Translations under genes and position numbers: made by a program
Notes under the pieces: model-generated
Seen by the model: only the letters and a program-made list of their open reading frames with translations
What the model was told of the DNA's origin: nothing
Databases searched by the model: none
NCBI GenBank assembly: GCA_964490005.1
Contig: CAZBBB010000001.1
Span: forward strand, 19,558-83,557
Source: an uncultured Phycisphaerales bacterium
GTDB taxonomy: Bacteria; Planctomycetota; B15-G4
DNA length: 64,000 bases
Direction of reading: 5' to 3'
Shown here: positions 1 to 64,000 of the stretch, in pieces
How positions within the stretch are numbered: the stretch's first letter is position 1
How the letters are laid out: every line of letters begins with the position of its first letter

Positions 1-1581
1 CTCGCCCGCGGGGCTGGCCAGCACCTGCAGCAGAAAGGCCGTGTCGGCGTCAGCGGGCAGCAGGTGATCGATGAGGCCGGCCTCGTCGAAACGGGTCGGT
101 GGTCCCAGGGCCGTCGCCGATCCATCGAGGAGCGACGCGCCGCTCAGCGACCACGAAGGTGCGGAGCTTCGTCCCATCGCGGCGAAGAGCTGCACTTCGT
201 CGCCCGGTCGCCCGGCCAGGCGAATCCGCAGCGGGGCGCGTTCGCAGCTGATCGAGACGTCCTCGCGCACGACGGCCTCGCGGAGACGAACGCACGAGGA
301 CTCCGTCTGGAGGACGAGATCCTTGCGACCGGCACCGTCGGCCATCAGGAACCCGCGCACGGCGTGTTCGCCGACGGCGTGGACGTCGATCAGCGGGCCG
401 CCGCCGACGAGGATGACCGGCAAGGCCTGGTCCCGGCTCCAGCCCGCGAGTTCCACGGTCAGTGCGCCGTCGCCGAAGACGGAAGCCGTCGCGGGCGTCA
501 GGCCGGTGACGGAGAGCGGCTGCCTCGCCGACAAGTCGCGCGTCGCGGGCAGAGCGGGCGCGACGAGGGGGGCGAGAGCCGCGACGGTCGCCCGGATCAG
601 GGTGGGCGAAGGATGGACGAAGTCGATGAATCCGCTCTCGTCGGCGCAACCCGCGCCGTCCGCGATCGCCTGGGCGTCGAGGGCGGGGGCGTCTTCAGCG
701 ACCGCCGCGCGCAGCACGGCCGCCGCGTCGCGTCGCGTGCGCGGGCAGGTCGTACGCGTTTCCGGCGGATGAGCCGCGGCCACGACGAGGCAGTGCGCCT
801 GCGCGTCGCGGCAGCGGCGGATCATGCGGCGCACCACGGGCTCGACGCGCGACTCGGGGACGCGCTCGCCGTGCAAGGGTCGGCCGTCGCGCCAGGCCGC
901 GACCACGCGCGCCGGGTCCTCGCGCCGGCCGAAGTGCGCCAGGAGTTCGACCAAGCGCGAGCGTGCCGCGAGCGCATCGATCGGGCCGGGCCGCGCGTAC
1001 CGCCGGAGCAGCGTCGCGTCATCGACCTCCATGGCGGGGGCCTGGTCGTTCCAGGCGGCGGGAAAGAGGACGACGACGTCAGGGCGCCATTGCTCCAGCG
1101 CCTCGATCAGGAGCAGGTCGAGCTGCTCCGTCGAGTAGCCCGGCACGCCGAGGCTCAGGACGGCGACGCGCTCGGGAGACTGGCCGGCCGCATCGAGCGC
1201 CGCCGCCAACTGCGTGCCGTACATGTCGGCGACGTCGACGCCGACTCCATACACGCAGGAGTCGCCGATGAGCACGACGCGCGCCACGTCCGGCGGCAGC
1301 GGCGTGCCCGGCCGACCGCGCCAGCGCCACGCGCCCGTCGCGTAGCGGCCGAGGTGCGACGGGCCGTGGCGATTGTGAGGCGCCAGATCGTAGGCACGCC
1401 CGGGGTGCGCGACGAATCCGGCGCTGGACGGTTCGCCCGTCGTGGCGAACAGTCTCAGGGGCGAGGGAGCGGCCAGCACCGTCGGCGTGACGATGCGGAG
1501 CAGCCCTTCGACCAGCAGCAGCGAAGCGAAGGTCGCGATCGCCAGCAGCACGACGATCGGAAGCCGGCGCCGACGCGACAT
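1..1581 (-). CDS. SGNH/GDSL hydrolase family protein, membrane-anchored (3' end runs off the window start)
   Basis: Manual translation from ATG 1581: MSRRRRLPIVVLLAIATFASLLLVEGLLR (TM anchor), VVLIGDSCVYG (block I), LGVPGYSTEQ (block II), FPAAWND (block III). Frame was open where checked, including the last 120 nt. It is absent from the track, consistent with having no stop in the window; the + ORF 64..1722 is its antisense shadow. Confidence 0.75.
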   Translation of the reverse strand, partial: MSRRRRLPIVVLLAIATFASLLLVEGLLRIVTPTVLAAPSPLRLFATTGEPSSAGFVAHPGRAYDLAPHNRHGPSHLGRYATGAWRWRGRPGTPLPPDVARVVLIGDSCVYGVGVDVADMYGTQLAAALDAAGQSPERVAVLSLGVPGYSTEQLDLLLIEALEQWRPDVVVLFPAAWNDQAPAMEVDDATLLRRYARPGPIDALAARSRLVELLAHFGRREDPARVVAAWRDGRPLHGERVPESRVEPVVRRMIRRCRDAQAHCLVVAAAHPPETRTTCPRTRRDAAAVLRAAVAEDAPALDAQAIADGAGCADESGFIDFVHPSPTLIRATVAALAPLVAPALPATRDLSARQPLSVTGLTPATASVFGDGALTVELAGWSRDQALPVILVGGGPLIDVHAVGEHAVRGFLMADGAGRKDLVLQTESSCVRLREAVVREDVSISCERAPLRIRLAGRPGDEVQLFAAMGRSSAPSWSLSGASLLDGSATALGPPTRFDEAGLIDHLLPADADTAFLLQVLASPAGE

Positions 1582-1588
1582 GGCGTCG

Positions 1589-1597
1589 AAACTAGCA
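1589..1597 (-). promoter_or_regulatory. Putative extended -10 element (TGcTAGTTT), 7 nt before the SGNH ATG
   Basis: Read directly from the sequence; function is inferred. Confidence 0.5.
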
Positions 1598-1768
1598 CAT
1601 GCTCCGAGGCCGACGTGGTTCGCGAGCAGGTCAGTTCGCCGCGGCGGGTCGACGCCGGGGCGGCTCGCCGCGGGGACGCATGCAGGCAAAGCACCCGCGT
1701 CGCGTCGCTCCGTCTGCGATAGCATGGAGCCGGCTCGTGATTCGGGGGACCGTGTGAGTCGGTCGAGC

Positions 1769-4700
1769 ATGCAGGTGCAGCGCCAAGGGCGCCTCGTCGC
1801 GACGGCGCTGGCTGTCGTGGTCGTGGTGGTCGGAGTCTGGGTCTGGTTGGGTGGCTCACTCGACGATGTCCACACCGACTCGACCAGGGCGGCGCCGCGC
1901 GACAGCGTGGCGACGGGCGTGTCGAAGGCGTGGCCTTCGGCGGCGGCGGATCGATCCGGAACGCCCGTGGCCATCGCGACGGACGCGCCGTCCGGTGCCG
2001 CACTCGACCCGCCGTCGGGCGTCGTCGCCGGCCTCGAGTTGCGCCTCACCGGGCGCGTGGTCGACTCGGCGGGTGATCCGGTCGGCGGCGCGGACGTCGT
2101 GGTGAGTGCCGGCGATCAAGGCCTCGTGCATGACATCGCGTTCGTTCAGGAGGCCCGACGGATCGGCCGCGACGCGGCGGCTTCCGTGCTCGCGCGCACC
2201 TTGCCGCCCGGCTCGCCCCCCTGGTCTCCCATGAGCACGACCACGGACTCGGCCGGGCGTTTCGATCTCGGCCCGCTGCGCGACCGGCCCGGACGAGCGC
2301 CACTCGCACGCGGCGCCGTCATGTTGCTCGCCGTCGCGGACGCGCACTGCGGCCTGCTCTTGGCGTCGACGCGGCCGCTCGCCGAGGGCGTCACCGATCT
2401 CGGCCAGCTCGTCATGCCGAGGGGCGCCTGCGTGCGCCTGAGGCTCGTCGATCCGGAGGGTCGGCCCGTGGCGGGGGTCTCGACCGGCGTCCATGTCGAC
2501 ATGCCGAGCGATCCCGTGATCGATCGCAACCGTGCTCTCGATCCCTCCTGGATGCGCGACGTGCGGAGTTGGCTCGTGTCGCGGGACAGTGCCGTCGACG
2601 GTGTCGTGAGTCTGGTCGGGCTCGAGGCCGGGGAAGCCATCGTCGAGATCCGTCCTCGCGGCGACTGGCAGGAGATCAGGATTCCCGGCGTGCAGCTGGA
2701 GGCGGGCCAATCCGTCGATCTCGGTGACGTCGTGCTCGACCCCGGCGACGTCATCGAGGGGGTGCTGCTCGGACCGGGCGGCACGCCCGTGCCTCGAACC
2801 TGGGTGACGGCCGTCGCCGAGACGCCGTCCGTCGGCGAGCGACGCGGCGCGACGGAGCTGACGGGAAAGTCGTGGGCCCAGGCGGAGAGCGGCGCCGACG
2901 GTCGCTTCCGCTTCGGAGGCCTGGGCCCCGGCGAATACTCGCTGCATGCCGCGGGGCGGGGAATGCGCTCGGCGCGGCTGTTCGGCGTGCCGAGCGGCTC
3001 GCGGGACGTGACCCTGCAACTCGAATCGTCGGCCCTCGTGCTGGTGACGCTGCTCGACGCGCGGACGGACGAACCGATCCTCGGTGCGCGAGTGACAGGT
3101 TCCGTGCCGAAGGCATTCCATCACCTGGCGCGTTGGGATTGGATCCTCGAAGAGGCCGATGAGCCGGCCCGGCCCGGCGAGTATCGACTGTCCGGCGCCG
3201 GCGAGGAGGGCGGCGTCGTGCGCGTCGAGGCCGACGAGTACGGTTCTGCCGCCGTCGAAGTTCCGCCGCTCGGAAGCGGCGTCGTGCACGCGATCACGCT
3301 GCGGCTCGGTCGCGCGCAGCGGTTCCGAGGTCGAGTCGTCGACTTCGACGATCGACCGGTCGCGGGAGCCGTCCTGCAGGCCGCCGCTCGCAGCGGCCCG
3401 GCCGAGGGCACGCCGACGCTCGTGGCGAGATCGGGTGCCGATGGCGGCTTCGAGCTGAAAGGGCTGCTGAACGGAGCGTGGACTCTCTGGGCCCACGCCG
3501 ACGGCCATCTGCAATCGAACTCGGCGGAGATCACGGTCACGGACGAGGACATCGACGGCGTGCTGGTCCGCCTCGCACGCGGGGCTCGTGTCGAGGGGCG
3601 CGTGCTGAACGGTCGGGGCGAGCAGGTCAGCGGCGCGAACGTTCTGGCCTGGCCGATCGAGAGCAGGCCACCGCTCGTGCCCGCGGCCGCGCGTGGCACG
3701 CTCACGATCGTGAGCGGGTTTCGCGAGACGCGCGCCGCGACAAGTTCGAAACTCGACGGCGCTTTCGAGCTCTCCGGGTTGGGGCCCGGCTTGTACCTCC
3801 TCGCGGCTTCGGGCCTGCCCGCGCCGGCCCTCCAGCAGCAGCTCACGGTACTCGCGTCGGCGGCCGAGGATCCGGCGGCCACGCTTCCCGATGGCGTTCT
3901 GCGCGTGAGCCTCGCGATCGGCGAGCGCGCCAGCCGCGACCTGATCGCGACGCTTCCGGCCTCGGTGTCGGGGCGCGTCACGATCGCCGGCGTGCCTCCC
4001 GAGGAGGCGCTCGCCATGGCCGTGCTCGGCGATGGGGGCTCATGGACGGTTCTGGCCGAAGCGAGCTGCGATGCCGAGGGGCGCTTCGCGTTCGCCGGAC
4101 TTCCGGCGCGTGAGGTCGTGATCGCGGCCGTCAGCCAGGGCGCCGCCGTGCCGACCTTCGAGCGCGTCGCGCTGCGGGAGGGCCAGCACTCCGTGGTGGA
4201 CCTCACGCACGGCGGGCGATCCGTGCACGGCCGCACGATCGATGTCGACACGAAGGAAGCTCTGGGCGGCGTTCCCGTCGGACTGCTCGCGGACGCGCCG
4301 GACGAAAAGCTCGCGTGGCAACGCGGGCTCCTGACGCTCCTCACGACCACGGGTCGCCACCGCGGTGTCGGCACGGGTGTCGTCTCGGATGCGGCGGGGC
4401 GCTTCGTGCTCAAGGCCGTTCCACCGGGGCGTTACGCGTCGGTGGTCCATGGCGAAGGCTGGTATCAGCCGTCCGCGACGCGCTTCGACGTGGCGGACCT
4501 GGGCCGGACCGACGACCTCGTCGTGTCCGTCACGTGTCACGCGGTGGTGGAGGGCACGGTTCGCTTCTCGGGCGGTGGCACCGTCGGGCTGGGATCGCGG
4601 GACTTCGAGATCGGTCTCTGGAGCCCGACCGGGAACGTCGTGCATCGATGGGTGTACATCCGCGACGGAGCCTACCGGCTGCAGGGTCTGCAGCCCGGTG

Positions 4701-4813
4701 ACTACGAACTGCAGGTCAAGGACCAGCGCAGCGGCACGGTCGTCGTGCATCGGCAGCCCGTCTCGTTGATCGAGAAGGAGCATCGGCGCCTCGACATCAC
4801 GTTGCGGCCTTGA
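1769..4813 (+). CDS. Carboxypeptidase-regulatory-like (Cna-B/prealbumin-fold) repeat surface protein, ~1014 aa
   Basis: ATG 1769 ([26 protein letters not shown], a TM segment) within ORF 1442..4813; about 9 units resembling G(R)V(V)DxxGxP(V)xGAxV...(T/S)DxxG(R)F. Confidence 0.75.
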   Translation: MQVQRQGRLVATALAVVVVVVGVWVWLGGSLDDVHTDSTRAAPRDSVATGVSKAWPSAAADRSGTPVAIATDAPSGAALDPPSGVVAGLELRLTGRVVDSAGDPVGGADVVVSAGDQGLVHDIAFVQEARRIGRDAAASVLARTLPPGSPPWSPMSTTTDSAGRFDLGPLRDRPGRAPLARGAVMLLAVADAHCGLLLASTRPLAEGVTDLGQLVMPRGACVRLRLVDPEGRPVAGVSTGVHVDMPSDPVIDRNRALDPSWMRDVRSWLVSRDSAVDGVVSLVGLEAGEAIVEIRPRGDWQEIRIPGVQLEAGQSVDLGDVVLDPGDVIEGVLLGPGGTPVPRTWVTAVAETPSVGERRGATELTGKSWAQAESGADGRFRFGGLGPGEYSLHAAGRGMRSARLFGVPSGSRDVTLQLESSALVLVTLLDARTDEPILGARVTGSVPKAFHHLARWDWILEEADEPARPGEYRLSGAGEEGGVVRVEADEYGSAAVEVPPLGSGVVHAITLRLGRAQRFRGRVVDFDDRPVAGAVLQAAARSGPAEGTPTLVARSGADGGFELKGLLNGAWTLWAHADGHLQSNSAEITVTDEDIDGVLVRLARGARVEGRVLNGRGEQVSGANVLAWPIESRPPLVPAAARGTLTIVSGFRETRAATSSKLDGAFELSGLGPGLYLLAASGLPAPALQQQLTVLASAAEDPAATLPDGVLRVSLAIGERASRDLIATLPASVSGRVTIAGVPPEEALAMAVLGDGGSWTVLAEASCDAEGRFAFAGLPAREVVIAAVSQGAAVPTFERVALREGQHSVVDLTHGGRSVHGRTIDVDTKEALGGVPVGLLADAPDEKLAWQRGLLTLLTTTGRHRGVGTGVVSDAAGRFVLKAVPPGRYASVVHGEGWYQPSATRFDVADLGRTDDLVVSVTCHAVVEGTVRFSGGGTVGLGSRDFEIGLWSPTGNVVHRWVYIRDGAYRLQGLQPGDYELQVKDQRSGTVVVHRQPVSLIEKEHRRLDITLRP

Positions 4814-4900
4814 ATCGCCGCCGTGCCGGCGCGCCTTGATCCGGCGGCGCGCGGCAGCCGATGATCGGGGATTCTCGGTGGTCGTCCCAGGAGAGTGCCC

Positions 4901-6247
4901 GTGCCCGCCACGTCGATGGACCAGGTCGTCAACCTCGCCAAGCGGCGGGGTTTCGTGTTTCCGGCGAGCGAGATCTACGGCGGCCTGAACTCCTGCTGGG
5001 ACTACGGGCCGCTGGGCGTCGAGCTCAAGCGCAACGTCAAGGACGCCTGGTGGCGCGCGATGGTCAGCACGCGGCGCGACGTGGTCGGTCTCGACAGCGC
5101 CATCCTGCAGCACCCCGACGTGTGGCGCGCGAGCGGGCACGTCGACTCCTTCAGCGACCCGATGGTCGACTGCCGCAAGTGCAAGGCGCGCTTCCGCGCC
5201 GACGACATGGACAACGCGGTCTGCGGCGAGTCGAAGAAGCCCGTCAGCGCCGAGTGCCGCGCGCAGTTCACCGAGCCGCGCGCCTTCAACCTGATGTTCC
5301 GCACGCACCTGGGGCCCGTCGAGGGCGAGGGCAGCCTGGCCTATCTGCGCCCGGAGACCGCGCAGGGCATCTTCACCAACTACCTCAACGTGCAGACCAC
5401 GGCGCGCCTCAAGCCGCCCTTCGGCGTGGCGCAGATCGGCAAGTCCTTCCGCAACGAGATCACGCCCGGCAACTTCATCTTCCGCACGCGCGAGTTCGAG
5501 CAGATGGAGATGGAGTATTTCGTGCCGCCGGCCGAGTGGGAGCGCTGGTTCGACTACTGGCGCGGGCAGCGCTGGGACTGGTACGTGGCCCTCGGGCTCT
5601 CGCCCGAACGCCTGAGGCGTCGCGATCACGAGGCCACCGAGCTGGCCCACTACAGCAACGCCACCACCGACATCGAGTACCGCTTCCCGATCGGCTGGAA
5701 GGAACTCGAGGGCGTGGCCTCGCGCACCGACTTCGACCTCAAGCGCCACACCGAGTCTTCGGGCAAGACGCTCGAGTATTTCGACGGGCAGACGCGCGAG
5801 CGCTTCGTGCCCTACGTCATCGAACCGGCCGCGGGCGTCGATCGCGCGACGCTGGCCTTCCTGTGCGAGGCCTACACCGAGGAGCAGGTGCCGGCCGGCG
5901 AGGGCGGCGAGATGGAGACGCGCACCGTGCTCGCGCTGCATCCGCGCCTCGCGCCGATCAAGGTGGCGATCTTCCCGCTGGTGAAGAAGGAGGGCATGCC
6001 CGAACTCGCGACCAAGATCGAGGAGAGCCTGCGCGCGCGCGGCATCGCGACCTTCTACGACCAGTCGGGCGCCATCGGTCGGCGCTACCGCCGGCAGGAC
6101 GAGATCGGCACGCCCTGGTGCGTGACGGTCGACGGCGAGTCGGTCTCGGCCGGCACCGTCACGCTGCGCGACCGCGACACGATGGCGCAGGAGCGCGTGG
6201 CGGTCGACGCGCTTCCCGACCTGCTCTCGGCCAAGTTGCTGGCATGA
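4901..6247 (+). CDS. glyQS: Glycine--tRNA ligase, alpha2 (homodimeric) type
   Basis: [49 protein letters not shown] and [14 protein letters not shown] motifs. AGGAGA at 4889-4894 favours GTG 4901 over GTG 4895. Confidence 0.97.
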
Positions 6248-8031
6248 GCGCCGGCCGCCGTCGCCCGAGCGGCAAGCTGGTCGTGACCGGGCGGCCGATG
6301 GCCCCCGGCCTGGCGGTCGGGCACGCGCTGTTCCACACCGAGCACGACCTCGACATCCCCGTGCGCACGCTGGCCGCATCCGAGGTGGCGGGCGAGGTGC
6401 GCCGGCTCGATACGGCCGTGCGGGCGACGCGCAAGGCGCTCGAGGAGGTCGAGCAGCAGATCGCGAGCGAGGTCGGCACGAACGACGCGCGCATCTTCTC
6501 GGTGCAGAGCCTGCTGCTCGACGATCCGACCTTCCGCAAGGGGCTGCGCGAGCGGATCCGCGAGCAGCTGGTCAACGCCGAAGTGGCCGTGCGCGACGAG
6601 GCGCTCGTCTGGGAGCAGCGGCTGGCCGGCGCGGCGATCGGCGGCGACCGCGATCCTTCCTCCGACCTGCGGGACGTCGCGCGGCAGCTGCTGCGCCAAC
6701 TCGCGGGCAAGCCCTCGGCGCGCGTGAAGGGCGGCGAGGACCGCGTGATCCTCGTCACGCGCGAGCTCTTGCCCAGCGACGCGGCGCACGTCGACCGCGC
6801 GCGGCTGGCGGGCATCGTCACCGGCAGCGGCGGCGCGGCCAGCCACGCGGCGATCCTCGCGCGCAGCCTCGGCATCCCGGCCGTCACCGGCGTCGACGTG
6901 GCCGCGCTGCCGGCGCGCGGCGGACGCTGGATCGTCGACGGCGGCGTCGGGCAGGTCATCGTCAACCCGACGCGCGCCGACCTGGCCGCCGCCGAGCGCC
7001 GCAGCGCCGATCACCTGCGCTTCCGCGCCGAACTCATGGGTCAGACGCACGCCGAGGCCGAGACGGCCGACGGCACGCCGATCGAGATCCTGCTCAACGT
7101 CGAGAACTTCGAGGAGCTGCCGCGCGAGGTGCTCGGCGCGCAGCACGCGATCGGGCTGTACCGCACCGAGTTCCTGTACATGCACCGCGGCTCCTTCCCG
7201 AGCGAGGAGGAGCAGCTGCAGCACTACGTCGGCGCCCTGTCGCGGCTCGGTCCGCGCGAGATCACCTTCCGCACGATCGACGTCGGAGGCGACAAACCGC
7301 TGCCCTACCTGAGCATGCCGTCCGAGCCCAATCCGGTGCTCGGCTGGCGCGGCCTGCGCCTCTCGCTCGAGTGGCCCGACATGTTCTACGCGCAGATCCG
7401 CGCGCTGCTGCGCGCCTCGGCGCACGGACGGGTGCGCATCCTGTTGCCGATGATCACGATGGTCGAGGAGTTCCGGCGGGCGCGCGACATCGTCCGCGAG
7501 GTTCAAGCCGACCTGCGCCGGCGCGGCGTGCCGCACGATGCCGACGTGCCGGTCGGCGCGATGGTCGAGGTGCCGGCCGCCGCGATGGGCGCGCGCAGCC
7601 TGGCCGAGGAGGCCGACTTCCTCTCCATCGGCACCAACGACCTCTCGCAGTACGCCCTCGCCGTCGACCGCAACAACGCGCGCGTGGCCGATCTCTACCA
7701 GCCGCTGCACCCCGGCCTGCTGCAGATCGTGCATCACGCCGTGTCGGCCGCCGACGCCTCCGGGACCCCGATCTCGCTGTGCGGCGAACTCGCGGGCGAC
7801 CCGCAGGCCACGGTCCTGCTGCTGGGGCTCGGCCTGCGTTCGCTGAGCATGCCGCCCTACCACCTGCCCCTGGTGCAGCGCGTCGTGCGGGCGGTGCGCC
7901 TCGATCGGGCGCGCGCCGTCGCCGGCGAAGCGCTGCGGCTCGGCAGCACGACCGAAGTGCGACGCCTGCTGCGCCGCCACACGCTCGAACTCGTGCCCGA
8001 CCTCGGGGCCTGGCTGCCCGAAAGCGCCTGA
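6244..8031 (+). CDS. ptsI: Phosphoenolpyruvate--protein phosphotransferase (PTS enzyme I), no GAF domain
   Basis: [19 protein letters not shown] (phospho-His), [38 protein letters not shown] and CGELAGD. ATGA overlap with the glyQS stop. Confidence 0.95.
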
Positions 8032-8042
8032 GGGGGCGGGAC

Positions 8043-8714
8043 GTGCGCGAGACCGTCTTCGTGCTGCACGGGCTCAACCGCACCCAGCTCTCGATGGCGT
8101 GGCTCGCCGGGCGGCTGCGTTCGGCCGGCTACGCGGTCTGCAACCGGCACTACGCGACGCGCTCGCGGACCCTCGAGGAGCACGCCGACATGCTGCTCGA
8201 GCGCGTCGCGGCCGAGCGCGAGCCGGGCGGCGGCGCCGTCCACTTCGTCACGCACAGCCTCGGCGGACTGGTCGTGCGCTGCGCGCTGCACCGCTGCGCG
8301 CCCGGCCGGCCGCCGCTCGACGCGCCGGGACGCTTCGTCATGCTCGGCACGCCCAATCAGGGCAGCGAACTGGCGCAGCAGCTGGCGCACTCGCGCGCGT
8401 GGAGCGCGCTGCTCGGCCGGCAGGCGCTGGAGGTGCTCGCGGACGGGGCGCGCTTCGCGCAGTGGGGTCCGCCGCCGCTCGTCTGCGGCGTGATCGCCGG
8501 CGGACGCGGCGACGGCCGCGGCTGGAATCCGCTGCTGCACGGCGACGACGACGGGGTCGTGACCGTCGCGGGCACGCATGTCGAGGGCGAGGCGGATCAC
8601 CTCGTGCTGCCCGCCTTCCACACGGCGCTGCCGTGGAGGCGCGACGTCGCCGAGCAGGTGCTGCATTTCCTGCGGCACGGGCGCTTCGCTAGGATGCGGC
8701 CCGACGCGGGCTGA
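8043..8714 (+). CDS. Small alpha/beta-fold hydrolase (lipase/esterase-like)
   Basis: GTG 8043; FVLHGL oxyanion motif, VTHSLGG nucleophile elbow, LGTPNQGS, DDDGVVTV and catalytic-His region FHT. Confidence 0.85.
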   Translation: MRETVFVLHGLNRTQLSMAWLAGRLRSAGYAVCNRHYATRSRTLEEHADMLLERVAAEREPGGGAVHFVTHSLGGLVVRCALHRCAPGRPPLDAPGRFVMLGTPNQGSELAQQLAHSRAWSALLGRQALEVLADGARFAQWGPPPLVCGVIAGGRGDGRGWNPLLHGDDDGVVTVAGTHVEGEADHLVLPAFHTALPWRRDVAEQVLHFLRHGRFARMRPDAG

Positions 8715-8783
8715 ACGTCGCGCTCGCCGAGCGCGCCACGGGAGCGTCGCGGCGGCCCGCGCCGCACCCCACGGAGATCCGTC

Positions 8784-9371
8784 ATGGACCGGCTGCCGCT
8801 CCTCGCCGCGCTCGCCCTGCTTCTCCCGGCCGCCTGCGCCACGGCCGCGCCGCGTCCGTCCGAGACGGTCCTCAATCCGGCGGCGCCCCGCTGGGTCTAC
8901 GAACCCTCCTACGACTGGGACGAGGACGACGAGCCGGGCGTGATCTACGCCGCCGGCCGCGCCCGCATCCACCTGAACCTGAACCTCGCCGAGGAGAACG
9001 CGCGCGCCGACGCGCTGGCCGACATCGCGGCCTTCCTGGAGGTCACGATCGAACGCATGCACACGAGCCTGGCCTCCGAGGCCGGCTCGCTCGGCGAGGC
9101 CGAGGCGATCGTCTCGAGCTTCGACGACGAACTCTTCACGCGTCAGCTCGTCTCGGCGTCGCTCTCGGGCGCTCGCCTGCAGGGCAGCTGGTTCGACGAG
9201 CACGACTACCACGTGTGGATGAAGTACGACGCCCGGGACGCCTTCTTCACGCAGCTCCAGCAGCAGCTCGGCGAGCGCCTGCGCGACGGCGGCCGCGAAC
9301 TGCAGGAGGCCGCCCGCGACCGGCTGCTCGAGCAACTGCTCGCGTCGGTGGCGGCGCACAACGACCGGTGA
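8784..9371 (+). CDS. Lipoprotein, LPP20-like
   Basis: Lipobox LLPAA-C; P(R)WV...YAAG...LAEENARADALADIA pattern typical of LPP20-like proteins. Confidence 0.7.
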   Translation: MDRLPLLAALALLLPAACATAAPRPSETVLNPAAPRWVYEPSYDWDEDDEPGVIYAAGRARIHLNLNLAEENARADALADIAAFLEVTIERMHTSLASEAGSLGEAEAIVSSFDDELFTRQLVSASLSGARLQGSWFDEHDYHVWMKYDARDAFFTQLQQQLGERLRDGGRELQEAARDRLLEQLLASVAAHNDR

Positions 9372-9736
9372 AGCGCGCGCTGCTCGCGGTTCTGCTCGCG
9401 CTGCCGGCGGGCGCCGGTTGCGCCGGCTGCCCGCCGTCGTGGCTGGACGCACCGCCCGAGAGCGGCGACTGGATCTACGCCGGCGGCGCCTGCGGCGAGG
9501 TGTTCGTCGACGCCGACGCGCGGGACGTGGCCCTGACGCGCGCCGCGCGCGCGCTGGCCGAGCGACTCGGACTCGACGTGTCGGCGCGGCTCTCGGTGCG
9601 GCACGTCGACGGCCGGCTGTGGGTCGAGGCCGTCGGCGCGCAGGGCGGGCACGACGGGCTCGACCGGCTGCAGCTCGTCGACTCGGCGACCTGCGACGGC
9701 GTGACGCACGTGCTCGTGCGCCTGCCGCGCGGCTGA
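9368..9736 (+). CDS. Small lipoprotein, LPP20-like
   Basis: GTGA overlap with the previous stop; MKRALLAVLLALPAGAG-C lipobox; PSWL...YAGG...ARDVALTRAARALA resembles the preceding protein. Confidence 0.65.
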   Translation: MKRALLAVLLALPAGAGCAGCPPSWLDAPPESGDWIYAGGACGEVFVDADARDVALTRAARALAERLGLDVSARLSVRHVDGRLWVEAVGAQGGHDGLDRLQLVDSATCDGVTHVLVRLPRG

Positions 9737-9747
9737 GGCGGGCCGCG

Positions 9748-10074
9748 GTGGTCCGGGGACGCGGCGCGCGCAGCATCCTCGGCTCGCTGCCGGCCTACGG
9801 GTGGGCCGCGCTCGCGCTGGTCGCGGCGCTGTCGCTGGCACTGCTGTGGGGCGGCCCGGACGCGGCGGTGTCCCGCGTGCGCCTCACGGGCGGGGGCCCC
9901 TGGCACACGGCCAGCCTGCAGGACGACGCGCTGCGCCTGCACGTGCTGCGCGCCGGCGAGGAGCGCGAACTGCCGCCGGGGGCTTATCGTGTGACGCTCT
10001 TCGCGCACGACGGCGCCGAGGCGCACCGCGAGGTGCAACTCGTCGCGGGCGAGGTCGAACTCGACGGCCGCTAG
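9748..10074 (+). CDS. Hypothetical membrane-anchored protein (~108 aa)
   Basis: GTG 9748 in the frame of ORF 9418..10074; TM segment YGWAALALVAALSLALLWGG, then a beta-rich LPPGAYRVTL stretch. It fills the gap between neighbours. Confidence 0.5.
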   Translation: MVRGRGARSILGSLPAYGWAALALVAALSLALLWGGPDAAVSRVRLTGGGPWHTASLQDDALRLHVLRAGEERELPPGAYRVTLFAHDGAEAHREVQLVAGEVELDGR

Positions 10075-11978
10075 CGCGGCCGCTCCTGCAGCGTGAGCAG
10101 CAACGCGCGCTCCTCACCCGCACCCAGCGTGATCGACTGGTGCGCCTCGAAGCGCAGCGCTTCCCACAGCGCGGCCGGGCTGGCGGTGAGTTCGTAGCTG
10201 CCCGCCGGAAGCGGGGGCAGGCGGTAGCCTCCCGCGGCATCGGTCTGCACCTGGACGAAGACCTGCTCGCCGTGCGCGGCGACCCGCGCCCCTGCGCGCG
10301 GCAGACCGTCGCCGCCGAGCACGGTGCCCATGAGCAGCGCGCCGGCCGGGGGCTGCAGCGTGCCGAGTTCGCTCAGGCGACCTTCGACGACCTCCACCGC
10401 GCGCACGTGCAGATCGGGAGCCCCCGGCGCGCGCAGCGTCAGCGTCCACGCCCCCGGCGGGACGTGCTCGAGCAGGAAGCGGCCCTGCTCGTCGAGCGCC
10501 GCCACGAGGCCGTGGGACGGCGGCGTGGGAAAGGTCGCCTCGATCGGCAGCGAGGGGTCCCAGTCGGGCGCTCGCAGTTCGGCGCGCGCGCCCGGTGCCG
10601 GCGCGGCCAGGCGGCCCGCGATCGAGCCGCCGCGCTGCAGCGCGACGACGCATTCGACGTGCCCGCTGTCGGGCCCCAGGATCACGTCGCTGCTCTCGGC
10701 GGCGGCGAAGCCTTCGGCGCGCACGGCGAGCCGGTAGCTGCCCGGCCGCAGGCCCGTGAGGAGGAAGGCCTCGGGCGTCGCGAAGCTGCGCTCGCGCGCG
10801 ACGCCGGCCAGCAGACCGGCGCCCGTGCGCCCGTCCGGCCGGATCTCGACGGTGAAGGTGCGCGGCGGGGCGCCGTCCGCGAGCAGGCGCCCGTGCAGGC
10901 TGAGCGCGAAGCGCGCGCGCAGCAGGACGTCCTCCTCGCCGGCCTGCACCGCGACCGGCTGCGGCAGGTAGCAGCGGTAGGATTCGACGTCGATCTGGTA
11001 GCTGCCGGCGGCGATGTCGGCGAACGTGAAGCGGCCGTCGCGATCGGTGCTCGTGCGCGCGAGGAACCAGCTCGAGGGCCCCGACTCGCGGCGCGAGAGA
11101 CGCAGCGGGACGTCCGCGAGCGGACGGTCGTCGCTGCCGAGCAGCAGGCCGCCGAGGAACGAGTCGGCGGCCTGCAGCGAGAAGTCGTGGCGCGCGCCGC
11201 CGCCCACGCCGCCGAGGGCCAGCGAGATGGACGTCGACTGCGACTGATGCCCCGCCGACGAGGCCTCCACGCCGTACTGGCGCTGCGCGAGGTGCAGGAA
11301 CTCGTAGCGGCCTTCGTCGTCGGCGATCGTCTCGCGCGGCCCGCCCGTCGCGCCGCGTTGCGTGCCCGTCAGGTCGGAGAGCTGCACGCGCGCGCCGGCC
11401 AGCGGGGCGCCGGCCGCGTCGCTCACGCGTCCGTGCAGACGCAGCCCCGCGTCGAGGACCAACTCGCCGAGGTCGACCTGCGCACCATCGTCCACCGCGA
11501 CGGGCTCATGTTCGAGCAGCGCGAACTCGGGATGTTCCACCGCGAACCCGAGCGGTTCGCCCGCGGGCAGGCCCGCGAACTCGAAGCGGCCGTCGTCGCC
11601 GGTCGTGAACCGCGGCGAGAGATCCTCCCGGGTGCGCAGCAGCAGACCCTCGCCGACGCGGAAGGGCGTCACCACGGCGTCGCCGACCGGGTTGCCCGAG
11701 CGCGAAACGACGCGGCCCGCCACGGTCGTGAGCCGGTCGTCGGCGACGATGCGCTGGGGCAGGCCGATCGGCGCGGCCGGCGCGCCCGACGCCGGGGCAT
11801 CGGCCCCGGCGCCGGGCGTGCCGGCGGCCGGCAGCGCCGGTCGGGGCGCGGCCTCGGGGTGGTCGAGAGTGCCTCCCGTCGGCCCGTCCTCGCCGTTCGT
11901 CGAGGCCAACCAATAGATGCCGAACCCCGCAAAAAGGGCGAGGGCCAGCAGGATCGGCCACACGCTGCGCGTACCCAC
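10071..11978 (-). CDS. Carboxypeptidase-regulatory-like repeat surface protein, 635 aa
   Basis: N-terminal TM, a Pro/Ala linker, and about 6 GRV..xGxP..GAxV...TDxxGR(F/Y) units. Confidence 0.8.
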   Translation of the reverse strand: MGTRSVWPILLALALFAGFGIYWLASTNGEDGPTGGTLDHPEAAPRPALPAAGTPGAGADAPASGAPAAPIGLPQRIVADDRLTTVAGRVVSRSGNPVGDAVVTPFRVGEGLLLRTREDLSPRFTTGDDGRFEFAGLPAGEPLGFAVEHPEFALLEHEPVAVDDGAQVDLGELVLDAGLRLHGRVSDAAGAPLAGARVQLSDLTGTQRGATGGPRETIADDEGRYEFLHLAQRQYGVEASSAGHQSQSTSISLALGGVGGGARHDFSLQAADSFLGGLLLGSDDRPLADVPLRLSRRESGPSSWFLARTSTDRDGRFTFADIAAGSYQIDVESYRCYLPQPVAVQAGEEDVLLRARFALSLHGRLLADGAPPRTFTVEIRPDGRTGAGLLAGVARERSFATPEAFLLTGLRPGSYRLAVRAEGFAAAESSDVILGPDSGHVECVVALQRGGSIAGRLAAPAPGARAELRAPDWDPSLPIEATFPTPPSHGLVAALDEQGRFLLEHVPPGAWTLTLRAPGAPDLHVRAVEVVEGRLSELGTLQPPAGALLMGTVLGGDGLPRAGARVAAHGEQVFVQVQTDAAGGYRLPPLPAGSYELTASPAALWEALRFEAHQSITLGAGEERALLLTLQERPR

Positions 11979-12084
11979 GCACCCAGTCTACGGAGGGGGA
12001 AGGATGCGATTTCCTTGATTTTGGTGCCCAACCGGGGGCGGACGGAGGTCGATAGGCGCCCTTGTCCCCGCGGGAGCCTCACCC

Positions 12085-13551
12085 TTGCTGCGCAGCACGC
12101 CCGTCGCCGTCCTGATCACCACTCTGGCGGGATGCGCCGGGCCGACGCTCGTGGCGACCGCCCCGCAGACCTCGTCGCCGCCCGCGCAACTGCGCGCGGA
12201 GTTGCCGACGGCGCTCGCGGCGGAGCTGGCGGCGCTGCGTCTGCTCGCCGCCGGCGCCGAGGCGGTCGCGCAGCGTCAGCCGCAAGTCGCCGTCGGTCTG
12301 CTCGAGCAGGCCCTCGCCGCCGGCAGCGCGCCGGGGCCGACGCGGTACCTGCTCGGCGTGGCCCGGCTCGATCTCGGCGACGCGCACGGTGCGCTCGACG
12401 AGCTGCGCGCGGGGGCGGCGGCCGATCCGACCGACCCCGCCATTCCGTGCGCGATCGGCCGCGTGCTGCGCGAACTCGGAGACACGCGAGGTGCGGCCGA
12501 CGCGCTGCAACTCGCCACCGAACTGGCGCCCGAGGATGCGCAGCTGCGCGCCCTGCTCGGTCAACTGCGTCTCGAGGACGGCGATCTGCAGGCGGCCTTC
12601 GACGCCTTGCGCGCCGCGCTCGATCTCGACCCCGGCCTGACCGACGCGCAGCGCGGCCTGTCGCTGCTCATGCTGCAGGTCGGCGAGTCGGAGCGCGCCG
12701 AGGCCGGCTTCCGCGCGGCGCTGCAGGATCGCCCGGACGACGCCCGCCTGCACGCCGGTCTCGGACACGCGCTGCGCGATCTCGGGCGCGACGAGGAGGC
12801 CGCGGAGGCCTTCACGCGCGCCGCCGAACTCGAGCCCGGACAGCCCGCGCACCACGCCAACGCGGGAAGCGCGCTGGCCCAGATCGGGCGACTGCGCGGC
12901 GCGCGCGCGGCGCTCGAGCGGGCGCTGGCGCTGCGCGTGCCGCCGGGCGGCGAACGCGCCCTGCTGCTCATGGACTACGGCGGCGTGCTCGAGCGGCTCG
13001 GCGATCTGGACGGCGCCGAGGAGGCCTACGCCTTGGCGGCGTCGGAGGCCCCGGAGGCCGACGCGCCGCTCGAGGCGCTCGGCCTGCTGCGGCTCGATCG
13101 CGGCGATGTGCCGGGCGCGCGGGCCGACCTCGCGGCCGCCTTGGCGCGCGGCGGACTGACGGCCGAGGCGCTCGTCGAACTGGCGCTGCTGCACGAGCAG
13201 GCCGGCGACCTGGAGTCCTCGCGGCACTGCGCACGGCTGCTCGAGTCGGCGGCCTCCGAGTCGCCGCTGATCGCGTTCCGGCACGCGCAACTGCTCGTGC
13301 GCTCGGCCGACGCGTCCACGCGCGACGCCCGCCGCGCCATCGAGATCGTGCGATCGCTGCAGGACGGGCCCATCGGCGACGACGGCGCGCTGTGGGGGCT
13401 GCTGGGCGAGGCGCTCGTCGCCGAGGGGGCCTTCGAGAGCGCGCTGCAGGCCGCCGACCGCGCCCTGAGCCGGGCCGAGCCGGGCCAACCGCAGTGGCAG
13501 CGCTTCCACGACCTGCGCGCGCTGTGCCTGTCGCGTCTCGGCGAGCGCTGA
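12085..13551 (+). CDS. Tetratricopeptide-repeat lipoprotein
   Basis: Lipobox TTLAG-C; many TPR helices (A...L..ALELDP..A.AH..LG..L). Starts at TTG. Confidence 0.85.
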   Translation: MLRSTPVAVLITTLAGCAGPTLVATAPQTSSPPAQLRAELPTALAAELAALRLLAAGAEAVAQRQPQVAVGLLEQALAAGSAPGPTRYLLGVARLDLGDAHGALDELRAGAAADPTDPAIPCAIGRVLRELGDTRGAADALQLATELAPEDAQLRALLGQLRLEDGDLQAAFDALRAALDLDPGLTDAQRGLSLLMLQVGESERAEAGFRAALQDRPDDARLHAGLGHALRDLGRDEEAAEAFTRAAELEPGQPAHHANAGSALAQIGRLRGARAALERALALRVPPGGERALLLMDYGGVLERLGDLDGAEEAYALAASEAPEADAPLEALGLLRLDRGDVPGARADLAAALARGGLTAEALVELALLHEQAGDLESSRHCARLLESAASESPLIAFRHAQLLVRSADASTRDARRAIEIVRSLQDGPIGDDGALWGLLGEALVAEGAFESALQAADRALSRAEPGQPQWQRFHDLRALCLSRLGER

Positions 13552-13566
13552 ACGTATCCTGAGCGG

Positions 13567-13731
13567 ATGTCCCTGCCGCGCATCGTGCAGCTCGCCGGCC
13601 TGCTGTTCGTCACGTACGTGATGGTCGAGTCGTACCGCGTCTCCGACATGACCTTCCAGTTCGGCGGGCTGACGCTGGGCGCCGCGCTGTTCGTCGCGGG
13701 GCGCTGGTGGGAGTCGCGCACGGCGCGCTGA
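13567..13731 (+). CDS. Small 54-aa two-TM membrane protein (below the ORF-track cutoff)
   Basis: MSLPRIVQLAGLLFVTYVMVESYRVSDMTFQFGGLTLGAALFVAGRWWESRTAR*; GC3-rich codons like its neighbours; it fills the gap between the TPR gene and xerC. Confidence 0.65.
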   Translation: MSLPRIVQLAGLLFVTYVMVESYRVSDMTFQFGGLTLGAALFVAGRWWESRTAR

Positions 13732-13747
13732 ACCCCGCGCGGGCGGC

Positions 13748-14632
13748 TCAGGCGCGCGGGTGCGTCCGCTCGTAGACGTCCTTGAGACGGCCGATCGAGA
13801 CGTGCGTGTAGACCTGCGTCGTCGACAGGCTCTCGTGGCCGAGCAGCTCCTGCACGACGCGCAGATCGGCGCCGCGGTCGAGCAGGTGCGTCGCGAAGCT
13901 GTGGCGCAGCGTGTGCGGGCTCGTCTCGCGCGACAGGCCCGCAGCCACGGCGTGGTGCTTCACGAGACGCGCGATGCTGCGAGTGCCGAGGCGCCGGCCG
14001 TCGCGCTGGTTGGTGAACAGCGCCACCTCGCCCGGCCGTCTGCGCGCCTGTGCCAGGCGAGCGCGCTCGGGCAGCCAGGCGCGCAGGGCTTCGACGGCGG
14101 GTGTGCCGAGCAGCGCCAGGCGTTCCTTGCCGCCCTTGCCGAGGACGCGCGCCGAGCCGGCCTGCAGGTCGACGTCGGGCAGGTCGAGGCCCGAGCACTC
14201 CTGCACGCGCAGTCCGCCCGAGTAGAGCACCTCGAGCACGGCCCGATCGCGCAGGCCGGGCATGCCGCTGGTGTCGGGCGCGGCGAGCAGCCGCAGCACG
14301 GCCTGTTCGTCGAGCGCGCGGGGCAGGGCGCGGCCTTTGCGGGGCGACCGCAGCGCCCGGCTCGGGTCGGCGGGAATGCGGCCTGTCGCCGCCAGCCAAC
14401 CGAAGAACCCGCGCAGCGCGGCCTGCTTGCGCGCCAGCGTGGCGCGGCTCGGTGCCGGCAGCGCCGCCAGCCACTCGCGCAGCAGCAGCGTGTCGATCCG
14501 CGCCGGCTGCGAGGCGCCCTGCGCGGCCGCGAACTCGAGCAGCGCCGAGATGTCGGCGCCGTAAGCGCGCAGCGTGTGCTCGCTGGCGTGACGGGTCTCG
14601 CGCAGGTGGGCCAGCCAGGCCGTCAGGAGCAT
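13748..14632 (-). CDS. xerC: Tyrosine recombinase XerC/XerD
   Basis: ATG 14632; SEHTLRAY, LYSGGLRVQE (R), GKGGKER (K), HTLRHSFATHLL (HxxR) and LGHESLSTTQVY (H/Y). ~294 aa, with no phage-integrase arm domain. Confidence 0.92.
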   Translation of the reverse strand: MLLTAWLAHLRETRHASEHTLRAYGADISALLEFAAAQGASQPARIDTLLLREWLAALPAPSRATLARKQAALRGFFGWLAATGRIPADPSRALRSPRKGRALPRALDEQAVLRLLAAPDTSGMPGLRDRAVLEVLYSGGLRVQECSGLDLPDVDLQAGSARVLGKGGKERLALLGTPAVEALRAWLPERARLAQARRRPGEVALFTNQRDGRRLGTRSIARLVKHHAVAAGLSRETSPHTLRHSFATHLLDRGADLRVVQELLGHESLSTTQVYTHVSIGRLKDVYERTHPRA

Positions 14633-14685
14633 GCGACCAAGATGCGGGGCGGCCCGGGCCCGCTCAAGCGCCAAGCGGCGCCCCG

Positions 14686-14691
14686 TACAAT
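14686..14691 (+). promoter_or_regulatory. Putative -10 element TACAAT, 8 nt before the pabB GTG
   Basis: Near-consensus hexamer in the 67-bp xerC/pabB divergent gap; no Shine-Dalgarno sequence. Confidence 0.6.
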
Positions 14692-14699
14692 CCGCCGGC

Positions 14700-16073
14700 G
14701 TGTCCCGGATCGTGACGCTGCCGGTGGCTGCCGGCCCGCCGCTCGCCGAGCTGGCGGCGTTGATCGACGACACGCGTCGGCCGGTGCTGTTCGACGGCGG
14801 CGTGCGCGCGTCCGGCCTGGCCTGCTGGAACTTCCTGGCCTTCGATCCCGACGAGGTGCTCGAGCTCGAGGCGAGCGGGTCGCGACAGGCCTTCGAGGCG
14901 GTCGACGAACTCCTCGCGCGGCGCTGGCCCGGGGCCTGCCGTGCGGCGGCGGACGCGGAGCTGCCGCCTTTCACCGGAGGGCTTGCGGGCTGGCTGGGTT
15001 ACGACCTCGGGCGGCAGCTCGAGCGCTGGCCGGCGCGCGCGCGACCCGATGCCGATCTGCCGGACGCGTGCCTCGGGGCCTACGAATTCGTGCTGGCCGA
15101 GCACCTGCCGAGCGGCAGGCGACTGATCGCGGGACGCGGCTCGCGGGCGCGCGCGGAGCGCTTCCTGGCGGAGGTCGAGGCACTCGCGCGGCACGCACGT
15201 CGCGTGCCGGCCGTCGGCGCCGTCGGCGGCCGCCCGATCGGTTCGTTCGATCGCGCCGGCTACGAGCGCGCCGTGGGTCGGGTGCGCGAACGGATCCTCG
15301 AGGGCGACGTCTATCAGGTGAACCTGTGCCAGCGCTGGGAGGTCGCGTACGAGGGCCGGCTGGAGGGGCTGCAGGCGGCCCTGCGCGAACGCTTTCCGGG
15401 AGCCTTCGGCGCGCTGCTCCGCACGCCGCGCGCGGCGGTGGTCTCGAGTTCGCCCGAGTTGTTCGTCCGCCGCCGCGGCGCGCACGTCGAGAGCCGTCCG
15501 ATCAAGGGCACGCGTCCGCGTGGTCGCGACGCCGCACAGGACGAGCGCCTGCGCGCGGAACTCGAGGCCTCGCCCAAGGAGATCGCGGAGCTGTCGATGA
15601 TCGTGGACCTCGTCCGCAACGACCTGGGGCGATCGGCGGTGCTCGGCAGCGTGCAGGTCGACCCGGCCTTCGACACCGAGGCCTGGCCGACGGTGTTCCA
15701 CCGCGTCGCGCGCGTGCGCTGCGAGGTCGATGCGGGCGCTCCGGCCGGGCCGATCATCGCCGCCGCCTTCCCGCCGGCGTCGGTCACGGGGACCCCCAAG
15801 ATCTCGGCGCTGGCCCTGATCGAGGACCTCGAGCCCGTCCGGCGGCACGTCTATACCGGCGCGATCGGCTGGGTCGGCGCCGAGGGTGACTTCGACCTCT
15901 CGGTCGCCATCCGCATCGCGACGCTCGTCGACGGCCGGCTGCTGCTGCCCTTCGGCAGCGGGATCACGCTGGCATCCGACCCGTCCGCCGAGTACGAGGA
16001 GACCCTGCACAAGGCGGCGGCGCTGTTCGCGGCGCTGTCGCTGCCCCTGCCCGGATCGGAAAGCCTGACCTGA
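14700..16073 (+). CDS. pabB: Aminodeoxychorismate synthase component I (anthranilate-synthase-like)
   Basis: GDVYQVNL, SSSPELF, PIKGTRPRG, MIVDLVRNDLG, FPPASVTGTPK and YTGAIGW. GTG 14700 lies 8 nt after TACAAT. Confidence 0.9.
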   Translation: MSRIVTLPVAAGPPLAELAALIDDTRRPVLFDGGVRASGLACWNFLAFDPDEVLELEASGSRQAFEAVDELLARRWPGACRAAADAELPPFTGGLAGWLGYDLGRQLERWPARARPDADLPDACLGAYEFVLAEHLPSGRRLIAGRGSRARAERFLAEVEALARHARRVPAVGAVGGRPIGSFDRAGYERAVGRVRERILEGDVYQVNLCQRWEVAYEGRLEGLQAALRERFPGAFGALLRTPRAAVVSSSPELFVRRRGAHVESRPIKGTRPRGRDAAQDERLRAELEASPKEIAELSMIVDLVRNDLGRSAVLGSVQVDPAFDTEAWPTVFHRVARVRCEVDAGAPAGPIIAAAFPPASVTGTPKISALALIEDLEPVRRHVYTGAIGWVGAEGDFDLSVAIRIATLVDGRLLLPFGSGITLASDPSAEYEETLHKAAALFAALSLPLPGSESLT

Positions 16074-16075
16074 CC

Positions 16076-16939
16076 ATGCACGCGTACGTCTGGCTCGACG
16101 GCGAGGTCGTTCCGGCCGCCCGCGCCGCGGTCTCGGTCTTCGATCGCACGCTGCTCTACGGTCTGGGCGCCTTCGAGACCTTCCGCCTGCACGGCGGAGA
16201 GCCGTTTCTCGTCGATCGGCACGTCGAGCGCCTGCAGCGCTCGCTGGCGGCCGTCGGGCTGCCGGCGCCCGCGGCGCTCGCGGGCCTGCCGTCCGGCGTT
16301 CGTGAGCTGGCGGCGCGCAACGACGCGCCCAACACGCTGTGCCGCGTCACGGTCACCGCCGGCGCCGGCCCGGACCTCGGTGCGGGGTGCGCCCCGTCCC
16401 GGGCGGTGGCGATCCTGCGCGCGGTGCCGCCGCCGGCGCGGGCTCCGGTAAGCGTGGGGATCGCGCCGTTCCTGCACGATCGCCGCTCGCCGCTCGCCGG
16501 GGTCAAGACCACCAGCTACCTGCAGCACTACCTGCAGCGCGACGCGGCCGAGACGGCGGGTCGACTGGACGACCTGATGATCGACGAGGACGGCTGCATC
16601 ACCGAGGGGACCGTTTCGAACGCCTTCGCGGTGCGCGACGGGCGCCTGATCACGCCCCCCGTGAGCGTGGCCATCCTCGCCGGCGTGACCCGCGGCGTCG
16701 TGCTCGAGTTGGCGCGGGCGTCGGGGGTCCCGGTGGACGAGCGCCCCCTGCCCCTCGGCGAGTTGGAGCGCGTGGACGAGTTCTTCCTGACCGGTGCGGG
16801 CAAGTGCCTGGTCGCCGCCGATCTCGTCGGGGAGCGCACCCTGCCCGCGCGACGCCCGGTGACGACGTCCCTGCGGTCGGCACTGATCGCGCGCATCGCG
16901 TCGGAGTGCCGGGTGGCCGCCGACACGATCCGGATCTGA
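16076..16939 (+). CDS. pabC: Aminotransferase class IV, probably 4-amino-4-deoxychorismate lyase
   Basis: DRTLLYGLGAFET, GVKTTSY (PLP Lys), EGTVSNAF and ILAGVTR; directly follows pabB. Confidence 0.8.
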   Translation: MHAYVWLDGEVVPAARAAVSVFDRTLLYGLGAFETFRLHGGEPFLVDRHVERLQRSLAAVGLPAPAALAGLPSGVRELAARNDAPNTLCRVTVTAGAGPDLGAGCAPSRAVAILRAVPPPARAPVSVGIAPFLHDRRSPLAGVKTTSYLQHYLQRDAAETAGRLDDLMIDEDGCITEGTVSNAFAVRDGRLITPPVSVAILAGVTRGVVLELARASGVPVDERPLPLGELERVDEFFLTGAGKCLVAADLVGERTLPARRPVTTSLRSALIARIASECRVAADTIRI

Positions 16940-17017
16940 GATCCGAGGGACCTCGGCGGGCGGGGGAGTCGTGCTGCTAGGATGTCCGGCTCGTCCGCCC
17001 GACCCGAGGTCCGCCGC

Positions 17018-17851
17018 ATGCCGGCTTGGTCGTCCGTCCGCGCCTGTCTGGCCGTCGTCTGTCTGGCGGGCGCGGCGGCGCCGCTCATGCCCGACGATGG
17101 CCCCGACGAGACGGCGCTGGCGATGGTGGCGCAGATCGACGCGGCGCTCGACGCGCACGACGCCGAGGCCATCCAGGACGCGCTGCGTCGGCTCGAGGGC
17201 GTCTACGCGCAGGTCGGCGACAAGACGCTCAAGAAGGTCCTCAAGGCCGTCGGCCAGGTCTTCCGCGAGTTCAAGCCGCGCATCGATGCCGGGTTGCCGG
17301 TCCTGCCGCCGGCACCCGGAGACACCGGCGACGAGGTGATCCTCGAAGATCCGCGCGTGGAGATCCTGGCCTGCTACCGCATGGCCGTGGGGCTGATGTA
17401 CGACAAACCGCAGGGCGCCGACGTGCTGCTGCCCGTGCTCAAGCTGCCGCACGTGAAGAACTGGCCCGAGGTCGTGGCCCTGATCGTGCAGGGACTCGGC
17501 TATCGGCAGGATCCGACGCTCACGAAGGCGATCGCGCCGTGGCTCGCGGCCGATTCGGCGGCGTTGGCTTCGGCGGCGGCGGCGGCGCTCGGGCAGTTGC
17601 ACGAAAAACCCGTCGAGGCGCGGCGCGAGGCCGTTGCCGCGCTCGTCGATGAGTTCCAGCGCGCGTACGACGAGGCCGCCAAGGAGGCGCGCAAGCTGCG
17701 CGAGGGCGACGCCGCGCCGGCCGCCGATCGCCTGGCGTCGATGCAGGTGGCCTTCACCGAGTCGCTCACGATGCTGACGCGGGCGACGTGCGCCGATCCG
17801 CCCGCGTGGAGCGCCTGGTTCTCGGCCCGAGGGAGGGAGTCGGACTGGTGA
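17018..17851 (+). CDS. Exported all-helical (HEAT/ARM-like) hypothetical protein
   Basis: Signal peptide MPAWSSVRACLAVVCLAGAAA, then amphipathic helices. TGcTAGGAT (-10 at 16978-16983) overlaps the track start at 16982, so ATG 17018 is preferred. Confidence 0.6.
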   Translation: MPAWSSVRACLAVVCLAGAAAPLMPDDGPDETALAMVAQIDAALDAHDAEAIQDALRRLEGVYAQVGDKTLKKVLKAVGQVFREFKPRIDAGLPVLPPAPGDTGDEVILEDPRVEILACYRMAVGLMYDKPQGADVLLPVLKLPHVKNWPEVVALIVQGLGYRQDPTLTKAIAPWLAADSAALASAAAAALGQLHEKPVEARREAVAALVDEFQRAYDEAAKEARKLREGDAAPAADRLASMQVAFTESLTMLTRATCADPPAWSAWFSARGRESDW

Positions 17852-18423
17852 ACCTCGGGACGCTCGTGCGTGAGCGGCTCATCGATCCCGTCCGACGCGC
17901 CCAAGGCTCCCCGGTGTCCATCGCCCGGGGCACCGCGCTCGGCCTGTGGATCAGTTTCACGCCGACCGTCGGCATCCAGATGTTCCTCGTCACGGCGATC
18001 GGCATTCCGCTCAAGGCCAATCTGCCGATCGCGATCGCGCTCGTCTGGCTGAGCAACCCCGTCACGATCATCCCGCTGTACTACAGCTACTACTGGTTGG
18101 GCGCGGTGCTTCTCGGCGAGGGCGCGCGCGGTTACGGCGAACTCACGGAGGTGCTGCTGCGCCCGATCCGCGCGATCGAGGACGGCTCGACCGGCTTCCT
18201 CGACAGCCTCGGGTTGCTGGGCGGCGAGGTGCTGGTCCCGCTGATGGTCGGGTCCGTCGTGGTCGCCACGGCGCTCGCCATACCCGGCTACCATGTCGCG
18301 CTCCGCATGGCGACGCGGCGGCTGGCGCGACGACTCGAGGAAGAGGCGCGCGCGGCCGCCGTCGAAGCCGGCGGTCAGCCCGCTCCGCCCGCCCCCGTCG
18401 TGGAGGAATCCCGCCGCCCATGA
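17848..18423 (+). CDS. DUF2062-family membrane protein
   Basis: GTGA overlap; SPVSIARGTALGLWISFTPTVGIQ and WLSNPVTIIPLYYSYYWLG are the characteristic DUF2062 pattern. Confidence 0.85.
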   Translation: MNLGTLVRERLIDPVRRAQGSPVSIARGTALGLWISFTPTVGIQMFLVTAIGIPLKANLPIAIALVWLSNPVTIIPLYYSYYWLGAVLLGEGARGYGELTEVLLRPIRAIEDGSTGFLDSLGLLGGEVLVPLMVGSVVVATALAIPGYHVALRMATRRLARRLEEEARAAAVEAGGQPAPPAPVVEESRRP

Positions 18424-19697
18424 ACGGAGTTCGCGAGAGCGGGCGCGGCGGCGATCGGGGGAGCCGCGGGCGACGGGTCCTCGGCCTGGCGGTGTCGCTG
18501 GCGATCGCCTCGCTGGCCACGGCGGTCTGGGCGCTGTGGTCGCGCCAGACCCTGAGGGCGGAGATCCCGCGGCACGAGGAGCGCCTGCGCGACGAAGTCG
18601 TTCGTGCCATGGACGCCGCCGTGGAGCACGAGCGCGGGTTGGGGCAGCGTGCCGTGGCGCAGGCCGAGGAGCGGCACCGTGTCGCAGTCGACGCGCTGCA
18701 GCTCCGGCACCTTTCGGAGGTCGAAGCGCTGGCCGCGGAGGCTGCCGGCAAGGCCGACGAGGTCGCGGCGCTGCAGTCGGATCGGATCGTGCTCGAGCGG
18801 GACCTCGTCGAGGCGCGTCGGCGCGGCGACGAGTCGGAGAGCGAGCTGGCGGCGGCGCGCGCCGAACTCGAGGTGCTCGTGGACGAGCGCGAGGCGTCGC
18901 GCCGGACCTACAACGAACTCGTCGGACGCAATGCACGGCTGCTCGAGCAGGTGCTCGAGCGCGACCGGCGACTCGATGCCTTGGGCGCGAAGCTGGCCGA
19001 ACTCGCGGCGCGCGGCCCCGAACGGTCGTCGGTCGTCGAGTCGCCCGAGCCCGGGCAGGTGCCGCTGGCCGCCCGGTTCAACGAGGCGCTGCGGGCCGCG
19101 GGAGCCGAGCGCATCACGGTCGTGCAGGTGGCGTCGGTGGGCCTGGGAGGCGCACGCGACCTGCTCGTGCGGCTCGAGCCGCTCGACGGGGCGGCCGAGG
19201 CCCTCGTGATCGGCGTGGAGCGCGCGGTGCTCACGTCGAGCGAAGGGCGCGTGTCGCTCGCGCTGCTCGGCGCGCGCGAGGCGGCCGACGACCAACCGTT
19301 CGATCTCCCGGTGCCACTGCCGGAGTTCGATGCCCCCGGCTGGGCGGCGCTGGGGCTGGAGATCCCGGCGGCGGGGCCGCCGCTGTCGCGCGTCAGGCAG
19401 GCATTGGCCGCACTCGTCGCGCCGGGCGGCTGGAGCGTGGCGTCGCTGGGTTCCTTCGACGGGACGCAGCTTGCGGATCTGGAACTGCGGCAGGTCGACG
19501 AGCGCGGGCAGGTCCTGCGCTCGCTCTTCGCGCCGCGCGCGACGGTCGACGCGACCGTGCAGGTCCTCGAACTGCACGGAGGTTCGGTGGCGGTCGGAGG
19601 TGAAGTGCGCCCGTTCTATGACGGGCTGTACCGGCTGGCGCTGCACGGAGCGGATGCCGCCGGTTGGTACCAGGCGATCGGGGTCGTGCCGCCGTGA
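18420..19697 (+). CDS. Membrane-anchored coiled-coil protein with a beta-rich C-terminal region
   Basis: ATGA overlap; TM VLGLAVSLAIASLATAVWALW, a long E/A/R/L heptad stretch, then beta-strand-rich repeats. Confidence 0.65.
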   Translation: MNGVRESGRGGDRGSRGRRVLGLAVSLAIASLATAVWALWSRQTLRAEIPRHEERLRDEVVRAMDAAVEHERGLGQRAVAQAEERHRVAVDALQLRHLSEVEALAAEAAGKADEVAALQSDRIVLERDLVEARRRGDESESELAAARAELEVLVDEREASRRTYNELVGRNARLLEQVLERDRRLDALGAKLAELAARGPERSSVVESPEPGQVPLAARFNEALRAAGAERITVVQVASVGLGGARDLLVRLEPLDGAAEALVIGVERAVLTSSEGRVSLALLGAREAADDQPFDLPVPLPEFDAPGWAALGLEIPAAGPPLSRVRQALAALVAPGGWSVASLGSFDGTQLADLELRQVDERGQVLRSLFAPRATVDATVQVLELHGGSVAVGGEVRPFYDGLYRLALHGADAAGWYQAIGVVPP

Positions 19698-20581
19698 ACG
19701 CCTTCGAGGCATGTCTCGAGGAGACGCGCGTCGAACTCGACGCGGCGCTCGACCGGTGGTTGCCCACGGTCGACCGGGAGGGCGATCTCGCCGCGGCCAT
19801 GCGGCACATCGTGTTCGCCGGCGGGAAGCGCTTGCGGCCCGCGCTGGCGCGTTGGGGCGCCGTGCACGTCGGCGGAACGGCGGGTGAGGCGCTCGGCGCG
19901 GCGGGAGCGCTCGAACTCGTCCACGCGTACTCGCTGCTGCACGACGACCTGCCGTGCATGGACGACGCGGCGCTGCGCCGGGGCCGCCCCTGCGCGCACG
20001 TCGTGTACGGCGAGGCCACCGCGCTGCTGGCGGGCGATGCGCTGCTCACGCTGGCCTTCGAGGTGCTCGTCGAGAACACGCCCGCGGATCGCCCCGTGGG
20101 GGAACTCGTGGCGACGCTCGCGCGCGCCGCGGGGTGGGCCGGCATGGTCGGCGGCCAGGTCGCCGATCTCGCGGCCGAAGGGCGGCCGCCGCACGTGTCG
20201 ATCGTGCGCTCGATCCACGAGCGCAAGACCGCCGCCCTGATCGGCGCGGCGTTCCGCATGGGGGCGCTGGCGGGCGGAGCGGCGGTGTCCGAGGCCGAGG
20301 CGCTCGAGCGCGCCGGGCACGACATCGGCCTGGCCTTCCAGATCGTCGACGACCTGCTCGACGTTCAGGGCACCAGCGCCGAACTCGGCAAGCCCGCCGG
20401 GGCGGACGAGGCCGCCGGGAAGATGACCTGGCCGGCCGCCGTGGGCGTACGGCGCGCCCGCGCCGATGCCGAGGCCCTCTTGGAGCGCGCCTCGCAGACG
20501 TTCTCCTCCGGCCCCGCGGCGGAGCAGTTCGCGGGGCTGAGGCGGATGCTCCTGCCGGGTGCGCACGAGCGCGCCACCTGA
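19694..20581 (+). CDS. ispA: Polyprenyl (FPP/GGPP) diphosphate synthase
   Basis: GGKRLRP, SLLHDDLPCMDDAALRRGRP (FARM), GMVGGQVAD, KTAAL and FQIVDDLLD (SARM). GTGA overlap. Confidence 0.93.
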   Translation: MNAFEACLEETRVELDAALDRWLPTVDREGDLAAAMRHIVFAGGKRLRPALARWGAVHVGGTAGEALGAAGALELVHAYSLLHDDLPCMDDAALRRGRPCAHVVYGEATALLAGDALLTLAFEVLVENTPADRPVGELVATLARAAGWAGMVGGQVADLAAEGRPPHVSIVRSIHERKTAALIGAAFRMGALAGGAAVSEAEALERAGHDIGLAFQIVDDLLDVQGTSAELGKPAGADEAAGKMTWPAAVGVRRARADAEALLERASQTFSSGPAAEQFAGLRRMLLPGAHERAT

Positions 20582-20641
20582 CCCGGACCCGCGCCGAACT
20601 TGGTACCGTAAGCGCGCTTCGCGTCACGCACCGGCCGCCCC

Positions 20642-22537
20642 ATGTCCCTGCTGCAACGCATCAACTCGCCCGAAGACCTGCGCCAGCTGTCCGTCGAGCA
20701 GCTTTCCCTCCTCGCCGAGGAGATGCGCGTCGACCTCATCGACGCCATCCAGCGGACCGGCGGACACCTGGGTTCGGGGCTCGGCGTGCTCGAGCTGACG
20801 ATCGCGCTGCATTACGTGCACGACTTCCGTCGTGATCGGCTGGTCTTCGACGTCGGCCATCAGTGCTATCCGCACAAGATGCTGACGGGGCGCCGTGATC
20901 GCCTGCGGACGATGCGCATGCTGGACGGCCTGTGCGGCTTCCCGCATCCCGACGAGAGCGAGTACGACCTGTTCCACACCGGCCACGCGGGAACGTCCAT
21001 CTCACTGGGCTTGGGGTTGGCGGCCGCCGACAAGGCTGCGGGCGAGGATCGTCGATCGGTGGTCGTGATCGGGGATGCCGGGTACGGGGCCGGGGTGGCC
21101 TTCGAGGCCATGAACGCGGCCGCGGAGGCCAAGGTCGACCTGCTCGTGATCCTCAACGACAACGAGATGAGCATCAGCCCGACCGTCGGCGCGATGTCGC
21201 GCTACTTCACGCGTGTCCGCACCGGGCCGCTCGTCACCGGCGCGAAGAAGGAACTCGCTGAGCTCATTCGGCACATCCCGGTGATCGGCGAGCGCGTGGA
21301 CCGCTCCATCCGGGAGAGCCTCGACGTCGTCAAGTCGGTGCTTGTCCCGGGGCACGTGTTCGAGGAGTTCGAGTTCACGTACTTCGGTCCGCACGACGGC
21401 CACGACCTGCCGCGCCTCGTGCACACGCTGCAGGACCTGCGCGCGCGTCCCGGCCTGACCCTGCTGCACGTGGTCACGCGCAAGGGGGCCGGCTGCGAAC
21501 TGGCCGCCCGGGACCCGCAGCGGCTGCACGGCGTCAAGGCCAGCGCGCCGCCCGGAGAGGCCGACAAGCCGGTCGGCGCTCCCGCTCCGAAGCGGCCTGC
21601 GTTCACGGACGTGTTCGCGGCGCGCCTCGTCGAGCGGGCGCGCGGCAACCCGCGCATCGTCGGCGTGACGGCGGCGATGCCCGATGGGACGGGCCTCAAG
21701 CACCTGGCCGATGCCTTCCCGGAGCGCTGCTACGACGTGGGCATCTGCGAGCAGCACGCCGTGGCGTTCGCGGGCGGCTTGGCCAAGGGTGGCCAGCTGC
21801 CCGTCGTCGCGATCTATTCCACGTTCCTCCAGCGAGGTTACGACGAGCTGTTCCAGGAACTGTTGATCCAGAAGGCTCGCGCGGTCCTGGCTCTCGATCG
21901 GGCCGGTCTCGTCGACGACGGCGCGACGCACCACGGGTTGTTCGACATCGCGTACCTGCGCACGATGCCGAACACGGTGCTGATGGCGCCGGCCGACGGC
22001 GCCGAACTCGAACTCATGGTGGACTTCGCGCTGGCGCATGACGGCGTCGTCGCGGTCCGCTACCCGCGGGACACGATCCCCGAGCCGGACGCCGCTCGGC
22101 CGGACCCGATCCGGCTCGGCCAGGGGGTGACTCTGCGCGACGGCGGCGATGTCGTGCTCGTGGCGTACGGCTCGATGGTGCGGCCGGCCCTCGCTGCGGC
22201 GGCGCTGCTGCACGCGGAGGGACTGGACGTCGGCGTCGTCAATGCACGGTTCGCGAAGCCGATCGACGTGGAGACGATCGTCGGCGCAGCCGCCGGAACG
22301 CGCCTGGTCGTCACGCTCGAAGAACACGCCGTGAGTGGAGGTTTCGGGTCAGCCGTCCTCGAGGCCTGTTCGGCGGCGGGGCGAGCCCTCCCGCGTACCT
22401 TGTTGGTCGGCGTTCCGGACGAGTTCGTGGAACATGGTGGGCGATCCGGCCTGCTCGACCGCATCGGCTTCACCCCCCGAGGCATTGCGGGTCGCGTGCT
22501 GGCCGCACTGGGGGACCCGGTGCTGGCGAGCGCCTGA
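20642..22537 (+). CDS. dxs: 1-deoxy-D-xylulose-5-phosphate synthase
   Basis: GGHLGSGLG, FDVGHQCYPHK, GHAGTSIS, IGDA...LNDNEMSI, DVGICEQHAV, YSTFLQRGYD and GATHHG. Confidence 0.97.
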   Translation: MSLLQRINSPEDLRQLSVEQLSLLAEEMRVDLIDAIQRTGGHLGSGLGVLELTIALHYVHDFRRDRLVFDVGHQCYPHKMLTGRRDRLRTMRMLDGLCGFPHPDESEYDLFHTGHAGTSISLGLGLAAADKAAGEDRRSVVVIGDAGYGAGVAFEAMNAAAEAKVDLLVILNDNEMSISPTVGAMSRYFTRVRTGPLVTGAKKELAELIRHIPVIGERVDRSIRESLDVVKSVLVPGHVFEEFEFTYFGPHDGHDLPRLVHTLQDLRARPGLTLLHVVTRKGAGCELAARDPQRLHGVKASAPPGEADKPVGAPAPKRPAFTDVFAARLVERARGNPRIVGVTAAMPDGTGLKHLADAFPERCYDVGICEQHAVAFAGGLAKGGQLPVVAIYSTFLQRGYDELFQELLIQKARAVLALDRAGLVDDGATHHGLFDIAYLRTMPNTVLMAPADGAELELMVDFALAHDGVVAVRYPRDTIPEPDAARPDPIRLGQGVTLRDGGDVVLVAYGSMVRPALAAAALLHAEGLDVGVVNARFAKPIDVETIVGAAAGTRLVVTLEEHAVSGGFGSAVLEACSAAGRALPRTLLVGVPDEFVEHGGRSGLLDRIGFTPRGIAGRVLAALGDPVLASA

Positions 22538-22684
22538 TCCGGGGCCGCGCGCTGTCAGCGCAGGGGCGAGGGGGGCGTCTCGCAGCCCGTCTCTGCTCCC
22601 GGGCGGTCCAGGGGCGATCCGTGCTTCGGGGCTCAGGTTCGGACCCCGCCCGGGCCGAAGTCTGAACTGCCCCCGTCCTTCGGA

Positions 22685-22690
22685 TAAACT
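22685..22690 (+). promoter_or_regulatory. Putative -10 element TAAACT, 7 nt before ATG 22698
   Basis: Read directly from the sequence. Confidence 0.5.
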
Positions 22691-22697
22691 CCGCTCC

Positions 22698-25600
22698 ATG
22701 CGCCCGCATCCGTTGATTCGGCTCTTCTCGGCAGTGTTGGTCCTGGTCAGCGGCGGGGCGGCGGCGCAGGTTCCCGGCGAATTTCCGCACCTCCGACTCA
22801 CGGACAACGTGTCGGTGGCCGTGCCTCCGCTGGCAGGGCCCTTCGACAACAGCCACGAGTTTCCCGTGCTGGCGGGCCAGCAGTTCACGGCACAGCTGAG
22901 CTACGCGTCGCTCGGACAGCCGAACACGAACGTGCTCTGGGCCCTCCTCGTCTCCCTGAACAAGACTCCCTTCCCGCAGACGAGTGTCCCCCCGCCGCTG
23001 TTCACCATGCCCCCGTTCTCCCTCATCCTTCCGACACCGGCCACGCTGAACGTCGCGGGCGCGGGCGCTTTGGACATGGTCATCCCGGCGGGCCTGCCGA
23101 GCGGTCTGATCCGCGTGCAGGGGGTGATCCATGACGTGACCTCCGCGCCTGCGTTGAGGTTGAGCAACGGCGTCACGATCAGCGTGCAGGTGCCCGCCTA
23201 CAACATCCGGATGCCGTTGATTCGCAACAAGGAGCTGGGCACGGCCGGTTCATTCGACACCTTTGGCCAGCTCTCGATCGCCGGTTCGCAGCTGAAGACG
23301 TTCACTCCGCTGGGTACGTCGCCACCACCGCAGCCGACGGATCCGCCCTACGCGCCGCCCAAGGCGGGAGTGACCGTCACGATGCAGCCCGGGCTGCTGG
23401 TCGACCGGCACGTGTTCCTGCCCATCCTCCCGAACAACGGCGCCGAGCCGATCAATCCTCTGGCGCGGCCGATGACGCGCATCACGGGGAGCGTGACGGG
23501 GACGGCGACGACGATCACGGTCGAGGACACTTCGTTCTTCCCGTCGCGCGGCCAGTTGCTCATCGCGTTCAACAACGCGAATCTCTGGGCCAACAAGACC
23601 AGCGGCGGGGCGGTCGCTCCGTTCGCCGAGGTCGTCAGCTACGAGGGCATCACGCCGACGAGCTTCCTGAATTGCCAGCGCAAGTTGCTCGGTTCCACCG
23701 GTGCGACGAGTTTCGCGCACGTCGCCGGCGAAGTCGTGCTGGGCGAGTACACGATGGCCACGACGGCGGATGCGCGCACGCGCACCCGGGTGGGGCTCGA
23801 CGCGGACAACGTCGACATGCCGCACGTGGTCATTCCGCCCTTCACCTTTACGCCCGTCGACGGCGGCCCGGTGACCATGGATCTCGACGTCTACCTCTAC
23901 GAGACCGTGACGGACAAGGTCCAGGGCTTCATGGTGTTCGATCGCGCGTCCGGGCAGTGGCGCCCCATTCCCGGCACCGAGCGCAACCCGTTCCAAGGGC
24001 GCTGGAATCCGATGGTCTGCGTCGCGCCCGATGGCCGCAGCCTGCTCGCGACGCTCAGCGTGCCCGGCGGCGTCCTCGGCTGGGACAACAAGGTCGATGA
24101 ACTGCACGCGCTGCGGCTTGACGGACTGAACTGGCCCGCCAGCGGGTCGCAGACCTGGTCGATCTCGTGGCAGGTCGAAGCCGACCCGGCCACGGTGTTC
24201 GTCGTCAGCGCCCGATCGCGGCGCGTCATCATGCGCTCGACCGCGATCATCGGTCCGAATCCCGAGAACTACGTGGCTTTCGTCGGCCTGGCCCACAAGT
24301 TCAAGCAGAGCACGCCGACGCCGGGAGCAAACTTCGAAACGGACAACGGCTTCGAGGGCGTGTGGGTCCGCGAGGAGGTCCTCGTGCGCGACCTGTTCGA
24401 GCTGCCGCTGGTGCCGCCGGGGTCGAGCAAGGCCGCGCCGACCATGCCGCGGCCGTGGATCACGACCCAGTTCGGCAACACGGCCTTCGGTGGAGAGGTC
24501 CGCCGTTTCGACCCCGAGGTCCTGCCTTCCGACGACAATACGCGGCTGTTCATCATCGGAGGGCGCAAGGACACCGAAGAGGCGGCCTTCGTCATCCGCA
24601 ACGTGGGCATCAACGCGGGCGGAGGAGTCGACAAGGTGCTCGTCGACGTCGTCGGCAGCGTGGACAAGCGCGAGATGCGGCCGCCGCGCCGCGGCGGCCA
24701 CGGCCGGGGCCGAACGGCGGCGTTCTCGCCGGATGGCTCGCGCGTCGCCTGGCTCGTCCGCGACACGGCCGCGAACACGCAGCGCAAGGACTGGATCAAC
24801 GTCGCGCTTTCCAGCGGCGCCAGCTTCGGACAAGTCCAGAACGTGTATCAGCTCGGCGCCGACTTCAAGGAGGCCGGTGCGCTCAAGACCGACCGTGTCG
24901 TCACCGGCCTGCGCTTCCTCGACAACAATCGGCTGCTGTTCATGATGGGGCGCAATCCCCACGACGACCCGTTGCCGACCTCCGCGAGCTTCCCGCCGGC
25001 GATGGACTTGTTCGTCTACGACATTCCGTCGAACCTGATCACGAATCTGACAAAGACAGACGGTTCGACGTCGGGCTTCGGAAACCTCGGGAAGATCAAT
25101 CCCGGCGGGTCCTTCGCGTCGTCCACGGGCGCCTTCACCTACTTCCTGAGGTTCGGTGGCAGCAGTTCGGTCGGCGGCTCGGCGTTGCCGCCGGGGACGC
25201 CCGTCACGAATCTCGTCGGCGTGAATTCGGACTCGCTGCAGGTTTTCGCGGTCAGCGGCGACGAATTCGGGCCGGGCGCCTTGATTCCGAATCTGAGGCT
25301 GCCCGACGCCGAGTGCGTCGCGCCCGTCGAGACGGCGGCCTCGCTGCGGCTGCTGCTGGGCGGCGGTGTCCAGGATGGCCTCGTCTGGGTCGTGTCCCAC
25401 CGCCAGGGCGGCAACGGTGCGGACGACATCTTCGCGTTCAACCGAGATGTGCCCTTCGTCAGCTTCGCGGCGACGGCCCATGCGACTCCGGGGACGCACG
25501 TCCGCAACGTCACGCCGAGCCCCTACTCCGGCAAGCTGGCCTTTTCGCGCACGTCGTCGACCTCGAAGATCCTCGCGGACGAGCATCCGTGGGTGATTGA

Positions 25601-25922
25601 CCTCGACAATTTCCTGTTTCTCCGCGACCTGGCGCCGACGCTGACCTTCAACGGAGCGACCCTCGGCCGGGTCATGGACGGCAGCTTCCAGTTCATCGCG
25701 CCCTCCGGGAATGCCGGCGAGGCGCTCGTCATGAGTCTCGGGATCGTGGCGCTCCCCGACACGGGCATCGCCAACTTCGCGGCACCGATCTTCTACCCGC
25801 TGGCGGCGGTCTCGAATCCGATCGCGGAGCCGATTCCGGTCCTCGTGCCGCTGATCAGCACCGCCCTGCTCGGCAACGACTTCCGGTTCTATCTGCCGGC
25901 CGCGGCACCGCTCACGCCTTGA
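22698..25922 (+). CDS. Large secreted multidomain hypothetical protein (~1074 aa; Ig-like N-domain plus probable beta-propeller)
   Basis: Signal peptide MRPHPLIRLFSAVLVLVSGGAAA-Q; TolB/WD-like blade motifs VAPDGRSL, AFSPDGSRVAW, ITNLT and PSPYSGKLAFS. ATG lies 7 nt after TAAACT. Confidence 0.75.
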   Translation: MRPHPLIRLFSAVLVLVSGGAAAQVPGEFPHLRLTDNVSVAVPPLAGPFDNSHEFPVLAGQQFTAQLSYASLGQPNTNVLWALLVSLNKTPFPQTSVPPPLFTMPPFSLILPTPATLNVAGAGALDMVIPAGLPSGLIRVQGVIHDVTSAPALRLSNGVTISVQVPAYNIRMPLIRNKELGTAGSFDTFGQLSIAGSQLKTFTPLGTSPPPQPTDPPYAPPKAGVTVTMQPGLLVDRHVFLPILPNNGAEPINPLARPMTRITGSVTGTATTITVEDTSFFPSRGQLLIAFNNANLWANKTSGGAVAPFAEVVSYEGITPTSFLNCQRKLLGSTGATSFAHVAGEVVLGEYTMATTADARTRTRVGLDADNVDMPHVVIPPFTFTPVDGGPVTMDLDVYLYETVTDKVQGFMVFDRASGQWRPIPGTERNPFQGRWNPMVCVAPDGRSLLATLSVPGGVLGWDNKVDELHALRLDGLNWPASGSQTWSISWQVEADPATVFVVSARSRRVIMRSTAIIGPNPENYVAFVGLAHKFKQSTPTPGANFETDNGFEGVWVREEVLVRDLFELPLVPPGSSKAAPTMPRPWITTQFGNTAFGGEVRRFDPEVLPSDDNTRLFIIGGRKDTEEAAFVIRNVGINAGGGVDKVLVDVVGSVDKREMRPPRRGGHGRGRTAAFSPDGSRVAWLVRDTAANTQRKDWINVALSSGASFGQVQNVYQLGADFKEAGALKTDRVVTGLRFLDNNRLLFMMGRNPHDDPLPTSASFPPAMDLFVYDIPSNLITNLTKTDGSTSGFGNLGKINPGGSFASSTGAFTYFLRFGGSSSVGGSALPPGTPVTNLVGVNSDSLQVFAVSGDEFGPGALIPNLRLPDAECVAPVETAASLRLLLGGGVQDGLVWVVSHRQGGNGADDIFAFNRDVPFVSFAATAHATPGTHVRNVTPSPYSGKLAFSRTSSTSKILADEHPWVIDLDNFLFLRDLAPTLTFNGATLGRVMDGSFQFIAPSGNAGEALVMSLGIVALPDTGIANFAAPIFYPLAAVSNPIAEPIPVLVPLISTALLGNDFRFYLPAAAPLTP

Positions 25923-26689
25923 GGACGTTCGAGCCGTCGTCCTTCTCCGGACGGCGTGTCGTGCTCGTGGCGCCGCACCCCGACGACGAAGTCTTCGGCG
26001 CCGGCGGCACTGCATGCCTGTTGGCACGCAGCGGGGCGCTCGTCGTGCCGGTGATCGTCGCGCGAGGCGACGGGGGAGTGACGGGCGGAGCGGACCCGGG
26101 CGAGCGGGAGGCGGAGTCCCGTCGCTGTTGCGAGATCCTCGGCCTCGGCGAACCGCACTTCCTGCGGCGGCCGTCGGGGGAGTTGCGTGAAGACCCGTCG
26201 CACGTCGCGGTCGGCCTGAGCGAGGCCTGCGGCCGGGATCCGGCGCACCTCGTCCTCGTGCCGTGGCCGCTCGAGCGCCACGCGACGCATCGTGCGACGC
26301 TCGCGGCGGGGTTGCTCGGCGTCGCCGCGCTGACATCGGCCACCTGGCTGGGTTACGGCGTGTGGGACGCCATTCCGGCGGACCCGGACGTGCTCGAGGT
26401 GGACGTCACGGCGGTGCGTTCGGAAAAGACCCGCGGCATGGCGGCGCACGTCAGCCAGAATCGTGATCGTGCACTGGCGGCCGGCATGGCGGCACGGGAC
26501 ATGTCCCAGGCCGTCTTCTCGCGGATCACGGGCGAGGACGCGCGCAAGTCGGTCGAGCGGCTCGTCGATCTCACCGAGCTCGCACGGGCTCCCCGACCCG
26601 AGTGCCGTCGCGACGTGTCGCTCCGAATCCGGGAGTGGGCCGCCGGGCGCGCGCTCCGACGGTGCGACGACCTCTGGCCCGTATCCTGA
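25919..26689 (+). CDS. PIG-L/LmbE-family deacetylase
   Basis: LVAPHPDDEVFGAGG, REAESRRCCEILG and HATH (HxxH). TTGA overlap with the upstream stop. Confidence 0.85.
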   Translation: MRTFEPSSFSGRRVVLVAPHPDDEVFGAGGTACLLARSGALVVPVIVARGDGGVTGGADPGEREAESRRCCEILGLGEPHFLRRPSGELREDPSHVAVGLSEACGRDPAHLVLVPWPLERHATHRATLAAGLLGVAALTSATWLGYGVWDAIPADPDVLEVDVTAVRSEKTRGMAAHVSQNRDRALAAGMAARDMSQAVFSRITGEDARKSVERLVDLTELARAPRPECRRDVSLRIREWAAGRALRRCDDLWPVS

Positions 26690-26695
26690 TCCGGA

Positions 26696-27586
26696 TCAGG
26701 CGGCGCGACGGCGGGCGCCGACCGCCAGCAGCGCCGCGATGAGGACCGCGAGCAGCACCGGCGGCGAGAACAGCAAGGCGACGGCTTCCGAGCCCGCGCC
26801 TCCCGCGAGCGAGTACGCAGGCGTGGCGTATCCGTCGAGGTCGGACACGCGCTCGATGAGCAGCGCGATGCGCCCCAGGACGGTGAAGCCGAACATGCTT
26901 CCGAACGTGATCATGAGCGTGACGACGCCGACGCGCGACACGGCCCTGAGCGCGGGGCCGCGCCGGAGCGTGAACAGGAAGTGCGCGAGCGCCGAGACGA
27001 GGCCGACGTAGAAGACGACCCGCGTCAGCGTGAACCAGAGCGCCGTCTCCTCGATCCGCGAGGCGTCGGCCATGCTCAGAGCCAGGGGATTGTCCATCGG
27101 CTGGATGGTGTTGGCGATCATCAACACGAGTTTGCTTTGCGTCTCGCCCGTCATCTTCAGGGCCGCGTAGACGCCGACCATGATGGCCAGCGGCCAGCGC
27201 GGGGCCCAGGACGAGGGCTTGAACAGGCGCACGAGCAGCATGAGCGCGAGGACCAGGGCGGTCACGCGCAGCCCGATCGCCAGCAGCGGGTCCAACGCGA
27301 TGCCCGCGAGCACCTGCGGCTCTCCCGCTGCGGCATGCTCGCGCGCCTGCGCGATGTACTCGAAGATCGGCTGCAGCACGCCCTCTTCGTAGTACTGCAA
27401 CGTGAAATACGCCGTTCCCAGTCCGACGAAGACGTGCTCGGCGAACTTGTAGAAGGGGTTGTCGCTGAAGAGGAAGCTGAAGACCGCCAGCGTGAAGAAG
27501 CACACGAGCCACGCCCCCAGCACATCGTTGGTGCCGGTGGGGTCGAGCGAGATGAAGGCCGGCGCGTCCTGGAGGGCGAGGATCAT
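26696..27586 (-). CDS. Polytopic membrane protein (~7 TM), glmL-operon subunit
   Basis: ATG 27586 overlaps the upstream stop (ATGA); TLAVFSFLFSDNPFYKFAEHVFVG and ITFGSMFGFTVLGRIALLIER; hydrophobic segments counted by eye. Confidence 0.75.
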   Translation of the reverse strand: MILALQDAPAFISLDPTGTNDVLGAWLVCFFTLAVFSFLFSDNPFYKFAEHVFVGLGTAYFTLQYYEEGVLQPIFEYIAQAREHAAAGEPQVLAGIALDPLLAIGLRVTALVLALMLLVRLFKPSSWAPRWPLAIMVGVYAALKMTGETQSKLVLMIANTIQPMDNPLALSMADASRIEETALWFTLTRVVFYVGLVSALAHFLFTLRRGPALRAVSRVGVVTLMITFGSMFGFTVLGRIALLIERVSDLDGYATPAYSLAGGAGSEAVALLFSPPVLLAVLIAALLAVGARRRAA

Positions 27587-28437
27587 GCCTTGGCTCCGCG
27601 CGTCCGGAAGTACAGCAGGTTGCCGATCACGATCAGGACGATGATCAGCATGTGGCCCCACGACTGCACCAGCATGCGGCGCTGGTTCTCGCGGGTGGTC
27701 GCGTGCAGTTCCGCATCATCGACGACCAGGCTGACCTTCTGCAGGTACTGCGTGGCGCCCGTGGCTGCGCCCAGGAAACCGCGCAGCTGCCGCGGGTAGA
27801 ACGCGAACAGGTCGGGCGTCTGCACCGCGGTCGTTCCGGAGAGCAGGGGCACGTTGTAACGGCCGCCGACCTGGGCGATCCATTCGAGGATGCCGGGGTA
27901 CCCGGCCGACATCGTGACGAGCAGGGAGATGCCCTGCATGTTGTCGCCGCAGGCAGCCAGCAGCGGCACCTGGTCGTAGGGCGTCCGGTCGCGCGCCTCG
28001 GCGGGGAAGGCCGATCGCAGCGACTGGCCGATCTGGCCCATCGCGACGTCGTCGCCGGGCTTGAATCCGAGTTCGACCCAATCGACGCCGTACTGCGCCT
28101 GGTACACGGGTGCGATCCGCGAGTAGGTCTGGCTGATGTAGGGCGGGGCCGCGGGCCAGGTCGTCAGGTTCACGACGCGCAGCTCGCGCGCGAGCAGGTG
28201 GTGGACCACGCCCTCGTACATGGGCAGGAGTTCGGCCGCGCTGGCCGGATCGAAGTCCGCGGAGAGCATGACGACCGACCCGGGCGGCAGAGCCTCGATC
28301 GTGGCGTGGAAGCTGTCGACGTACGGACTCGACGGCAACGGCGCAGCTCGGTCGGAGACGTACAGCCCGACCACGACGACGGCCATGGCCAGGAAGATCC
28401 AGCGGCGGTCGAACTCGCTCGTGAGAGCCATCGTCAT
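27583..28437 (-). CDS. Membrane protein with N- and C-terminal TM helices around an alpha/beta domain, glmL-operon subunit
   Basis: ATG 28437 (ATGA overlap); RRWIFLAMAVVVVGLYV TM, central SVVMLSADFDP...LLSGTTAV, C-terminal QSWGHMLIIVLIVIGNLLYF TM. Confidence 0.75.
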   Translation of the reverse strand: MTMALTSEFDRRWIFLAMAVVVVGLYVSDRAAPLPSSPYVDSFHATIEALPPGSVVMLSADFDPASAAELLPMYEGVVHHLLARELRVVNLTTWPAAPPYISQTYSRIAPVYQAQYGVDWVELGFKPGDDVAMGQIGQSLRSAFPAEARDRTPYDQVPLLAACGDNMQGISLLVTMSAGYPGILEWIAQVGGRYNVPLLSGTTAVQTPDLFAFYPRQLRGFLGAATGATQYLQKVSLVVDDAELHATTRENQRRMLVQSWGHMLIIVLIVIGNLLYFRTRGAKA

Positions 28438-29123
28438 TCCGAGAGGTAGCTGCGCTCGATGCCGAGCACGATGCGAAGTCCGGTGGCGAGCACGCCCATC
28501 GTGGCGCCCACGATGATCGCCGTCTGTCCGGCGCCGTTGACGTCCTTCATCAGAAAGGCCAGCGCGCGCGACGCGTAGCCGCCCGTGAGCTGATCTCCGA
28601 GCGGCACCTGGCCCAGCATGACGACCGTGCCCGCCGCCAGCAGCAGCGTCGATTCGAGCGAGCGGGCGCGGAAAGCCCGGAACGCCGCCGACGCGATGTA
28701 GAAGGCCAGCAGGCTGAACATGGTGGCCTGCAGCGGGATGAAGACCTTGCGGTAGACCCAGTCGCGCAGGGCGCGCTCGCCGTACTGCTCGGCGAGGGCG
28801 GTTCCCTCGAAGGCGCCGTGCATCTCGGCGAGGCCCAGACCGAGGTAGCCGAACAGGACGACCAGCAGCACGACCTTGTAGGGCCGGTCGCGATGGCCGC
28901 TGGCGATCTGCTTGAGGCTGATGCGCGCGAGGTTCGCGATGCCGAGGATGAAGGCGACCGAGAAGAAGATCAGCGCCCACTGCAGCAGTTCCGCGTTGAG
29001 GCCCTGCGCGACCGTCTCGTAGCCGACAGCCGTCGAACCGGGCGTCGCCGGCGGGGCGAAGAACGACCAGGTGATGATCAGGCCGCAGAGCACCGTGAGC
29101 AGGATCGGGATCTCGCGCTTCAC
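28434..29123 (-). CDS. Polytopic membrane protein (~6 TM), glmL-operon subunit
   Basis: GTGA overlap; PLQATMFSLLAFYIASAAFRAFRARSLE and GLRIVLGIERSYL motifs. Confidence 0.75.
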   Translation of the reverse strand: MKREIPILLTVLCGLIITWSFFAPPATPGSTAVGYETVAQGLNAELLQWALIFFSVAFILGIANLARISLKQIASGHRDRPYKVVLLVVLFGYLGLGLAEMHGAFEGTALAEQYGERALRDWVYRKVFIPLQATMFSLLAFYIASAAFRAFRARSLESTLLLAAGTVVMLGQVPLGDQLTGGYASRALAFLMKDVNGAGQTAIIVGATMGVLATGLRIVLGIERSYLSE

Positions 29124-30043
29124 GATCCGGCTCCCAGCAGGCGCTTGATCACGTCGGCCCAGCCGGGACCGGCGGCCTCAGTCGCCACGTGCATCGTGGC
29201 CAGGATCGTCCCGCCCAGCAGCAGCACGATGCCGATGATCTTGGTGATGTCGCCGGCGCGAATCGTGCCCATCAGGTTCGGCTCGCGGGTGAGGTAGGCC
29301 GTGACCGCGAAGTACTCCTCGCCCATGATCGTGTAGTCGCAGGCCGCGACGAAGAACGGCAGCTGGTGCTGCTTGGCCGTGCCCGCCACCTGGATCGCCC
29401 CGCTCATGAACCCGGTCTCGGCCAGGATCAGCGATTCGGCGAAGAACATGCCGAGCATGATGTTCGCGGCGGGCTTCTCGCGCGCCATGATCCCGGCGAC
29501 GCCGGCGCAGTAGGCGAACTGCTCGTTGCTCAGATAGCGGATGTTGTCGGGCACGAAGGCCTCGGGGCGCCCGGCGTCGAGGCAGCCGCCCCGCACGGCC
29601 TCTTCGGCGAAGGCCATGACGATGGAGTCCTTGACGGGCACGATCAGGTCGGTGCCGTACTCGGCCGTCTTGCGCGCGACGTGCCTCAGGATCATCATCG
29701 AGTAGATCGTCTGGATCTCCTTGATCTCGTCGATGCCCGGCACGTAGAGCACCGGACGGCCCATCTCGGTCGCGCGCCCGATGGCCTCGTCCATCGCGTC
29801 GAGGCCCGCGATGCGCCGGATCTCGAAAGGCCGGCCCTGCCGTGCGCGCCGGGCGTACAGGAACATGAGCGTGCCGAACAGCAGCACGACGCACAGCGTG
29901 GGCAGCTTGCTCGGCTCGATCCACGCGCCGAGGCCCTCGCGCACGCCGTCGGCCCCGACGCTTCCGGCGGCCTCGTCCAGCCACAGCCACGCCCGCTCGG
30001 CCGCAGTCCCGTCGGCCGAGGCTTGGAGCGCGGCGAGCATCAC
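29120..30043 (-). CDS. DUF6754-like membrane protein
   Basis: IRRIAGLDAMDEAIGRATEMGRPVLY, QFAY, FFAESLILAETG and PFFVAACDYTIMGEEYFAVTAYL. I recall this pattern as DUF6754 (not searched). Confidence 0.75.
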   Translation of the reverse strand: MMLAALQASADGTAAERAWLWLDEAAGSVGADGVREGLGAWIEPSKLPTLCVVLLFGTLMFLYARRARQGRPFEIRRIAGLDAMDEAIGRATEMGRPVLYVPGIDEIKEIQTIYSMMILRHVARKTAEYGTDLIVPVKDSIVMAFAEEAVRGGCLDAGRPEAFVPDNIRYLSNEQFAYCAGVAGIMAREKPAANIMLGMFFAESLILAETGFMSGAIQVAGTAKQHQLPFFVAACDYTIMGEEYFAVTAYLTREPNLMGTIRAGDITKIIGIVLLLGGTILATMHVATEAAGPGWADVIKRLLGAGS

Positions 30044-31167
30044 AGGCGTTCGTCCACGAGTTCGACGTTGGCACGCGGAAGCGTGACCTGGCGCCCGTCC
30101 TCAGCCAGGGCGACCGTGAGGATACGGACCAAGGCCTCAGTGTCCAGCGCGCGCGGTTCGTGGGGGAGTTCGACCACGCGCGCGAGGGCGCCGAAGTGCG
30201 GGTCGCGGATGATCCGCACCTGGCTGCCGACGCTCATCATGCCCGTGTCGACGACGGTCGTCTCGGCCGCGGCCACGTCCCCGGGGACGAGGATCTCGGG
30301 GCGCATCACGCCGGCGCGGATCTGCGTGGCGCCGCTCACCGACGCGACCTTTCCGGCCTGCGCCGCCAGCAGCCGGTGCGTGCGCGCCGACATCGCCAAC
30401 GCGCCGAATCCCTCGGTCACGACGACCGTCAGGCCGAAGTCCTCGTTGCCGGTGATGGCCACGCCGAGGTCGAAGCCCAGAAGTTCCTTCAAGTCGGCGG
30501 CGTCGATGCCGCCGACGACGAGCGCCGCCGCGCCGACCTCGATCGCGCGGCGCAGCGCCGGCAGCCGCGCGATCGAGCCGCCGACGACGACCGCGCCGCG
30601 GTGCTCGGCACGCAGGTCGGCCGGCTCGACGGGGCGCCCCGGCTCGCCCGGAAGGAGCACGACGGGGCCGGACGTCTCCGGGCCGACGCCGAAGATGCCC
30701 TGGACCATCGTGCCGCGCGCCCGCACGTCGGCGCCGAATCCGGGCGTCGTGCCGACGATCTCGCCGGCGACGTAGGCGCGCACGTCGACCGGGATCGGCG
30801 TCTCGCGGAAGATCGCCTGGCCGGAGACCTTCGACACCGACTCCAGCACGCCGTCCGTCGGCGCGACCGCGGTCTGCTTCATGAGCCCGAAGATGCCCTT
30901 GCTGCGCGCCACGGGCTGGTCCTTCTTCACCGCCTCGCCCTCCTTCACGAGCAGCAGTTCGCCGAGGTCGGCCGCGGCCACGCCCAGCAGCCGCGACAGG
31001 TGCGCGGTGACGACGTTGCCCGGCATGAGCGCGCGAGCCACGACCGTCTGGGGCTCGACGCGCTCTCCCTGTCGCACGAGCACGTCGCCCGGGATCGGCA
31101 GGATGCGCGAGCGCGTCCACTCGGCCGCGGCCGACACCTTCAGTCCGGGCGTGTAGGCATGACCCAT
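30040..31167 (-). CDS. Uncharacterised soluble protein with barrel-sandwich-hybrid, swivel-like and KOW-like segments
   Basis: ATG 31167 MGHAYTPGLKV; two V..GExV...xVAR half-barrel motifs plus APTDG; GAVVVGG...AIEVGAAALVVGGI; C-terminal VGSQVRIIRDPHFG...LPRANVELV. Confidence 0.75.
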   Translation of the reverse strand: MGHAYTPGLKVSAAAEWTRSRILPIPGDVLVRQGERVEPQTVVARALMPGNVVTAHLSRLLGVAAADLGELLLVKEGEAVKKDQPVARSKGIFGLMKQTAVAPTDGVLESVSKVSGQAIFRETPIPVDVRAYVAGEIVGTTPGFGADVRARGTMVQGIFGVGPETSGPVVLLPGEPGRPVEPADLRAEHRGAVVVGGSIARLPALRRAIEVGAAALVVGGIDAADLKELLGFDLGVAITGNEDFGLTVVVTEGFGALAMSARTHRLLAAQAGKVASVSGATQIRAGVMRPEILVPGDVAAAETTVVDTGMMSVGSQVRIIRDPHFGALARVVELPHEPRALDTEALVRILTVALAEDGRQVTLPRANVELVDERL

Positions 31168-31180
31168 GGCGAAACGGTCC

Positions 31181-32998
31181 TCAGCGAGCGGCGGGGGCGG
31201 CGGGATACAGGTCGAGCGCGGCGTTCCAGGCCTCGATGGCGGCAACGCGCTCGGCGGCCGTCGACGGCACTTCGATGGGGCGGCCGCGACCGTCGAGGAT
31301 CAAGCCGACCTCCCCGCCCTCCAACTCGGTCTCGAGCGCGACGCCCGGCCCGGCGCCGACGTCGACGCCGCGCGAGGGCTCGATGCGGCAGCGCGCCTTG
31401 AGGCCCGGACCGAGCGGCAGGCGCTGCAGCGCGCCGCGCTGCAGTTCGATCTGGCGCGTTCCGTCCGGCAGTTCGAGGCGCAGCTGCGCGAGCGGCGCAC
31501 CGCCGCGCGGGGAGCCGACGGGGGCCAGGCAGGTGCCGAGCGGCACGAGGCAGTCACGATCGAAGACCTCGGTCGCGGCGGCCTTGTGCACCGTCGCCAG
31601 CACTCCGAGTTGCGGCATCATGAAGATGCTGTCGACGGCCAGGCGCGTCACCCCCGCCGGCTCGAAGGAGTCGATGAGCATCAGCGCCGCCTGCACGCGC
31701 CGCGGCGCGTGGCTGAGCACGCCGCCGCTCCCGACGAGCAGGTCGAGCGCCATCATGTCGACGAGCGAGCCGCCCGAACCCTTCTGCTCGAAGGCTTCCG
31801 AGATGTCGCGCGCCCGCTGACGCCCCTTGAGCTCCGTGGCGAAGTCGCGGTGCTGCACGAGCGACAGGCGCAGCGCTTCGCGCGCGATGGCCTGTTCGAC
31901 CTGCAGGTCGCGCAGCAGCGAGGGGATCGTCGTCGGCCGCACCATCTTGTTCTTCACGCGGTTGCGCAGTTCGCCTTCGTCGATGTCGAAGGGCACCCAG
32001 CGCAGCACGTTCTCCAGACCGGTCGAGGCGAGCACGTTGCTGATCGAGTAGGACATGCCCAGGTTGGCCGAGACCGTGCGGTTGAACGTGCCGCGGAAGA
32101 CCGAGAACACGTCGGTCGTGGCGCCGCCGATGTCCACGCCCAGCACGGACAAGCCGCGTTCGGCCGCGATCGTCGAGATGATCAGCCCCACCGCGCCGGG
32201 CGTCGGCATCACGGGCGCCGAGGTCCACGAGCGCAGCTTGTCGTAGCCCGGCGCCTGGGCCATGACGTGCTCCATGAACAGGTCGTGGATCGTGTCGCGC
32301 GCGGGCCCGAGGTTCTCCTCGTCGAGCGTGGGGCGCAGGTTGTCGACCAGCGACAGCGCGGTCTTCTCGCCGAGCGTGTCGGCGACGGCGCCGCGGGCCT
32401 CCCGGTTTCCGGCATACACGACCGGCAGGCGGTAGTCGGCGCCCAGCCGGGGCTTGGGATCGGCGGCCCGCACGAGTTCGGCCAACTCCGCCACGTGACT
32501 GGTCGTGCCGCCGTCGATGCCCCCCGAGAGCAGGATCATGTCGGGTCGCAGGTGCCGGATGCGGCTGATCTGCTCGTGCGGCTTGCGCTTGTCGTTGCTG
32601 CACAGCACGTCCATGACGATCGCGCCGGCTCCGAGCGCGGCCCGCTCGGCGGACTCCGCCGTCATCGAGCGGACCACGCCCGCGACCAGCATCTGCAGGC
32701 CGCCGCCGGCGCTGCTCGTGGAGAGGTACAGGTCGACGCCTTCCTCACCCCGACGGGGGAGGATGATGCGGCCCTCGTCGTCGATGAGCCGCCGCCCCGC
32801 CAGCTCGGCGACTTCGGTCACGGCGTTGAGCACGCCGACGGTGACGTCGTCGAAGGGCGCCTCGACGGTCGTCGGCGCCTCGCCGCGCACCGCCAGCCGG
32901 AACCCCTCGGGCGTGCGCTCGATCAAGATCGCCTTGGTCGTCGTGCTGCCGCAGTCGGTGGCGAGGATCGAACGCACCGAGGCCAGATCGTCCGTCAC
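31181..32998 (-). CDS. glmL: GlmL/MutL-like (glutamate mutase L family) ASKHA actin-fold ATPase
   Basis: LATDCGSTTTKA (phosphate 1), TSSAGGGL, DIGGATTDVFS (phosphate 2), RTVSANLGMSYS and GSGGVLSHAP. AAGGAG RBS before GTG 32998. Confidence 0.85.
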   Translation of the reverse strand: MTDDLASVRSILATDCGSTTTKAILIERTPEGFRLAVRGEAPTTVEAPFDDVTVGVLNAVTEVAELAGRRLIDDEGRIILPRRGEEGVDLYLSTSSAGGGLQMLVAGVVRSMTAESAERAALGAGAIVMDVLCSNDKRKPHEQISRIRHLRPDMILLSGGIDGGTTSHVAELAELVRAADPKPRLGADYRLPVVYAGNREARGAVADTLGEKTALSLVDNLRPTLDEENLGPARDTIHDLFMEHVMAQAPGYDKLRSWTSAPVMPTPGAVGLIISTIAAERGLSVLGVDIGGATTDVFSVFRGTFNRTVSANLGMSYSISNVLASTGLENVLRWVPFDIDEGELRNRVKNKMVRPTTIPSLLRDLQVEQAIAREALRLSLVQHRDFATELKGRQRARDISEAFEQKGSGGSLVDMMALDLLVGSGGVLSHAPRRVQAALMLIDSFEPAGVTRLAVDSIFMMPQLGVLATVHKAAATEVFDRDCLVPLGTCLAPVGSPRGGAPLAQLRLELPDGTRQIELQRGALQRLPLGPGLKARCRIEPSRGVDVGAGPGVALETELEGGEVGLILDGRGRPIEVPSTAAERVAAIEAWNAALDLYPAAPAAR

Positions 32999-32999
32999 G

Positions 33000-33299
33000 T
33001 CAGTGCTCCTTGCGGGGGCCGGAGGCCGAGCGGTGGGCGTGCTCGGCCTCGTCGATGGCGCGGATCAGCTCGGGGATGGCCTCCCGCCGTTCGAGCAGCC
33101 TCGCCACGTCGTCGATGCGCGAGGCCGGCAGGCAGGCGCGCCACAGCGGCGACATGACGTGCAGCATCGAGCTGGTGACCACGTTCATGGGCGTGATCGT
33201 CTCGAGGAACATCATCGCCGGCGCCGCCATGCGCCGCGCGACGACGGCCTGCGCCGTGCTCGCGATCAGCTCGCGTTCCGTCGCGGCCAGCTCGCTCAC
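33000..33299 (-). CDS. Conserved small helical hypothetical protein (99 aa)
   Basis: GTG 33299 (GTGA overlap): MSELAATERELIASTAQAVVARRMAAPAMMFLETITPMN...; ends 1 nt before glmL and carries the glmL RBS. Confidence 0.7.
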   Translation of the reverse strand: MSELAATERELIASTAQAVVARRMAAPAMMFLETITPMNVVTSSMLHVMSPLWRACLPASRIDDVARLLERREAIPELIRAIDEAEHAHRSASGPRKEH

Positions 33300-33763
33300 G
33301 GCGCGCTCCGCCGCGCGAGCGCGAAGCGAGCGACGTCCTCGAGGTTGCCGTCGGTGCGCAGGAAGATCCCGCGATCGGGCAGCAGCCGGGGCGTCGCGTG
33401 CAGCGGCGACAGGTGCACGCCGTGGCGCTCGCGGCGCACGCTGCGCACCTCGCTCCAGGCCAGCTGCCGCGCCCCCTGCAGCGGCCCGGCCTCGCGCGCC
33501 CCGCGCGCGTCGAGCACGTAGGTGCGCGGCAGGAAGAACGGCCGCAGGGCCAGGCCCAGGGCGGCGATCGTCGCGAGCGCGAGCGCGGCCGAACCGGAGA
33601 CGCCGAAGGCGAACAGGCCGGCCGCGCCGACGATCACGACCACGCCGGCCGCCCGGCCCGGCTCGCGCGCGGCCGGATGGACCGTCCAGCGCAGCGTGGG
33701 CGCATCCGCGTCGGGGGCGGCGCTCGTCGGCATGTCGGTCCTGTCCTCCGGGTCGCGGGCCAC
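33296..33763 (-). CDS. Hypothetical two-TM membrane protein with a PH-like C-terminal domain
   Basis: LRWTVHPA, two TM helices, FFLPRTYVLD...QLAWSEVRSV. GTG 33763 lies 10 nt after TATCCT (alternative ATG 33733). Confidence 0.7.
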   Translation of the reverse strand: MARDPEDRTDMPTSAAPDADAPTLRWTVHPAAREPGRAAGVVVIVGAAGLFAFGVSGSAALALATIAALGLALRPFFLPRTYVLDARGAREAGPLQGARQLAWSEVRSVRRERHGVHLSPLHATPRLLPDRGIFLRTDGNLEDVARFALARRSAP

Positions 33764-33773
33764 GAAGGGGCAC

Positions 33774-33779
33774 AGGATA
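33774..33779 (-). promoter_or_regulatory. Putative -10 element TATCCT for the glmL operon
   Basis: 10 nt before GTG 33763, in the divergent gap; the opposite strand has TTGCAA-N18-GATCAT before the GT2 gene. Confidence 0.5.
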
Positions 33780-33857
33780 ACGGGGCCGTCGCGCGCGGGC
33801 CACGAGGCAGGCCGCGGCTTGCAACCCCGCTGCGCGTTGCCGGATCATGCCTGCCGC

Positions 33858-34700
33858 GTGTCGCTCTCGGTCTGCATCATCACGCTCGACGAAGAAAGCG
33901 ACCTCCCGCGCTGCCTCGCCAGCGTCGCGGGCCTCGCCGACCAGATCGTGGTCGTGGACTCGTTCTCCCGGGACGGCACCGTGGCCCTCGCCCGCGCGGC
34001 CGGGGCCGAGGTCCACGAGCGCGCCTTCCAGGGGCACGTGCGGCAAAAGCAGTACGCCCTGGAACTCGCGCGCCACGAGTGGGTGCTGTGCCTGGACGCC
34101 GACGAGTGGCTGGACGACCGCCTCGCGGCGGCCGTCGCCGAACTGAAGGCCCGGCCGCCCGACGCGCAACTCGCCGGCTTCCGGGTCAATCGACGCACGG
34201 AGTATCTCGGCGCGTGGATCGATCACTGCGGCTGGTCGCCCGAGTGGCGACTGCGGCTGGTGCGCCGCGGCCGCGCCCGCTGGGCCGGGAGCGACCCGCA
34301 CGACCGGCTGGAGGTCGATGGCCGCATCGCGGACCTGCCGGGGCGTCTGTGCCATCGGCCCTACGACGGCCTCGGCGAGCACGTGGCCAAGATCAACCGC
34401 TACACCGACACGATGGCCGCGCTGCGGCGCGCGGCCGGCCGGCGCGCCTCGCTGGTCGACCTGCTGCTGCGCCCGCCGGCCCGCTTCCTGCGGATGTACG
34501 TGCTGCGCGCGGGCGTGCTCGACGGCTGGCGCGGGCTGCTGGTCTCGACGCTGGGCGCCTTCTACGTGTTCCTCAAGTACGCCAAGCTGCGCGCGCTCTG
34601 GCACGACGCCCCGCCGCCCGACTCAGGGGGCGGGCAGCACGAAGACCGTGGCGCCGAGGCCGAGGAGCGTCAGCAGTCCGCCGAGCAGGGCCCGCCCTGA
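33858..34700 (+). CDS. Glycosyltransferase family 2
   Basis: GTG 33858: LSVCIITLDEE, IVVVDSFSRDGT, QKQYALE, WVLCLDADE, RLVRR and KINRYT. Confidence 0.92.
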   Translation: MSLSVCIITLDEESDLPRCLASVAGLADQIVVVDSFSRDGTVALARAAGAEVHERAFQGHVRQKQYALELARHEWVLCLDADEWLDDRLAAAVAELKARPPDAQLAGFRVNRRTEYLGAWIDHCGWSPEWRLRLVRRGRARWAGSDPHDRLEVDGRIADLPGRLCHRPYDGLGEHVAKINRYTDTMAALRRAAGRRASLVDLLLRPPARFLRMYVLRAGVLDGWRGLLVSTLGAFYVFLKYAKLRALWHDAPPPDSGGGQHEDRGAEAEERQQSAEQGPP

Positions 34701-35978
34701 GGCGCCCGCCGGGAGCAGGTCGCGCCGGCCGAGCGTCGCCAGCGCGAAGCCGGCGAGCGGCGCGAGGTAGGCCAGCAGGCCGTGGCGGTAGCGCGCCGCC
34801 GACACGGTGAGGGCGAGGGTCACGACGAGCGCCACGCTCATGACCACGGCGACGCGCGCGAGCGTGTCCCGCGGCAGCGCGCAGACGGCGGCCGCCGCGA
34901 GCGCGAAGAGCACGAGCGTGCCGATCCCGCAGAGCAGCTGCACCAGACGCCCCCAGCCCGCCGGCAGCACCCATGCGTCGCGGAACAGCTCGAAGTTGTT
35001 CGTCGTCGTCGGCCGGTAGCCGTCGAAGGGGATCGCGAAGTAGCACGGCAGCATGACTTCGGGCCCGAGCGCGATCCGCGTGCGGATGAGCGCCCGTCGC
35101 GCCGTGACCCGCGGATACTCGAACAGCGCCCGGCGGAAGACCTCGTGGCCCAGGGCCACGCGCGACGCGACGTCCGGCTGCTTGAGCCACTGGCGCTGGC
35201 CGTCCTGCCCGAGCGGGACGTTGTCGGCCATGAGCGCGTACTCGCCGAAGGTTCCCGACAGGATCGGGACGCCGTGCACGCGCTGGTTGTGCAGCGCCCA
35301 CGGCAGCGTGACGAGCAGGGCGACGCCGCCGACGAGCCCGGCCAGCAGCGCGCGGCGTCCGAGCGCGACGCCCGAGCGCAGCAGCAGCGCCAAGGCCACC
35401 GCCGCCGTCGCGGGCAGCAGCGTCTCCTTCGTCAGGATGCCTGCGCCCAGCACGAGGCCGAGGACCAGCGCCGCCGGCAGCGCGCCGCCGCCGCCGCGCT
35501 CCAGCCGCGCATCGAGGCGATCGAGCGCCCACAGCGCCGCCGCGGCGGCCAGCGCGGCCGGCGCCTCCGCCATGGCGACGACGGCCGAGTACAGCACGGC
35601 CTGCGGATAGAGCGCGTAGATCCAGCCCGTGGCGGCCGCGGCGCGGGCGCCCCAGCGCCGGCGCGCGACGGCCATGAGCAGCGCGCAGGCGGCGAGGTCC
35701 ATCGCGATGTGGATCAGGAACACGCCGGGGTAGGCCTGCGCGGGTTCCACCGAGGTGTCGAAGCCGGGCGCGATCAGGATGCGGTGCAGCGGCGGCCGCA
35801 CGCCCGCCGCGAGCCACGAGAAGTTGCCGGTCGCGCGGTATTCGCGCCCGAGGTACAGATAGCCGTTGGCGTCGCCGGCCTGCGGCACCTCGGCGGCGAG
35901 CGGCAGGCAGGCCAGACGCACCGCCAGGGCCGCGAGCAGCGGTCCGAGCAGCGCGGCGCGCCCGGCGAGCCTGCTCAC
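34623..35978 (-). CDS. ArnT/PMT-like (GT-C fold) polytopic glycosyltransferase
   Basis: GTG 35978 (GTGA overlap with ygiQ); [40 protein letters not shown] and RYRHG. Confidence 0.75.
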
Positions 35979-37996
35979 GGGGCCGGCGGCCGGCGCGGCG
36001 GTCGACGGCCCGCCTTGCCGCCCGGTCGAGGCCCCTGGCCCTTGCGGCGCGGATCGAGCAGCCCCTTCTCGTGCACGTAGCGGCCCAGTTCGTCGCCACG
36101 CCGGCGCGCGCGGGAGGCGAGCGCCGCCGCGGGCGGTTCGCCCGGGATCAGGCACTGCGGTCCGTCGCCGATGAGGTCGGCGCGGCCCGCCTCGCGCAGC
36201 GCCCGGTCGACCTCGAACCAGTTCTCGGGCTTGAAGAACTGCATCAGCGCACGCTGCATCCGGCGCTCACCGAGCTTGCGCTGCACCGGCAGGGGCTGCA
36301 GCGTGTGGGGGTCGAGGCCCGTGTACCAGGCCGAGGTGGCGAGATCCATCGGGGCGGGGATGAAGTCCTGCACCTGGCGCGGCCGGTAGCCGGCCTGCTT
36401 GAGGAACAGCGCCAGTTCGATCATGTCGTGCAGGTCGCAGCCCGGGTGCCCGGCGATGAAGTAGGGCACGAGGTACTGCTCCTTGCCGGCTTGCCGGCTG
36501 GCGCGCTCGAAGCCTTCGGCGAATTCCTCGAAGCTCGCCTGGGGCGGCTTCTTCATCGCCTGCAGCACGCGCTCGCTGACGTGCTCGGGCGCCACCTTGA
36601 GATGCCCGCCGACATGGTGTTCGGCCAGTTCGCGCAGGTACTCCGGCGAGCGCGCGGCGAGATCCATGCGCACTCCGGAGGCGATGAAGACGCGCTTGAC
36701 GCCCGGCCGTTCGCGCGCGCCGCGCATCAGGTCGATGAGCGGCCCATGGTCGGTGCCGAGGTGCCGGCACACCGACGGGAAGATGCACGAAAGCCGTCGG
36801 CAGCGCGCCTCGGTCTGCGGCGAGCGGCAGCGCATCGCGTACATGTTGGCCGTCGGGCCGCCCAGATCGCTCACGTGCCCCTTGAACTCCGGGTCGGCCG
36901 CGAGCGCGTCGACCTCGGCGAGCACCGAGGTCTTGCTGCGCGACTGGATCACGCGCCCCTGGTGCGTCGTGATCGAGCAGAACGAGCAGCCCGCGAAGCA
37001 GCCTCGCAGGATCGTCACGCTGTCGCGGATCATCTCCTCGGCGGGCACCGCCTCGCGGTAGGAGGGATGGCGCCGGCGCGTGAACGGGCGGTCGTAGAGC
37101 GCGTCCATCTCGGCCTCGTCGAGCGGCATCGCGGGCGGGTTCTGCACGACGAGCCGGTCGCCGTGGGCCTGCACGAGCCGGCGCGCGTTGAAGGGGTTGC
37201 TCTCGCGGTGGATCAGCCGCGTGGCGATCGAGAAGGCGACGACGTCGTCGCGCGTCTCCTCGAAGGACGGCAGCCGCACGGTCGCCGCATCGGGCCCGTC
37301 CTCGGCGCTCGCGTCGGGATCGGGCGTGCCCGCGGCGCACATGCTCCGCGCGAAGGGCGGCAGCGGCTCCGAGCGTCCCAGCAGGTAGCTCGTGCCGCGG
37401 ATGTCGCGCAGCGCCTGCAGCCGCTCGCCCCGATCGAGGCGCCGCGCGATCTCGACGACGGCGCGCTCGCCCATGCCGAACACCAGCAGGTCGGCCTTGC
37501 TCGAGACGAGCATCGAGGGACGCACGGTCTCCGACCAGTAGTCGTAGTGGGCCAGCCGGCGCAGGCTGGCCTCGACGCCGCCGGCGACGACGGGCACTCC
37601 CGGGGCCGCCTCGCGGCAGCGCTGCGCGTAGACGTTCGTGGCGCGGTCGGGCCGCGCCCCGGCGCGACCGCCGGGCGTGTAGGCGTCGTCGCTCCGCGGC
37701 AGGCGGCTCGCGGTGTAGTGGTTGATCATGCTGTCCATGTTCCCGGCCGAGATGCCCCAGAACAGGCGGGGCACGCCGAGCGCCAGGAAGGGCTGCACCG
37801 AGCGCCAGTCGGGCTGCGCCAGGATCGCCACCTTGAATCCCTGCGCTTCGAGCGTGCGCCCGACGAGCGCGGCGGCGAAGGACGGATGGTCGACGTAAGC
37901 GTCGCCCGAGACGAGCACGACGTCGGGACGATCCCAGCCGCGGGCCGCGATCTCGGCCCGCGTCATCGGCAGCGGCGTGGCGGGCGGGCGGCTCAT
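35975..37996 (-). CDS. ygiQ: YgiQ-family radical SAM protein
   Basis: ATG 37996; [34 protein letters not shown] (CxxxCxxC), [18 protein letters not shown] and PYFIAGHPG. Confidence 0.93.
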
Positions 37997-38031
37997 CGCG
38001 AGCGCCCCGTCCGAGCGGGCCGGAGGTCCGC

Positions 38032-38166
38032 TCAGCGGCGGCCCAGGACGCGTCCCCGGCTGCGGCGGCGACGGATCACGTTGCGGCCGTTGGCGGTCTT
38101 CATGCGCGTCCGGAAGCCGGTCTTGCGGCCACGCTTGGTGTTGCTCTTGCGCACCTTGACGTGCAT
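38032..38166 (-). CDS. rpmH: 50S ribosomal protein bL34 (44 aa, not in the ORF track)
   Basis: Manual translation [44 protein letters not shown] matches the GFRxRMxTxxGRxVxxRRRxxGR core. Confidence 0.88.
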
Positions 38167-38205
38167 GGGGAACTCGATTCCGGGGGCGGGGGGCGATCGG
38201 GCATT

Positions 38206-39141
38206 CTAGGCGAGCGGTCGCTGCCGTCGCAACTGCGCGAGCAGGACCGACAGGTCCTCGGGCAGGGGCGCCGTGACGCGCAGCGGCCCGCGCTTGAACT
38301 CGACGGCGTGCAGCGCCGGGCGCTGCAGGAGCGGACGCTCCGGGCGGCCGCGCTTGGGGCGGTAGTCGAGCTTGATCTGGCTCAGCAGCAGCCGGTCGTC
38401 CTCGCCGTACAGCTTGTCGCACAGGGCCGGGACGCCGAGCGCGCCGAGGTGCGCGCGCACCTGGTGGCTGCGCCCGCCCTCCTCGCACCACAGCCGCAGG
38501 ACGAGAAACCCGCGCAGGGCCTCCTGCAGGCGCCAGCAGGTGGCGGCCGGTTCGCCGTGATCGGGATCGGGCACCAGGCGCGCGTCGCTCTTGCGCGCCT
38601 TGCCGAGCGGGACGTCGATGCGTCCTTCGCTCCCGTCGAGGGCGCCGCGCACGATGGCGAGGTACTCCACGCGCGCCCGGCCGACGCGGAAGTCGCCCTC
38701 GAGGGCCTCGCCGGCCTCCTTGCCCCGCGCGGCCACGACGAGCCCCGAGGTGTCCTTGTCGAGCCGGTGGGGCGCGCGCAGGCCGGTGCGCCCCTCTCCG
38801 AGCGTGCCCAGCGCCGAGGCGCCGGGCCGGCGCCCTTCGGCGAAGGGCAGCCCGCTGGGCTTGTCGGCGACGAGCAACTCGTCGTCCTCGTGCAGGATCG
38901 TCACGGGGCGCCGCCGGCGACTCTCGAGCTGATCGACGGGCCGCGTGAGCTGCACCTGGTCGCCCAGGCGCAGCGTCGCGCCCGAGCGCTGCGCCACGCC
39001 GTTGAGCAGCACGTGCCCCTCGCGCAGCGCGCTCATCAGCAGCCGGTGGTCGAAGGGGCCGGCGCAGGCCTCCAGGAAATCGAGCAGCGAGAGGCCCTTG
39101 TGCTCGCGTCCGACCTCGTAGACCTGTTCGTTGTCGTCCAT
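38206..39141 (-). CDS. RluA-family (RluD-like) pseudouridine synthase with an S4-like domain
   Basis: [20 protein letters not shown] (catalytic Asp), [15 protein letters not shown] and ALHA. Confidence 0.9.
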
Positions 39142-39197
39142 GACTCGGCCGCGCCGCCGAGTCTACCCGGGTGCCGTCGCGCGCCTCCAGCGCGCGC

Positions 39198-40985
39198 TCA
39201 GAGCACGTCGAAGCGCACGAGGTTGCTCGCGCGCAGCGCGTCGGTCCGGACGAGCGCCTGCAGGTACAGGCGCAGACCGGAGAGCGCCGGATCGGCCGGC
39301 ACCGTCCCGGCGAAGGACACGTTGCCCGCGCCGTCGAGTCCGAGCGGCAGCAGCAGACTCGGCGCGACGAGCAGCGGCTGGCCGGAGGGCAGCGGCAGCT
39401 GGGTCGTCGCCGTCGAGAGCACCAGCCAGGCCACGGACGCGCCCGTCGGGCCGTCGAAGCTGAGCGTCACGGCGCCGCCCGGCGGGGCCGGGTCGGGCAG
39501 CAGGTCCAGCGCGGCACCCCAGGCGACCGGCACCAGCGTCACGTCGATCGCGCCCCAGGCGGGCAGGTCGTGCAGCAGCGCCCCGTCGAAGGGGGCGCTG
39601 TCCTGTCCCGGCGAGAGGCCGCCGCCGGGACCGGTCACGAGGTAGCCGGAGGTCGAGGCCCAGCGCAGCCGCGAGGTCTGGCCGTCGGCCGTGTTCGCGA
39701 TCCAGCGCGGGGGCAGCGGCAGTTCGGCGGACGCGCCCGCGATCGTGAGCTGCTCGACGTTCGTCAGGTCGAGCACGCGTCCCAGGCCGGCGTCGCGCTC
39801 GCCCGCCACCCACGAGAACTGGCCGAAGCCGCGCTGGCGGACCGCCGTCCACGACACGACCGAGTCGCGGTCGACGAGCGCGCGGAAGTTCGCCGGGCGG
39901 CGCTGCGCCGTCACGCCCGCGAGGAAGGCGAACAGCTCGGCCTCGTCGAGCACCGCCCAACTGTGCGTGGCCGGCGCGCCCGTCTGCGGGTGCACGGTAC
40001 CCGTCACGGGGCGCTGCACGAGGAGTCCGCCCGCGCCGAGCAGCTGCGAGGCGAGCACGCCGCTCTGCGCGGGCAGATAGGTGATCGAGTCGCCGAGATC
40101 CCACGTGAGGTACGTGGGCGTGGCGTGCAGGTTGACCGCCATCGACGACGCGCCCGCGAGCGCGCCGGGCGTCGGCGGGTAGCTGAAGGGGTCGAAGTGC
40201 AGCGTGCTGCTGCGCTGGTAGTTCCACGGCGCGAACACGGGCGCCGCGCCGAAGTTCCACGGGTTGTGCATCCACGGCTGCACGGCGGGTTCGAGCAGCC
40301 AGGTCTGCATCCAGTCGAAAGAGCCGGCGACGAGGCCCAGCCCGGCGATCATCAGGCCGTCCGGGTCGCGGTGGCGCGCCGCGAAATTGGCGACGGCGCC
40401 CGCGCCCATCGAGAAGCCGACCATGTGGATGCGGTCGGGATCGATGGGGAAGCGCGCCCTCATCCAGGCGATCGCGGCCTCGACGTTGGTCTGCGTGGGC
40501 GGCGTGCCGAACAGCTTGTCGTCGATGCCGGTGACCGAGAGGTAGGCCCAGCCGTGGGCGGCGCAGAACTCGTCGAGCGCGGTCTGCAGCGAGACGCTGT
40601 TCGCGGAGGAGCCGAAGCCGTGCCACGCCACGAGCAGCGGCACGAGCTGCCCCGGCGCGAGCGCACCCGACGGCGCCTGGTACTGGATGTGCTCCGCCAT
40701 GCCGGTGCCCGTGACGCCGGCGGGCAGCACCGTCGACACGGGCGCGACGGGCGAGGAGTGCGCGCTCATGCCGGCGGGGAGGTCGCGCGGCGCCGGCCGC
40801 ACGTCGATGCGGTCGGCGTAGAGCATCGTCGAGCGCGAGGCGTTCGGCGCCAGGGCGGGCAGCGCGCCGGGCAGCAGGCTGGCAGGCTGCGCCGGGAGCT
40901 GCGGCTTCTGCACCTGGCCGTGCGCCCCGGCGGCGAGGCCCGCGAGCAGCAGCGCGATCGTCAGCGGCAGCGGGGCGGAGCGCAT
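39198..40985 (-). CDS. Secreted alpha/beta serine hydrolase (esterase/depolymerase-like) with a C-terminal Ig-like domain, paralog 1
   Basis: Signal peptide; AWHGFG, GFSMG nucleophile elbow, WDLGD and HSWAVLDE. Confidence 0.75.
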
Positions 40986-41036
40986 CGCCGATCCATCGGC
41001 GCGCGGCCCGCTGCGCCTTGAGGGCCGGGCCGCCGC

Positions 41037-42203
41037 TCAGCCGTCGCCGGGTGCGTCGGTCAGGCGCGCGATGGCGTCCTGCAGTCCGAGCCCGTCCTCG
41101 GGGTGGAGCGCGAGCACCGCGCGGTAGAGCTCGAGGGCCTCGGCGCGTTCGCCGGCCGTGCCGTCCTTCTCCAGCAGCCGCGCGAGCTCGAAACGCGCGC
41201 GGGCCGTGTCCTGCGTCGAGCGCGCCTGCGCGACGGCGAGACGCAACTCCTCGAGCGCCTCGCGGCGCTTTCCGACGCGCGCCAGCGCGACGCCGAGATT
41301 GATGCGCGCCGGCACGAAGTCGGTCTCGACCTGCGTCGCGCGGCGAAAGTACTCGATGGCCTCCTCGAAGCGCCGCTGCTCGGCGCGCACGAAGCCAAGG
41401 TTGTACAGGGCGCGGCCGTGCTCGGGCCGACGCTCGAGCACGTGCGCGAGCGCGCCCTCGGCGTGCGCGAGCAGGCGCGGATCGCCGCCCCGATGGCTGT
41501 AGAGGTCGAGGAAGGCGCGCGCCGCGCCGTCGGCGGCGTCGACGTCCTCGGGATCGGCCGCCAGCCGCGCCCGGAAGCTGGAGAGATAGGCGTGGGCCTG
41601 CTGCAGCTCCTGGCCCAGCTCGCGCTGCGCACGCGCCTCGGCGGCGCCCGCCGCCCCGCGGGCCGCGGCGACCTGCGCGAGGCCGAAGTGCGCCTCGGCC
41701 GCCTGCGCGCCGTAGGGGTCGACGGTGAGGTAGTCGCGAAAGGCCCGCTGCGCCGTCGCGTCCTCGTTGCGCAGCAGCGCCAGCCGCCCGCTCGCGAGCA
41801 GCAGGGCCGGGTCGTCGGGGACGAGCGCGCGCGCACGCTCGAACTGCGCCGCGGCCTCGTCCAGCGCGCCGGTGTCGAGCAGCATCAGGCCGAGACGCAG
41901 GCGCGCGTTGCCGTTGCCCGGGTGGGCCGCGATCTCGGCGCGCCACGCGGCCAGGGCCTCCTCCGTGCGGCCGAGATCCTGCAGCGCCAGCGCGCGGTAG
42001 TGCAGGGCGCCCTCGGGCAGCGCGCCCCGCCGCTCGGCCTGCGCCAGGCTGTCGAGCGCCGCCTGCGCATCGCCGGCCGCCAGCGCCGCGGCCAGTTCCG
42101 GCAGGCCGGCGAGGGCCGACTGGGGGTCGAAGGGGCGGGCGTCGGGTCCGCAGGCCGCGGCGACGCCGAGCAGCAGCACGAGAGCGCCGGAGCGTGGGCT
42201 CAT
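41037..42203 (-). CDS. Tetratricopeptide-repeat lipoprotein
   Basis: ATG 42203 (ATGA overlap); lipobox VAAA-C; TPR helices (ALYNLG, ARINLG). Confidence 0.8.
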   Translation of the reverse strand: MSPRSGALVLLLGVAAACGPDARPFDPQSALAGLPELAAALAAGDAQAALDSLAQAERRGALPEGALHYRALALQDLGRTEEALAAWRAEIAAHPGNGNARLRLGLMLLDTGALDEAAAQFERARALVPDDPALLLASGRLALLRNEDATAQRAFRDYLTVDPYGAQAAEAHFGLAQVAAARGAAGAAEARAQRELGQELQQAHAYLSSFRARLAADPEDVDAADGAARAFLDLYSHRGGDPRLLAHAEGALAHVLERRPEHGRALYNLGFVRAEQRRFEEAIEYFRRATQVETDFVPARINLGVALARVGKRREALEELRLAVAQARSTQDTARARFELARLLEKDGTAGERAEALELYRAVLALHPEDGLGLQDAIARLTDAPGDG

Positions 42204-43915
42204 GGAGTGCGGACCGGACCGAGGGGGACGCGGCGGACGATGCCCTGCCCGCGGCGGATCGTGAGGTGCCAGCCGCCCATCATCGCCGCCGCGTCGAGGA
42301 CTTCCAGTTCGCCGCCGGGCCAGCGCACCGTCGCCGCCGTCACCGGACGCGGCAGCGCGAGGTGCAGGCGCGGGTCGGAGCGGCTCTGGAAGCCGCCGCC
42401 CGAGAGCACGGGCAGCGTCGACGTGCCCTCGGCATCCGACACGCTCAGCGTGGCGCCGATCACCGGGCGTACGTCCTGCAGCGTGACCAGCAGCGCGCGC
42501 GCCGGGTCGTCGGCGCGGTTGAGGTACAGCCGCGGCGCGCCGTCGAGCGTCAAGGTGATCAGGTCCAGATCCCCGTCGTCGTCGAGGTCGCCGCGCAGCG
42601 ACGTGCGCCCGCGAAGCGGCGTGGGGTCGGGGAACGGGACTTCCTCGAAGCGCGCACCCGGCTGGCCGAGGAACAACTGCTGGCGCTGCGCGTAGCTCGA
42701 GCCCGTGTCGGGCAGGTCGGCCTGCGGGTAGACGTGGCCGTTGGCGACGTACAGATCGAGCAGGCCGTCGAGATCGAAGTCGGCCAGGTGCACGCCCCAA
42801 CCCAGCATCGGTCGGCTGGCCGCCGCGAGACCGGCGGCCGTCGCGACGTCGCGGAACAGCAGCCCGCCGTCGTTGCGGTACAGCGCGTTGCTCTCGTCGG
42901 AGAAGTTCGTGACGACGAGGTCGAGGTCGCCGTCCCGGTCGACGTCGCCGGCGTCGACGCCCATCCCGGCCTGCGCGCGGCCCGCGAGATCGACCGAGGC
43001 GCCGGACGGCCCGCTCAGGTCCTGAAACACGCCGTCGCCGCGATTGCGGAAGAGGAAGTTGGGCACGGAGTCGTTCGCGACGTACAGGTCGACGTGTCCG
43101 TCTCCGTCGAGGTCGGAGAAGAGCAGGCCGAGGCCGAAGGACGGGGGCGCGTCGGCGAGGCCGGCGCGTCGCGTCGCCGGCACGAACCACGGCGCCTCGC
43201 CGAGGCCGGCGAGGTACACGTCGGGTTGCGGCGGCAGCCCGTGCGGGCCGCACATCACGGGGTGCCCCTTGAAGCGGCAGGGCAGCGCGCCTACCCGATC
43301 GAGCGGCGGATCGGCCGGGTCGATGCTCAGGTAGCGCACGAGATAGGCGTCGAGCCGGCCGTCGCCGTCGGCGTCCGCGAGGCCCACGCTGGTCGTCCAG
43401 TCGAGCGCCGAGTCGCGGCCCGGCACGGCGTGCTTCTCGAACACGGGCCGGTCGAGGCCGTCGCGCCGCGCGAGGAACAGCGCGTCCTCGACGAGGCCGC
43501 CGACGAGCAGGTCGTCGCGGCCGTCGCCGTCGACGTCGCCGACGGCGATGCCGGTGGGCCAACCCGCCTGCCGCAGCCCGGTCGGGTACGCCGCGCGCGC
43601 GAAACGCGGCACGCCGTCGACCACGCCTTCGTGGATCATCAGCAGGTGCTCGACCTCGGCGCCGGCGAGCAGCGCGGCGCGCGTCGAGCCCTGCACGAGC
43701 AGCAGGTCGAGGTCGCCGTCGTCATCGACGTCCAGCAGGGCCGCGCCGTTGCCGTTCACGGTGAGGATCGTGTCCTTCAGGCCCGGCTCGCCGCAGGTGA
43801 GCACGAGGTCGGCCAGCCCCGCGGCGGCACTGCGCTCCTCGAACAGCGGGACGGTCGGCTCAGCGCATGCGGCCAGCGTGACGGCGAGCAGCGCGGCCAG
43901 GCGAAGGACATCCAT
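42200..43915 (-). CDS. CRTAC1-family lipoprotein (FG-GAP repeats plus ASPIC/UnbV domain)
   Basis: ATG 43915; lipobox TLAA-C; repeated DxDxDGxxD motifs, LYVAND, LFRNRGDG, GMGVDAGD, and C-terminal SGGGFQSRSDPRLHL. Confidence 0.9.
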   Translation of the reverse strand: MDVLRLAALLAVTLAACAEPTVPLFEERSAAAGLADLVLTCGEPGLKDTILTVNGNGAALLDVDDDGDLDLLLVQGSTRAALLAGAEVEHLLMIHEGVVDGVPRFARAAYPTGLRQAGWPTGIAVGDVDGDGRDDLLVGGLVEDALFLARRDGLDRPVFEKHAVPGRDSALDWTTSVGLADADGDGRLDAYLVRYLSIDPADPPLDRVGALPCRFKGHPVMCGPHGLPPQPDVYLAGLGEAPWFVPATRRAGLADAPPSFGLGLLFSDLDGDGHVDLYVANDSVPNFLFRNRGDGVFQDLSGPSGASVDLAGRAQAGMGVDAGDVDRDGDLDLVVTNFSDESNALYRNDGGLLFRDVATAAGLAAASRPMLGWGVHLADFDLDGLLDLYVANGHVYPQADLPDTGSSYAQRQQLFLGQPGARFEEVPFPDPTPLRGRTSLRGDLDDDGDLDLITLTLDGAPRLYLNRADDPARALLVTLQDVRPVIGATLSVSDAEGTSTLPVLSGGGFQSRSDPRLHLALPRPVTAATVRWPGGELEVLDAAAMMGGWHLTIRRGQGIVRRVPLGPVRTP

Positions 43916-43963
43916 GCCGGCCGAAGATACGGAGCGGCGCCGCCGGCGGTCCATCGCCGTCGG

Positions 43964-45835
43964 TCAGTCGATCTCCATCACCCACATGTTGCTGACGGAG
44001 ACGACGTCGTTGGCCCCGTCGACGACCAGGCCCTGCAGCCGCAGCGTCAGGCCCTGGTAGGACGGCTCGTTCGGCATCAGGAAGCTGAGCGAGAAGTCGC
44101 CGTCGACGTCGAGCGGCAGGGGGATCAGGAAGGCCGGCGGCACGGCCTTGACCGTGATCACCGCGCCGCCCTTCACCGTGGCGAGCTGTTCGTCGGTGCC
44201 GACGAGCAGCCAGATCGTGCTTCCGCCCGCGGGGGCGTCGATGTCGAGATCCATCACGGTGCCGATCGGCACCGGGTTGGGCGAGGTCGTGACGTCGGTC
44301 GTCCACAGCGGGTCGAGGATCAGGTCGGCGTCGAGGCCGCCGCTGACGGGCACCTCGACGATCAGATGGTCGACCTCGGGGTCGCTCGTCGCGCCGGTGA
44401 CGAGCTGGCCGCTGTTGGCGTCGAGCAGATAGGCCGGCGGGACGTCGAAGCCGCCCAGCACCAGATTGAACGCGGCGCTCAGCGGGGCCGGTGCCGCCGC
44501 GACCGCGACCGGGTCGCCGCCCGCGATGCCGATCGCCGCGCCGTCGATCTCGACCGAGCGCGCGTTGTGCACGTCGAACACGTCGACCTCGCGCCCGGCG
44601 GCCTCGGCGAAGCCCTCCACGTAGGTGAAGGCGTTCGTCGTGGTCTGCACCACGGAGGCCCACGAGACGTCGGCCGAGAGGTCGAGCTGCGCCTCGAAGG
44701 TCGCGGGCGTGCGCACGACGCTCAGGCCGTCGAAGAAGTCGAAGGCGTCGGCCTCGTCGAGCACGGCCCAGCTGTGCGGCGCCGGGAGCAGCGTGATCGG
44801 GTCGACCGTGCCGCTCACGGTGTGCCAGTCGAGCGTGCCGCCGAGCGCCGCGAGCGCGTCGCGCAGGATCGGATTGAGCGTCGACGACTCGACGACCGGG
44901 TCGCCCGTGTCCCAGACCATGTAGGTCGGCACGCTGCCCAGATTGGTGGCCATCGACAGCGCCGTCGAGAGCGCGCCGGGCAGCGGGGGATAGCTGCCGA
45001 TCGCGTGGTGCAGCGCGCTGGCCTGCTGGTAGCGGAAGGGCTGCGCCGACGGCGCGCCGCCGAAGTTGAAGGGGTGCTCCATGAGCGTCTTCACGCCCGA
45101 GGTCGTGACGCTGTAGGTCATCGCCCAGTCGCACGAGGTGCTGACGAGCGCGAGGCCGGCGATCATCAGGCCGTCGGGATCACGGTGCCGCGAAGCGAAG
45201 TTGGACACCACGCCGCCGCCCATCGAGAAGCCGATCATGTACAGACGGTCGGGATCGACGTTGAAGTTGTTCAGCATCCACTGGATGGCGGCCGCGACGT
45301 TCTGCTGGCTGACCGGCGTGCCGAACAGCTTGTCGTCGAGGCCCGTCGGCGCCATGTAGACCCAGCCGCGCGCGTTGCACTCCTCGTCGATGGTCGACTG
45401 CACGCCGACCGAGTTGGCCGAGGCGCCGTAGCCGTGATACGCGATGACCATCGGATGCGGCGGCCCGCCCGCGCTGTAGGAGTTGCCGAGCTGGTACTTG
45501 AAGGACTCGCCGATCGTCGTGCCGGTGCCGGTCGGTCCGGCGGGGATCCAGCCGGTGAACATGGTCGGCGGCGCGCCGTCCTGCGACTCCCAGACCTCCT
45601 GGTTCACCGGGAAGCGGTCGGCGAACTCGAGCACGTGGCGCGGGCTGTCGGCGAAGACGGGCGGCAGCGGCGCCATGCCGAGATCGCCCGTGAGCCGCAG
45701 GCGCGCGAGCTGCTCGGCGTGATCGGCCGCGTCGAGGCGCTCCTGGGGCGCGGCGGGCGACGCGGCGAGCTGCGCCGGCGCGGCCATGGCCAGCGCGGCG
45801 AGCGTGACGGCGACGAGAGGGAGTTTCGGCTTCAT
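43964..45835 (-). CDS. Secreted alpha/beta serine hydrolase with a C-terminal Ig-like domain, paralog 2
   Basis: ATG 45835 MKPKLPLVAVTLAALAMA signal; AYHGYG, GFSMG, WDTGD and HSWAVLDE; strongly similar to 39198..40985. Confidence 0.75.
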   Translation of the reverse strand: MKPKLPLVAVTLAALAMAAPAQLAASPAAPQERLDAADHAEQLARLRLTGDLGMAPLPPVFADSPRHVLEFADRFPVNQEVWESQDGAPPTMFTGWIPAGPTGTGTTIGESFKYQLGNSYSAGGPPHPMVIAYHGYGASANSVGVQSTIDEECNARGWVYMAPTGLDDKLFGTPVSQQNVAAAIQWMLNNFNVDPDRLYMIGFSMGGGVVSNFASRHRDPDGLMIAGLALVSTSCDWAMTYSVTTSGVKTLMEHPFNFGGAPSAQPFRYQQASALHHAIGSYPPLPGALSTALSMATNLGSVPTYMVWDTGDPVVESSTLNPILRDALAALGGTLDWHTVSGTVDPITLLPAPHSWAVLDEADAFDFFDGLSVVRTPATFEAQLDLSADVSWASVVQTTTNAFTYVEGFAEAAGREVDVFDVHNARSVEIDGAAIGIAGGDPVAVAAAPAPLSAAFNLVLGGFDVPPAYLLDANSGQLVTGATSDPEVDHLIVEVPVSGGLDADLILDPLWTTDVTTSPNPVPIGTVMDLDIDAPAGGSTIWLLVGTDEQLATVKGGAVITVKAVPPAFLIPLPLDVDGDFSLSFLMPNEPSYQGLTLRLQGLVVDGANDVVSVSNMWVMEID

Positions 45836-45988
45836 GCAACGGCCGGCGGGAGAGTCCGTGCATCGGCGGGTCGCAGCGGTACGGCGCGTCGGGGAGCGCT
45901 GCGGCTCGACGGCGGGTGCCAGTCTAGCCGCGCTCCGCCATTTCGGCAAAGCGCCCCGGCGGGCCTCGGAACGTACAGTAGCCCGCCC

Positions 45989-47005
45989 ATGTTCGACCTC
46001 CGCAGCGACACCGTGACCCGCCCGACGCCCGCCATGCGCCAGGCCATGGCCGAGGCGCGCGTGGGAGACGACGTCTTCGGCGACGATCCCACGGTGAACG
46101 CGCTGCAGGATCGCGCCGCCGCGCTGTTCGGGAAGGAGGCGGCGCTGTTCGTGCCCTCCGGGACGATGGGCAACCAGGTGTGCCTGGGCGCGCTGACGCG
46201 GCCGGGCGACGAGATCATCGCCGAAGCCGAGGCGCACATCCTGATCAACGAGGTGGGGTCGGCGGCGCGGTTGTGGGGCTGCCAGATCGTGCCGCTGGCC
46301 GGCAGGCGGGGCGTGCTCGACCCCGCGGCGGTGGAGGCCGCCATCCGCGTCGAGGACATCCACCACCCCGTCAGCCGGGTGCTGTCGCTGGAGAACACGC
46401 ACAACTATTCGGGCGGCTCGGTGCTGCCGCTCGCCTCGATCGACGCCTTGTCGTTGCTGGCGCGACAGCGGGGCCTGGCGCTGCACATGGACGGCGCGCG
46501 CCTGTTCAACGCCCAGGTCGCCAGCGGCATCCCGGTCGCGCGCATCACGCGCGACGTCGATCTCGTCTCGGTCTGCCTCTCGAAGGGGCTCGGCGCGCCC
46601 GTGGGTTCGCTCGTTCTGGGGAGCCGTCCGCTCGTCGATCGCTGTCGTCGGCTGCGCAAGGCGCTCGGCGGCGGCATGCGCCAGGCCGGCGTGCTCGCCG
46701 CCGCGGCCCTGATCGCGCTCGAGACGGGGCCGGCCGCGCTGGCCGCCGACCACGCGCGGGCCCGGGCCTTGGCCCTCGAACTGTCGCGGCTGCCGGGCGT
46801 CGAGATCGACCCCGCGCAGGTCGAGACCAACCTCGTCTTCGTCACGACGCGGCGCGACGCCAACGCGCTGGCGGACGAGCTGGCGCGGCGCGGCGTGCGG
46901 GCGATCGCGCTCTCGACCACGCGCCTGCGTTTCGTGTTCCACCGCGACGTCGGTGACGACGCGCTGACTGCGGCCGTCGAGGCCTGCCGCGCCGTGCTGC
47001 GCTGA
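45989..47005 (+). CDS. ltaE: Low-specificity L-threonine aldolase
   Basis: ATG 45989 MFDLRSDTVT; GDDVFGDDPTV, PSGTMGNQ, LENTHN, HMDGARLFNA, CLSKGLGAPVGS (PLP Lys) and GGGMRQAG. Confidence 0.93.
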   Translation: MFDLRSDTVTRPTPAMRQAMAEARVGDDVFGDDPTVNALQDRAAALFGKEAALFVPSGTMGNQVCLGALTRPGDEIIAEAEAHILINEVGSAARLWGCQIVPLAGRRGVLDPAAVEAAIRVEDIHHPVSRVLSLENTHNYSGGSVLPLASIDALSLLARQRGLALHMDGARLFNAQVASGIPVARITRDVDLVSVCLSKGLGAPVGSLVLGSRPLVDRCRRLRKALGGGMRQAGVLAAAALIALETGPAALAADHARARALALELSRLPGVEIDPAQVETNLVFVTTRRDANALADELARRGVRAIALSTTRLRFVFHRDVGDDALTAAVEACRAVLR

Positions 47006-48601
47006 TCAGCTCGGCGTGCGCGAGGGGTCGATGCGGAGCAGGATGCGTCCGACGAGCCAGACGCAGCCGGCAGTCATGGCGTAGAGCGTCGTCACGCCGA
47101 CGAGCGCGACGGCGCCGAGCGAGCGCGTCGCGAACCACGCCGCCGCGCCGAGCGCCGCGGGCGGCGCGAGCGCGACGAGCAGCACGAGCAGCTTGAGGCC
47201 CATGAGCAGGTACAGGCGCGCGATCGCGCCGAATCCGACCGCGGCCTGGCCCGCTCTCGCGACGCGCACGGGGAAGATCAGGAAGGTGCCGTTCTCGACC
47301 GCCAGCTGCAGCAGGGTGAAGGCCGGCACCGCGGCGAGCGCGCCGATCCAGAGCGCGAGGCGCTCGGGGGCGACGACGAACAGCACCCAGCCCGCGGCCA
47401 CCCACTGCAGCAGCGTGAGGACGATCGTGGCGCCCAGCAGTTGCCCGAGCGCCAGGCGGCCCGCGGGGCAGGGCAGCGAGCGCAGCCAGGGGAGCGCTCC
47501 CCAATCGCTGCGGAAATCGCTCGTCACGTAGATCGGGCCGGCGAAGGAGAGCATCGCCAGGATCGATGCGGCGGCGACCTCCGGCACCACGCGCTCGGCG
47601 TTGACGGCCATCGTGCCGGCCATGACGCCCGTCATCAGGAACAGCATCACGAAGGACTTGCGCGTGCGCGTGAGCGCGAGCAGCTGCCGCCAGGCGTGGG
47701 GCCCGGCGCCGTGCAGGTACGGCAGGCGCGGCAGCGAGCGGTGCCGCTCGCGGGGCGCGCCGTCGGCGAGCGGCGTGTTCGAACCCATGCGCTCGAGCAT
47801 CTGCTGCACCTTGCGGCTGGTCGCGTGCGCCGCCTCGCGCAGGTCGCCGCGGAAGCGCAGGATCGAGGCCAGCAGCAGCGCGTCGAAGGCCAGCACGCCG
47901 CCGAGCGCGGCGAGCAGCGGCCCCGGAGCGCGGGCCGCGCCGACGAGCGCGAAGGGCCGGCCAGGCAGGGCGTAGCCGTCCACGGCGGCGCGCCAGTCGC
48001 CGCCCGAGGACAGCGCGGCCGACCCCGCCAGCCCGCCGAGCAGCGCGACGAGCGCGACGCCCGTGACCAGGCCCAGACGCCGGCGACGCTCGGTCGTCAG
48101 ACCCATGCAGCGCAGATCGACGGCCGTCGCGAGCAGCACGAGCGTGCCGAAGAGCAGGGCGTACATCAGCGCGCCGCGCGTCAGCGACATGCCGCCGCCG
48201 CGCAGGAACAGCGCCAGGAAGCAGGCCCCGCCGAGCGAGCGCAGCAGTTGCGTGCGCACGTGCGAGAAGATCAGCGCGCGCGTGCCGATCGGTGCGGGGA
48301 ACAGGAAGTGCACCTCCTCGGGCGTGAAGTGGATCGAGCCGCTGCGCGCCGCCGACCAGAGCGAGACCGCGATGAAGGTCGTGAGTCCGGCTCCGAGGAA
48401 GCGCGCGCTCTCGTCGGGTGCGGCCGGCGCGGAGAACTGCCGCCAGACCACGAGCGCGAGGAAGCCGAGCGCGGCGAGCATGAGCGCCGCGCGCGCGGGC
48501 CGGCGCAGGTCGGCGCGCAGCCTGCGCCAGCGCGCCCGCCGCTTGAAGCGCGCCAGGCGGACCAGCGCCGGCCACCCGGCCCAGGGCTCGTCGCCGCTCA
48601 C
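47006..48601 (-). CDS. Putative ABC exporter permease
   Basis: GTG 48601 (GTGA overlap with the ATPase); many TM helices; FTPEEVHFLFPAPI and DWGALPWLRSLP motifs. Confidence 0.75.
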   Translation of the reverse strand: MSGDEPWAGWPALVRLARFKRRARWRRLRADLRRPARAALMLAALGFLALVVWRQFSAPAAPDESARFLGAGLTTFIAVSLWSAARSGSIHFTPEEVHFLFPAPIGTRALIFSHVRTQLLRSLGGACFLALFLRGGGMSLTRGALMYALLFGTLVLLATAVDLRCMGLTTERRRRLGLVTGVALVALLGGLAGSAALSSGGDWRAAVDGYALPGRPFALVGAARAPGPLLAALGGVLAFDALLLASILRFRGDLREAAHATSRKVQQMLERMGSNTPLADGAPRERHRSLPRLPYLHGAGPHAWRQLLALTRTRKSFVMLFLMTGVMAGTMAVNAERVVPEVAAASILAMLSFAGPIYVTSDFRSDWGALPWLRSLPCPAGRLALGQLLGATIVLTLLQWVAAGWVLFVVAPERLALWIGALAAVPAFTLLQLAVENGTFLIFPVRVARAGQAAVGFGAIARLYLLMGLKLLVLLVALAPPAALGAAAWFATRSLGAVALVGVTTLYAMTAGCVWLVGRILLRIDPSRTPS

Positions 48602-49335
48602 GGCGCCGCGCCGTCGGTCTCGGACGTCACGCGCAGGAACACGTCCTCGAGGACGCGATCGCCGCCGGCCTCCGAGCGCATCTCGGCGAGCGTGCCGGCG
48701 AGCCGCACGCGGCCGCGGTGCAGGATCACGAAGCGCGCGCAGATGCGTTCGACGATCTCGAGTTCGTGGCTCGAGACGAGCACGGCCGAGCCCGCGCGCG
48801 CCCGCGCCGCGATGGCCTCGCACATGCGTCGGCGCCCGACCGGGTCGAGGCCCGTAAGCGGCTCGTCGAGCAGCAGCGCGGCCGGCTCGTGCACGAACGC
48901 GCAGCAGATGGCGAGTTTCTGGCGCATGCCGCGCGACAGGCTGGCGGCCGTCGCGTGCCGCTTGTCGAGCAGTTCGAACTCGCCCAGCAGCGCGTCGATG
49001 CGCGCGGGCTGTTCCGCCCGCGTCAGGCCGTAGACTTCGCAGGTGAACAGCAGGTGCTCCTCGACCGTGAGCTGGTCGAAGAGCATCGGCGTGTCCGGCA
49101 CGAAGGCCAGCCGGCGCCGCGGCTCGACCGCCTCGGGGCTCAGTTCCAGCCCGCCGATCGCGATCGTGCCCCGCGTGGGCGGCAGGATGCCCGCGAGCAT
49201 GCGCAGCAGCGAGGTCTTGCCCGCGCCGTTCGCGCCGACCAGGCCGACGATCTCGCCGGGCTGCACGCGCAGGTCGACCCCGTCGACGGCGAGCACCGTG
49301 TCGTAGGCCTTGGAGACGGTGCGCGCTTCGATCAC
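48598..49335 (-). CDS. ABC transporter ATP-binding protein
   Basis: GANGAGKT (Walker A), LSRGMRQK (signature), LLLDEP (Walker B) and SSH. GTG 49335 lies 8 nt after TACAAT. Confidence 0.93.
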   Translation of the reverse strand: MIEARTVSKAYDTVLAVDGVDLRVQPGEIVGLVGANGAGKTSLLRMLAGILPPTRGTIAIGGLELSPEAVEPRRRLAFVPDTPMLFDQLTVEEHLLFTCEVYGLTRAEQPARIDALLGEFELLDKRHATAASLSRGMRQKLAICCAFVHEPAALLLDEPLTGLDPVGRRRMCEAIAARARAGSAVLVSSHELEIVERICARFVILHRGRVRLAGTLAEMRSEAGGDRVLEDVFLRVTSETDGAAP

Positions 49336-49343
49336 GGCGCGCG

Positions 49344-49349
49344 ATTGTA
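49344..49349 (-). promoter_or_regulatory. Putative -10 element TACAAT, 8 nt before the ABC ATPase GTG
   Basis: Read directly from the sequence. Confidence 0.6.
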
Positions 49350-49419
49350 CGGGCCCGCATCGACCGGGACGAAGCGCGTCGCTAGAGTGAGCCGTTCCCG
49401 TCGCCCTCCGGAATCGCCC

Positions 49420-52242
49420 ATGCTGCGCGTCCCCGCCCTCGCCCTGGCCCTGTCGCTCGCCTGCGCTCCGCTCCTCGCGCAGCAGGCCGCCGTCGCGCCC
49501 CGGCCCTGGGAGCACGAGAGCTCCGACATCCCGCTCGCGCCGCGCGTGCGCATCGGCGCCCTCGACAACGGCCTGCGCTGGGCCTGGATGGACAACACCG
49601 AGCCGCGCCAGCGCAGCTTCCTGCGGCTGCACGTCGACATCGGCAGCCTGGCGGAGACCGACGACGAACAGGGCCTGGCGCACTTCCTCGAGCACATGGC
49701 CTTCAACGGCAGCGCGAACTTCCCGCCGGGCTCGCTGGTCGAGTGGTTCCAGCGGCACGGCATGGCCTTCGGCGCCGACACCAACGCGATGACCTCGTTC
49801 AGCGAGACGATCTACCAGCTCGACCTGCCGACCTCCGACGAGGCCACGCTGCGCGAGGGCCTGCAGGTGCTGCGCGACATGGCCGACGGCCTGCTGCTGC
49901 TCGAGGAGGAGGTCGCGCGCGAAGTCGGCGTGATCGACGGCGAGGAACGCGAGCGCGACTCGGCGCGGCTGCGCGCCGCGCTGGCCGACCTTCGCCACGC
50001 CTTCGCCGGCTCGCGCGTCGTCGAGCGCATCCCGATCGGCAAGGCCGAGGTGCGCGCGCGCTTCGACGCACAGGGCGTGCGCGCCTTCTACGAGCGCTGG
50101 TACCGCCCCGACCTGATGACCCTGGTGCTCGTCGGCGACCTGGCGGGCCTCGACCCGGCGCCGCTGTTTGCGGAGTATTTCGCCGGGCTGCGGCCGCCGC
50201 CGGAGGGAGCGCCGCGCGAGCCCGCGCCCGGGCGCATCGAGCCCGCCGAGTCGGTGTTCTCGTACGCGTCGGACGAGCTGCCCGTCGTGACGATCTCGGC
50301 CGGCCGCCTGCGCCCGTGGGTCGACGAGCCGCACGACCGGGCCACCACGCTGCGCGACCTGCCGCTGGCCTTCGCGCGCCGCATGCTCAACCTGCGCTTC
50401 TCCGAACTGGCCAAGGCCGAGGGCGCGCCCTTCCTCGCGGCCTCGGTCTCGTCGGCGGGCGGGTTCCGCGTGCTCGACGGCGAGCAGCTCACGGTGGTCG
50501 CCAAGCCCGAGTCGTGGCGCGCGGCCCTGGCCCTCGGCGAGCAGGAGCTGCGTCGCGCGCTGCAGCACGGCTTCGACGAGGGCGAACTCGACGAGGTGCG
50601 GCGCGACGTGCTGCGCGAGCTCGACGAGGCCGTCGAGCGCGAAGCCACGCGTTCGAGCGCCTCTTGGACGGCCGAACTGCTGCAGGCCGTCGAGGACCGC
50701 CACGTCCCGACGAGCGCGGCCGCGGAGCGCGAACTCATGGCGCCGGCGGTGGCGGGCCTCGACGTCGACGCCTGCCGCGCGGCCTTCGCCGACGCGTGGG
50801 GCCGGGGCGCGCTGCGGCTCTCGGCCGTGGGCGGGCCGGCGCTCGAACTCGACGCGCTGAAGGCCGCCTGGGACGAGAGCGCGGTGACGGAGGTCGGGCC
50901 GCGCGAGGCGCGCGCGCGGGCGGCTTTCGCCTACGACTCGGGCGCGCGCGAGCCGGTCGAGCCCGTCGAGCGCGCGCACGTGCAGGCGCTCGACGTCGTG
51001 CAGGCGCGCTTCGCCAACGGCGTGGCGGTCAACGTCAAGCGCACCGACTTCAAGCAGAGGCAGGTGCTCGTGGCCGCGCGCGTCGGCCAGGGCCAGCTCA
51101 GCCAGGAGCCGGCCGAGGCACCGCGGGCCTTCCTGGCCGACCAGATCTTCGACCAGTCGGGCCTGGCGGCGCACTCGGTCGACGACCTGCGCCGGCTCAC
51201 GGCCGGGCGGCAGGCCACGGTGGCCTTCACCGTCGGCCCCGACGCGTTCGAGCTGCGCGGCGCCACGACGCCCGAAGACCTGCCGTTGCAGCTCGAACTG
51301 CTCGCCGCGCACCTGGCGCACCCCGGCTGGCGCGAGGAAGGGCTGCGGCAGGCGCGCCAGCAGTTCGGCCCGCTCTACGAGTCGCTCGACCGCCAGCTCA
51401 CCGGTCCGATCCAGACGCGCTTCCTGCGCGCGTTGCACGGCGGCGACCCGCGTTTCGGCCTGCCGACGCGGGAACAGCTCGAGGCGCTCGAGATGTCCGA
51501 CCTGCGGGAGTGGCTCGGCCCCGAACTCGCGGCGGGACCGATCGAGCTCACCATCGTCGGCGACGTCGACCCCGATGCGGCGCTCGCGGCGGCGGGACGC
51601 ACCTTCGGCGCCCTGCCCGAGCGACGGGCGGCGCTCGACGTGGCGTCCCGGCTCTCGGTGGCGCTGCAGAGCGGGCTGCACATGGAGGCCGAAGTGCTCA
51701 CGGAGGTCCCGGGCGCGCTCGTCGTGATCGTCTACCCGACGACCGACGGACGGCAGGCGCGCATGCGCCGCTCGCTCGTGCTGCTCGGGCAGATCGTCGC
51801 CGACCGGCTGCGCGTGCAGGTGCGCGAGGAGCGCGGCGCCGCCTACAGCCCCGGCGCCGGCAGCCAGTCGAGCCGCGTCTACCCGGGGCTCGGCAGCGTG
51901 CAGATCCAGGCCATGGCCGCGTCGGGACGCGAGGCCGAACTGCTCGAAGCCTGTCTCGCGGTGGGCGACGCGCTGGCCGCCGACGGGATCACCGAGGAGG
52001 AACTCGCGCGCCAGCGTGAGCCGCTGCTGGCGCGCCTGCGCGACGAATTGCGCCGCAACGGCTTCTGGCTCGAACTGCTGTCCGAGAGCCAGAGCAACCC
52101 GGCCTTCCTGGAGGAGGCCACGACGCTGCTCTCGGAGTACGAGTCGATCGGCGTCGACGAACTCTCGGCGCTGGCCAAGCGCCATCTGGCGCGCGAGCAG
52201 GCGTCGTGGATCGTCGTGCGCAGCAGGGCGCCGGGCACCTGA
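49420..52242 (+). CDS. M16-family (insulinase/PqqL-like) zinc peptidase, exported, four-domain
   Basis: ATG 49420 signal peptide; HFLEH inverted zinc motif, NAMTSF, FYERWYRPD and REERGAAYS. Confidence 0.9.
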   Translation: MLRVPALALALSLACAPLLAQQAAVAPRPWEHESSDIPLAPRVRIGALDNGLRWAWMDNTEPRQRSFLRLHVDIGSLAETDDEQGLAHFLEHMAFNGSANFPPGSLVEWFQRHGMAFGADTNAMTSFSETIYQLDLPTSDEATLREGLQVLRDMADGLLLLEEEVAREVGVIDGEERERDSARLRAALADLRHAFAGSRVVERIPIGKAEVRARFDAQGVRAFYERWYRPDLMTLVLVGDLAGLDPAPLFAEYFAGLRPPPEGAPREPAPGRIEPAESVFSYASDELPVVTISAGRLRPWVDEPHDRATTLRDLPLAFARRMLNLRFSELAKAEGAPFLAASVSSAGGFRVLDGEQLTVVAKPESWRAALALGEQELRRALQHGFDEGELDEVRRDVLRELDEAVEREATRSSASWTAELLQAVEDRHVPTSAAAERELMAPAVAGLDVDACRAAFADAWGRGALRLSAVGGPALELDALKAAWDESAVTEVGPREARARAAFAYDSGAREPVEPVERAHVQALDVVQARFANGVAVNVKRTDFKQRQVLVAARVGQGQLSQEPAEAPRAFLADQIFDQSGLAAHSVDDLRRLTAGRQATVAFTVGPDAFELRGATTPEDLPLQLELLAAHLAHPGWREEGLRQARQQFGPLYESLDRQLTGPIQTRFLRALHGGDPRFGLPTREQLEALEMSDLREWLGPELAAGPIELTIVGDVDPDAALAAAGRTFGALPERRAALDVASRLSVALQSGLHMEAEVLTEVPGALVVIVYPTTDGRQARMRRSLVLLGQIVADRLRVQVREERGAAYSPGAGSQSSRVYPGLGSVQIQAMAASGREAELLEACLAVGDALAADGITEEELARQREPLLARLRDELRRNGFWLELLSESQSNPAFLEEATTLLSEYESIGVDELSALAKRHLAREQASWIVVRSRAPGT

Positions 52243-52327
52243 GCGGGCGGCGGCGCGCGCGGCCCGGCCCCGACCGCGCGCCCGTCCGAGGCAGACGGGG
52301 GCCGGCGCAACGCGGAGATCGATCGAC

Positions 52328-52750
52328 ATGGGCGGCGTGAACCCCTACATGGAGCAGGTGCGGGCCGATCTGCCCGAGCGGCCCTACGTGATGACCTTCG
52401 TGCTCGGCGCGCAAGGCGAGCAGCGGCAGGTCGAGGTCGATCCGGCGCGCCTGCCCTACGGGCACGACGGGCTGCCGGGCAGCGTGCTCGACATCGCGAT
52501 GGGCCACGGCATCGAGCTCGACCACGCCTGCGGCGGAGTGGCGGCCTGTTCGACCTGTCACGTCGTCGTGGAGGCCGGCGAGCAGACCTTCAACGCGATG
52601 AGCGAGACCGAAGAGGACATGCTCGACCTCGCGCCCGGCCTCACGCCCAGCAGCCGGCTCGGCTGTCAGGCGATCAGCAACGGCAGGAGCCCGGTGCGCG
52701 TGTGCATCCCCTCGTGGAACCGCAATCTCGTCGCCGAAGGGCCGCACTGA
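52328..52750 (+). CDS. fdx: 2Fe-2S ferredoxin (ISC/adrenodoxin type) with an N-terminal extension
   Basis: HACGGVAACSTCHV, EEDMLD and SRLGCQ. GGAGA RBS before ATG 52328. Confidence 0.9.
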   Translation: MGGVNPYMEQVRADLPERPYVMTFVLGAQGEQRQVEVDPARLPYGHDGLPGSVLDIAMGHGIELDHACGGVAACSTCHVVVEAGEQTFNAMSETEEDMLDLAPGLTPSSRLGCQAISNGRSPVRVCIPSWNRNLVAEGPH

Positions 52751-52836
52751 GACTCGGGCGCCGTCGGCGGTCGGGGCGCCGCGCCGACGCGCGCCGGGGC
52801 GTTCAACTCGTCCCCGGCGCGGGCCGATGACGTTCC

Positions 52837-53205
52837 GTGAGCATGGAACTCCCGGTGCTCAGCCGCCGACTCCCGCCCGCGCGCACGCTCGCGCTCGGCC
52901 TGCCCGGCAGCACGCTGGCGATGGTCGTGCTGCTGCTCGCATCGATCGACGGCTTTGCGACGATCCTGGTGCTGCGCCGCGAGGTCGGCATCGAGGTCAA
53001 CCCGCTCATGCGCTGGCTCCTCGGGCACGGCGAGCTGCCCTTCCTGCTCATCAAGCTGCTGCTGACCGCCCTCTGCGCGCGCTGGATCGCGCGCCACGCC
53101 GCGCACCCCTACGGTCGCCTCGCCGCCGTCGTCGCCCTCGCGATCTACCTGCCGATCACGGGCCTGCACATCTTCAACAACTGGGCGCCGCGCCTGTTGT
53201 TCTGA
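52837..53205 (+). CDS. DUF5658-like small membrane protein
   Basis: DGFAT...EVNPLMRWLL...FLLIKL pattern with three TM helices. The start may be ATG 52843. Confidence 0.7.
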   Translation: MSMELPVLSRRLPPARTLALGLPGSTLAMVVLLLASIDGFATILVLRREVGIEVNPLMRWLLGHGELPFLLIKLLLTALCARWIARHAAHPYGRLAAVVALAIYLPITGLHIFNNWAPRLLF

Positions 53206-53209
53206 GCGT

Positions 53210-53293
53210 TGGTGCGAGGGGGGGGAGTCGAACCCCCACGGGTTGCCCCACCGGATCCTAAGTCCGGCGCGTCTGCCGTTCCGCCACCCTCGC
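53210..53293 (-). tRNA. tRNA-Leu (UAG)
   Basis: GCGAGGG/CCCTCGC acceptor stem, CCGGA-CT-TAG-GA-TCCGG anticodon arm, long variable arm, GGGGG-TTCGACT-CCCCC T arm, encoded CCA. Confidence 0.96.
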
Positions 53294-53316
53294 GCGGACG
53301 GGCATTGTAGGCCGGC

Positions 53317-54633
53317 TCAGGCGCGCGGCGCGCCGGCCGGCGCGGCCACGGGCGGATCGTCGGGCACCAGCCGGTCGACGACCGCCGCCGCGACCGTGTC
53401 GCTCCAGACGTTGACGGTGGTGCGGCACATGTCGAGCACGCGGTCGACCGCCAGGATCAGCCCGACGGCGTCGAGCGGCAGGCCGACCGCGCCGAGCACG
53501 ACCATCATCATGACCGTGCCGGCGTGCGGGATGCCGGCCGCGCCGATGCTGGCCAGCAGCGCGGTGAAGGCCACGACCGCCTGGCTCGCGAAGGACAGGT
53601 CGTTGCCGTAGGCCTGCGCGATGAACAGCACCGCCACGGCCTCGTAGAGCGCCGTGCCGTCCATGTTGATCGTCGCGCCGAGCGGCAGCACGAAGGACGA
53701 GATGCGGTTGCGCACGCCGCCGCGCTTCTCGGTGCTGCTCAGAGTGAGCGGCAGCGTGCCGTTGCTGCTCGCGGTCGAGAAGGCCGTCATGAGCGCGGGC
53801 GACACGGCCCGCGCGTAGGCGCCCACCTTGCGGCGCGCGAGCAGCCGCAGGAGCAGCGGGAGCGTGATCAGGGCGTGGATCAGCAGCGCCACGAGCACCG
53901 TCAGCATGTAGAGGCCCAGCGCCGCGAAGACCGAGAACCCCTTGCCCGCCGCCGCGTACAGCATGAAGCCGAAGACGCCGATCGGCGCGAGCGCCACGAT
54001 CGCCATCGTGAGCGCCATCATCACCTCGAAGGCCGCCTCGAAGAACCGCGTCAGCAGCCGGCCGTGCTCGCCGCCGACCTTGACCACGAAGATGCCGAAC
54101 AGGATGGCGAAGAAGATCACGGCCAGGATCGCGCCGTTGCCCGGGTCGGCCAGCGCCGCGACCGGATTCTTCGGGATCAGGTTGAGCAGCTGGTTCCACA
54201 GCGTCGCGCCGAGCCCGCCGTCGGAGAGCACTTCGGGCCGCACGACCGTCTCGGCCGCCGCGCCCTGCTGCAGCAGGGCCAGGTCGGCGCCGACGCCGGG
54301 CCGGATCAGGTTCACCACCAGCAGTCCGGTGCAGATCGCGAGCAGGCTCGTCCCGAGGTAGTAGCCGAGCGTGAGGCCGCCGAGCCGCGGCAGGCCCTTG
54401 AGGCTGCCGGTCGAGGTCACGCCGCTCACGATCGAGGTCAGGATCAGCGGCACCACGATCATCGAGAGCAGGCGCAGGAAGATGTCGCCGATCGCGCGGC
54501 CCCAGCCGGCGATCTCGCGCACGCTCGTGACGTCGAGCGCGCCGCGCTCGGCGGCGACGTTGAGCGGCAGGCCGATCGCGGCCCCGAGGCCCATGCCGAT
54601 CAGGATCTGCCAGTGGAGTGCGGGACGTCGCAT
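53317..54633 (-). CDS. Dicarboxylate/amino acid:cation symporter (DAACS family)
   Basis: ATG 54633 LHWQILIG; FLRLLSMIVVPLI, AFSTASSNGTLP, LGATINMDGTALY and AVDRVLDMCRTTVNV. Confidence 0.95.
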   Translation of the reverse strand: MRRPALHWQILIGMGLGAAIGLPLNVAAERGALDVTSVREIAGWGRAIGDIFLRLLSMIVVPLILTSIVSGVTSTGSLKGLPRLGGLTLGYYLGTSLLAICTGLLVVNLIRPGVGADLALLQQGAAAETVVRPEVLSDGGLGATLWNQLLNLIPKNPVAALADPGNGAILAVIFFAILFGIFVVKVGGEHGRLLTRFFEAAFEVMMALTMAIVALAPIGVFGFMLYAAAGKGFSVFAALGLYMLTVLVALLIHALITLPLLLRLLARRKVGAYARAVSPALMTAFSTASSNGTLPLTLSSTEKRGGVRNRISSFVLPLGATINMDGTALYEAVAVLFIAQAYGNDLSFASQAVVAFTALLASIGAAGIPHAGTVMMMVVLGAVGLPLDAVGLILAVDRVLDMCRTTVNVWSDTVAAAVVDRLVPDDPPVAAPAGAPRA

Positions 54634-54755
54634 GGCTTGCGCGCAGCCTAACGCGGCGGCGCGCGCGGTCCCAGCCCGCGCCGCGCGCACCGCCGGCCGG
54701 TCGCCCGCGTCTCGGGGCTGCGAGAGGCGCGGTCGTCGCGGTACAACGCGGCCCC

Positions 54756-55244
54756 ATGGAGCCCGCCATCTGCACCGTCCGCGACGCGCGGCCCGCCGAC
54801 CTCGAGGCGCTCGTCGCCTTCAATCTCGCCATGGCGGCCGAGACCGAGGACAAGGACCTGCACGCGCCGACGCTGCGTCGCGGCGTTCTGCGCGCGCTGG
54901 GCGACGCCGCGCGCGGCCGCTACCTGCTGGCCGAACTGCAGGGCGCGCCCGCCGGCGCGCTGCTGCTCACCCTCGAGTGGAGCGACTGGCGCGACGGCTG
55001 GTTCTGGTGGATCCAGAGCGTGTACGTCGCCCCGGCCGCGCGGCGGCGCGGCGTGTACCGCGCGCTGCACGACGCGGTCGTGGCGCGCGCGCGGGCCGCG
55101 GGCGACGTCGTGGGCATCCGCCTGTACGTCGAGCGCGACAACGCCGGCGCGCAACGCACCTACGAGTCGCTCGGCATGCGGCCGGCGGGCTACCGCATGT
55201 ACGAGCTGGCGCTGCAGCGTCGGGCGGGGGCATCCGACGCGTAG
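54756..55244 (+). CDS. GNAT-family N-acetyltransferase
   Basis: EWSDWRDG...IQSVYV.P..RRRGVY...RLYVERDNAGAQRTYESLGM. Confidence 0.9.
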   Translation: MEPAICTVRDARPADLEALVAFNLAMAAETEDKDLHAPTLRRGVLRALGDAARGRYLLAELQGAPAGALLLTLEWSDWRDGWFWWIQSVYVAPAARRRGVYRALHDAVVARARAAGDVVGIRLYVERDNAGAQRTYESLGMRPAGYRMYELALQRRAGASDA

Positions 55245-55277
55245 GCCGCCGCGCGCCGCCGCGCGGACGGCCGCCGC

Positions 55278-57557
55278 TCAGGCCGAGACGCCCTCGGCGT
55301 TCTGCGCCCGCAGGTAGTTGAGCGCCGAGCCGGCGCGGAACCAGGCGATCTGCAGCTCGTCGAGCGTGTGCGCGCACGCGAAGCTCTCGCGGCTGCCGTC
55401 GGCGTGCGTCAGTTCGACCGTCACCGCGCTGCCGGGCGCGAGCGTGTCGATTCCGGCGAACGTCAGCCGATCGTCCTCGCGCACCAGATCCCAGGCCGCC
55501 GGGTCCCTGAAGGTCAGGGCCAGCAGGCCCTGCTTCTTGAGATTGGTCTCGGCGATGCGCGCGAAGCTGCGCGCGATGACGGCCCGGCCGCCGAGCCAGC
55601 GCGGCGACATGGCCGCGTGCTCGCGCGAACTGCCCTCGCCGTAGTTGCCGTCGCCGATGACGACCCAGCCCTTGCCGGCCGCGCGATACGCCTTGGCCAG
55701 CGCGGGCAGCGCGACGCCGGCCTGGCCGGTGAGCACGTTGCGGGCCGTGCCGATCTCGCCGGTGAAGGCGTTGGTCGCCCCCGTGTAGCAGTTGTCGGAG
55801 ATGTGGGCGAGATGCCCGCGGTACTTGAGCCACTTGCCGGCCGGCGAGATGTGGTCGGTCGTGCACTTGCCCTTCACCTTGAGCAGCACCGGCAGGTCGC
55901 GCAGCTGCGCGGCCGTGATCGGCGCGAAGGGCTCGAGCAGCTGCAGGCGTTCGCTGCCTTCGCGCACGGCCAGCGGCGCCGGGGCGCCGCGGCGCCCGGG
56001 CGGGGCGACGAAGCCCGCGAAGCTGCTGGCCATGCCGCGCTGCGGCAGCGGCCTGCCGGTCGGCGGCGCGAGCTTGAAGGCCCGGCCGTCCGCGCCGGTC
56101 AGCGTGTCGCGGCGCGGGTCGAAGTCCAGGCGCCCGGCGAGCGCGAGCGCGACGACGACCTCGGGGCTGGAGATGAAGGCCAGCGTCTCGTGGTTGCCGT
56201 CGTTGCGTCCGCTGAAGTTGCGGTTGTAGCTGGTGAGGATCGAGTTGACCTCGCCCTTGGCCACGTCGTCGCGCTGCCACTGCCCGATGCAGGGGCCGCA
56301 GGCGTTGGCGAGCACGGTGGCGCCGATGTCGGCCAGCGCCTGCATCTGCCCGTCGCGACGGATCGTCTGGTCGACGGTGTCGCTGCCCGGCGTGACCATG
56401 AGCGGCGTCTTCACCTTCAGGCCGGCCTTGCTGGCCTGCGCCGCCACCGAGGCGGCGCGCTCCATGTCCTCGTAGCTGCTGTTGGTGCACGAGCCGATGA
56501 GAGCCGCCTTGAGCTGCGCGGGCCAGCGCTCCTTGGCCACCTCGGCCTGCAGGTCGGCGAGCGGGCGCGCGCGGTCGGGGGTGTGGGGGCCGACGACCAT
56601 CGGCGGCAGCGACGAGAGGTCGATCTCGATCACGCGGTCGTAGAACTTGCCGGGCTCGCGCGCGACCTCGGGGTCGGCGCGCAGGGCGGCCGCGTGCGCG
56701 CGTGCGGCCGTGGCCCAGGCCTCGCGGCCCGTGGCCTGCAGGTAGTCGGCCATGTTCGCGTCGAAGGGGAAGATCGAGGTCGTCGCGCCGTGCTCGGCGC
56801 CCATGTTGCAGATGGTGCCCTTGCCCGTGCACGAGATGCTCTCGCAGCCGGGGCCGAAGTACTCGACGATGTGGTTGGTGCCGCCCTTGACCGTGAGCAG
56901 CTCGCAGACGCGCAGGATGACGTCCTTGGCGCTGGTCCAGCCGTCGAGCCGGCCCTTGAGGTGCACGCCGATGACCTTCGGCCACTTGATCGTGAAGGGC
57001 AGGCCCGCCATGACCTCCATCGCGTCGGCGCCGCCGCAGCCGATCGCGACCATCCCGAGGCCGCCCGCGTTGGGCGTGTGGCTGTCGGTGCCGATCATCA
57101 GCCCGCCGGGGAAGGCGTAGTTCTCGAGCACGACCTGGTGGATGATGCCGCTGCCCGGCTCCCAGAAACCGCAGCCGTAGCGCGCGGCCGCCGACTTGAG
57201 GAAGGCGTAGACCTCGGCGTTCTCCTCGTGGGCCACCGCGAGGTCGGCCTCTCGCCCCCTGCGGGCGCGGATGAGATGGTCGCAGTGCACGGTCGCCGGC
57301 ACGGCCGACTCGTCGCGCCCCGCGAGCGAGAACTGCAGCAGCGCCATCTGCGCGGTGGCGTCCTGCATCGCGACGCGGTCGGGCAGCAGGTCGACGTAGG
57401 TCTTGCCGCGCTCGGGGCTCGCCAGGTGCGGGTCGGCGAGATGGCTCGCGAGCACCTTCTCGGCCAGCGTGAGCGGTCGGCCGAGCTGCCTGCGGAAGCG
57501 CTCGTGGGACTCGGCCAGGCCGGCGTACAGATTCTCGATGCGGGACAGGTCGCTCAT
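55278..57557 (-). CDS. acnA: Aconitate hydratase, mitochondrial-like type
   Basis: DRVAMQDATAQMALLQF, HCDHLI, GIIHQVVLENY, IGSCTNSS, ACGPCIGQW, CTTDHISPAG and NYGEGSSREHAA. Confidence 0.93.
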   Translation of the reverse strand: MSDLSRIENLYAGLAESHERFRRQLGRPLTLAEKVLASHLADPHLASPERGKTYVDLLPDRVAMQDATAQMALLQFSLAGRDESAVPATVHCDHLIRARRGREADLAVAHEENAEVYAFLKSAAARYGCGFWEPGSGIIHQVVLENYAFPGGLMIGTDSHTPNAGGLGMVAIGCGGADAMEVMAGLPFTIKWPKVIGVHLKGRLDGWTSAKDVILRVCELLTVKGGTNHIVEYFGPGCESISCTGKGTICNMGAEHGATTSIFPFDANMADYLQATGREAWATAARAHAAALRADPEVAREPGKFYDRVIEIDLSSLPPMVVGPHTPDRARPLADLQAEVAKERWPAQLKAALIGSCTNSSYEDMERAASVAAQASKAGLKVKTPLMVTPGSDTVDQTIRRDGQMQALADIGATVLANACGPCIGQWQRDDVAKGEVNSILTSYNRNFSGRNDGNHETLAFISSPEVVVALALAGRLDFDPRRDTLTGADGRAFKLAPPTGRPLPQRGMASSFAGFVAPPGRRGAPAPLAVREGSERLQLLEPFAPITAAQLRDLPVLLKVKGKCTTDHISPAGKWLKYRGHLAHISDNCYTGATNAFTGEIGTARNVLTGQAGVALPALAKAYRAAGKGWVVIGDGNYGEGSSREHAAMSPRWLGGRAVIARSFARIAETNLKKQGLLALTFRDPAAWDLVREDDRLTFAGIDTLAPGSAVTVELTHADGSRESFACAHTLDELQIAWFRAGSALNYLRAQNAEGVSA

Positions 57558-57633
57558 GGCGTGCGGCTCGCTCTCTCGTGCGTGCGTTGGCCCTGCGATT
57601 CTACCCGAAGCCCGCCGGCGTCCCGCGCGGCGC

Positions 57634-60600
57634 TCAGCCGCCTTCGGTGACGACTTCGACGGGCGCGATCCGCTCGAGTTCGTCCTTCACGACCGCGGCG
57701 TCGCCGACGACGACGATGAGCAGCCGCTCGGGGTCGAGCAGGTCGGCGGCCGTCTCGCTCACGTCCTGCGCCCGCGTCGACGCGATGCGCTTGAGGTAGC
57801 CGTCCCACCAGTCTTCGGGCAGGCCCTCGAGCCGCAGCGACCACAGCCGCGAGGCCACGGCCTGCGGCGTCTCGAGCGAGCCCGCGAAGGAACCCGTGAT
57901 GTAGCTCACCGCGTCGCCCAGCTCCTTGGCCGAGGGCGGTTCGTCGCGCATGCGCGCGACCTCGTCGATGACGGCCTGCACCGTCTCGGCGGTGGTGGGC
58001 GTCTTCGTGAAGGTGCGCACGCGGAACTCCCCGCCGAAGCGATCGGAGGACAGCCCGCCGCTCGCGCCGTAGGTCAGGCCCTTCTGCACGCGGAGGACGT
58101 CGTTGAGCCGGCTGCTGAAGGAGCCGCCGAAGATCTGGCTGAGCACGACGCCCGGCGCGTAGCGCGCGTGCCGGCGCGTGATGCCCTCGTGCCCGGCGAT
58201 GATCTCGCTCTGGATCGCGCCCGGCTTGTCGACGAGCACGATGCGGCGCGCGCCCGGCGCGACAAGCGGCGGCAGGGGGACGTCGACGGCCTCGCCCTCG
58301 ACCTCCCAGTTCGCGATGGTGCGCGCGGCGAGGGCCTCGGCCTCGTCGATCGACACGTCGCCCGCGACGTACAGCACGGCCTGCTCGGGACGCACGAAGC
58401 GCTCCCACCAGTCGCGCAGGACGTCGGGGTCGAGCCGCTTGATGTCCTCGCTGGTGCCGTCCGCCGGGCGCCCGTAGGGATGCTCGCCCCACAGGGCGCG
58501 CGCGAAGGCGCGGGCGGCCATGGCGGCCGGCGACTTCTCCTCGATGGCCTTGCCGGTGGCCGTCTGGTCGCGCAGCGTGGCGAACTCCTTGTCGTCGAAG
58601 CGCGGCACGGCCACGACCTCGGCGAGCAGCTTGATGGCGCGCTCGAGATCCTCGGTGAGGCAGCTCGCCGACACGCTGGCCGAGTCGTGGTCGGCGCCGG
58701 CCGAGAGCGAGATGCCGTTGCGTTCGAGTTCGAGCGCGAGCGCCTCGGCGTCGCGCACCATCGTGCCGCGCGTGATCATCGAGGTCGCCATCGAGGCCGT
58801 GCCCGGCCGCGCGGGGTCCTCGGTGAAGGAGCCGACCGGCAGTTGCAGCGAGAGCGAGACGAAGGGCAGCTCGCGGTTCTCGACGACGACGAGCTGCAGG
58901 CCGTTGTCGAGCACGCGCGACTCCGACGCGAGGCGCACGCCGCCGGCGAGCGCCGGCGCGACCGGCGGCGCGTCGGGGTAGCCCGGCGGGGGGCTGGCTT
59001 CGGCCTTGGGGCCCGTGGCGCGCGCGCGCCGGCCGCGCTCGAGCTCCTCGGCGGGCGCGGCGTCCTCCTTCGCCTCGGCGGCGTCGCCGCCCAGCGCGAG
59101 CACCGAGCGGAACATGCTCCCCAGGCCCGGCTTGATCGTGACCTCGGTGAGGCGCTCGGGCACGAGGTAGGTCTGCGCCACGCGCTGCAGGTCGGCCGTC
59201 GTGATCGCGCTCATCTGCGCGATGCGCTCGTTGGCGAGCTGCGTGTCGCCCCACAGCGTGGCGGCCTGCCCCAGCGCGCTGGCCTTGCTCTCGATCGTGA
59301 GCCCGGCCGTGACGTCGGCGCGGATCATCTGCTTGCGCACCTTGGCCAGCTCGTCCTCCGTGACGCCGGCCTCGCGCACGAGCGCGACCTGCTCGTGCAG
59401 CGCGGCGAGCACCTTGCCGGTGTCGCCGAAGGGCATCGTGAGGCCCACGAGCGCGGCGAAGCCGGCCTGCTCGAGGCCGATGTACAGGCCCATGCCGGCG
59501 ACGGCGATCTCCTTGCGGCGCACCAGGTCGACGTAGACGCGGCTGCTCTCGCCGCCGCCGAGGATCGACATGAGCAGCTCGAGCGGCAGCGCGTCGGCGT
59601 GGCCCTCGGGCACGGCGCGGAAGGCCAGGCCGGCGATCGGCACCGGGCCGTTCTCGGGTTCGATGACCAGCGTGCGCGGGGCGGTCTGCGGCGGCTCGAC
59701 GACGGTCACGCGCGGCGGCTCGGCGCAGCGCGGGATCCAGCCGAAGCACTTCTCGGCCAGCGCGCGCACCTGCGCGTGCTGCACGTCGCCCACGACCACG
59801 AGCGTGGCGTTGTTCGGCACGTAGTAGGTGTCCCAGAACTTCTGGATGTCGTCGGGCGTCGCGGCGCGCAGGTGCTCGATCTGGCCGATCGGCGACCAGC
59901 GGTAGGGGTGCACCGTGAACAGGTTGGCGAGCAGCTTCTCGGCCACGTCGCCGTAGGGCTGGTTGAGGCCCAGGCGGCGCTCCTCCTCGACGACGGCGCG
60001 CTCGGTGGCGAAGCCGCCCTCGTCGATGACCAGCGCCGACATGCGCTCGGCCTCCAGCCACAGCACCATCTCGAGCTGGTTGGCCGGCAGCTCCTGCACG
60101 TACACGGTCTGGTCGAAGGACGTGTAGGCGTTGCAGTCGCCGCCGGTGCGGCGCACGTAGTCGAAGTGGTCCTTCGGCCCGAGGCGATCGGTGCCGCGGA
60201 ACATCATGTGCTCGAACATGTGCGCGAAACCCTGCCGGTCGGGCTGCTCGTCCTTGCTGCCGACGTGGTACCAGAGCTGCACGGCCACGATCGGCGTGCT
60301 GTGGTCCTCGAGCGAGACCACGCGCAGGCCGTTGTCGAGCACGACCTCTTCGAAGGGCAGCCGGCCCGTGCCGCGGCGCACCGCCCGCGCGCCGACGGCG
60401 GGCGCGGCGTCGGCGACGGCGCTCTGCAAGGTCACGCTCGTCGCGGGCGCGGCGGGCGCGGTCGGGGAGGCGGGCGCCGTCGCTGCGGCGGGTGCAGCGG
60501 GCTCCGCGGCCTCGCTCGGCGCGGCGGGTTCCGCCGGCACGACGGCGACCGAGCGCGCGCGCACCACCGGCACGCGCCCGGAGGCGCAGCCGCCGGAGAG

Positions 60601-60657
60601 CGCGAGCACGCTCAGGAACAGCGCGGCGCAGGACAGCGACGGACGGAGCGACGGCAT
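57634..60657 (-). CDS. M16-family zinc peptidase, lipoprotein, fused two-module type
   Basis: ATG 60657; lipobox ALSGG-C; Pro/Ala linker; GFAHMFEHMMF, NAYTSFD and LRVQKGLTYG. Confidence 0.9.
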   Translation of the reverse strand: MPSLRPSLSCAALFLSVLALSGGCASGRVPVVRARSVAVVPAEPAAPSEAAEPAAPAAATAPASPTAPAAPATSVTLQSAVADAAPAVGARAVRRGTGRLPFEEVVLDNGLRVVSLEDHSTPIVAVQLWYHVGSKDEQPDRQGFAHMFEHMMFRGTDRLGPKDHFDYVRRTGGDCNAYTSFDQTVYVQELPANQLEMVLWLEAERMSALVIDEGGFATERAVVEEERRLGLNQPYGDVAEKLLANLFTVHPYRWSPIGQIEHLRAATPDDIQKFWDTYYVPNNATLVVVGDVQHAQVRALAEKCFGWIPRCAEPPRVTVVEPPQTAPRTLVIEPENGPVPIAGLAFRAVPEGHADALPLELLMSILGGGESSRVYVDLVRRKEIAVAGMGLYIGLEQAGFAALVGLTMPFGDTGKVLAALHEQVALVREAGVTEDELAKVRKQMIRADVTAGLTIESKASALGQAATLWGDTQLANERIAQMSAITTADLQRVAQTYLVPERLTEVTIKPGLGSMFRSVLALGGDAAEAKEDAAPAEELERGRRARATGPKAEASPPPGYPDAPPVAPALAGGVRLASESRVLDNGLQLVVVENRELPFVSLSLQLPVGSFTEDPARPGTASMATSMITRGTMVRDAEALALELERNGISLSAGADHDSASVSASCLTEDLERAIKLLAEVVAVPRFDDKEFATLRDQTATGKAIEEKSPAAMAARAFARALWGEHPYGRPADGTSEDIKRLDPDVLRDWWERFVRPEQAVLYVAGDVSIDEAEALAARTIANWEVEGEAVDVPLPPLVAPGARRIVLVDKPGAIQSEIIAGHEGITRRHARYAPGVVLSQIFGGSFSSRLNDVLRVQKGLTYGASGGLSSDRFGGEFRVRTFTKTPTTAETVQAVIDEVARMRDEPPSAKELGDAVSYITGSFAGSLETPQAVASRLWSLRLEGLPEDWWDGYLKRIASTRAQDVSETAADLLDPERLLIVVVGDAAVVKDELERIAPVEVVTEGG

Positions 60658-60757
60658 GGCAGGCCTCCGGGATCGGCGGGACGGCACGCGCACGGCGCGC
60701 GCCCGGCGCGCGCCGGCAGCGCACGCACGCGACGCGGCGCGCCCCGCGCATGGCGAC

Positions 60758-60833
<76 letters not shown>

Positions 60834-60851
60834 ACGGCGAGCGGCGGATTG

Positions 60852-61061
60852 TCACCGTTTGCCGGCCGGCGGATCAAGAACGGCGCTCGCGCGCAGCTCC
60901 TCGGCCCAGCCGCGGCGCAGGGCCTCGCTGCCGTCGACGACGACGCGTTCGCGCGGCGCGGGCAGTCCCGCGACGAGCAGCAGCCCGAGCAGCGCAGCGC
61001 CGACGATCAGGAAAGGCAGCTCGGCGGGTGCGGCGAAACGTCTCGGCGTGCCGGGGTTCAT
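60852..61061 (-). CDS. Small single-TM hypothetical protein (69 aa)
   Basis: ATG 61061 MNPGTPRRFAAPAELPFLIVGAALLGLLLVAGLP...; GGAGG upstream; lies between two tRNAs. Confidence 0.45.
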   Translation of the reverse strand: MNPGTPRRFAAPAELPFLIVGAALLGLLLVAGLPAPRERVVVDGSEALRRGWAEELRASAVLDPPAGKR

Positions 61062-61150
61062 CGTGTGGCCTCCGGCAGCCAGCATCGGCGCGCGCGCGCC
61101 GCGCGCTTGAGTCGCGAGCCGTCGACGCGCGCCGAACGCGCGGGACGGCA

Positions 61151-61228
61151 TGGGGTGAGTGAGGGGAATCGAACCCCCGACCTCTAGTGCCACAGACTAG
61201 CGCTCTAACCGACTGAGCTACACTCACC
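61151..61228 (-). tRNA. tRNA-His (GUG) with genomically encoded G-1
   Basis: G-GTGAGTG/CACTCAC-C-CCA acceptor, CTAGT-CT-GTG-GC-ACTAG anticodon arm, TTCGATT loop. Confidence 0.96.
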
Positions 61229-61336
61229 AACCGGTCGCCGGCCGGCCCCGCGATGCGGGTCGGCGAGCGCACGAGGGGGCGCAGGTTAGCGGGCCTGCGC
61301 GCGCCGGGCAAGCGCCGCCGCGCCGCGCGCCGACGC

Positions 61337-62740
61337 TCAGGGGACGAGCTGCCCGTCGACCAGCGACAGCCCGTGCCGCGCGAGCAATTCGGCGATCCAC
61401 GGGTAGCGGCGCACGGCGCGCGTGAGGTTGGCGCGCATGCCCGCGTCGATGTCCTGCAGCGCCGCGCGCGCGGCCGGCACGTCGCCGCGCAGCAGCGCGA
61501 GCAGCGCCCGCTGCGTCTCGAGTTCCCCGGCGTACGTGAAGCCGGCGGTCGCGGCCTGCAGGTTCTCCTCGGCGAAGCGCGCGTACAGCCCGTAGCGACC
61601 GGTGATGAGCGCGAAGCCGACGTAGCCGCGCGCCAGCTGCGCCCGCGTGCGCTGTTCGAGCGCCGCGTCGGCGCCCAGCGCGGCCAGGCCTTCCTCGAGC
61701 GGCGGGCCCTGGCCGCGGCGTCCGGTGGCGGGAAACAGGCCGAGGTCCTCGATCGCGTCGGCCACGGTGATCGCCATCAGGCGCTGGCCCTTGAGATTCG
61801 GGTGACAGTGGTCGGCGAGCAGGTCGAAGCCGGGGATGCCGCGCGTGCTGGCCGCGTCGAAGGCCAGATCGACGCGCACGGGCAGGCGCGCCTCCTCCAG
61901 CAGCACGTCGAGCAGGCGCCGCGTGGCGCGGTGCGGGAACAGGTCGGTGTCGCGCGCCTGCTCCAAGGCCGCGCGCGCGGCGGCGGCGTCGCCGGCCTGC
62001 AGCAACGCCTGCCCGCGGGCGAAGGCGGCGTCGGCGTCCTCGGCGAGCCTGTGGTCGGCGCCGATCAGCGGCGGGAGGTCGGCCAGGTTGCTCACGGGCA
62101 GCGTCGTCAGCAGCGGCACGCCGCGCTCGCTCGCCAGCTCGTGCATGGCGCGCACGTGCCCGCGGAAGGCGCGCGCGATCGCCTCGTGGTCGAAGTCGTG
62201 CTCGGGCGTGGGCAGGCGCTCGCCGCCGGCGGTCTGCACGCGCAGCAGCGCCTGCACGCGCCAGCCGAGCTGCAGCGCGTGCCACCAGTGCGGGTCGAGC
62301 AGGCGGCCGGCTTCCAGATACTCGTTGTGTCCGGTCGTGAGCACGATCGCGTCGGGCGACAGCTCGAAGACGTGCGGCAGCAGACGCTCGAAGGCCTCGG
62401 CCGCGAGCCCGGGGCCGGCGAGCGGCAGCACCTCGACGTCGGCGCCGCGCCAGCGCAGCACGAGCGCCAGCCACGCGGGCGGCGAGACGCGCGCGTCGTA
62501 GGGGACGCCGGCGACGGTCGAGGCGCCGATCCAGACGATGCGCGGCCGGGTCGGCACGCGGTCGACCTCGAAGTCGAGCAGTCCGTCCCAGCCCTCGCTG
62601 CGGCGCACGCGTCCGTCGCCGAGGTCCTCGAGCAGCGCCGGCGAGCGCACCCAGGGCGTGCGCAGCACGCCTTCGATCGCGGCCAGCAGCCCCAGGCTGG
62701 TGACGAGGGCGACGAGTGCGCGGCGCCCCCGGCGGCTCAC
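61337..62740 (-). CDS. SGNH-like hydrolase with a TPR-like helical insertion and tail, membrane-anchored
   Basis: TM anchor; WIGASTVAG (block I), TTGHNEY (block III) and ADHCHPN (block V). GTGA overlap with the ACAD gene. Confidence 0.65.
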   Translation of the reverse strand: MSRRGRRALVALVTSLGLLAAIEGVLRTPWVRSPALLEDLGDGRVRRSEGWDGLLDFEVDRVPTRPRIVWIGASTVAGVPYDARVSPPAWLALVLRWRGADVEVLPLAGPGLAAEAFERLLPHVFELSPDAIVLTTGHNEYLEAGRLLDPHWWHALQLGWRVQALLRVQTAGGERLPTPEHDFDHEAIARAFRGHVRAMHELASERGVPLLTTLPVSNLADLPPLIGADHRLAEDADAAFARGQALLQAGDAAAARAALEQARDTDLFPHRATRRLLDVLLEEARLPVRVDLAFDAASTRGIPGFDLLADHCHPNLKGQRLMAITVADAIEDLGLFPATGRRGQGPPLEEGLAALGADAALEQRTRAQLARGYVGFALITGRYGLYARFAEENLQAATAGFTYAGELETQRALLALLRGDVPAARAALQDIDAGMRANLTRAVRRYPWIAELLARHGLSLVDGQLVP

Positions 62741-63924
62741 GGCCGACCGAGCAGCGCGCGCGCGACGATCAGCCGGTGGATGTGGCTCGTGCCCTCGTAG
62801 ATGCGCAGGCCGGCGATGTCGCGATAGTGGCGCTCGACCGGCTGGCCGTCGCCGTAGCCGCGATTGCCCAGCAGCAGCAGCGCGCGGTCGGCCACGCGCT
62901 GCGCCATCTCCGTCGCGAAGAGCTTGGCCGAGCTTGTCAGGCGCGTGAGCCGCGCACGCGCCGCGCGGTCGGCGGCGGCGCCCGACGCGTGCAGCTCGTC
63001 GGCCGCGCGTGCCGCCGAGGCCACGAGGGCCGCGGCCGCTTCGATCTCGACGCTCATGTCGGCCAGGTCAGCCTGCACCATCTGGAAGTCGCCGATGCGC
63101 CGGCCGAATTGCCGACGCGTGCGGGCGTGCTGCAGGGCCGCGTCGAGGCAGGCGCGCGCCAGCCCGACCGCTCCCGCCGCCACGCCGAGCCGACCGTGGT
63201 CGAGGCCGCCCATGGCGACGGCGAAGCCCGCGCCGACGGCGCCCACCCGCTGGCCGTCGGGGACGCGCACGCCCGAGAGGCGCAGCCGGGCGTGGTTGGC
63301 GGCGCGGTGCCCGAGCGGGTGCACGCCGAGTTCCTCGGCCTGCAGCCCGGCCACCGGCCGCTCGAGCACGAAGCAGCTCAGGCCCTCCTTGCCCTCGCCC
63401 GGGCCGGTGCGCGCGAACAGCAGCGTCAGGTCGGCGATGCCGCCGTTGGTGATCCAGGTCTTGGAGCCGTCGAGCACCCAGTGCTCGCCGTCGCGGCGCG
63501 CGGTCGTGGCGAGCGCGGCCACGTCGCTGCCGGCCTCGCTCTCGGTGAGCGCGTAGCAGCCGATCCACTCGCCCGAGATCAGGCGCGGCAGCCAGCGACG
63601 GCGCTGTTCGGGCGTGGCGTGATCGGCCAGGCACTGGCTCACCAGGCCCGCGTGCACCGTGAGGAAGCCGCGCACCGAGGCGCAGGCGCGGCCCAGCTCC
63701 TCGTAGACGGCGATGAAGGACTCGTTGTCGAGCCCCTGTCCGCCGACCTCGGTGGGCAGCGGCCCGCCGAGGAAACCCAGCTCGCCGAGCCGCTGCACGA
63801 CCGAGCGCGGCATGGCGCCGGCGCGGTCCCAGGCGCCGGCGTGCGGGACGATCTCCTGCTCGGCGAAGTGCCGCGCGCGCTCGCGCAGCGCGGCGCGTGC
63901 GGCGGCGCGCGCGTCCTCGCTCAC
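62737..63924 (-). CDS. Acyl-CoA dehydrogenase
   Basis: GCYALTESEAGSD, LDGSKTWITNG, LDHGRLGVAA, RRQFGRRIGDFQMVQ, SSAKLFA and LRIYEGTSHI. Confidence 0.95.
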   Translation of the reverse strand: MSEDARAAARAALRERARHFAEQEIVPHAGAWDRAGAMPRSVVQRLGELGFLGGPLPTEVGGQGLDNESFIAVYEELGRACASVRGFLTVHAGLVSQCLADHATPEQRRRWLPRLISGEWIGCYALTESEAGSDVAALATTARRDGEHWVLDGSKTWITNGGIADLTLLFARTGPGEGKEGLSCFVLERPVAGLQAEELGVHPLGHRAANHARLRLSGVRVPDGQRVGAVGAGFAVAMGGLDHGRLGVAAGAVGLARACLDAALQHARTRRQFGRRIGDFQMVQADLADMSVEIEAAAALVASAARAADELHASGAAADRAARARLTRLTSSAKLFATEMAQRVADRALLLLGNRGYGDGQPVERHYRDIAGLRIYEGTSHIHRLIVARALLGRP

Positions 63925-64000
63925 GCGCGGTGCTCCCGCTCGGCAATCGCCAGGCGCGCGAGCGGCTCGCCGCGCACGAGGACCGTCTGCACGAGTTCGT
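63921..64000 (-). CDS. C-terminal fragment of an upstream gene that continues beyond the window
   Basis: ...ELVQTVLVRRGEPLARLAIAEREHRA*; its stop overlaps the ACAD GTG (GTGA). Confidence 0.5.
   Translation of the reverse strand, partial: ELVQTVLVRGEPLARLAIAEREHRA

Follow-up and report, generated by a model that had tools for sequence, protein, structure and literature searches.

A long-form MutL/GlmL-family ATPase and its constant partner protein in a conserved operon with DUF6754 membrane proteins

Introduction

In the diol dehydratase reactivase DdrA/DdrB, the DdrA protein combines an ASKHA ATPase and a swivelling domain in one chain. The HyuA-type subunits are ATP-dependent ASKHA enzymes that carry extra C-terminal beta domains. 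In the MutL/GlmL family, GlmL and Or-4, the latter from the ornithine degradation operon, are proteins of ~450-470 amino acids which end at the ASKHA core. GlmL is encoded among mutase genes, and the order glmS-glmL-glmE-mal is seen at the four control loci used here.

In this paper we looked at a longer member of this family, the product of gene C, which is encoded in a window of 64 kb (the whole stretch of DNA that was analysed). The source is a MAG with a completeness of 87%, whose 204 contigs add up to 3.49 Mb. Thousands of database entries name the clade of this protein 'glutamate mutase L' or 'methylaspartate mutase', and no published study of the clade was found in the literature.

Results

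Gene C (31181..32998, minus strand) starts with GTG, ends with TGA and encodes a 605 amino acid long-form MutL/GlmL-family ASKHA ATPase. Its frame has a GC3 of 0.93 and an AAGGAG box lies 7 nt 5' of the GTG. The Pfam MutL model (PF13941) matches residues 11-483 over its full length (1-450 of 450) with 412.5 bits, the gathering threshold being 27, and the ASKHA core spans residues 1-483 (31550..32998, minus strand). The preliminary description had claimed intact nucleotide-binding motifs, and all three were located in the frame: the phosphate-1 motif DCGSTTTK (residues 15-22; 32933..32956), the phosphate-2 motif DIGGATTD (residues 289-296; 32111..32134) and the adenosine motif GSGG (residues 423-426; 31721..31732), each on the minus strand. 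In alignments these motifs are invariant or nearly so throughout the family. Together with the two-lobed RNase-H-like fold seen in the AlphaFold2 model (pLDDT 89) and by Foldseek, they place C in the ASKHA superfamily. Foldseek matched the model to hydantoinase, acetone carboxylase, butyrate kinase, Hsp70, DdrA, PilM and FtsA; a sequence search of the PDB gave nothing usable. Gene C therefore encodes a real and intact actin-fold (ASKHA) protein of the MutL/GlmL family, which, judging by the conservation of its motifs, probably binds and hydrolyses ATP.

Analysis of the profile scores separates C from GlmL and Or-4. Against the GlmL equivalog model (NF040745) it scores 208.5 bits, below the cut-off of 475, whereas mutase-linked GlmL controls score 633, 506 and 448 bits. 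Against the Or-4 model (NF040744) it scores 201 bits, where the cut-off is 600 and an Or-4 control reaches 752. In the GlmL subfamily model (TIGR01319, cut-off 204) C obtains 147.3 bits and the other long or fused forms 145-173, as against 294-772 for five mutase-linked controls; all five controls pass this cut-off and four of the five pass their own equivalog cut-off. C does not carry the 13-15-residue insert 'GLPEPxxKRTVEGDLG' which follows the phosphate-2 motif in GlmL and Or-4, and with its 605 residues and extra domain it exceeds the size of both. The genes next to it are B and D, described below, in place of the glm genes and mal.

The preliminary description had proposed a family tree, in which clustering with mutase-linked GlmL would have spoken against its view of the protein. 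In the tree the mutase-linked sequences, a canonical sample of only five, split from 128 long or fused sequences with an SH-aLRT of 100, and C falls on the long side. The sequence comparisons support C as a member of a separate and highly conserved branch of the MutL/GlmL ATPase family.

It had also been stated that the 64 kb encode neither a B12-binding subunit nor a mutase, and none was found there. Contig C1, which carries the window, holds none of the 22 B12-binding matches of the genome, and tblastn gave no match on it for GlmS, GlmE, OraS, OraE or methylaspartate ammonia-lyase. The suggested search of the genome for glmS, glmE and oraSE was extended to all contigs of this 87% complete assembly. 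GlmE, OraS, OraE and methylaspartate ammonia-lyase were not found by tblastn, the glutamate mutase profile (PF06368) had no match, and the sole match of GlmS was the B12 domain of a mutase on contig C203. Genes of the methylmalonyl-CoA mutase (MCM) type lie on contigs C9, C203 and C191. The 22 B12-binding matches comprise one MCM B12 domain, one stand-alone B12-binding protein and at least one weak match that is apparently unrelated; the remaining ones mostly resemble B12-radical-SAM enzymes.

The same picture is seen among 43 Planctomycetota genomes that carry C. GlmE was found in none of them, nor was a lysine/ornithine aminomutase (NF052384). At least 16 of the 43, five closed genomes among them, have no MCM, and MCM was found in many genomes without C. 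In about 100 inspected loci no mutase adjoins C. The suspicion that the label 'glutamate mutase L' is misleading about function is borne out, because C lies outside the mutase-linked clade and no client enzyme that would match it is present. For Kuenenia, Brocadia, Gimesia, Zixibacteria and Poribacteria, among others, the name falsely suggests a fermentation of glutamate that depends on B12.

Gene C had been called an orphan as well. This does not hold, since it has fixed partners, namely the D protein, the small protein B and sets of DUF6754 membrane proteins. C stands third in an operon of eight translationally coupled genes (26696-33736), all of them on the minus strand. The first gene, A (33296..33736), encodes ~146 amino acids with two predicted membrane helices. 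Gene B (33000..33299) encodes a conserved small protein of ~99 amino acids; its GTG overlaps the stop of A (GTGA) and its own stop lies 1 nt before the start of C. No Pfam families were found for A and B. The ATG of gene D (30040..31167) follows the stop of C after 13 nt, and its 375 amino acid product has a barrel-sandwich hybrid, a swivelling beta/beta/alpha and a KOW-like domain. Gene E (29120..30043) overlaps D by 4 nt and encodes the DUF6754 protein, with an N-terminal transmembrane helix, a soluble domain of ~200 amino acids and a C-terminal transmembrane helix. It is followed by F (28434..29123; a polytopic membrane protein of 229 amino acids), which overlaps E by 4 nt, and then, each joined to the gene before by an ATGA overlap, by G (27583..28437; a bitopic membrane protein of ~284 amino acids) and the last gene, H (26696..27586; a polytopic membrane protein of ~296 amino acids). 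A scan of the operon for promoters and terminators gave no usable signal in this DNA of 73% GC.

Of the 43 carrier genomes 40 encode D, and the other three are 72-76% complete. At 56 of 62 loci D lies downstream of C, and the gap between the two has a median of 52 nt. Natural C-D fusions, one of them 995 amino acids long, make up 39 of the best 150 clusters and are spread over several distinct regions of the tree. Two closed Poribacteria chromosomes encode C, D and E at scattered positions. D is strongly linked to C as its constant, obligate partner. The fused paralogues sit at loci without membrane genes nearby, so the C-D unit may have an activity of its own.

Two functions were considered for D and rejected. 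The barrel-sandwich hairpin reads A.SKG.FGLMK, of which A87, F93 and G94 are invariant, while the lysine is replaced at one locus; as the invariant lysine that would be modified is missing, D is not a biotin or lipoyl carrier, and its Pfam Biotin_lipoyl matches are below threshold. A phospho-relay like that of PEP-utilising enzymes was dropped too, the swivel domain having no invariant histidine and the N-terminal H3 being lost in fusions. A sequence search of the PDB with D gave nothing usable.

The C-terminal domain of C (residues 484-605; 31184..31549, minus strand) is specific to this family. The preliminary description had proposed a beta-rich tail and a structure prediction for it, and AlphaFold2 indeed gives a confidently folded, conserved domain of ~120 amino acids, with seven strands (residues 484-569) and a helix (residues 581-594) in a block of pLDDT 90-98. 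Its signature GGEVGLILDGRGRP (residues 561-574; 31277..31318, minus strand) contains the invariant residues G565, D569 and R571, and in 53 sequences with identities of 31-84% the motif GG..G.I.D.RGRP and residue W591 show little or no variation. When 22 tails were scanned against Pfam at E-values up to 10, no consistent family emerged, a tail profile found nothing usable in the PDB by sequence search, and hhalign showed no relation between the tail and D. The tail was found only in the clade that has D as a partner. In natural fusions D starts ~20 residues beyond the tail, and in the main fused clade the RGRP motif of the tail and the KOW domain of D are both lost. The suggestion that the tail docks the product of the next gene, D, fits these data.

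The order A-B-C-D-E-F-G-H recurs in ~15 phyla. A search for the loci of relatives, run with an alignment of 13 sequences, found relatives of C in at least 596 species genomes. The carriers include anammox Brocadiaceae, aerobic Gimesia, Zixibacteria, Poribacteria and Marinimicrobia, and the identity of C is ~65% across phyla. Of the 45 genomes with DUF6754, C or both, 40 have both, unlinked cases included, and the link of C to the membrane proteins is strong. The EFGH set is tandemly duplicated two to three times, and one genome has six copies; there are from one to six membrane modules per ATPase while C-D remains single. E, F, G and H show no match to anything known, and the E and G profiles gave nothing usable against the PDB. 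A pseudo-duplication of the form A-B-A'-B' (E/G and F/H) is not supported, as hhalign shows no relation between E and G or between F and H.

Discussion

Our preferred reading, to which we assign a probability of roughly 0.55, is that C provides the nucleotide binding in a conserved cytoplasmic unit of two proteins, C and D, which works with the DUF6754 modules (E-F-G-H) and the small proteins A and B, and that it is not an accessory of a B12 mutase. That the unit and its membrane set serve a conserved, so far unstudied cellular function is suggested by the ~65% identity across phyla, by the number of species genomes and by the recurrence of the same unnamed partner and membrane proteins.

A possible mechanism can be proposed, in which C would bind and then hydrolyse ATP and the closure of its domains would be transmitted to D, where the swivelling beta/beta/alpha domain would be the mobile element. 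The contact to D would be made by the tail of C with its GG..G.I.D.RGRP signature, possibly touching the KOW domain. The C-D unit would dock onto a soluble domain of a membrane module, possibly that of the DUF6754 protein, and perform conformational work on interchangeable modules, for example in transport, assembly or resetting. More tentatively, and here we are doubtful, C-D could be the cytoplasmic ATP-driven engine of a new class of inner-membrane machine, in which a single ASKHA ATPase and its swivel partner would act on one or several four-protein DUF6754 modules that are interchangeable. If true, it would be the first case of an actin-fold ATPase, and not a P-loop, P-type or rotary one, powering a primary system of membrane transport, assembly or resetting, and such machines would be common across the FCB and PVC groups and their allied phyla, anammox bacteria among them. 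Co-occurrence by itself does not prove that E-H are the target of C-D; they may instead be, for example, a linked transporter.

Another hypothesis, which we consider unlikely, is that C and D form a soluble enzyme which acts on a small molecule in an ATP-dependent manner and is of the hydantoinase, oxoprolinase, acetone carboxylase or kinase type, with D as a substrate-handling or swivelling subunit and E-H as linked uptake or export. The best structural matches of C, which are the ATPase subunits of N-methylhydantoinase, acetophenone carboxylase and acetone carboxylase as well as butyrate and acetate kinases, fit such an enzyme, as do a sub-threshold Hydantoinase_A match at the phosphate-2 motif and the fused paralogues that stand alone. 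The cross-phylum identity of C is also typical for enzymes with tight active sites. However, the metabolisms of the carriers are diverse, which argues against a specialised catabolic step, and a HyuB-type partner was not seen at the examined loci. The lack of an invariant hairpin lysine in D, which leaves it without a carrier role, and the varying number of membrane modules beside a single C-D also speak against this option.

It is less probable again that C, comparable to FtsA, PilM and MreB, is an actin-like protein which polymerises or forms a scaffold and organises E-H, with D as an adaptor. The ASKHA fold does match PilM and FtsA, the conservation across phyla is as high as in cytoskeletal proteins and the association with membrane proteins is constant, but with FtsA and PilM the TM-scores, taken on the query, reach no more than 0.26-0.32, and C is closest in sequence to GlmL and Or-4 and in fold to enzymes of the hydantoinase type, not to filament formers. 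Finally, the option that C reactivates or chaperones a B12-dependent mutase whose gene lies elsewhere, such as the MCM on contigs C9 and C203 or a mutase in the missing 13% of the MAG, is already largely refuted and highly improbable: the Pfam MutL match and the MCM-type genes of the incomplete genome favour it, but it is opposed by the carriers that have no GlmE, aminomutase or MCM, by MCM in genomes without C, by the loci without an adjoining mutase and by the place of C outside the mutase-linked clade.

For the preferred reading, a two-protein unit working with membrane modules, the cultured carriers Gimesia aquarii and Thalassoglobus polymorphus open the role of C-D to direct test.

The closest known systems share some features with the unit and differ in others. 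GlmL (NF040745, TIGR01319, PF13941) shares with C the motifs DxGST.TK, SSA.GGL, PD..L..GG.DGG, AGN, PTP, D.GGATTD and G.GG and is 26-30% identical over residues ~7-480, whereas C has in addition the C-terminal domain of ~120 amino acids, several short insertions and its obligate partner D, and falls in a separate clade. Or-4 has the same fold and motifs at 32% identity but no tail, and C lacks the oraS/oraE context. The HyuA-type ATPase subunits of hydantoinase, oxoprolinase and acetone or acetophenone carboxylase (PDB 9h03, 5l9w and 5svc) match the whole C model best in structure; yet the TM-scores are 0.24-0.30, the Hydantoinase_A profile gives 22.7 bits where 22.9 are needed, with no stretch passing alone, and there is no HyuB partner. 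The DdrA/DdrB reactivase (PDB 2d0o) resembles C-D in joining an ASKHA ATPase to a swivelling beta/beta/alpha domain, and the fold match of C to DdrA is weak (E 2.3e-7, TM 0.31). In C-D these two parts are split and only sometimes fused, no DdrB-like partner or B12 eliminase context is seen, and D adds a barrel-sandwich and a KOW domain.

Gene C and its operon

Gene C (31181-32998, minus strand) is an open reading frame of 605 codons with a GTG start, and its GC3 of 0.93 picks out this frame as coding, the DNA being 73% GC. A Shine-Dalgarno-like box (AAGGAG, 33006-33011, minus strand) precedes the GTG by 7 nt, and gene B, next upstream, has its stop codon 1 nt from the start. The three motifs named in the preliminary description were all found, DCGSTTTK at residues 15-22, DIGGATTD at residues 289-296 and GSGG at residues 423-426, and Pfam MutL (PF13941) matches residues 11-483 with 412 bits. 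As an ASKHA nucleotide-binding protein C is intact, and it belongs to a distinct clade; the finding holds, as does the main reading of the gene. Within a known fold family C is a variant not previously known, and it points to a widely conserved but unstudied module.

Frame plots and reading of the junctions give an eight-gene minus-strand operon that runs from 33736 to 26696. It opens with genes A (33296-33736, minus strand) and B (33000-33299, minus strand), which overlap by GTGA, followed by C and by D, which starts 13 nt after the stop of C. The DUF6754 gene E then overlaps D by 4 nt, F overlaps E by 4 nt, and G and H each overlap the preceding gene by ATGA; except for the starts of C and D, all junctions are 4-nt start/stop overlaps. 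A gene convergent with the operon end (25919-26689, plus strand) may code for a PIG-L/LmbE-type deacetylase, judging by its HPDDEVFGAGG motif, and a divergent gene (~33858-34700, plus strand) starts ~120 nt from gene A.

The A-H order is also found in other Planctomycetota families and in MAGs labelled Zixibacteria, Eisenbacteria, Latescibacterota, Fermentibacteraceae, Marinimicrobia, Fidelibacterota, Lentisphaeria, Nitrospirales and Deltaproteobacteria, and a divergent (EFGH)n / C-D layout occurs in Ignavibacteriales, Zixibacteria and Calditrichaeota. At several loci the EFGH set stands in tandem two or three times, and DUF6754 is present six times in one Fermentibacteria genome. Among 151 Planctomycetota genomes, at least one of C and DUF6754 occurs in 45, and both occur in 40; the other five are highly fragmented assemblies (410-660 contigs), three of them only 72-79% complete. 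In the anammox genomes G032 and G132 the two co-occur though hundreds of kilobases apart. C is tied to the DUF6754 membrane sets by synteny and by genome-wide co-occurrence.

Outside the taxonomic family of the window's own bacterium, median identity to the window proteins is 65% for C, 49% for E, 44% for D, 36% for F and 31-32% for A, B, G and H; by this measure C is the most constrained part of the module. Neither PDB nor profile searches gave relatives for E, F, G or H. These four are unrelated to each other, and a pseudo-duplication of E/G and F/H was not supported.

Relatives of C are encoded by at least 596 species genomes. By exact look-up, Candidatus Kuenenia stuttgartiensis, Brocadia and Jettenia encode orthologues, as do two planctomycetes in culture, Gimesia aquarii and Thalassoglobus polymorphus; every one of these proteins is annotated as 'glutamate mutase L' or 'methylaspartate mutase'. 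Our literature search found no mention of the C family, of DUF6754 or of the orthologue accession numbers.

The partner protein D

D (30040-31167, minus strand; 375 aa), preceded by a GAGGA Shine-Dalgarno-like box (31177-31181, minus strand), is an obligate partner of C. It is present in 40 of the 43 C carriers and in none of the other genomes among the 151; in the three remaining carriers, which are 72-76% complete, C lies at a contig end. We also collected 80 loci from species-representative genomes, and in 56 of the 62 with enough sequence D follows C, at a median gap of 52 nt. The gap is 200-1200 nt in 14 of the 80 loci, and Zixibacteria, Ignavibacteria and relatives have an extra gene of ~235-270 aa between C and D (e.g., L012:9869-10576), which has no Pfam family and is missing from the window. 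Two closed Poribacteria chromosomes hold C, D and DUF6754, but far apart.

D has no Pfam family above threshold, and across phyla it keeps 43-46% identity and many invariant residues. Its AlphaFold2 model (pLDDT 89), read with Foldseek and weak Pfam matches, predicts an N-terminal barrel-sandwich hybrid, a swivelling beta/beta/alpha middle domain (RraA-like) and a KOW/SH3-like C-terminal domain. A biotin or lipoyl carrier was ruled out because no lysine is invariant in the barrel-sandwich hairpin.

The C-terminal domain and natural fusions

The AlphaFold2 model of C, built on a 53-sequence alignment, has a mean pLDDT of 89.2 and a pTM of 0.87. C had been described as ending in a beta-rich tail, and after the ASKHA core the model places seven strands (484-569), then a helix (581-594), at block pLDDT 90-98. 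Across sequences 31-84% identical, G565, D569 and R571 are invariant, and conservation is 90% or higher at G561, G562, G572, R573, P574 and W591. For the tail there is neither a Pfam family nor a relative by sequence in the PDB, and tail and D are unrelated.

Natural fusions of C and D, about 900-1050 aa long, make up 39 of the best 150 clusters at 50% identity and stand at several separate places on the tree; they are found in Candidatus Zophobacter, Ozemobacteraceae and Delongbacteria. In the 995-aa fusion P0249, D begins ~20 residues after the tail (39% identity). Both the tail RGRP motif and the KOW domain of D are absent from 34 fusions, which stem from a few clades so that the joint loss is not statistical evidence; two fusions have both and one has the RGRP motif only. 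As a lead, this hints that motif and domain work together. One Fermentibacteria genome has a split C-D pair together with two fused-type frames. Two clusters, P0250 (1304 aa) and P0256 (1332 aa), have a ~690-730-residue N-terminal extension before a long GlmL-like protein, with a Peptidase_M1 domain in one and a bacterial TSP3 repeat in the other; they may be real fusions or gene-calling artefacts.

A possible function of C and D

We suggest that C would hydrolyse ATP and, via the swivelling domain of D, would do conformational work on interchangeable membrane modules, with the tail as the likely contact for D; we give this reading a probability of roughly 0.55. The main alternative is that C-D form a soluble hydantoinase- or kinase-like enzyme with E-H as its transporter. 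The structural neighbours of C speak for it: Foldseek supports the ASKHA fold for the whole model, with matches to N-methylhydantoinase, acetophenone and acetone carboxylase, butyrate kinase, Hsp70, DdrA, PilM and FtsA, all at TM-scores of 0.2-0.3, so that no solved structure is close. So do the fused ~980-aa paralogues at L118:9001-11934 and L119:9001-11943 (ASKHA core, degenerate tail, D without KOW), which stand alone with no membrane-module genes nearby. The metabolic diversity of C carriers argues against such an enzyme, which we regard as unlikely. A scaffold or filament role for C is more doubtful still.

The search for a B12 client

C is not linked to any B12 mutase. The MAG that contains the window (Planctomycetota, 3.49 Mb, 204 contigs) is 87% complete, and tblastn against it gave no match to GlmE, OraS, OraE or methylaspartate ammonia-lyase; the sole GlmS match is a mutase B12 domain on contig C203, and the genome's genes of methylmalonyl-CoA mutase (MCM) type adjoin a propionyl-CoA carboxylase gene. 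The absence of a B12-binding subunit and of a mutase from the 64-kb window was borne out, with none of the genome's 22 B12-binding hits on the window's contig C1. This complement is large for a 3.5-Mb genome, and most hits resemble B12-binding radical-SAM proteins of ~500-700 aa that have CxxxCxxC motifs.

Among the 151 genomes, glutamate mutase E is absent from all 43 carriers of the long form (C with its C-terminal domain) and occurs only in G007 (C68:4636-5958) and G049 (C22:278527-279759), both without the long form. The lysine 5,6-/ornithine 4,5-aminomutase alpha model matches none of the 43, and only G016 overall. Methylmalonyl-CoA mutase is missing from at least 16 of the 43, including the closed G032, G043, G070, G095 and G132, and is found in many genomes without the long form. 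G007 and G049 have no MutL-family match to the window's C at E<=1e-10, and their glutamate mutase seems to do without a GlmL. That C serves a hidden B12 client is very improbable.

Comparison with GlmL and Or-4

C scores 208 bits on the NCBIfam GlmL model (cut-off 475), 201 on Or-4 (cut-off 600) and 147 on TIGR01319 (cut-off 204), where other long and fused relatives reach 145-173. Our controls were GlmL from annotated glmS-glmL-glmE-ammonia-lyase operons of Peptoclostridium, Salmonella, Rhizobium and Prevotella, and Or-4 from the oraS-oraE-or4 locus of Acetoanaerobium; on TIGR01319 these controls reach 294-772 bits, three of the GlmL controls get 448-633 on the GlmL model and Or-4 scores 752 on its own. 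A maximum-likelihood tree of the ASKHA core, sampling only 5 canonical (mutase-linked) sequences and only the best 150 representative clusters, separates these 5 from all 128 long and fused proteins, the window's C included (SH-aLRT 100). On these sequence comparisons C is not a GlmL. The preliminary description had set its reading against a C that clusters with mutase-associated GlmL in a genome with a cognate B12 mutase, and neither is found. In the alignment, canonical GlmL and Or-4 share a 13-15-residue insert (GLPEPxxKRTVEGDLG) after phosphate-2, which the long form lacks, whereas the long form, unlike them, has several short insertions and the C-terminal domain.

Follow-up and report, generated by a model that had tools for sequence, protein, structure and literature searches.

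The window, by which we mean the whole 64-kb stretch of DNA analysed here, has a G+C content of 73%. Three proteins encoded in it, designated A, B and C, each open with a classical Sec-type signal peptide as judged by inspection, and each carries a copy of the beta domain described below. The genes for A and B lie on the minus strand in a compact operon with the order B, an FG-GAP/ASPIC lipoprotein, a TPR lipoprotein, A and an RluA-type pseudouridine synthase, and this order was kept in a 5.29-Mb assembled relative with extra hydrolase paralogs. The three peptides from which the original prediction had proposed a shared domain were all found in place: the minus-strand interval 39198-39510 forms the 3' end of the 595-aa open reading frame of A, protein B ends in LPLDVDGDFSLSFLMPNEPSYQGLTLRLQGLVVDGANDVVSVSNMWVMEID directly before its stop at 43964, and protein C carries ATLNVAGAGALDMVIPAGLPSGLIRVQGVIHDVTSAPALRLSNGVTISV at about 23040-23186. 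The proposed length of about 100 aa was also close to the measured one, which is about 108-114 aa in A and B and about 112 aa in C. Protein B is identical to the database cluster P0040. Scans of the window with HMMs of the A/B tails and of the generic domain (see below) found no fourth copy and were negative for the FG-GAP/ASPIC-UnbV lipoprotein; a weak HMM match in an M16 peptidase (57634-60693) was dismissed on checking.

Table 1. Genes for the domain-bearing proteins, their domain copies and the lipoprotein genes between A and B (positions in the window)
Feature	Coordinates	Strand	Description
Protein A	39198..40985	-	595 aa; in order, Sec signal peptide (cleavage before Q), alpha/beta-hydrolase, middle beta region, terminal domain
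Protein A C-terminal domain	39201..39524	-	Residues 488-595; predicted beta-sandwich up to the stop codon (39198-39200); from family alignment, AlphaFold2 and generic HMM
Protein B	43964..45835	-	623 aa counted from MKPKLPLV; signal peptide MKPKLPLVAVTLAALAMAAPA; full-length paralog of A by sequence
Protein B C-terminal domain	43967..44308	-	Last 114 residues; A/B-profile HMM E 1.7e-40, generic-profile HMM E 1.2e-23
Protein C	22698..25922	+	1074 aa; signal peptide MRPHPLIRLFSAVLVLVSGGAAA/QVPG
Protein C N-terminal domain copy	22857..23192	+	Residues 54-165; about 30 residues past the predicted signal-peptide cleavage site
FG-GAP/ASPIC-UnbV lipoprotein	42200..43915	-	Lipobox LAAC; between B and A
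TPR lipoprotein	41037..42203	-	Start ATG overlapping the FG-GAP stop codon (ATGA)

BLASTP aligned A and B with 40% identity over 568 residues (E 2e-113), and by this comparison they are full-length paralogs in one operon. The likeness of their tails is therefore a matter of ordinary paralogy, not of module shuffling, and C is the sole independent occurrence of the domain within the window. The proposal that the domain joins unrelated exported proteins thus stands for C, which is unrelated to A and B, and falls for A and B with respect to each other. Both A and B are alpha/beta-hydrolases, with a G-x-S-x-G nucleophile elbow and matches to hydrolase-fold models. The elbow, GFSMG, is kept in 58 family members; its serine is Ser192 in A, the probable nucleophile, with D296/D299 and H341 as candidate acid and base. 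B scored above the cut-off of Pfam Abhydrolase_3 (26.7 bits vs 25) and A stayed under the cut-offs. The closest solved relative was the metagenomic esterase LC-Est1C (3wyd, E 2.7e-6). Scores with the extracellular short-chain PHA-depolymerase model (NF050058 / TIGR01840) were 28.5 and 27.5 bits, far under its cut-off of 150, and the alignment was restricted to the surroundings of the nucleophile. We found 62 homologs of A, of about 600 aa and the same architecture, and the few that are named came from Planctomycetota MAGs, plus one labelled Pseudohongiellaceae. Two distant hydrolase homologs, P0063 and P0064, are without the tail, which we count as support for a modular gain of the domain. The terminal domain of A and B adjoins the middle beta region without an obvious linker.

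The relationship of C to the two hydrolases is much more remote. Pairwise BLASTP of C against the A or B tails was not significant (E 0.67 and worse), and an HMM of 58 A/B-family tails reached only E 7.5 on C among the 618 six-frame segments of the window. Both results would fit a chance resemblance, in which short motifs recur in a high-GC proteome rich in Ala, Gly, Leu and Pro and C holds no common domain. Family-level comparisons gave a different answer. For C, we found 35 homologs with lengths of about 1070-1100 aa; the few named ones are labelled Planctomycetota with one exception labelled Pseudohongiellaceae, and the remainder of C had no relative in Pfam, NCBIfam or PDB. The N-terminal profile of this family aligned with the A/B-tail profile over 97 columns (hhalign 74%, E 2.8e-5). 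We also built a generic HMM from 74 third-party domain instances, leaving out all proteins of the hydrolase family and the C family. It matched A at E 2.6e-23, B at the value given in Table 1 and the C of the window at 0.0076, and it matched 34 C orthologs at the same position with E values from 2.6e-12 to 1.7e-4, the C of the window being the weakest. Compared with the full C-family alignment of 1072 columns, the generic profile gave a single match, over 103 columns at the expected place, with an hhalign probability of 95.6% and E 1.3e-8. In addition, AlphaFold2 predicted a beta-sandwich for residues 22-175 of C (pLDDT 86), and under the hhalign register the predicted strands of A and C appear to pair one to one and in the same order. 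The homology of C is established by the profile-profile and third-party HMM matches, which already refute the chance reading and make it exceedingly improbable. Based on these alignments, the stretches in A, B and C are copies of one predicted beta-sandwich domain family.

The tail of A was modelled by AlphaFold2 as a 10-strand beta-sandwich (pLDDT 96.5), and the models and alignments together describe a newly recognised family of predicted Ig-like beta-sandwiches of about 110-125 aa. Its core signature is a hydrophobic strand, (L)D..G, a second strand, (I)PxDPxLxG, xxxxxQ(A/G)hhxD, a loop and (L)SN(G)hxhxh. The generic form is about 125 aa long, with an N-terminal cap YGxGCxGxxGxxPxL in which a cysteine pair is often present, followed by the core ...LLVxP....lPlDaxG...l...iPnDPxLxG..lyxQa.v.Dpga..g..lSNgLel.ig; A, B and C are divergent members without this cap. 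Two glycines, one glutamine and, in the PxDPxLxG loop, the P and the G are invariant or nearly so; a D, an S and an N are near-invariant as well, and the domain alignment has no conserved aromatic column. When membership was defined operationally by the G...G...P...G...Q core and the SN strand, A and B matched directly and C matched through its family alignment.

This family has no annotation in Pfam or NCBIfam and no solved structure in PDB. No Pfam-A or NCBIfam model covers the domain in A, B, C or 52 diverse carriers, and domain-only sequences had no match to either collection even at E<=10, so that the domain did not turn out to be an already characterised one. Sequence searches of PDB found no match with the generic profile (best E 0.44) or with the C-family profile. 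Foldseek searches of PDB with both models returned generic Ig-like matches only, with E>=5e-4 and TM<=0.62, the best being a shark VNAR (E 5.1e-4) and a reeler domain (E 1.1e-3), with GH3 accessory domains also among them. In the literature on the Saltatorellus clade and on Planctomycetes sorting signals and secretomes we found no account of the domain. A word-indexed search with the A tail alone returned nothing, because 5-mer seeding cannot cope with a domain this divergent.

With the A/B-tail profile, an exhaustive HMMER search among 1.84 billion representative proteins matched 978 protein clusters (at 50% identity) at E<=1e-3 and 59 at E<=1e-10. The expectation of a portable, unnamed beta domain on exported proteins was thus borne out on many unrelated passengers, and the family is not limited to a few copies. 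The best 150 of the 978 included 34 hydrolase-family proteins and 79 others with a near-complete domain. In 74 of these 79 non-hydrolase representatives no more than 20 aa, and mostly no more than 5, separated the end of the domain from the C-terminus, and in the remaining five the domain began right after the signal peptide, as in the C family. The domain is C-terminal in about 95% of cases and almost never internal, and it almost always occurs once per protein.

For an independent sample, we scanned 185,579 species genomes for a degenerate DNA motif encoding PNDPxLxG-x5-QA. This motif is GC-biased and its strict form occurs in 4 of 74 representatives, thus sampling about 5% of the domain variants. 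It returned at least 120 loci, and among the matches listed the HMM confirmed the domain in 98 of 120. The other 22 listed loci, without the domain, were chance matches (Mycobacterium, Actinomycetota, Sphingomonas and others), two sequences too short to score and three Planctomycetota-labelled loci without a detectable domain. Among the matches listed, 118 of the 122 domains in open reading frames that reach a stop ended less than 10 aa before the stop codon. Proteins consisting of a signal peptide and the domain alone were rare (L029, P0154 and P0210).

The passengers are diverse. In the 52 carriers, Pfam models identified FG-GAP/VCBS, lamin-tail (LTD), Kelch, beta-helix, CotH, PKD, subtilase S8 and PQQ glucose/sorbosone dehydrogenase domains, and NCBIfam models identified ELWxxDGT repeats, choice-of-anchor B, X and Q domains and delta-60 repeats. 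Further passengers are relatives of two peptidases, one myxosortase-dependent (M36) and one LPXTG-anchored, and of the PEP-CTERM protein ScyF. In other phyla, passengers of these kinds bear sorting signals at the C-terminus. The choice-of-anchor families of NCBIfam are named for members that end in different sorting signals in each lineage. In the choice-of-anchor carriers found here, the slot of the sorting signal is taken by this domain.

Carriers were also enriched in export signals. Among the matches listed, signal-peptide-like N-termini, called by a crude hydrophobicity heuristic and not by SignalP, were found in 63 of 84 carriers (75%) and in 65 of 264 neighbouring non-carrier open reading frames (25%), an odds ratio of 9.2 (Fisher p 2e-16), which speaks against an equal frequency on cytoplasmic proteins. 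The suggestion that the domain is lineage-specific agreed with the taxonomic labels: all seven members named to phylum were Planctomycetota, including Rohdeia mirabilis Pla163, and among the matches listed the same label applied to 88 of the 98 loci with the domain, Engelhardtia mirabilis Pla133 among them. A further nine listed loci were unclassified 'bacterium' and one was labelled Saprospiraceae, a label that is doubtful because the G+C content of the locus is 66%. Positive loci among the matches listed had a median G+C of 0.70, and a few at 0.49-0.55 were also domain-bearing.

The domain appears to be dense in these genomes. Over 702 kb of flanking sequence around the 98 seeds among the matches listed, 28 more copies were found (about one per 25 kb), and the window has 3 copies in 64 kb, giving about one copy per 21-25 kb overall. 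By rough extrapolation a genome of 5-7 Mb may encode on the order of a hundred carriers or more, a figure that clustering may inflate. The original prediction had also proposed a search for co-distributed outer-membrane or processing genes; clustering of the neighbouring genes around the 98 listed loci revealed no recurrent partner of either kind. The neighbour clusters that were obtained, namely kinase/NtrC-type regulators, histidine kinases, ECF sigma factors, beta-lactamase-like proteins, Lon and sulfatases, are large generic families. No T9SS core genes (SprA/Sov, PorV, PorU, PorK-N) were seen in the 8-kb neighbourhoods of the listed loci.

The terminal position of the domain, its co-occurrence with signal peptides and the kind of passengers suggest a terminal module for the targeting or for the retention and anchoring of exported proteins. 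We favour this reading because the great majority of known modules with such a combination of properties (T9SS CTD, dockerin, SLH, sortase and exosortase signals) are targeting or retention modules, and we give it about an even chance; on sequence grounds the domain is a good candidate for a surface-targeting or anchoring tag. Carriers would leave the cytoplasm by Sec, after which the domain would bind a common envelope receptor (a protein or a glycan) or else a machine dedicated to export or attachment, so that a wide range of enzymes, propellers and repeat proteins would reach the cell surface or be kept there. Within the window, the domain may serve in this way the esterase-like hydrolases A and B, probably co-transcribed with the FG-GAP and TPR lipoproteins, as well as the unrelated 1074-aa protein C. 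Several observations weigh against such a role. The stand-alone proteins have nothing to carry, which speaks against a pure tag; the linker-less junction in A and B would allow the domain to be integral to the enzyme; and gene context at the 98 listed loci linked no secretion or attachment machinery to it. More tentatively, and possible rather than probable, the domain may be the recognition tag of a Planctomycetota-specific pathway that attaches or delivers a large share of the Sec-exported proteome to the surface.

Other readings of the same features were weighed against targeting or retention. The domain may be a substrate- or ligand-binding module, of the CBM type, possibly of a new CBM family, or of the type found at the C-terminus of PHA depolymerases, fastening enzymes and adhesins to a polymer or surface in the surroundings and not to the cell's own envelope. 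The weak similarity of A and B to extracellular PHA-depolymerase-type esterases, which are built of a catalytic and a C-terminal binding domain, points in this direction, and a single-copy terminal beta-sandwich is typical of CBMs; binding modules usually occur at either end, and stand-alone copies of the domain were found. However, no CBM model of Pfam or NCBIfam matched even at E<=10, the alignment offers invariant G, P and Q and near-invariant D, S and N in place of a conserved aromatic platform, and most passengers (FG-GAP, ELWxxDGT, Kelch, LTD) are not polymer-degrading enzymes, so we consider a binding module somewhat unlikely. A passive structural end-cap, which stabilises, assists folding or oligomerises and has spread by lineage-wide domain shuffling with no targeting information, would account for the generic Ig-like sandwich, with its weak PDB matches to antibody, reeler and GH3 accessory domains, and for the direct junction to the middle beta region in A and B. 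In addition, tandem Ig repeats of giant proteins were matched by the first half of the A/B profile. Ordinary Ig-like spacers, however, are usually internal or tandem, whereas more than 95% of the copies here are single and terminal, and the domain's invariant Q and near-invariant D and SN across very different passengers suggest a shared interaction. An end-cap is therefore unlikely in our view.

The domain could also be the cleavable secretion signal of a dedicated outer-membrane translocon, as a functional analogue or a very divergent member of the T9SS CTD. Its size, fold class, extreme C-terminal position and single copy all match that system, and so do the restriction to one lineage, the large number of cargos in each genome and the Sec signal peptide at the opposite end. 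Against this, no Por_Secre_tail model matched, the neighbourhoods of the 98 listed loci held no candidate translocon, and the N-terminal copies of the C family and of other proteins are incompatible with a C-terminal signal, which leaves this reading quite unlikely. To our knowledge, T9SS is not known in Planctomycetota. The domain is N-terminal in the C family and in about 5% of the other carriers, which argues against a secretion signal that is strictly C-terminal; for this reason, a binding or anchoring module that tolerates either position is a better fit than a translocation signal at the C-terminus.

In Planctomycetota, transport past the periplasm and retention on their unusual flexible envelopes are poorly understood, and this includes the domain-bearing Engelhardtia and Rohdeia, shapeshifting relatives in the Saltatorellus clade. 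The domain, being terminal, single-copy and present in about a thousand clusters, provides a concrete handle on the sorting of surface proteins in this phylum. With it, a candidate surface proteome may be defined from sequence alone, partner machinery may be sought by phylogenetic profiling, and several hundred 'hypothetical proteins' in metagenome-assembled genomes would gain their first structural and localisation annotation. If a dedicated pathway does exist, its cargo could run to a hundred proteins or more in each genome, as an order of magnitude from the same rough extrapolation.

Compared with known systems, the domain shares its general fold class with accessory Ig-like and CBM beta-sandwiches (Big, PKD, FN3-like, reeler-like), which gave the best Foldseek matches here (TM 0.45-0.6), but those domains are commonly internal or tandem and the matches were weak (E >= 5e-4) with no family model match. 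SLH domains and dockerins are likewise terminal modules, possible at either end, that tie many exported proteins to a common receptor, although there is no kinship in sequence or fold, SLH being helical and dockerin having an EF-hand-like Ca-binding fold. The signals of the PEP-CTERM/exosortase, MYXO-CTERM, LPXTG/sortase and GlyGly-CTERM systems occupy the same C-terminal slot on the same passenger families (choice-of-anchor, ELWxxDGT, proteases). These signals are short and tripartite, of about 25-35 aa with a motif, a transmembrane helix and a basic tail, whereas the new domain is a folded, globular unit of 110 aa without a transmembrane helix. The extreme C-termini of A and B, in B ...SNMWVMEID, are the last beta strand of this folded domain and not a motif with helix and basic tail, and no match of NCBIfam sorting-signal models was reported for them. 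The analogy in role with T9SS CTD and PEP-CTERM drawn in the original prediction does not extend to the N-terminal placement in the whole C family and some other carriers. The T9SS CTD of Bacteroidota (Por_Secre_tail, TIGR04183 / PF18962) differs in that its model had no match in A, B, C or the 52 carriers, nor in the domain-only sequences at E<=10, the new domain having its own signature, LDxxG...PxDPxLxG...Q...D...SN, in Planctomycetota. It also differs in placement: the combination of an extreme C-terminal domain with a Sec signal is true for A, B and about 95% of carriers, while the domain follows the signal peptide in C, its 35 homologs and 5 of 79 representatives. The two are alike in being Ig-like beta-sandwiches of about 80-110 aa that occur as a single extreme C-terminal copy on Sec-exported carriers with very diverse passengers, restricted to a lineage and numbering tens to hundreds of carriers per genome, a figure that for the new domain is an extrapolation. 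The T9SS CTD is the known system that the domain most resembles in architecture and distribution.

In most members of the terminal beta-sandwich domain family outside the window, we found an additional cap, YGxGCxGxxGxxPxL, in the N-terminal part of the domain, and a second cysteine, in the motif '..GGC.LL..' (P0156, P0173, P0189, P0191, P0196, P0202, P0206, P0221 and P0225). This pattern suggests that the two cysteines may form a disulfide that was lost in hydrolases A and B and in protein C. Three small proteins, the ~150-aa ORF at locus L029 and the cluster representatives P0154 and P0210, contain little besides a signal peptide and the domain, and such near-stand-alone proteins fit awkwardly with a pure 'tag' function.

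The domain also terminates a VCBS/FG-GAP-like ORF at locus L032 (contig CBDCVZ010000010.1), labelled Saprospiraceae. This genome carries a Bacteroidota label, yet has a G+C content of 66%, which indicates that either the bin is mislabelled or the domain occurs, rarely, outside Planctomycetota. Giant proteins with lengths of 1400-2800 aa (P0111, P0113, P0130, P0137, P0138, P0143, P0149, P0152 and P0165) contain 5-14 tandem repeats that the profile built from the C-terminal tails of the A/B hydrolase family matched over its first ~50-70 positions only. Several of these proteins are terminated by T9SS-CTD-like tails, such as ...LLPGAYNVKVQFDGQVSNKRLIKVK. These repeats were rejected as the same domain, the partial match being a generic Ig-repeat resemblance. 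The M16 peptidase of the window, whose N-terminal extension is rich in Ala and Pro, was rejected as a carrier, as its match to the domain HMM was weak and spurious. Very long antisense or out-of-frame ORFs, found at many places in the window, were not accepted as genes, because they lacked a coding signature (low GC3 contrast) and are an artefact expected at 73% G+C.

Hydrolases A and B are encoded in a compact operon, in which the TPR lipoprotein gene has a start/stop overlap (ATGA). The gene order is conserved in an assembled relative of 5.29 Mb (L001, 4825-14992), with three hydrolase paralogs.

Features of the operon, its flanks and the rejected candidates
Feature	Position	Strand
Compact operon: hydrolase B, FG-GAP/ASPIC lipoprotein, TPR lipoprotein, hydrolase A, RluA-type pseudouridine synthase	38206-45835	-
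Threonine aldolase, operon flank	45989-47005	+
YgiQ-type radical SAM gene, operon flank	35975-37996	-
Long ORF, example	36071-38209	+
Long ORF, example	39171-41021	+
Long ORF, example	42194-47005	+
M16 (pitrilysin-type) peptidase, two-unit, 1019 aa	57634-60693	-

Searches of Pfam, NCBIfam and PDB with residues 166-1074 of protein C and 35 homologs revealed no relative, despite ~100 invariant columns across these sequences. The C family is a large, conserved and wholly uncharacterised secreted family. P0065, a 90%-identity cluster representative, differs from protein C in its signal peptide (MRPRPLIRLL versus MRPHPLIRLF, 22698-22740), so close population variants of C are present in public data. 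Among the invariant columns is the motif FSPDGxRVAW, which is reminiscent of PD40/TolB-type propeller blades.
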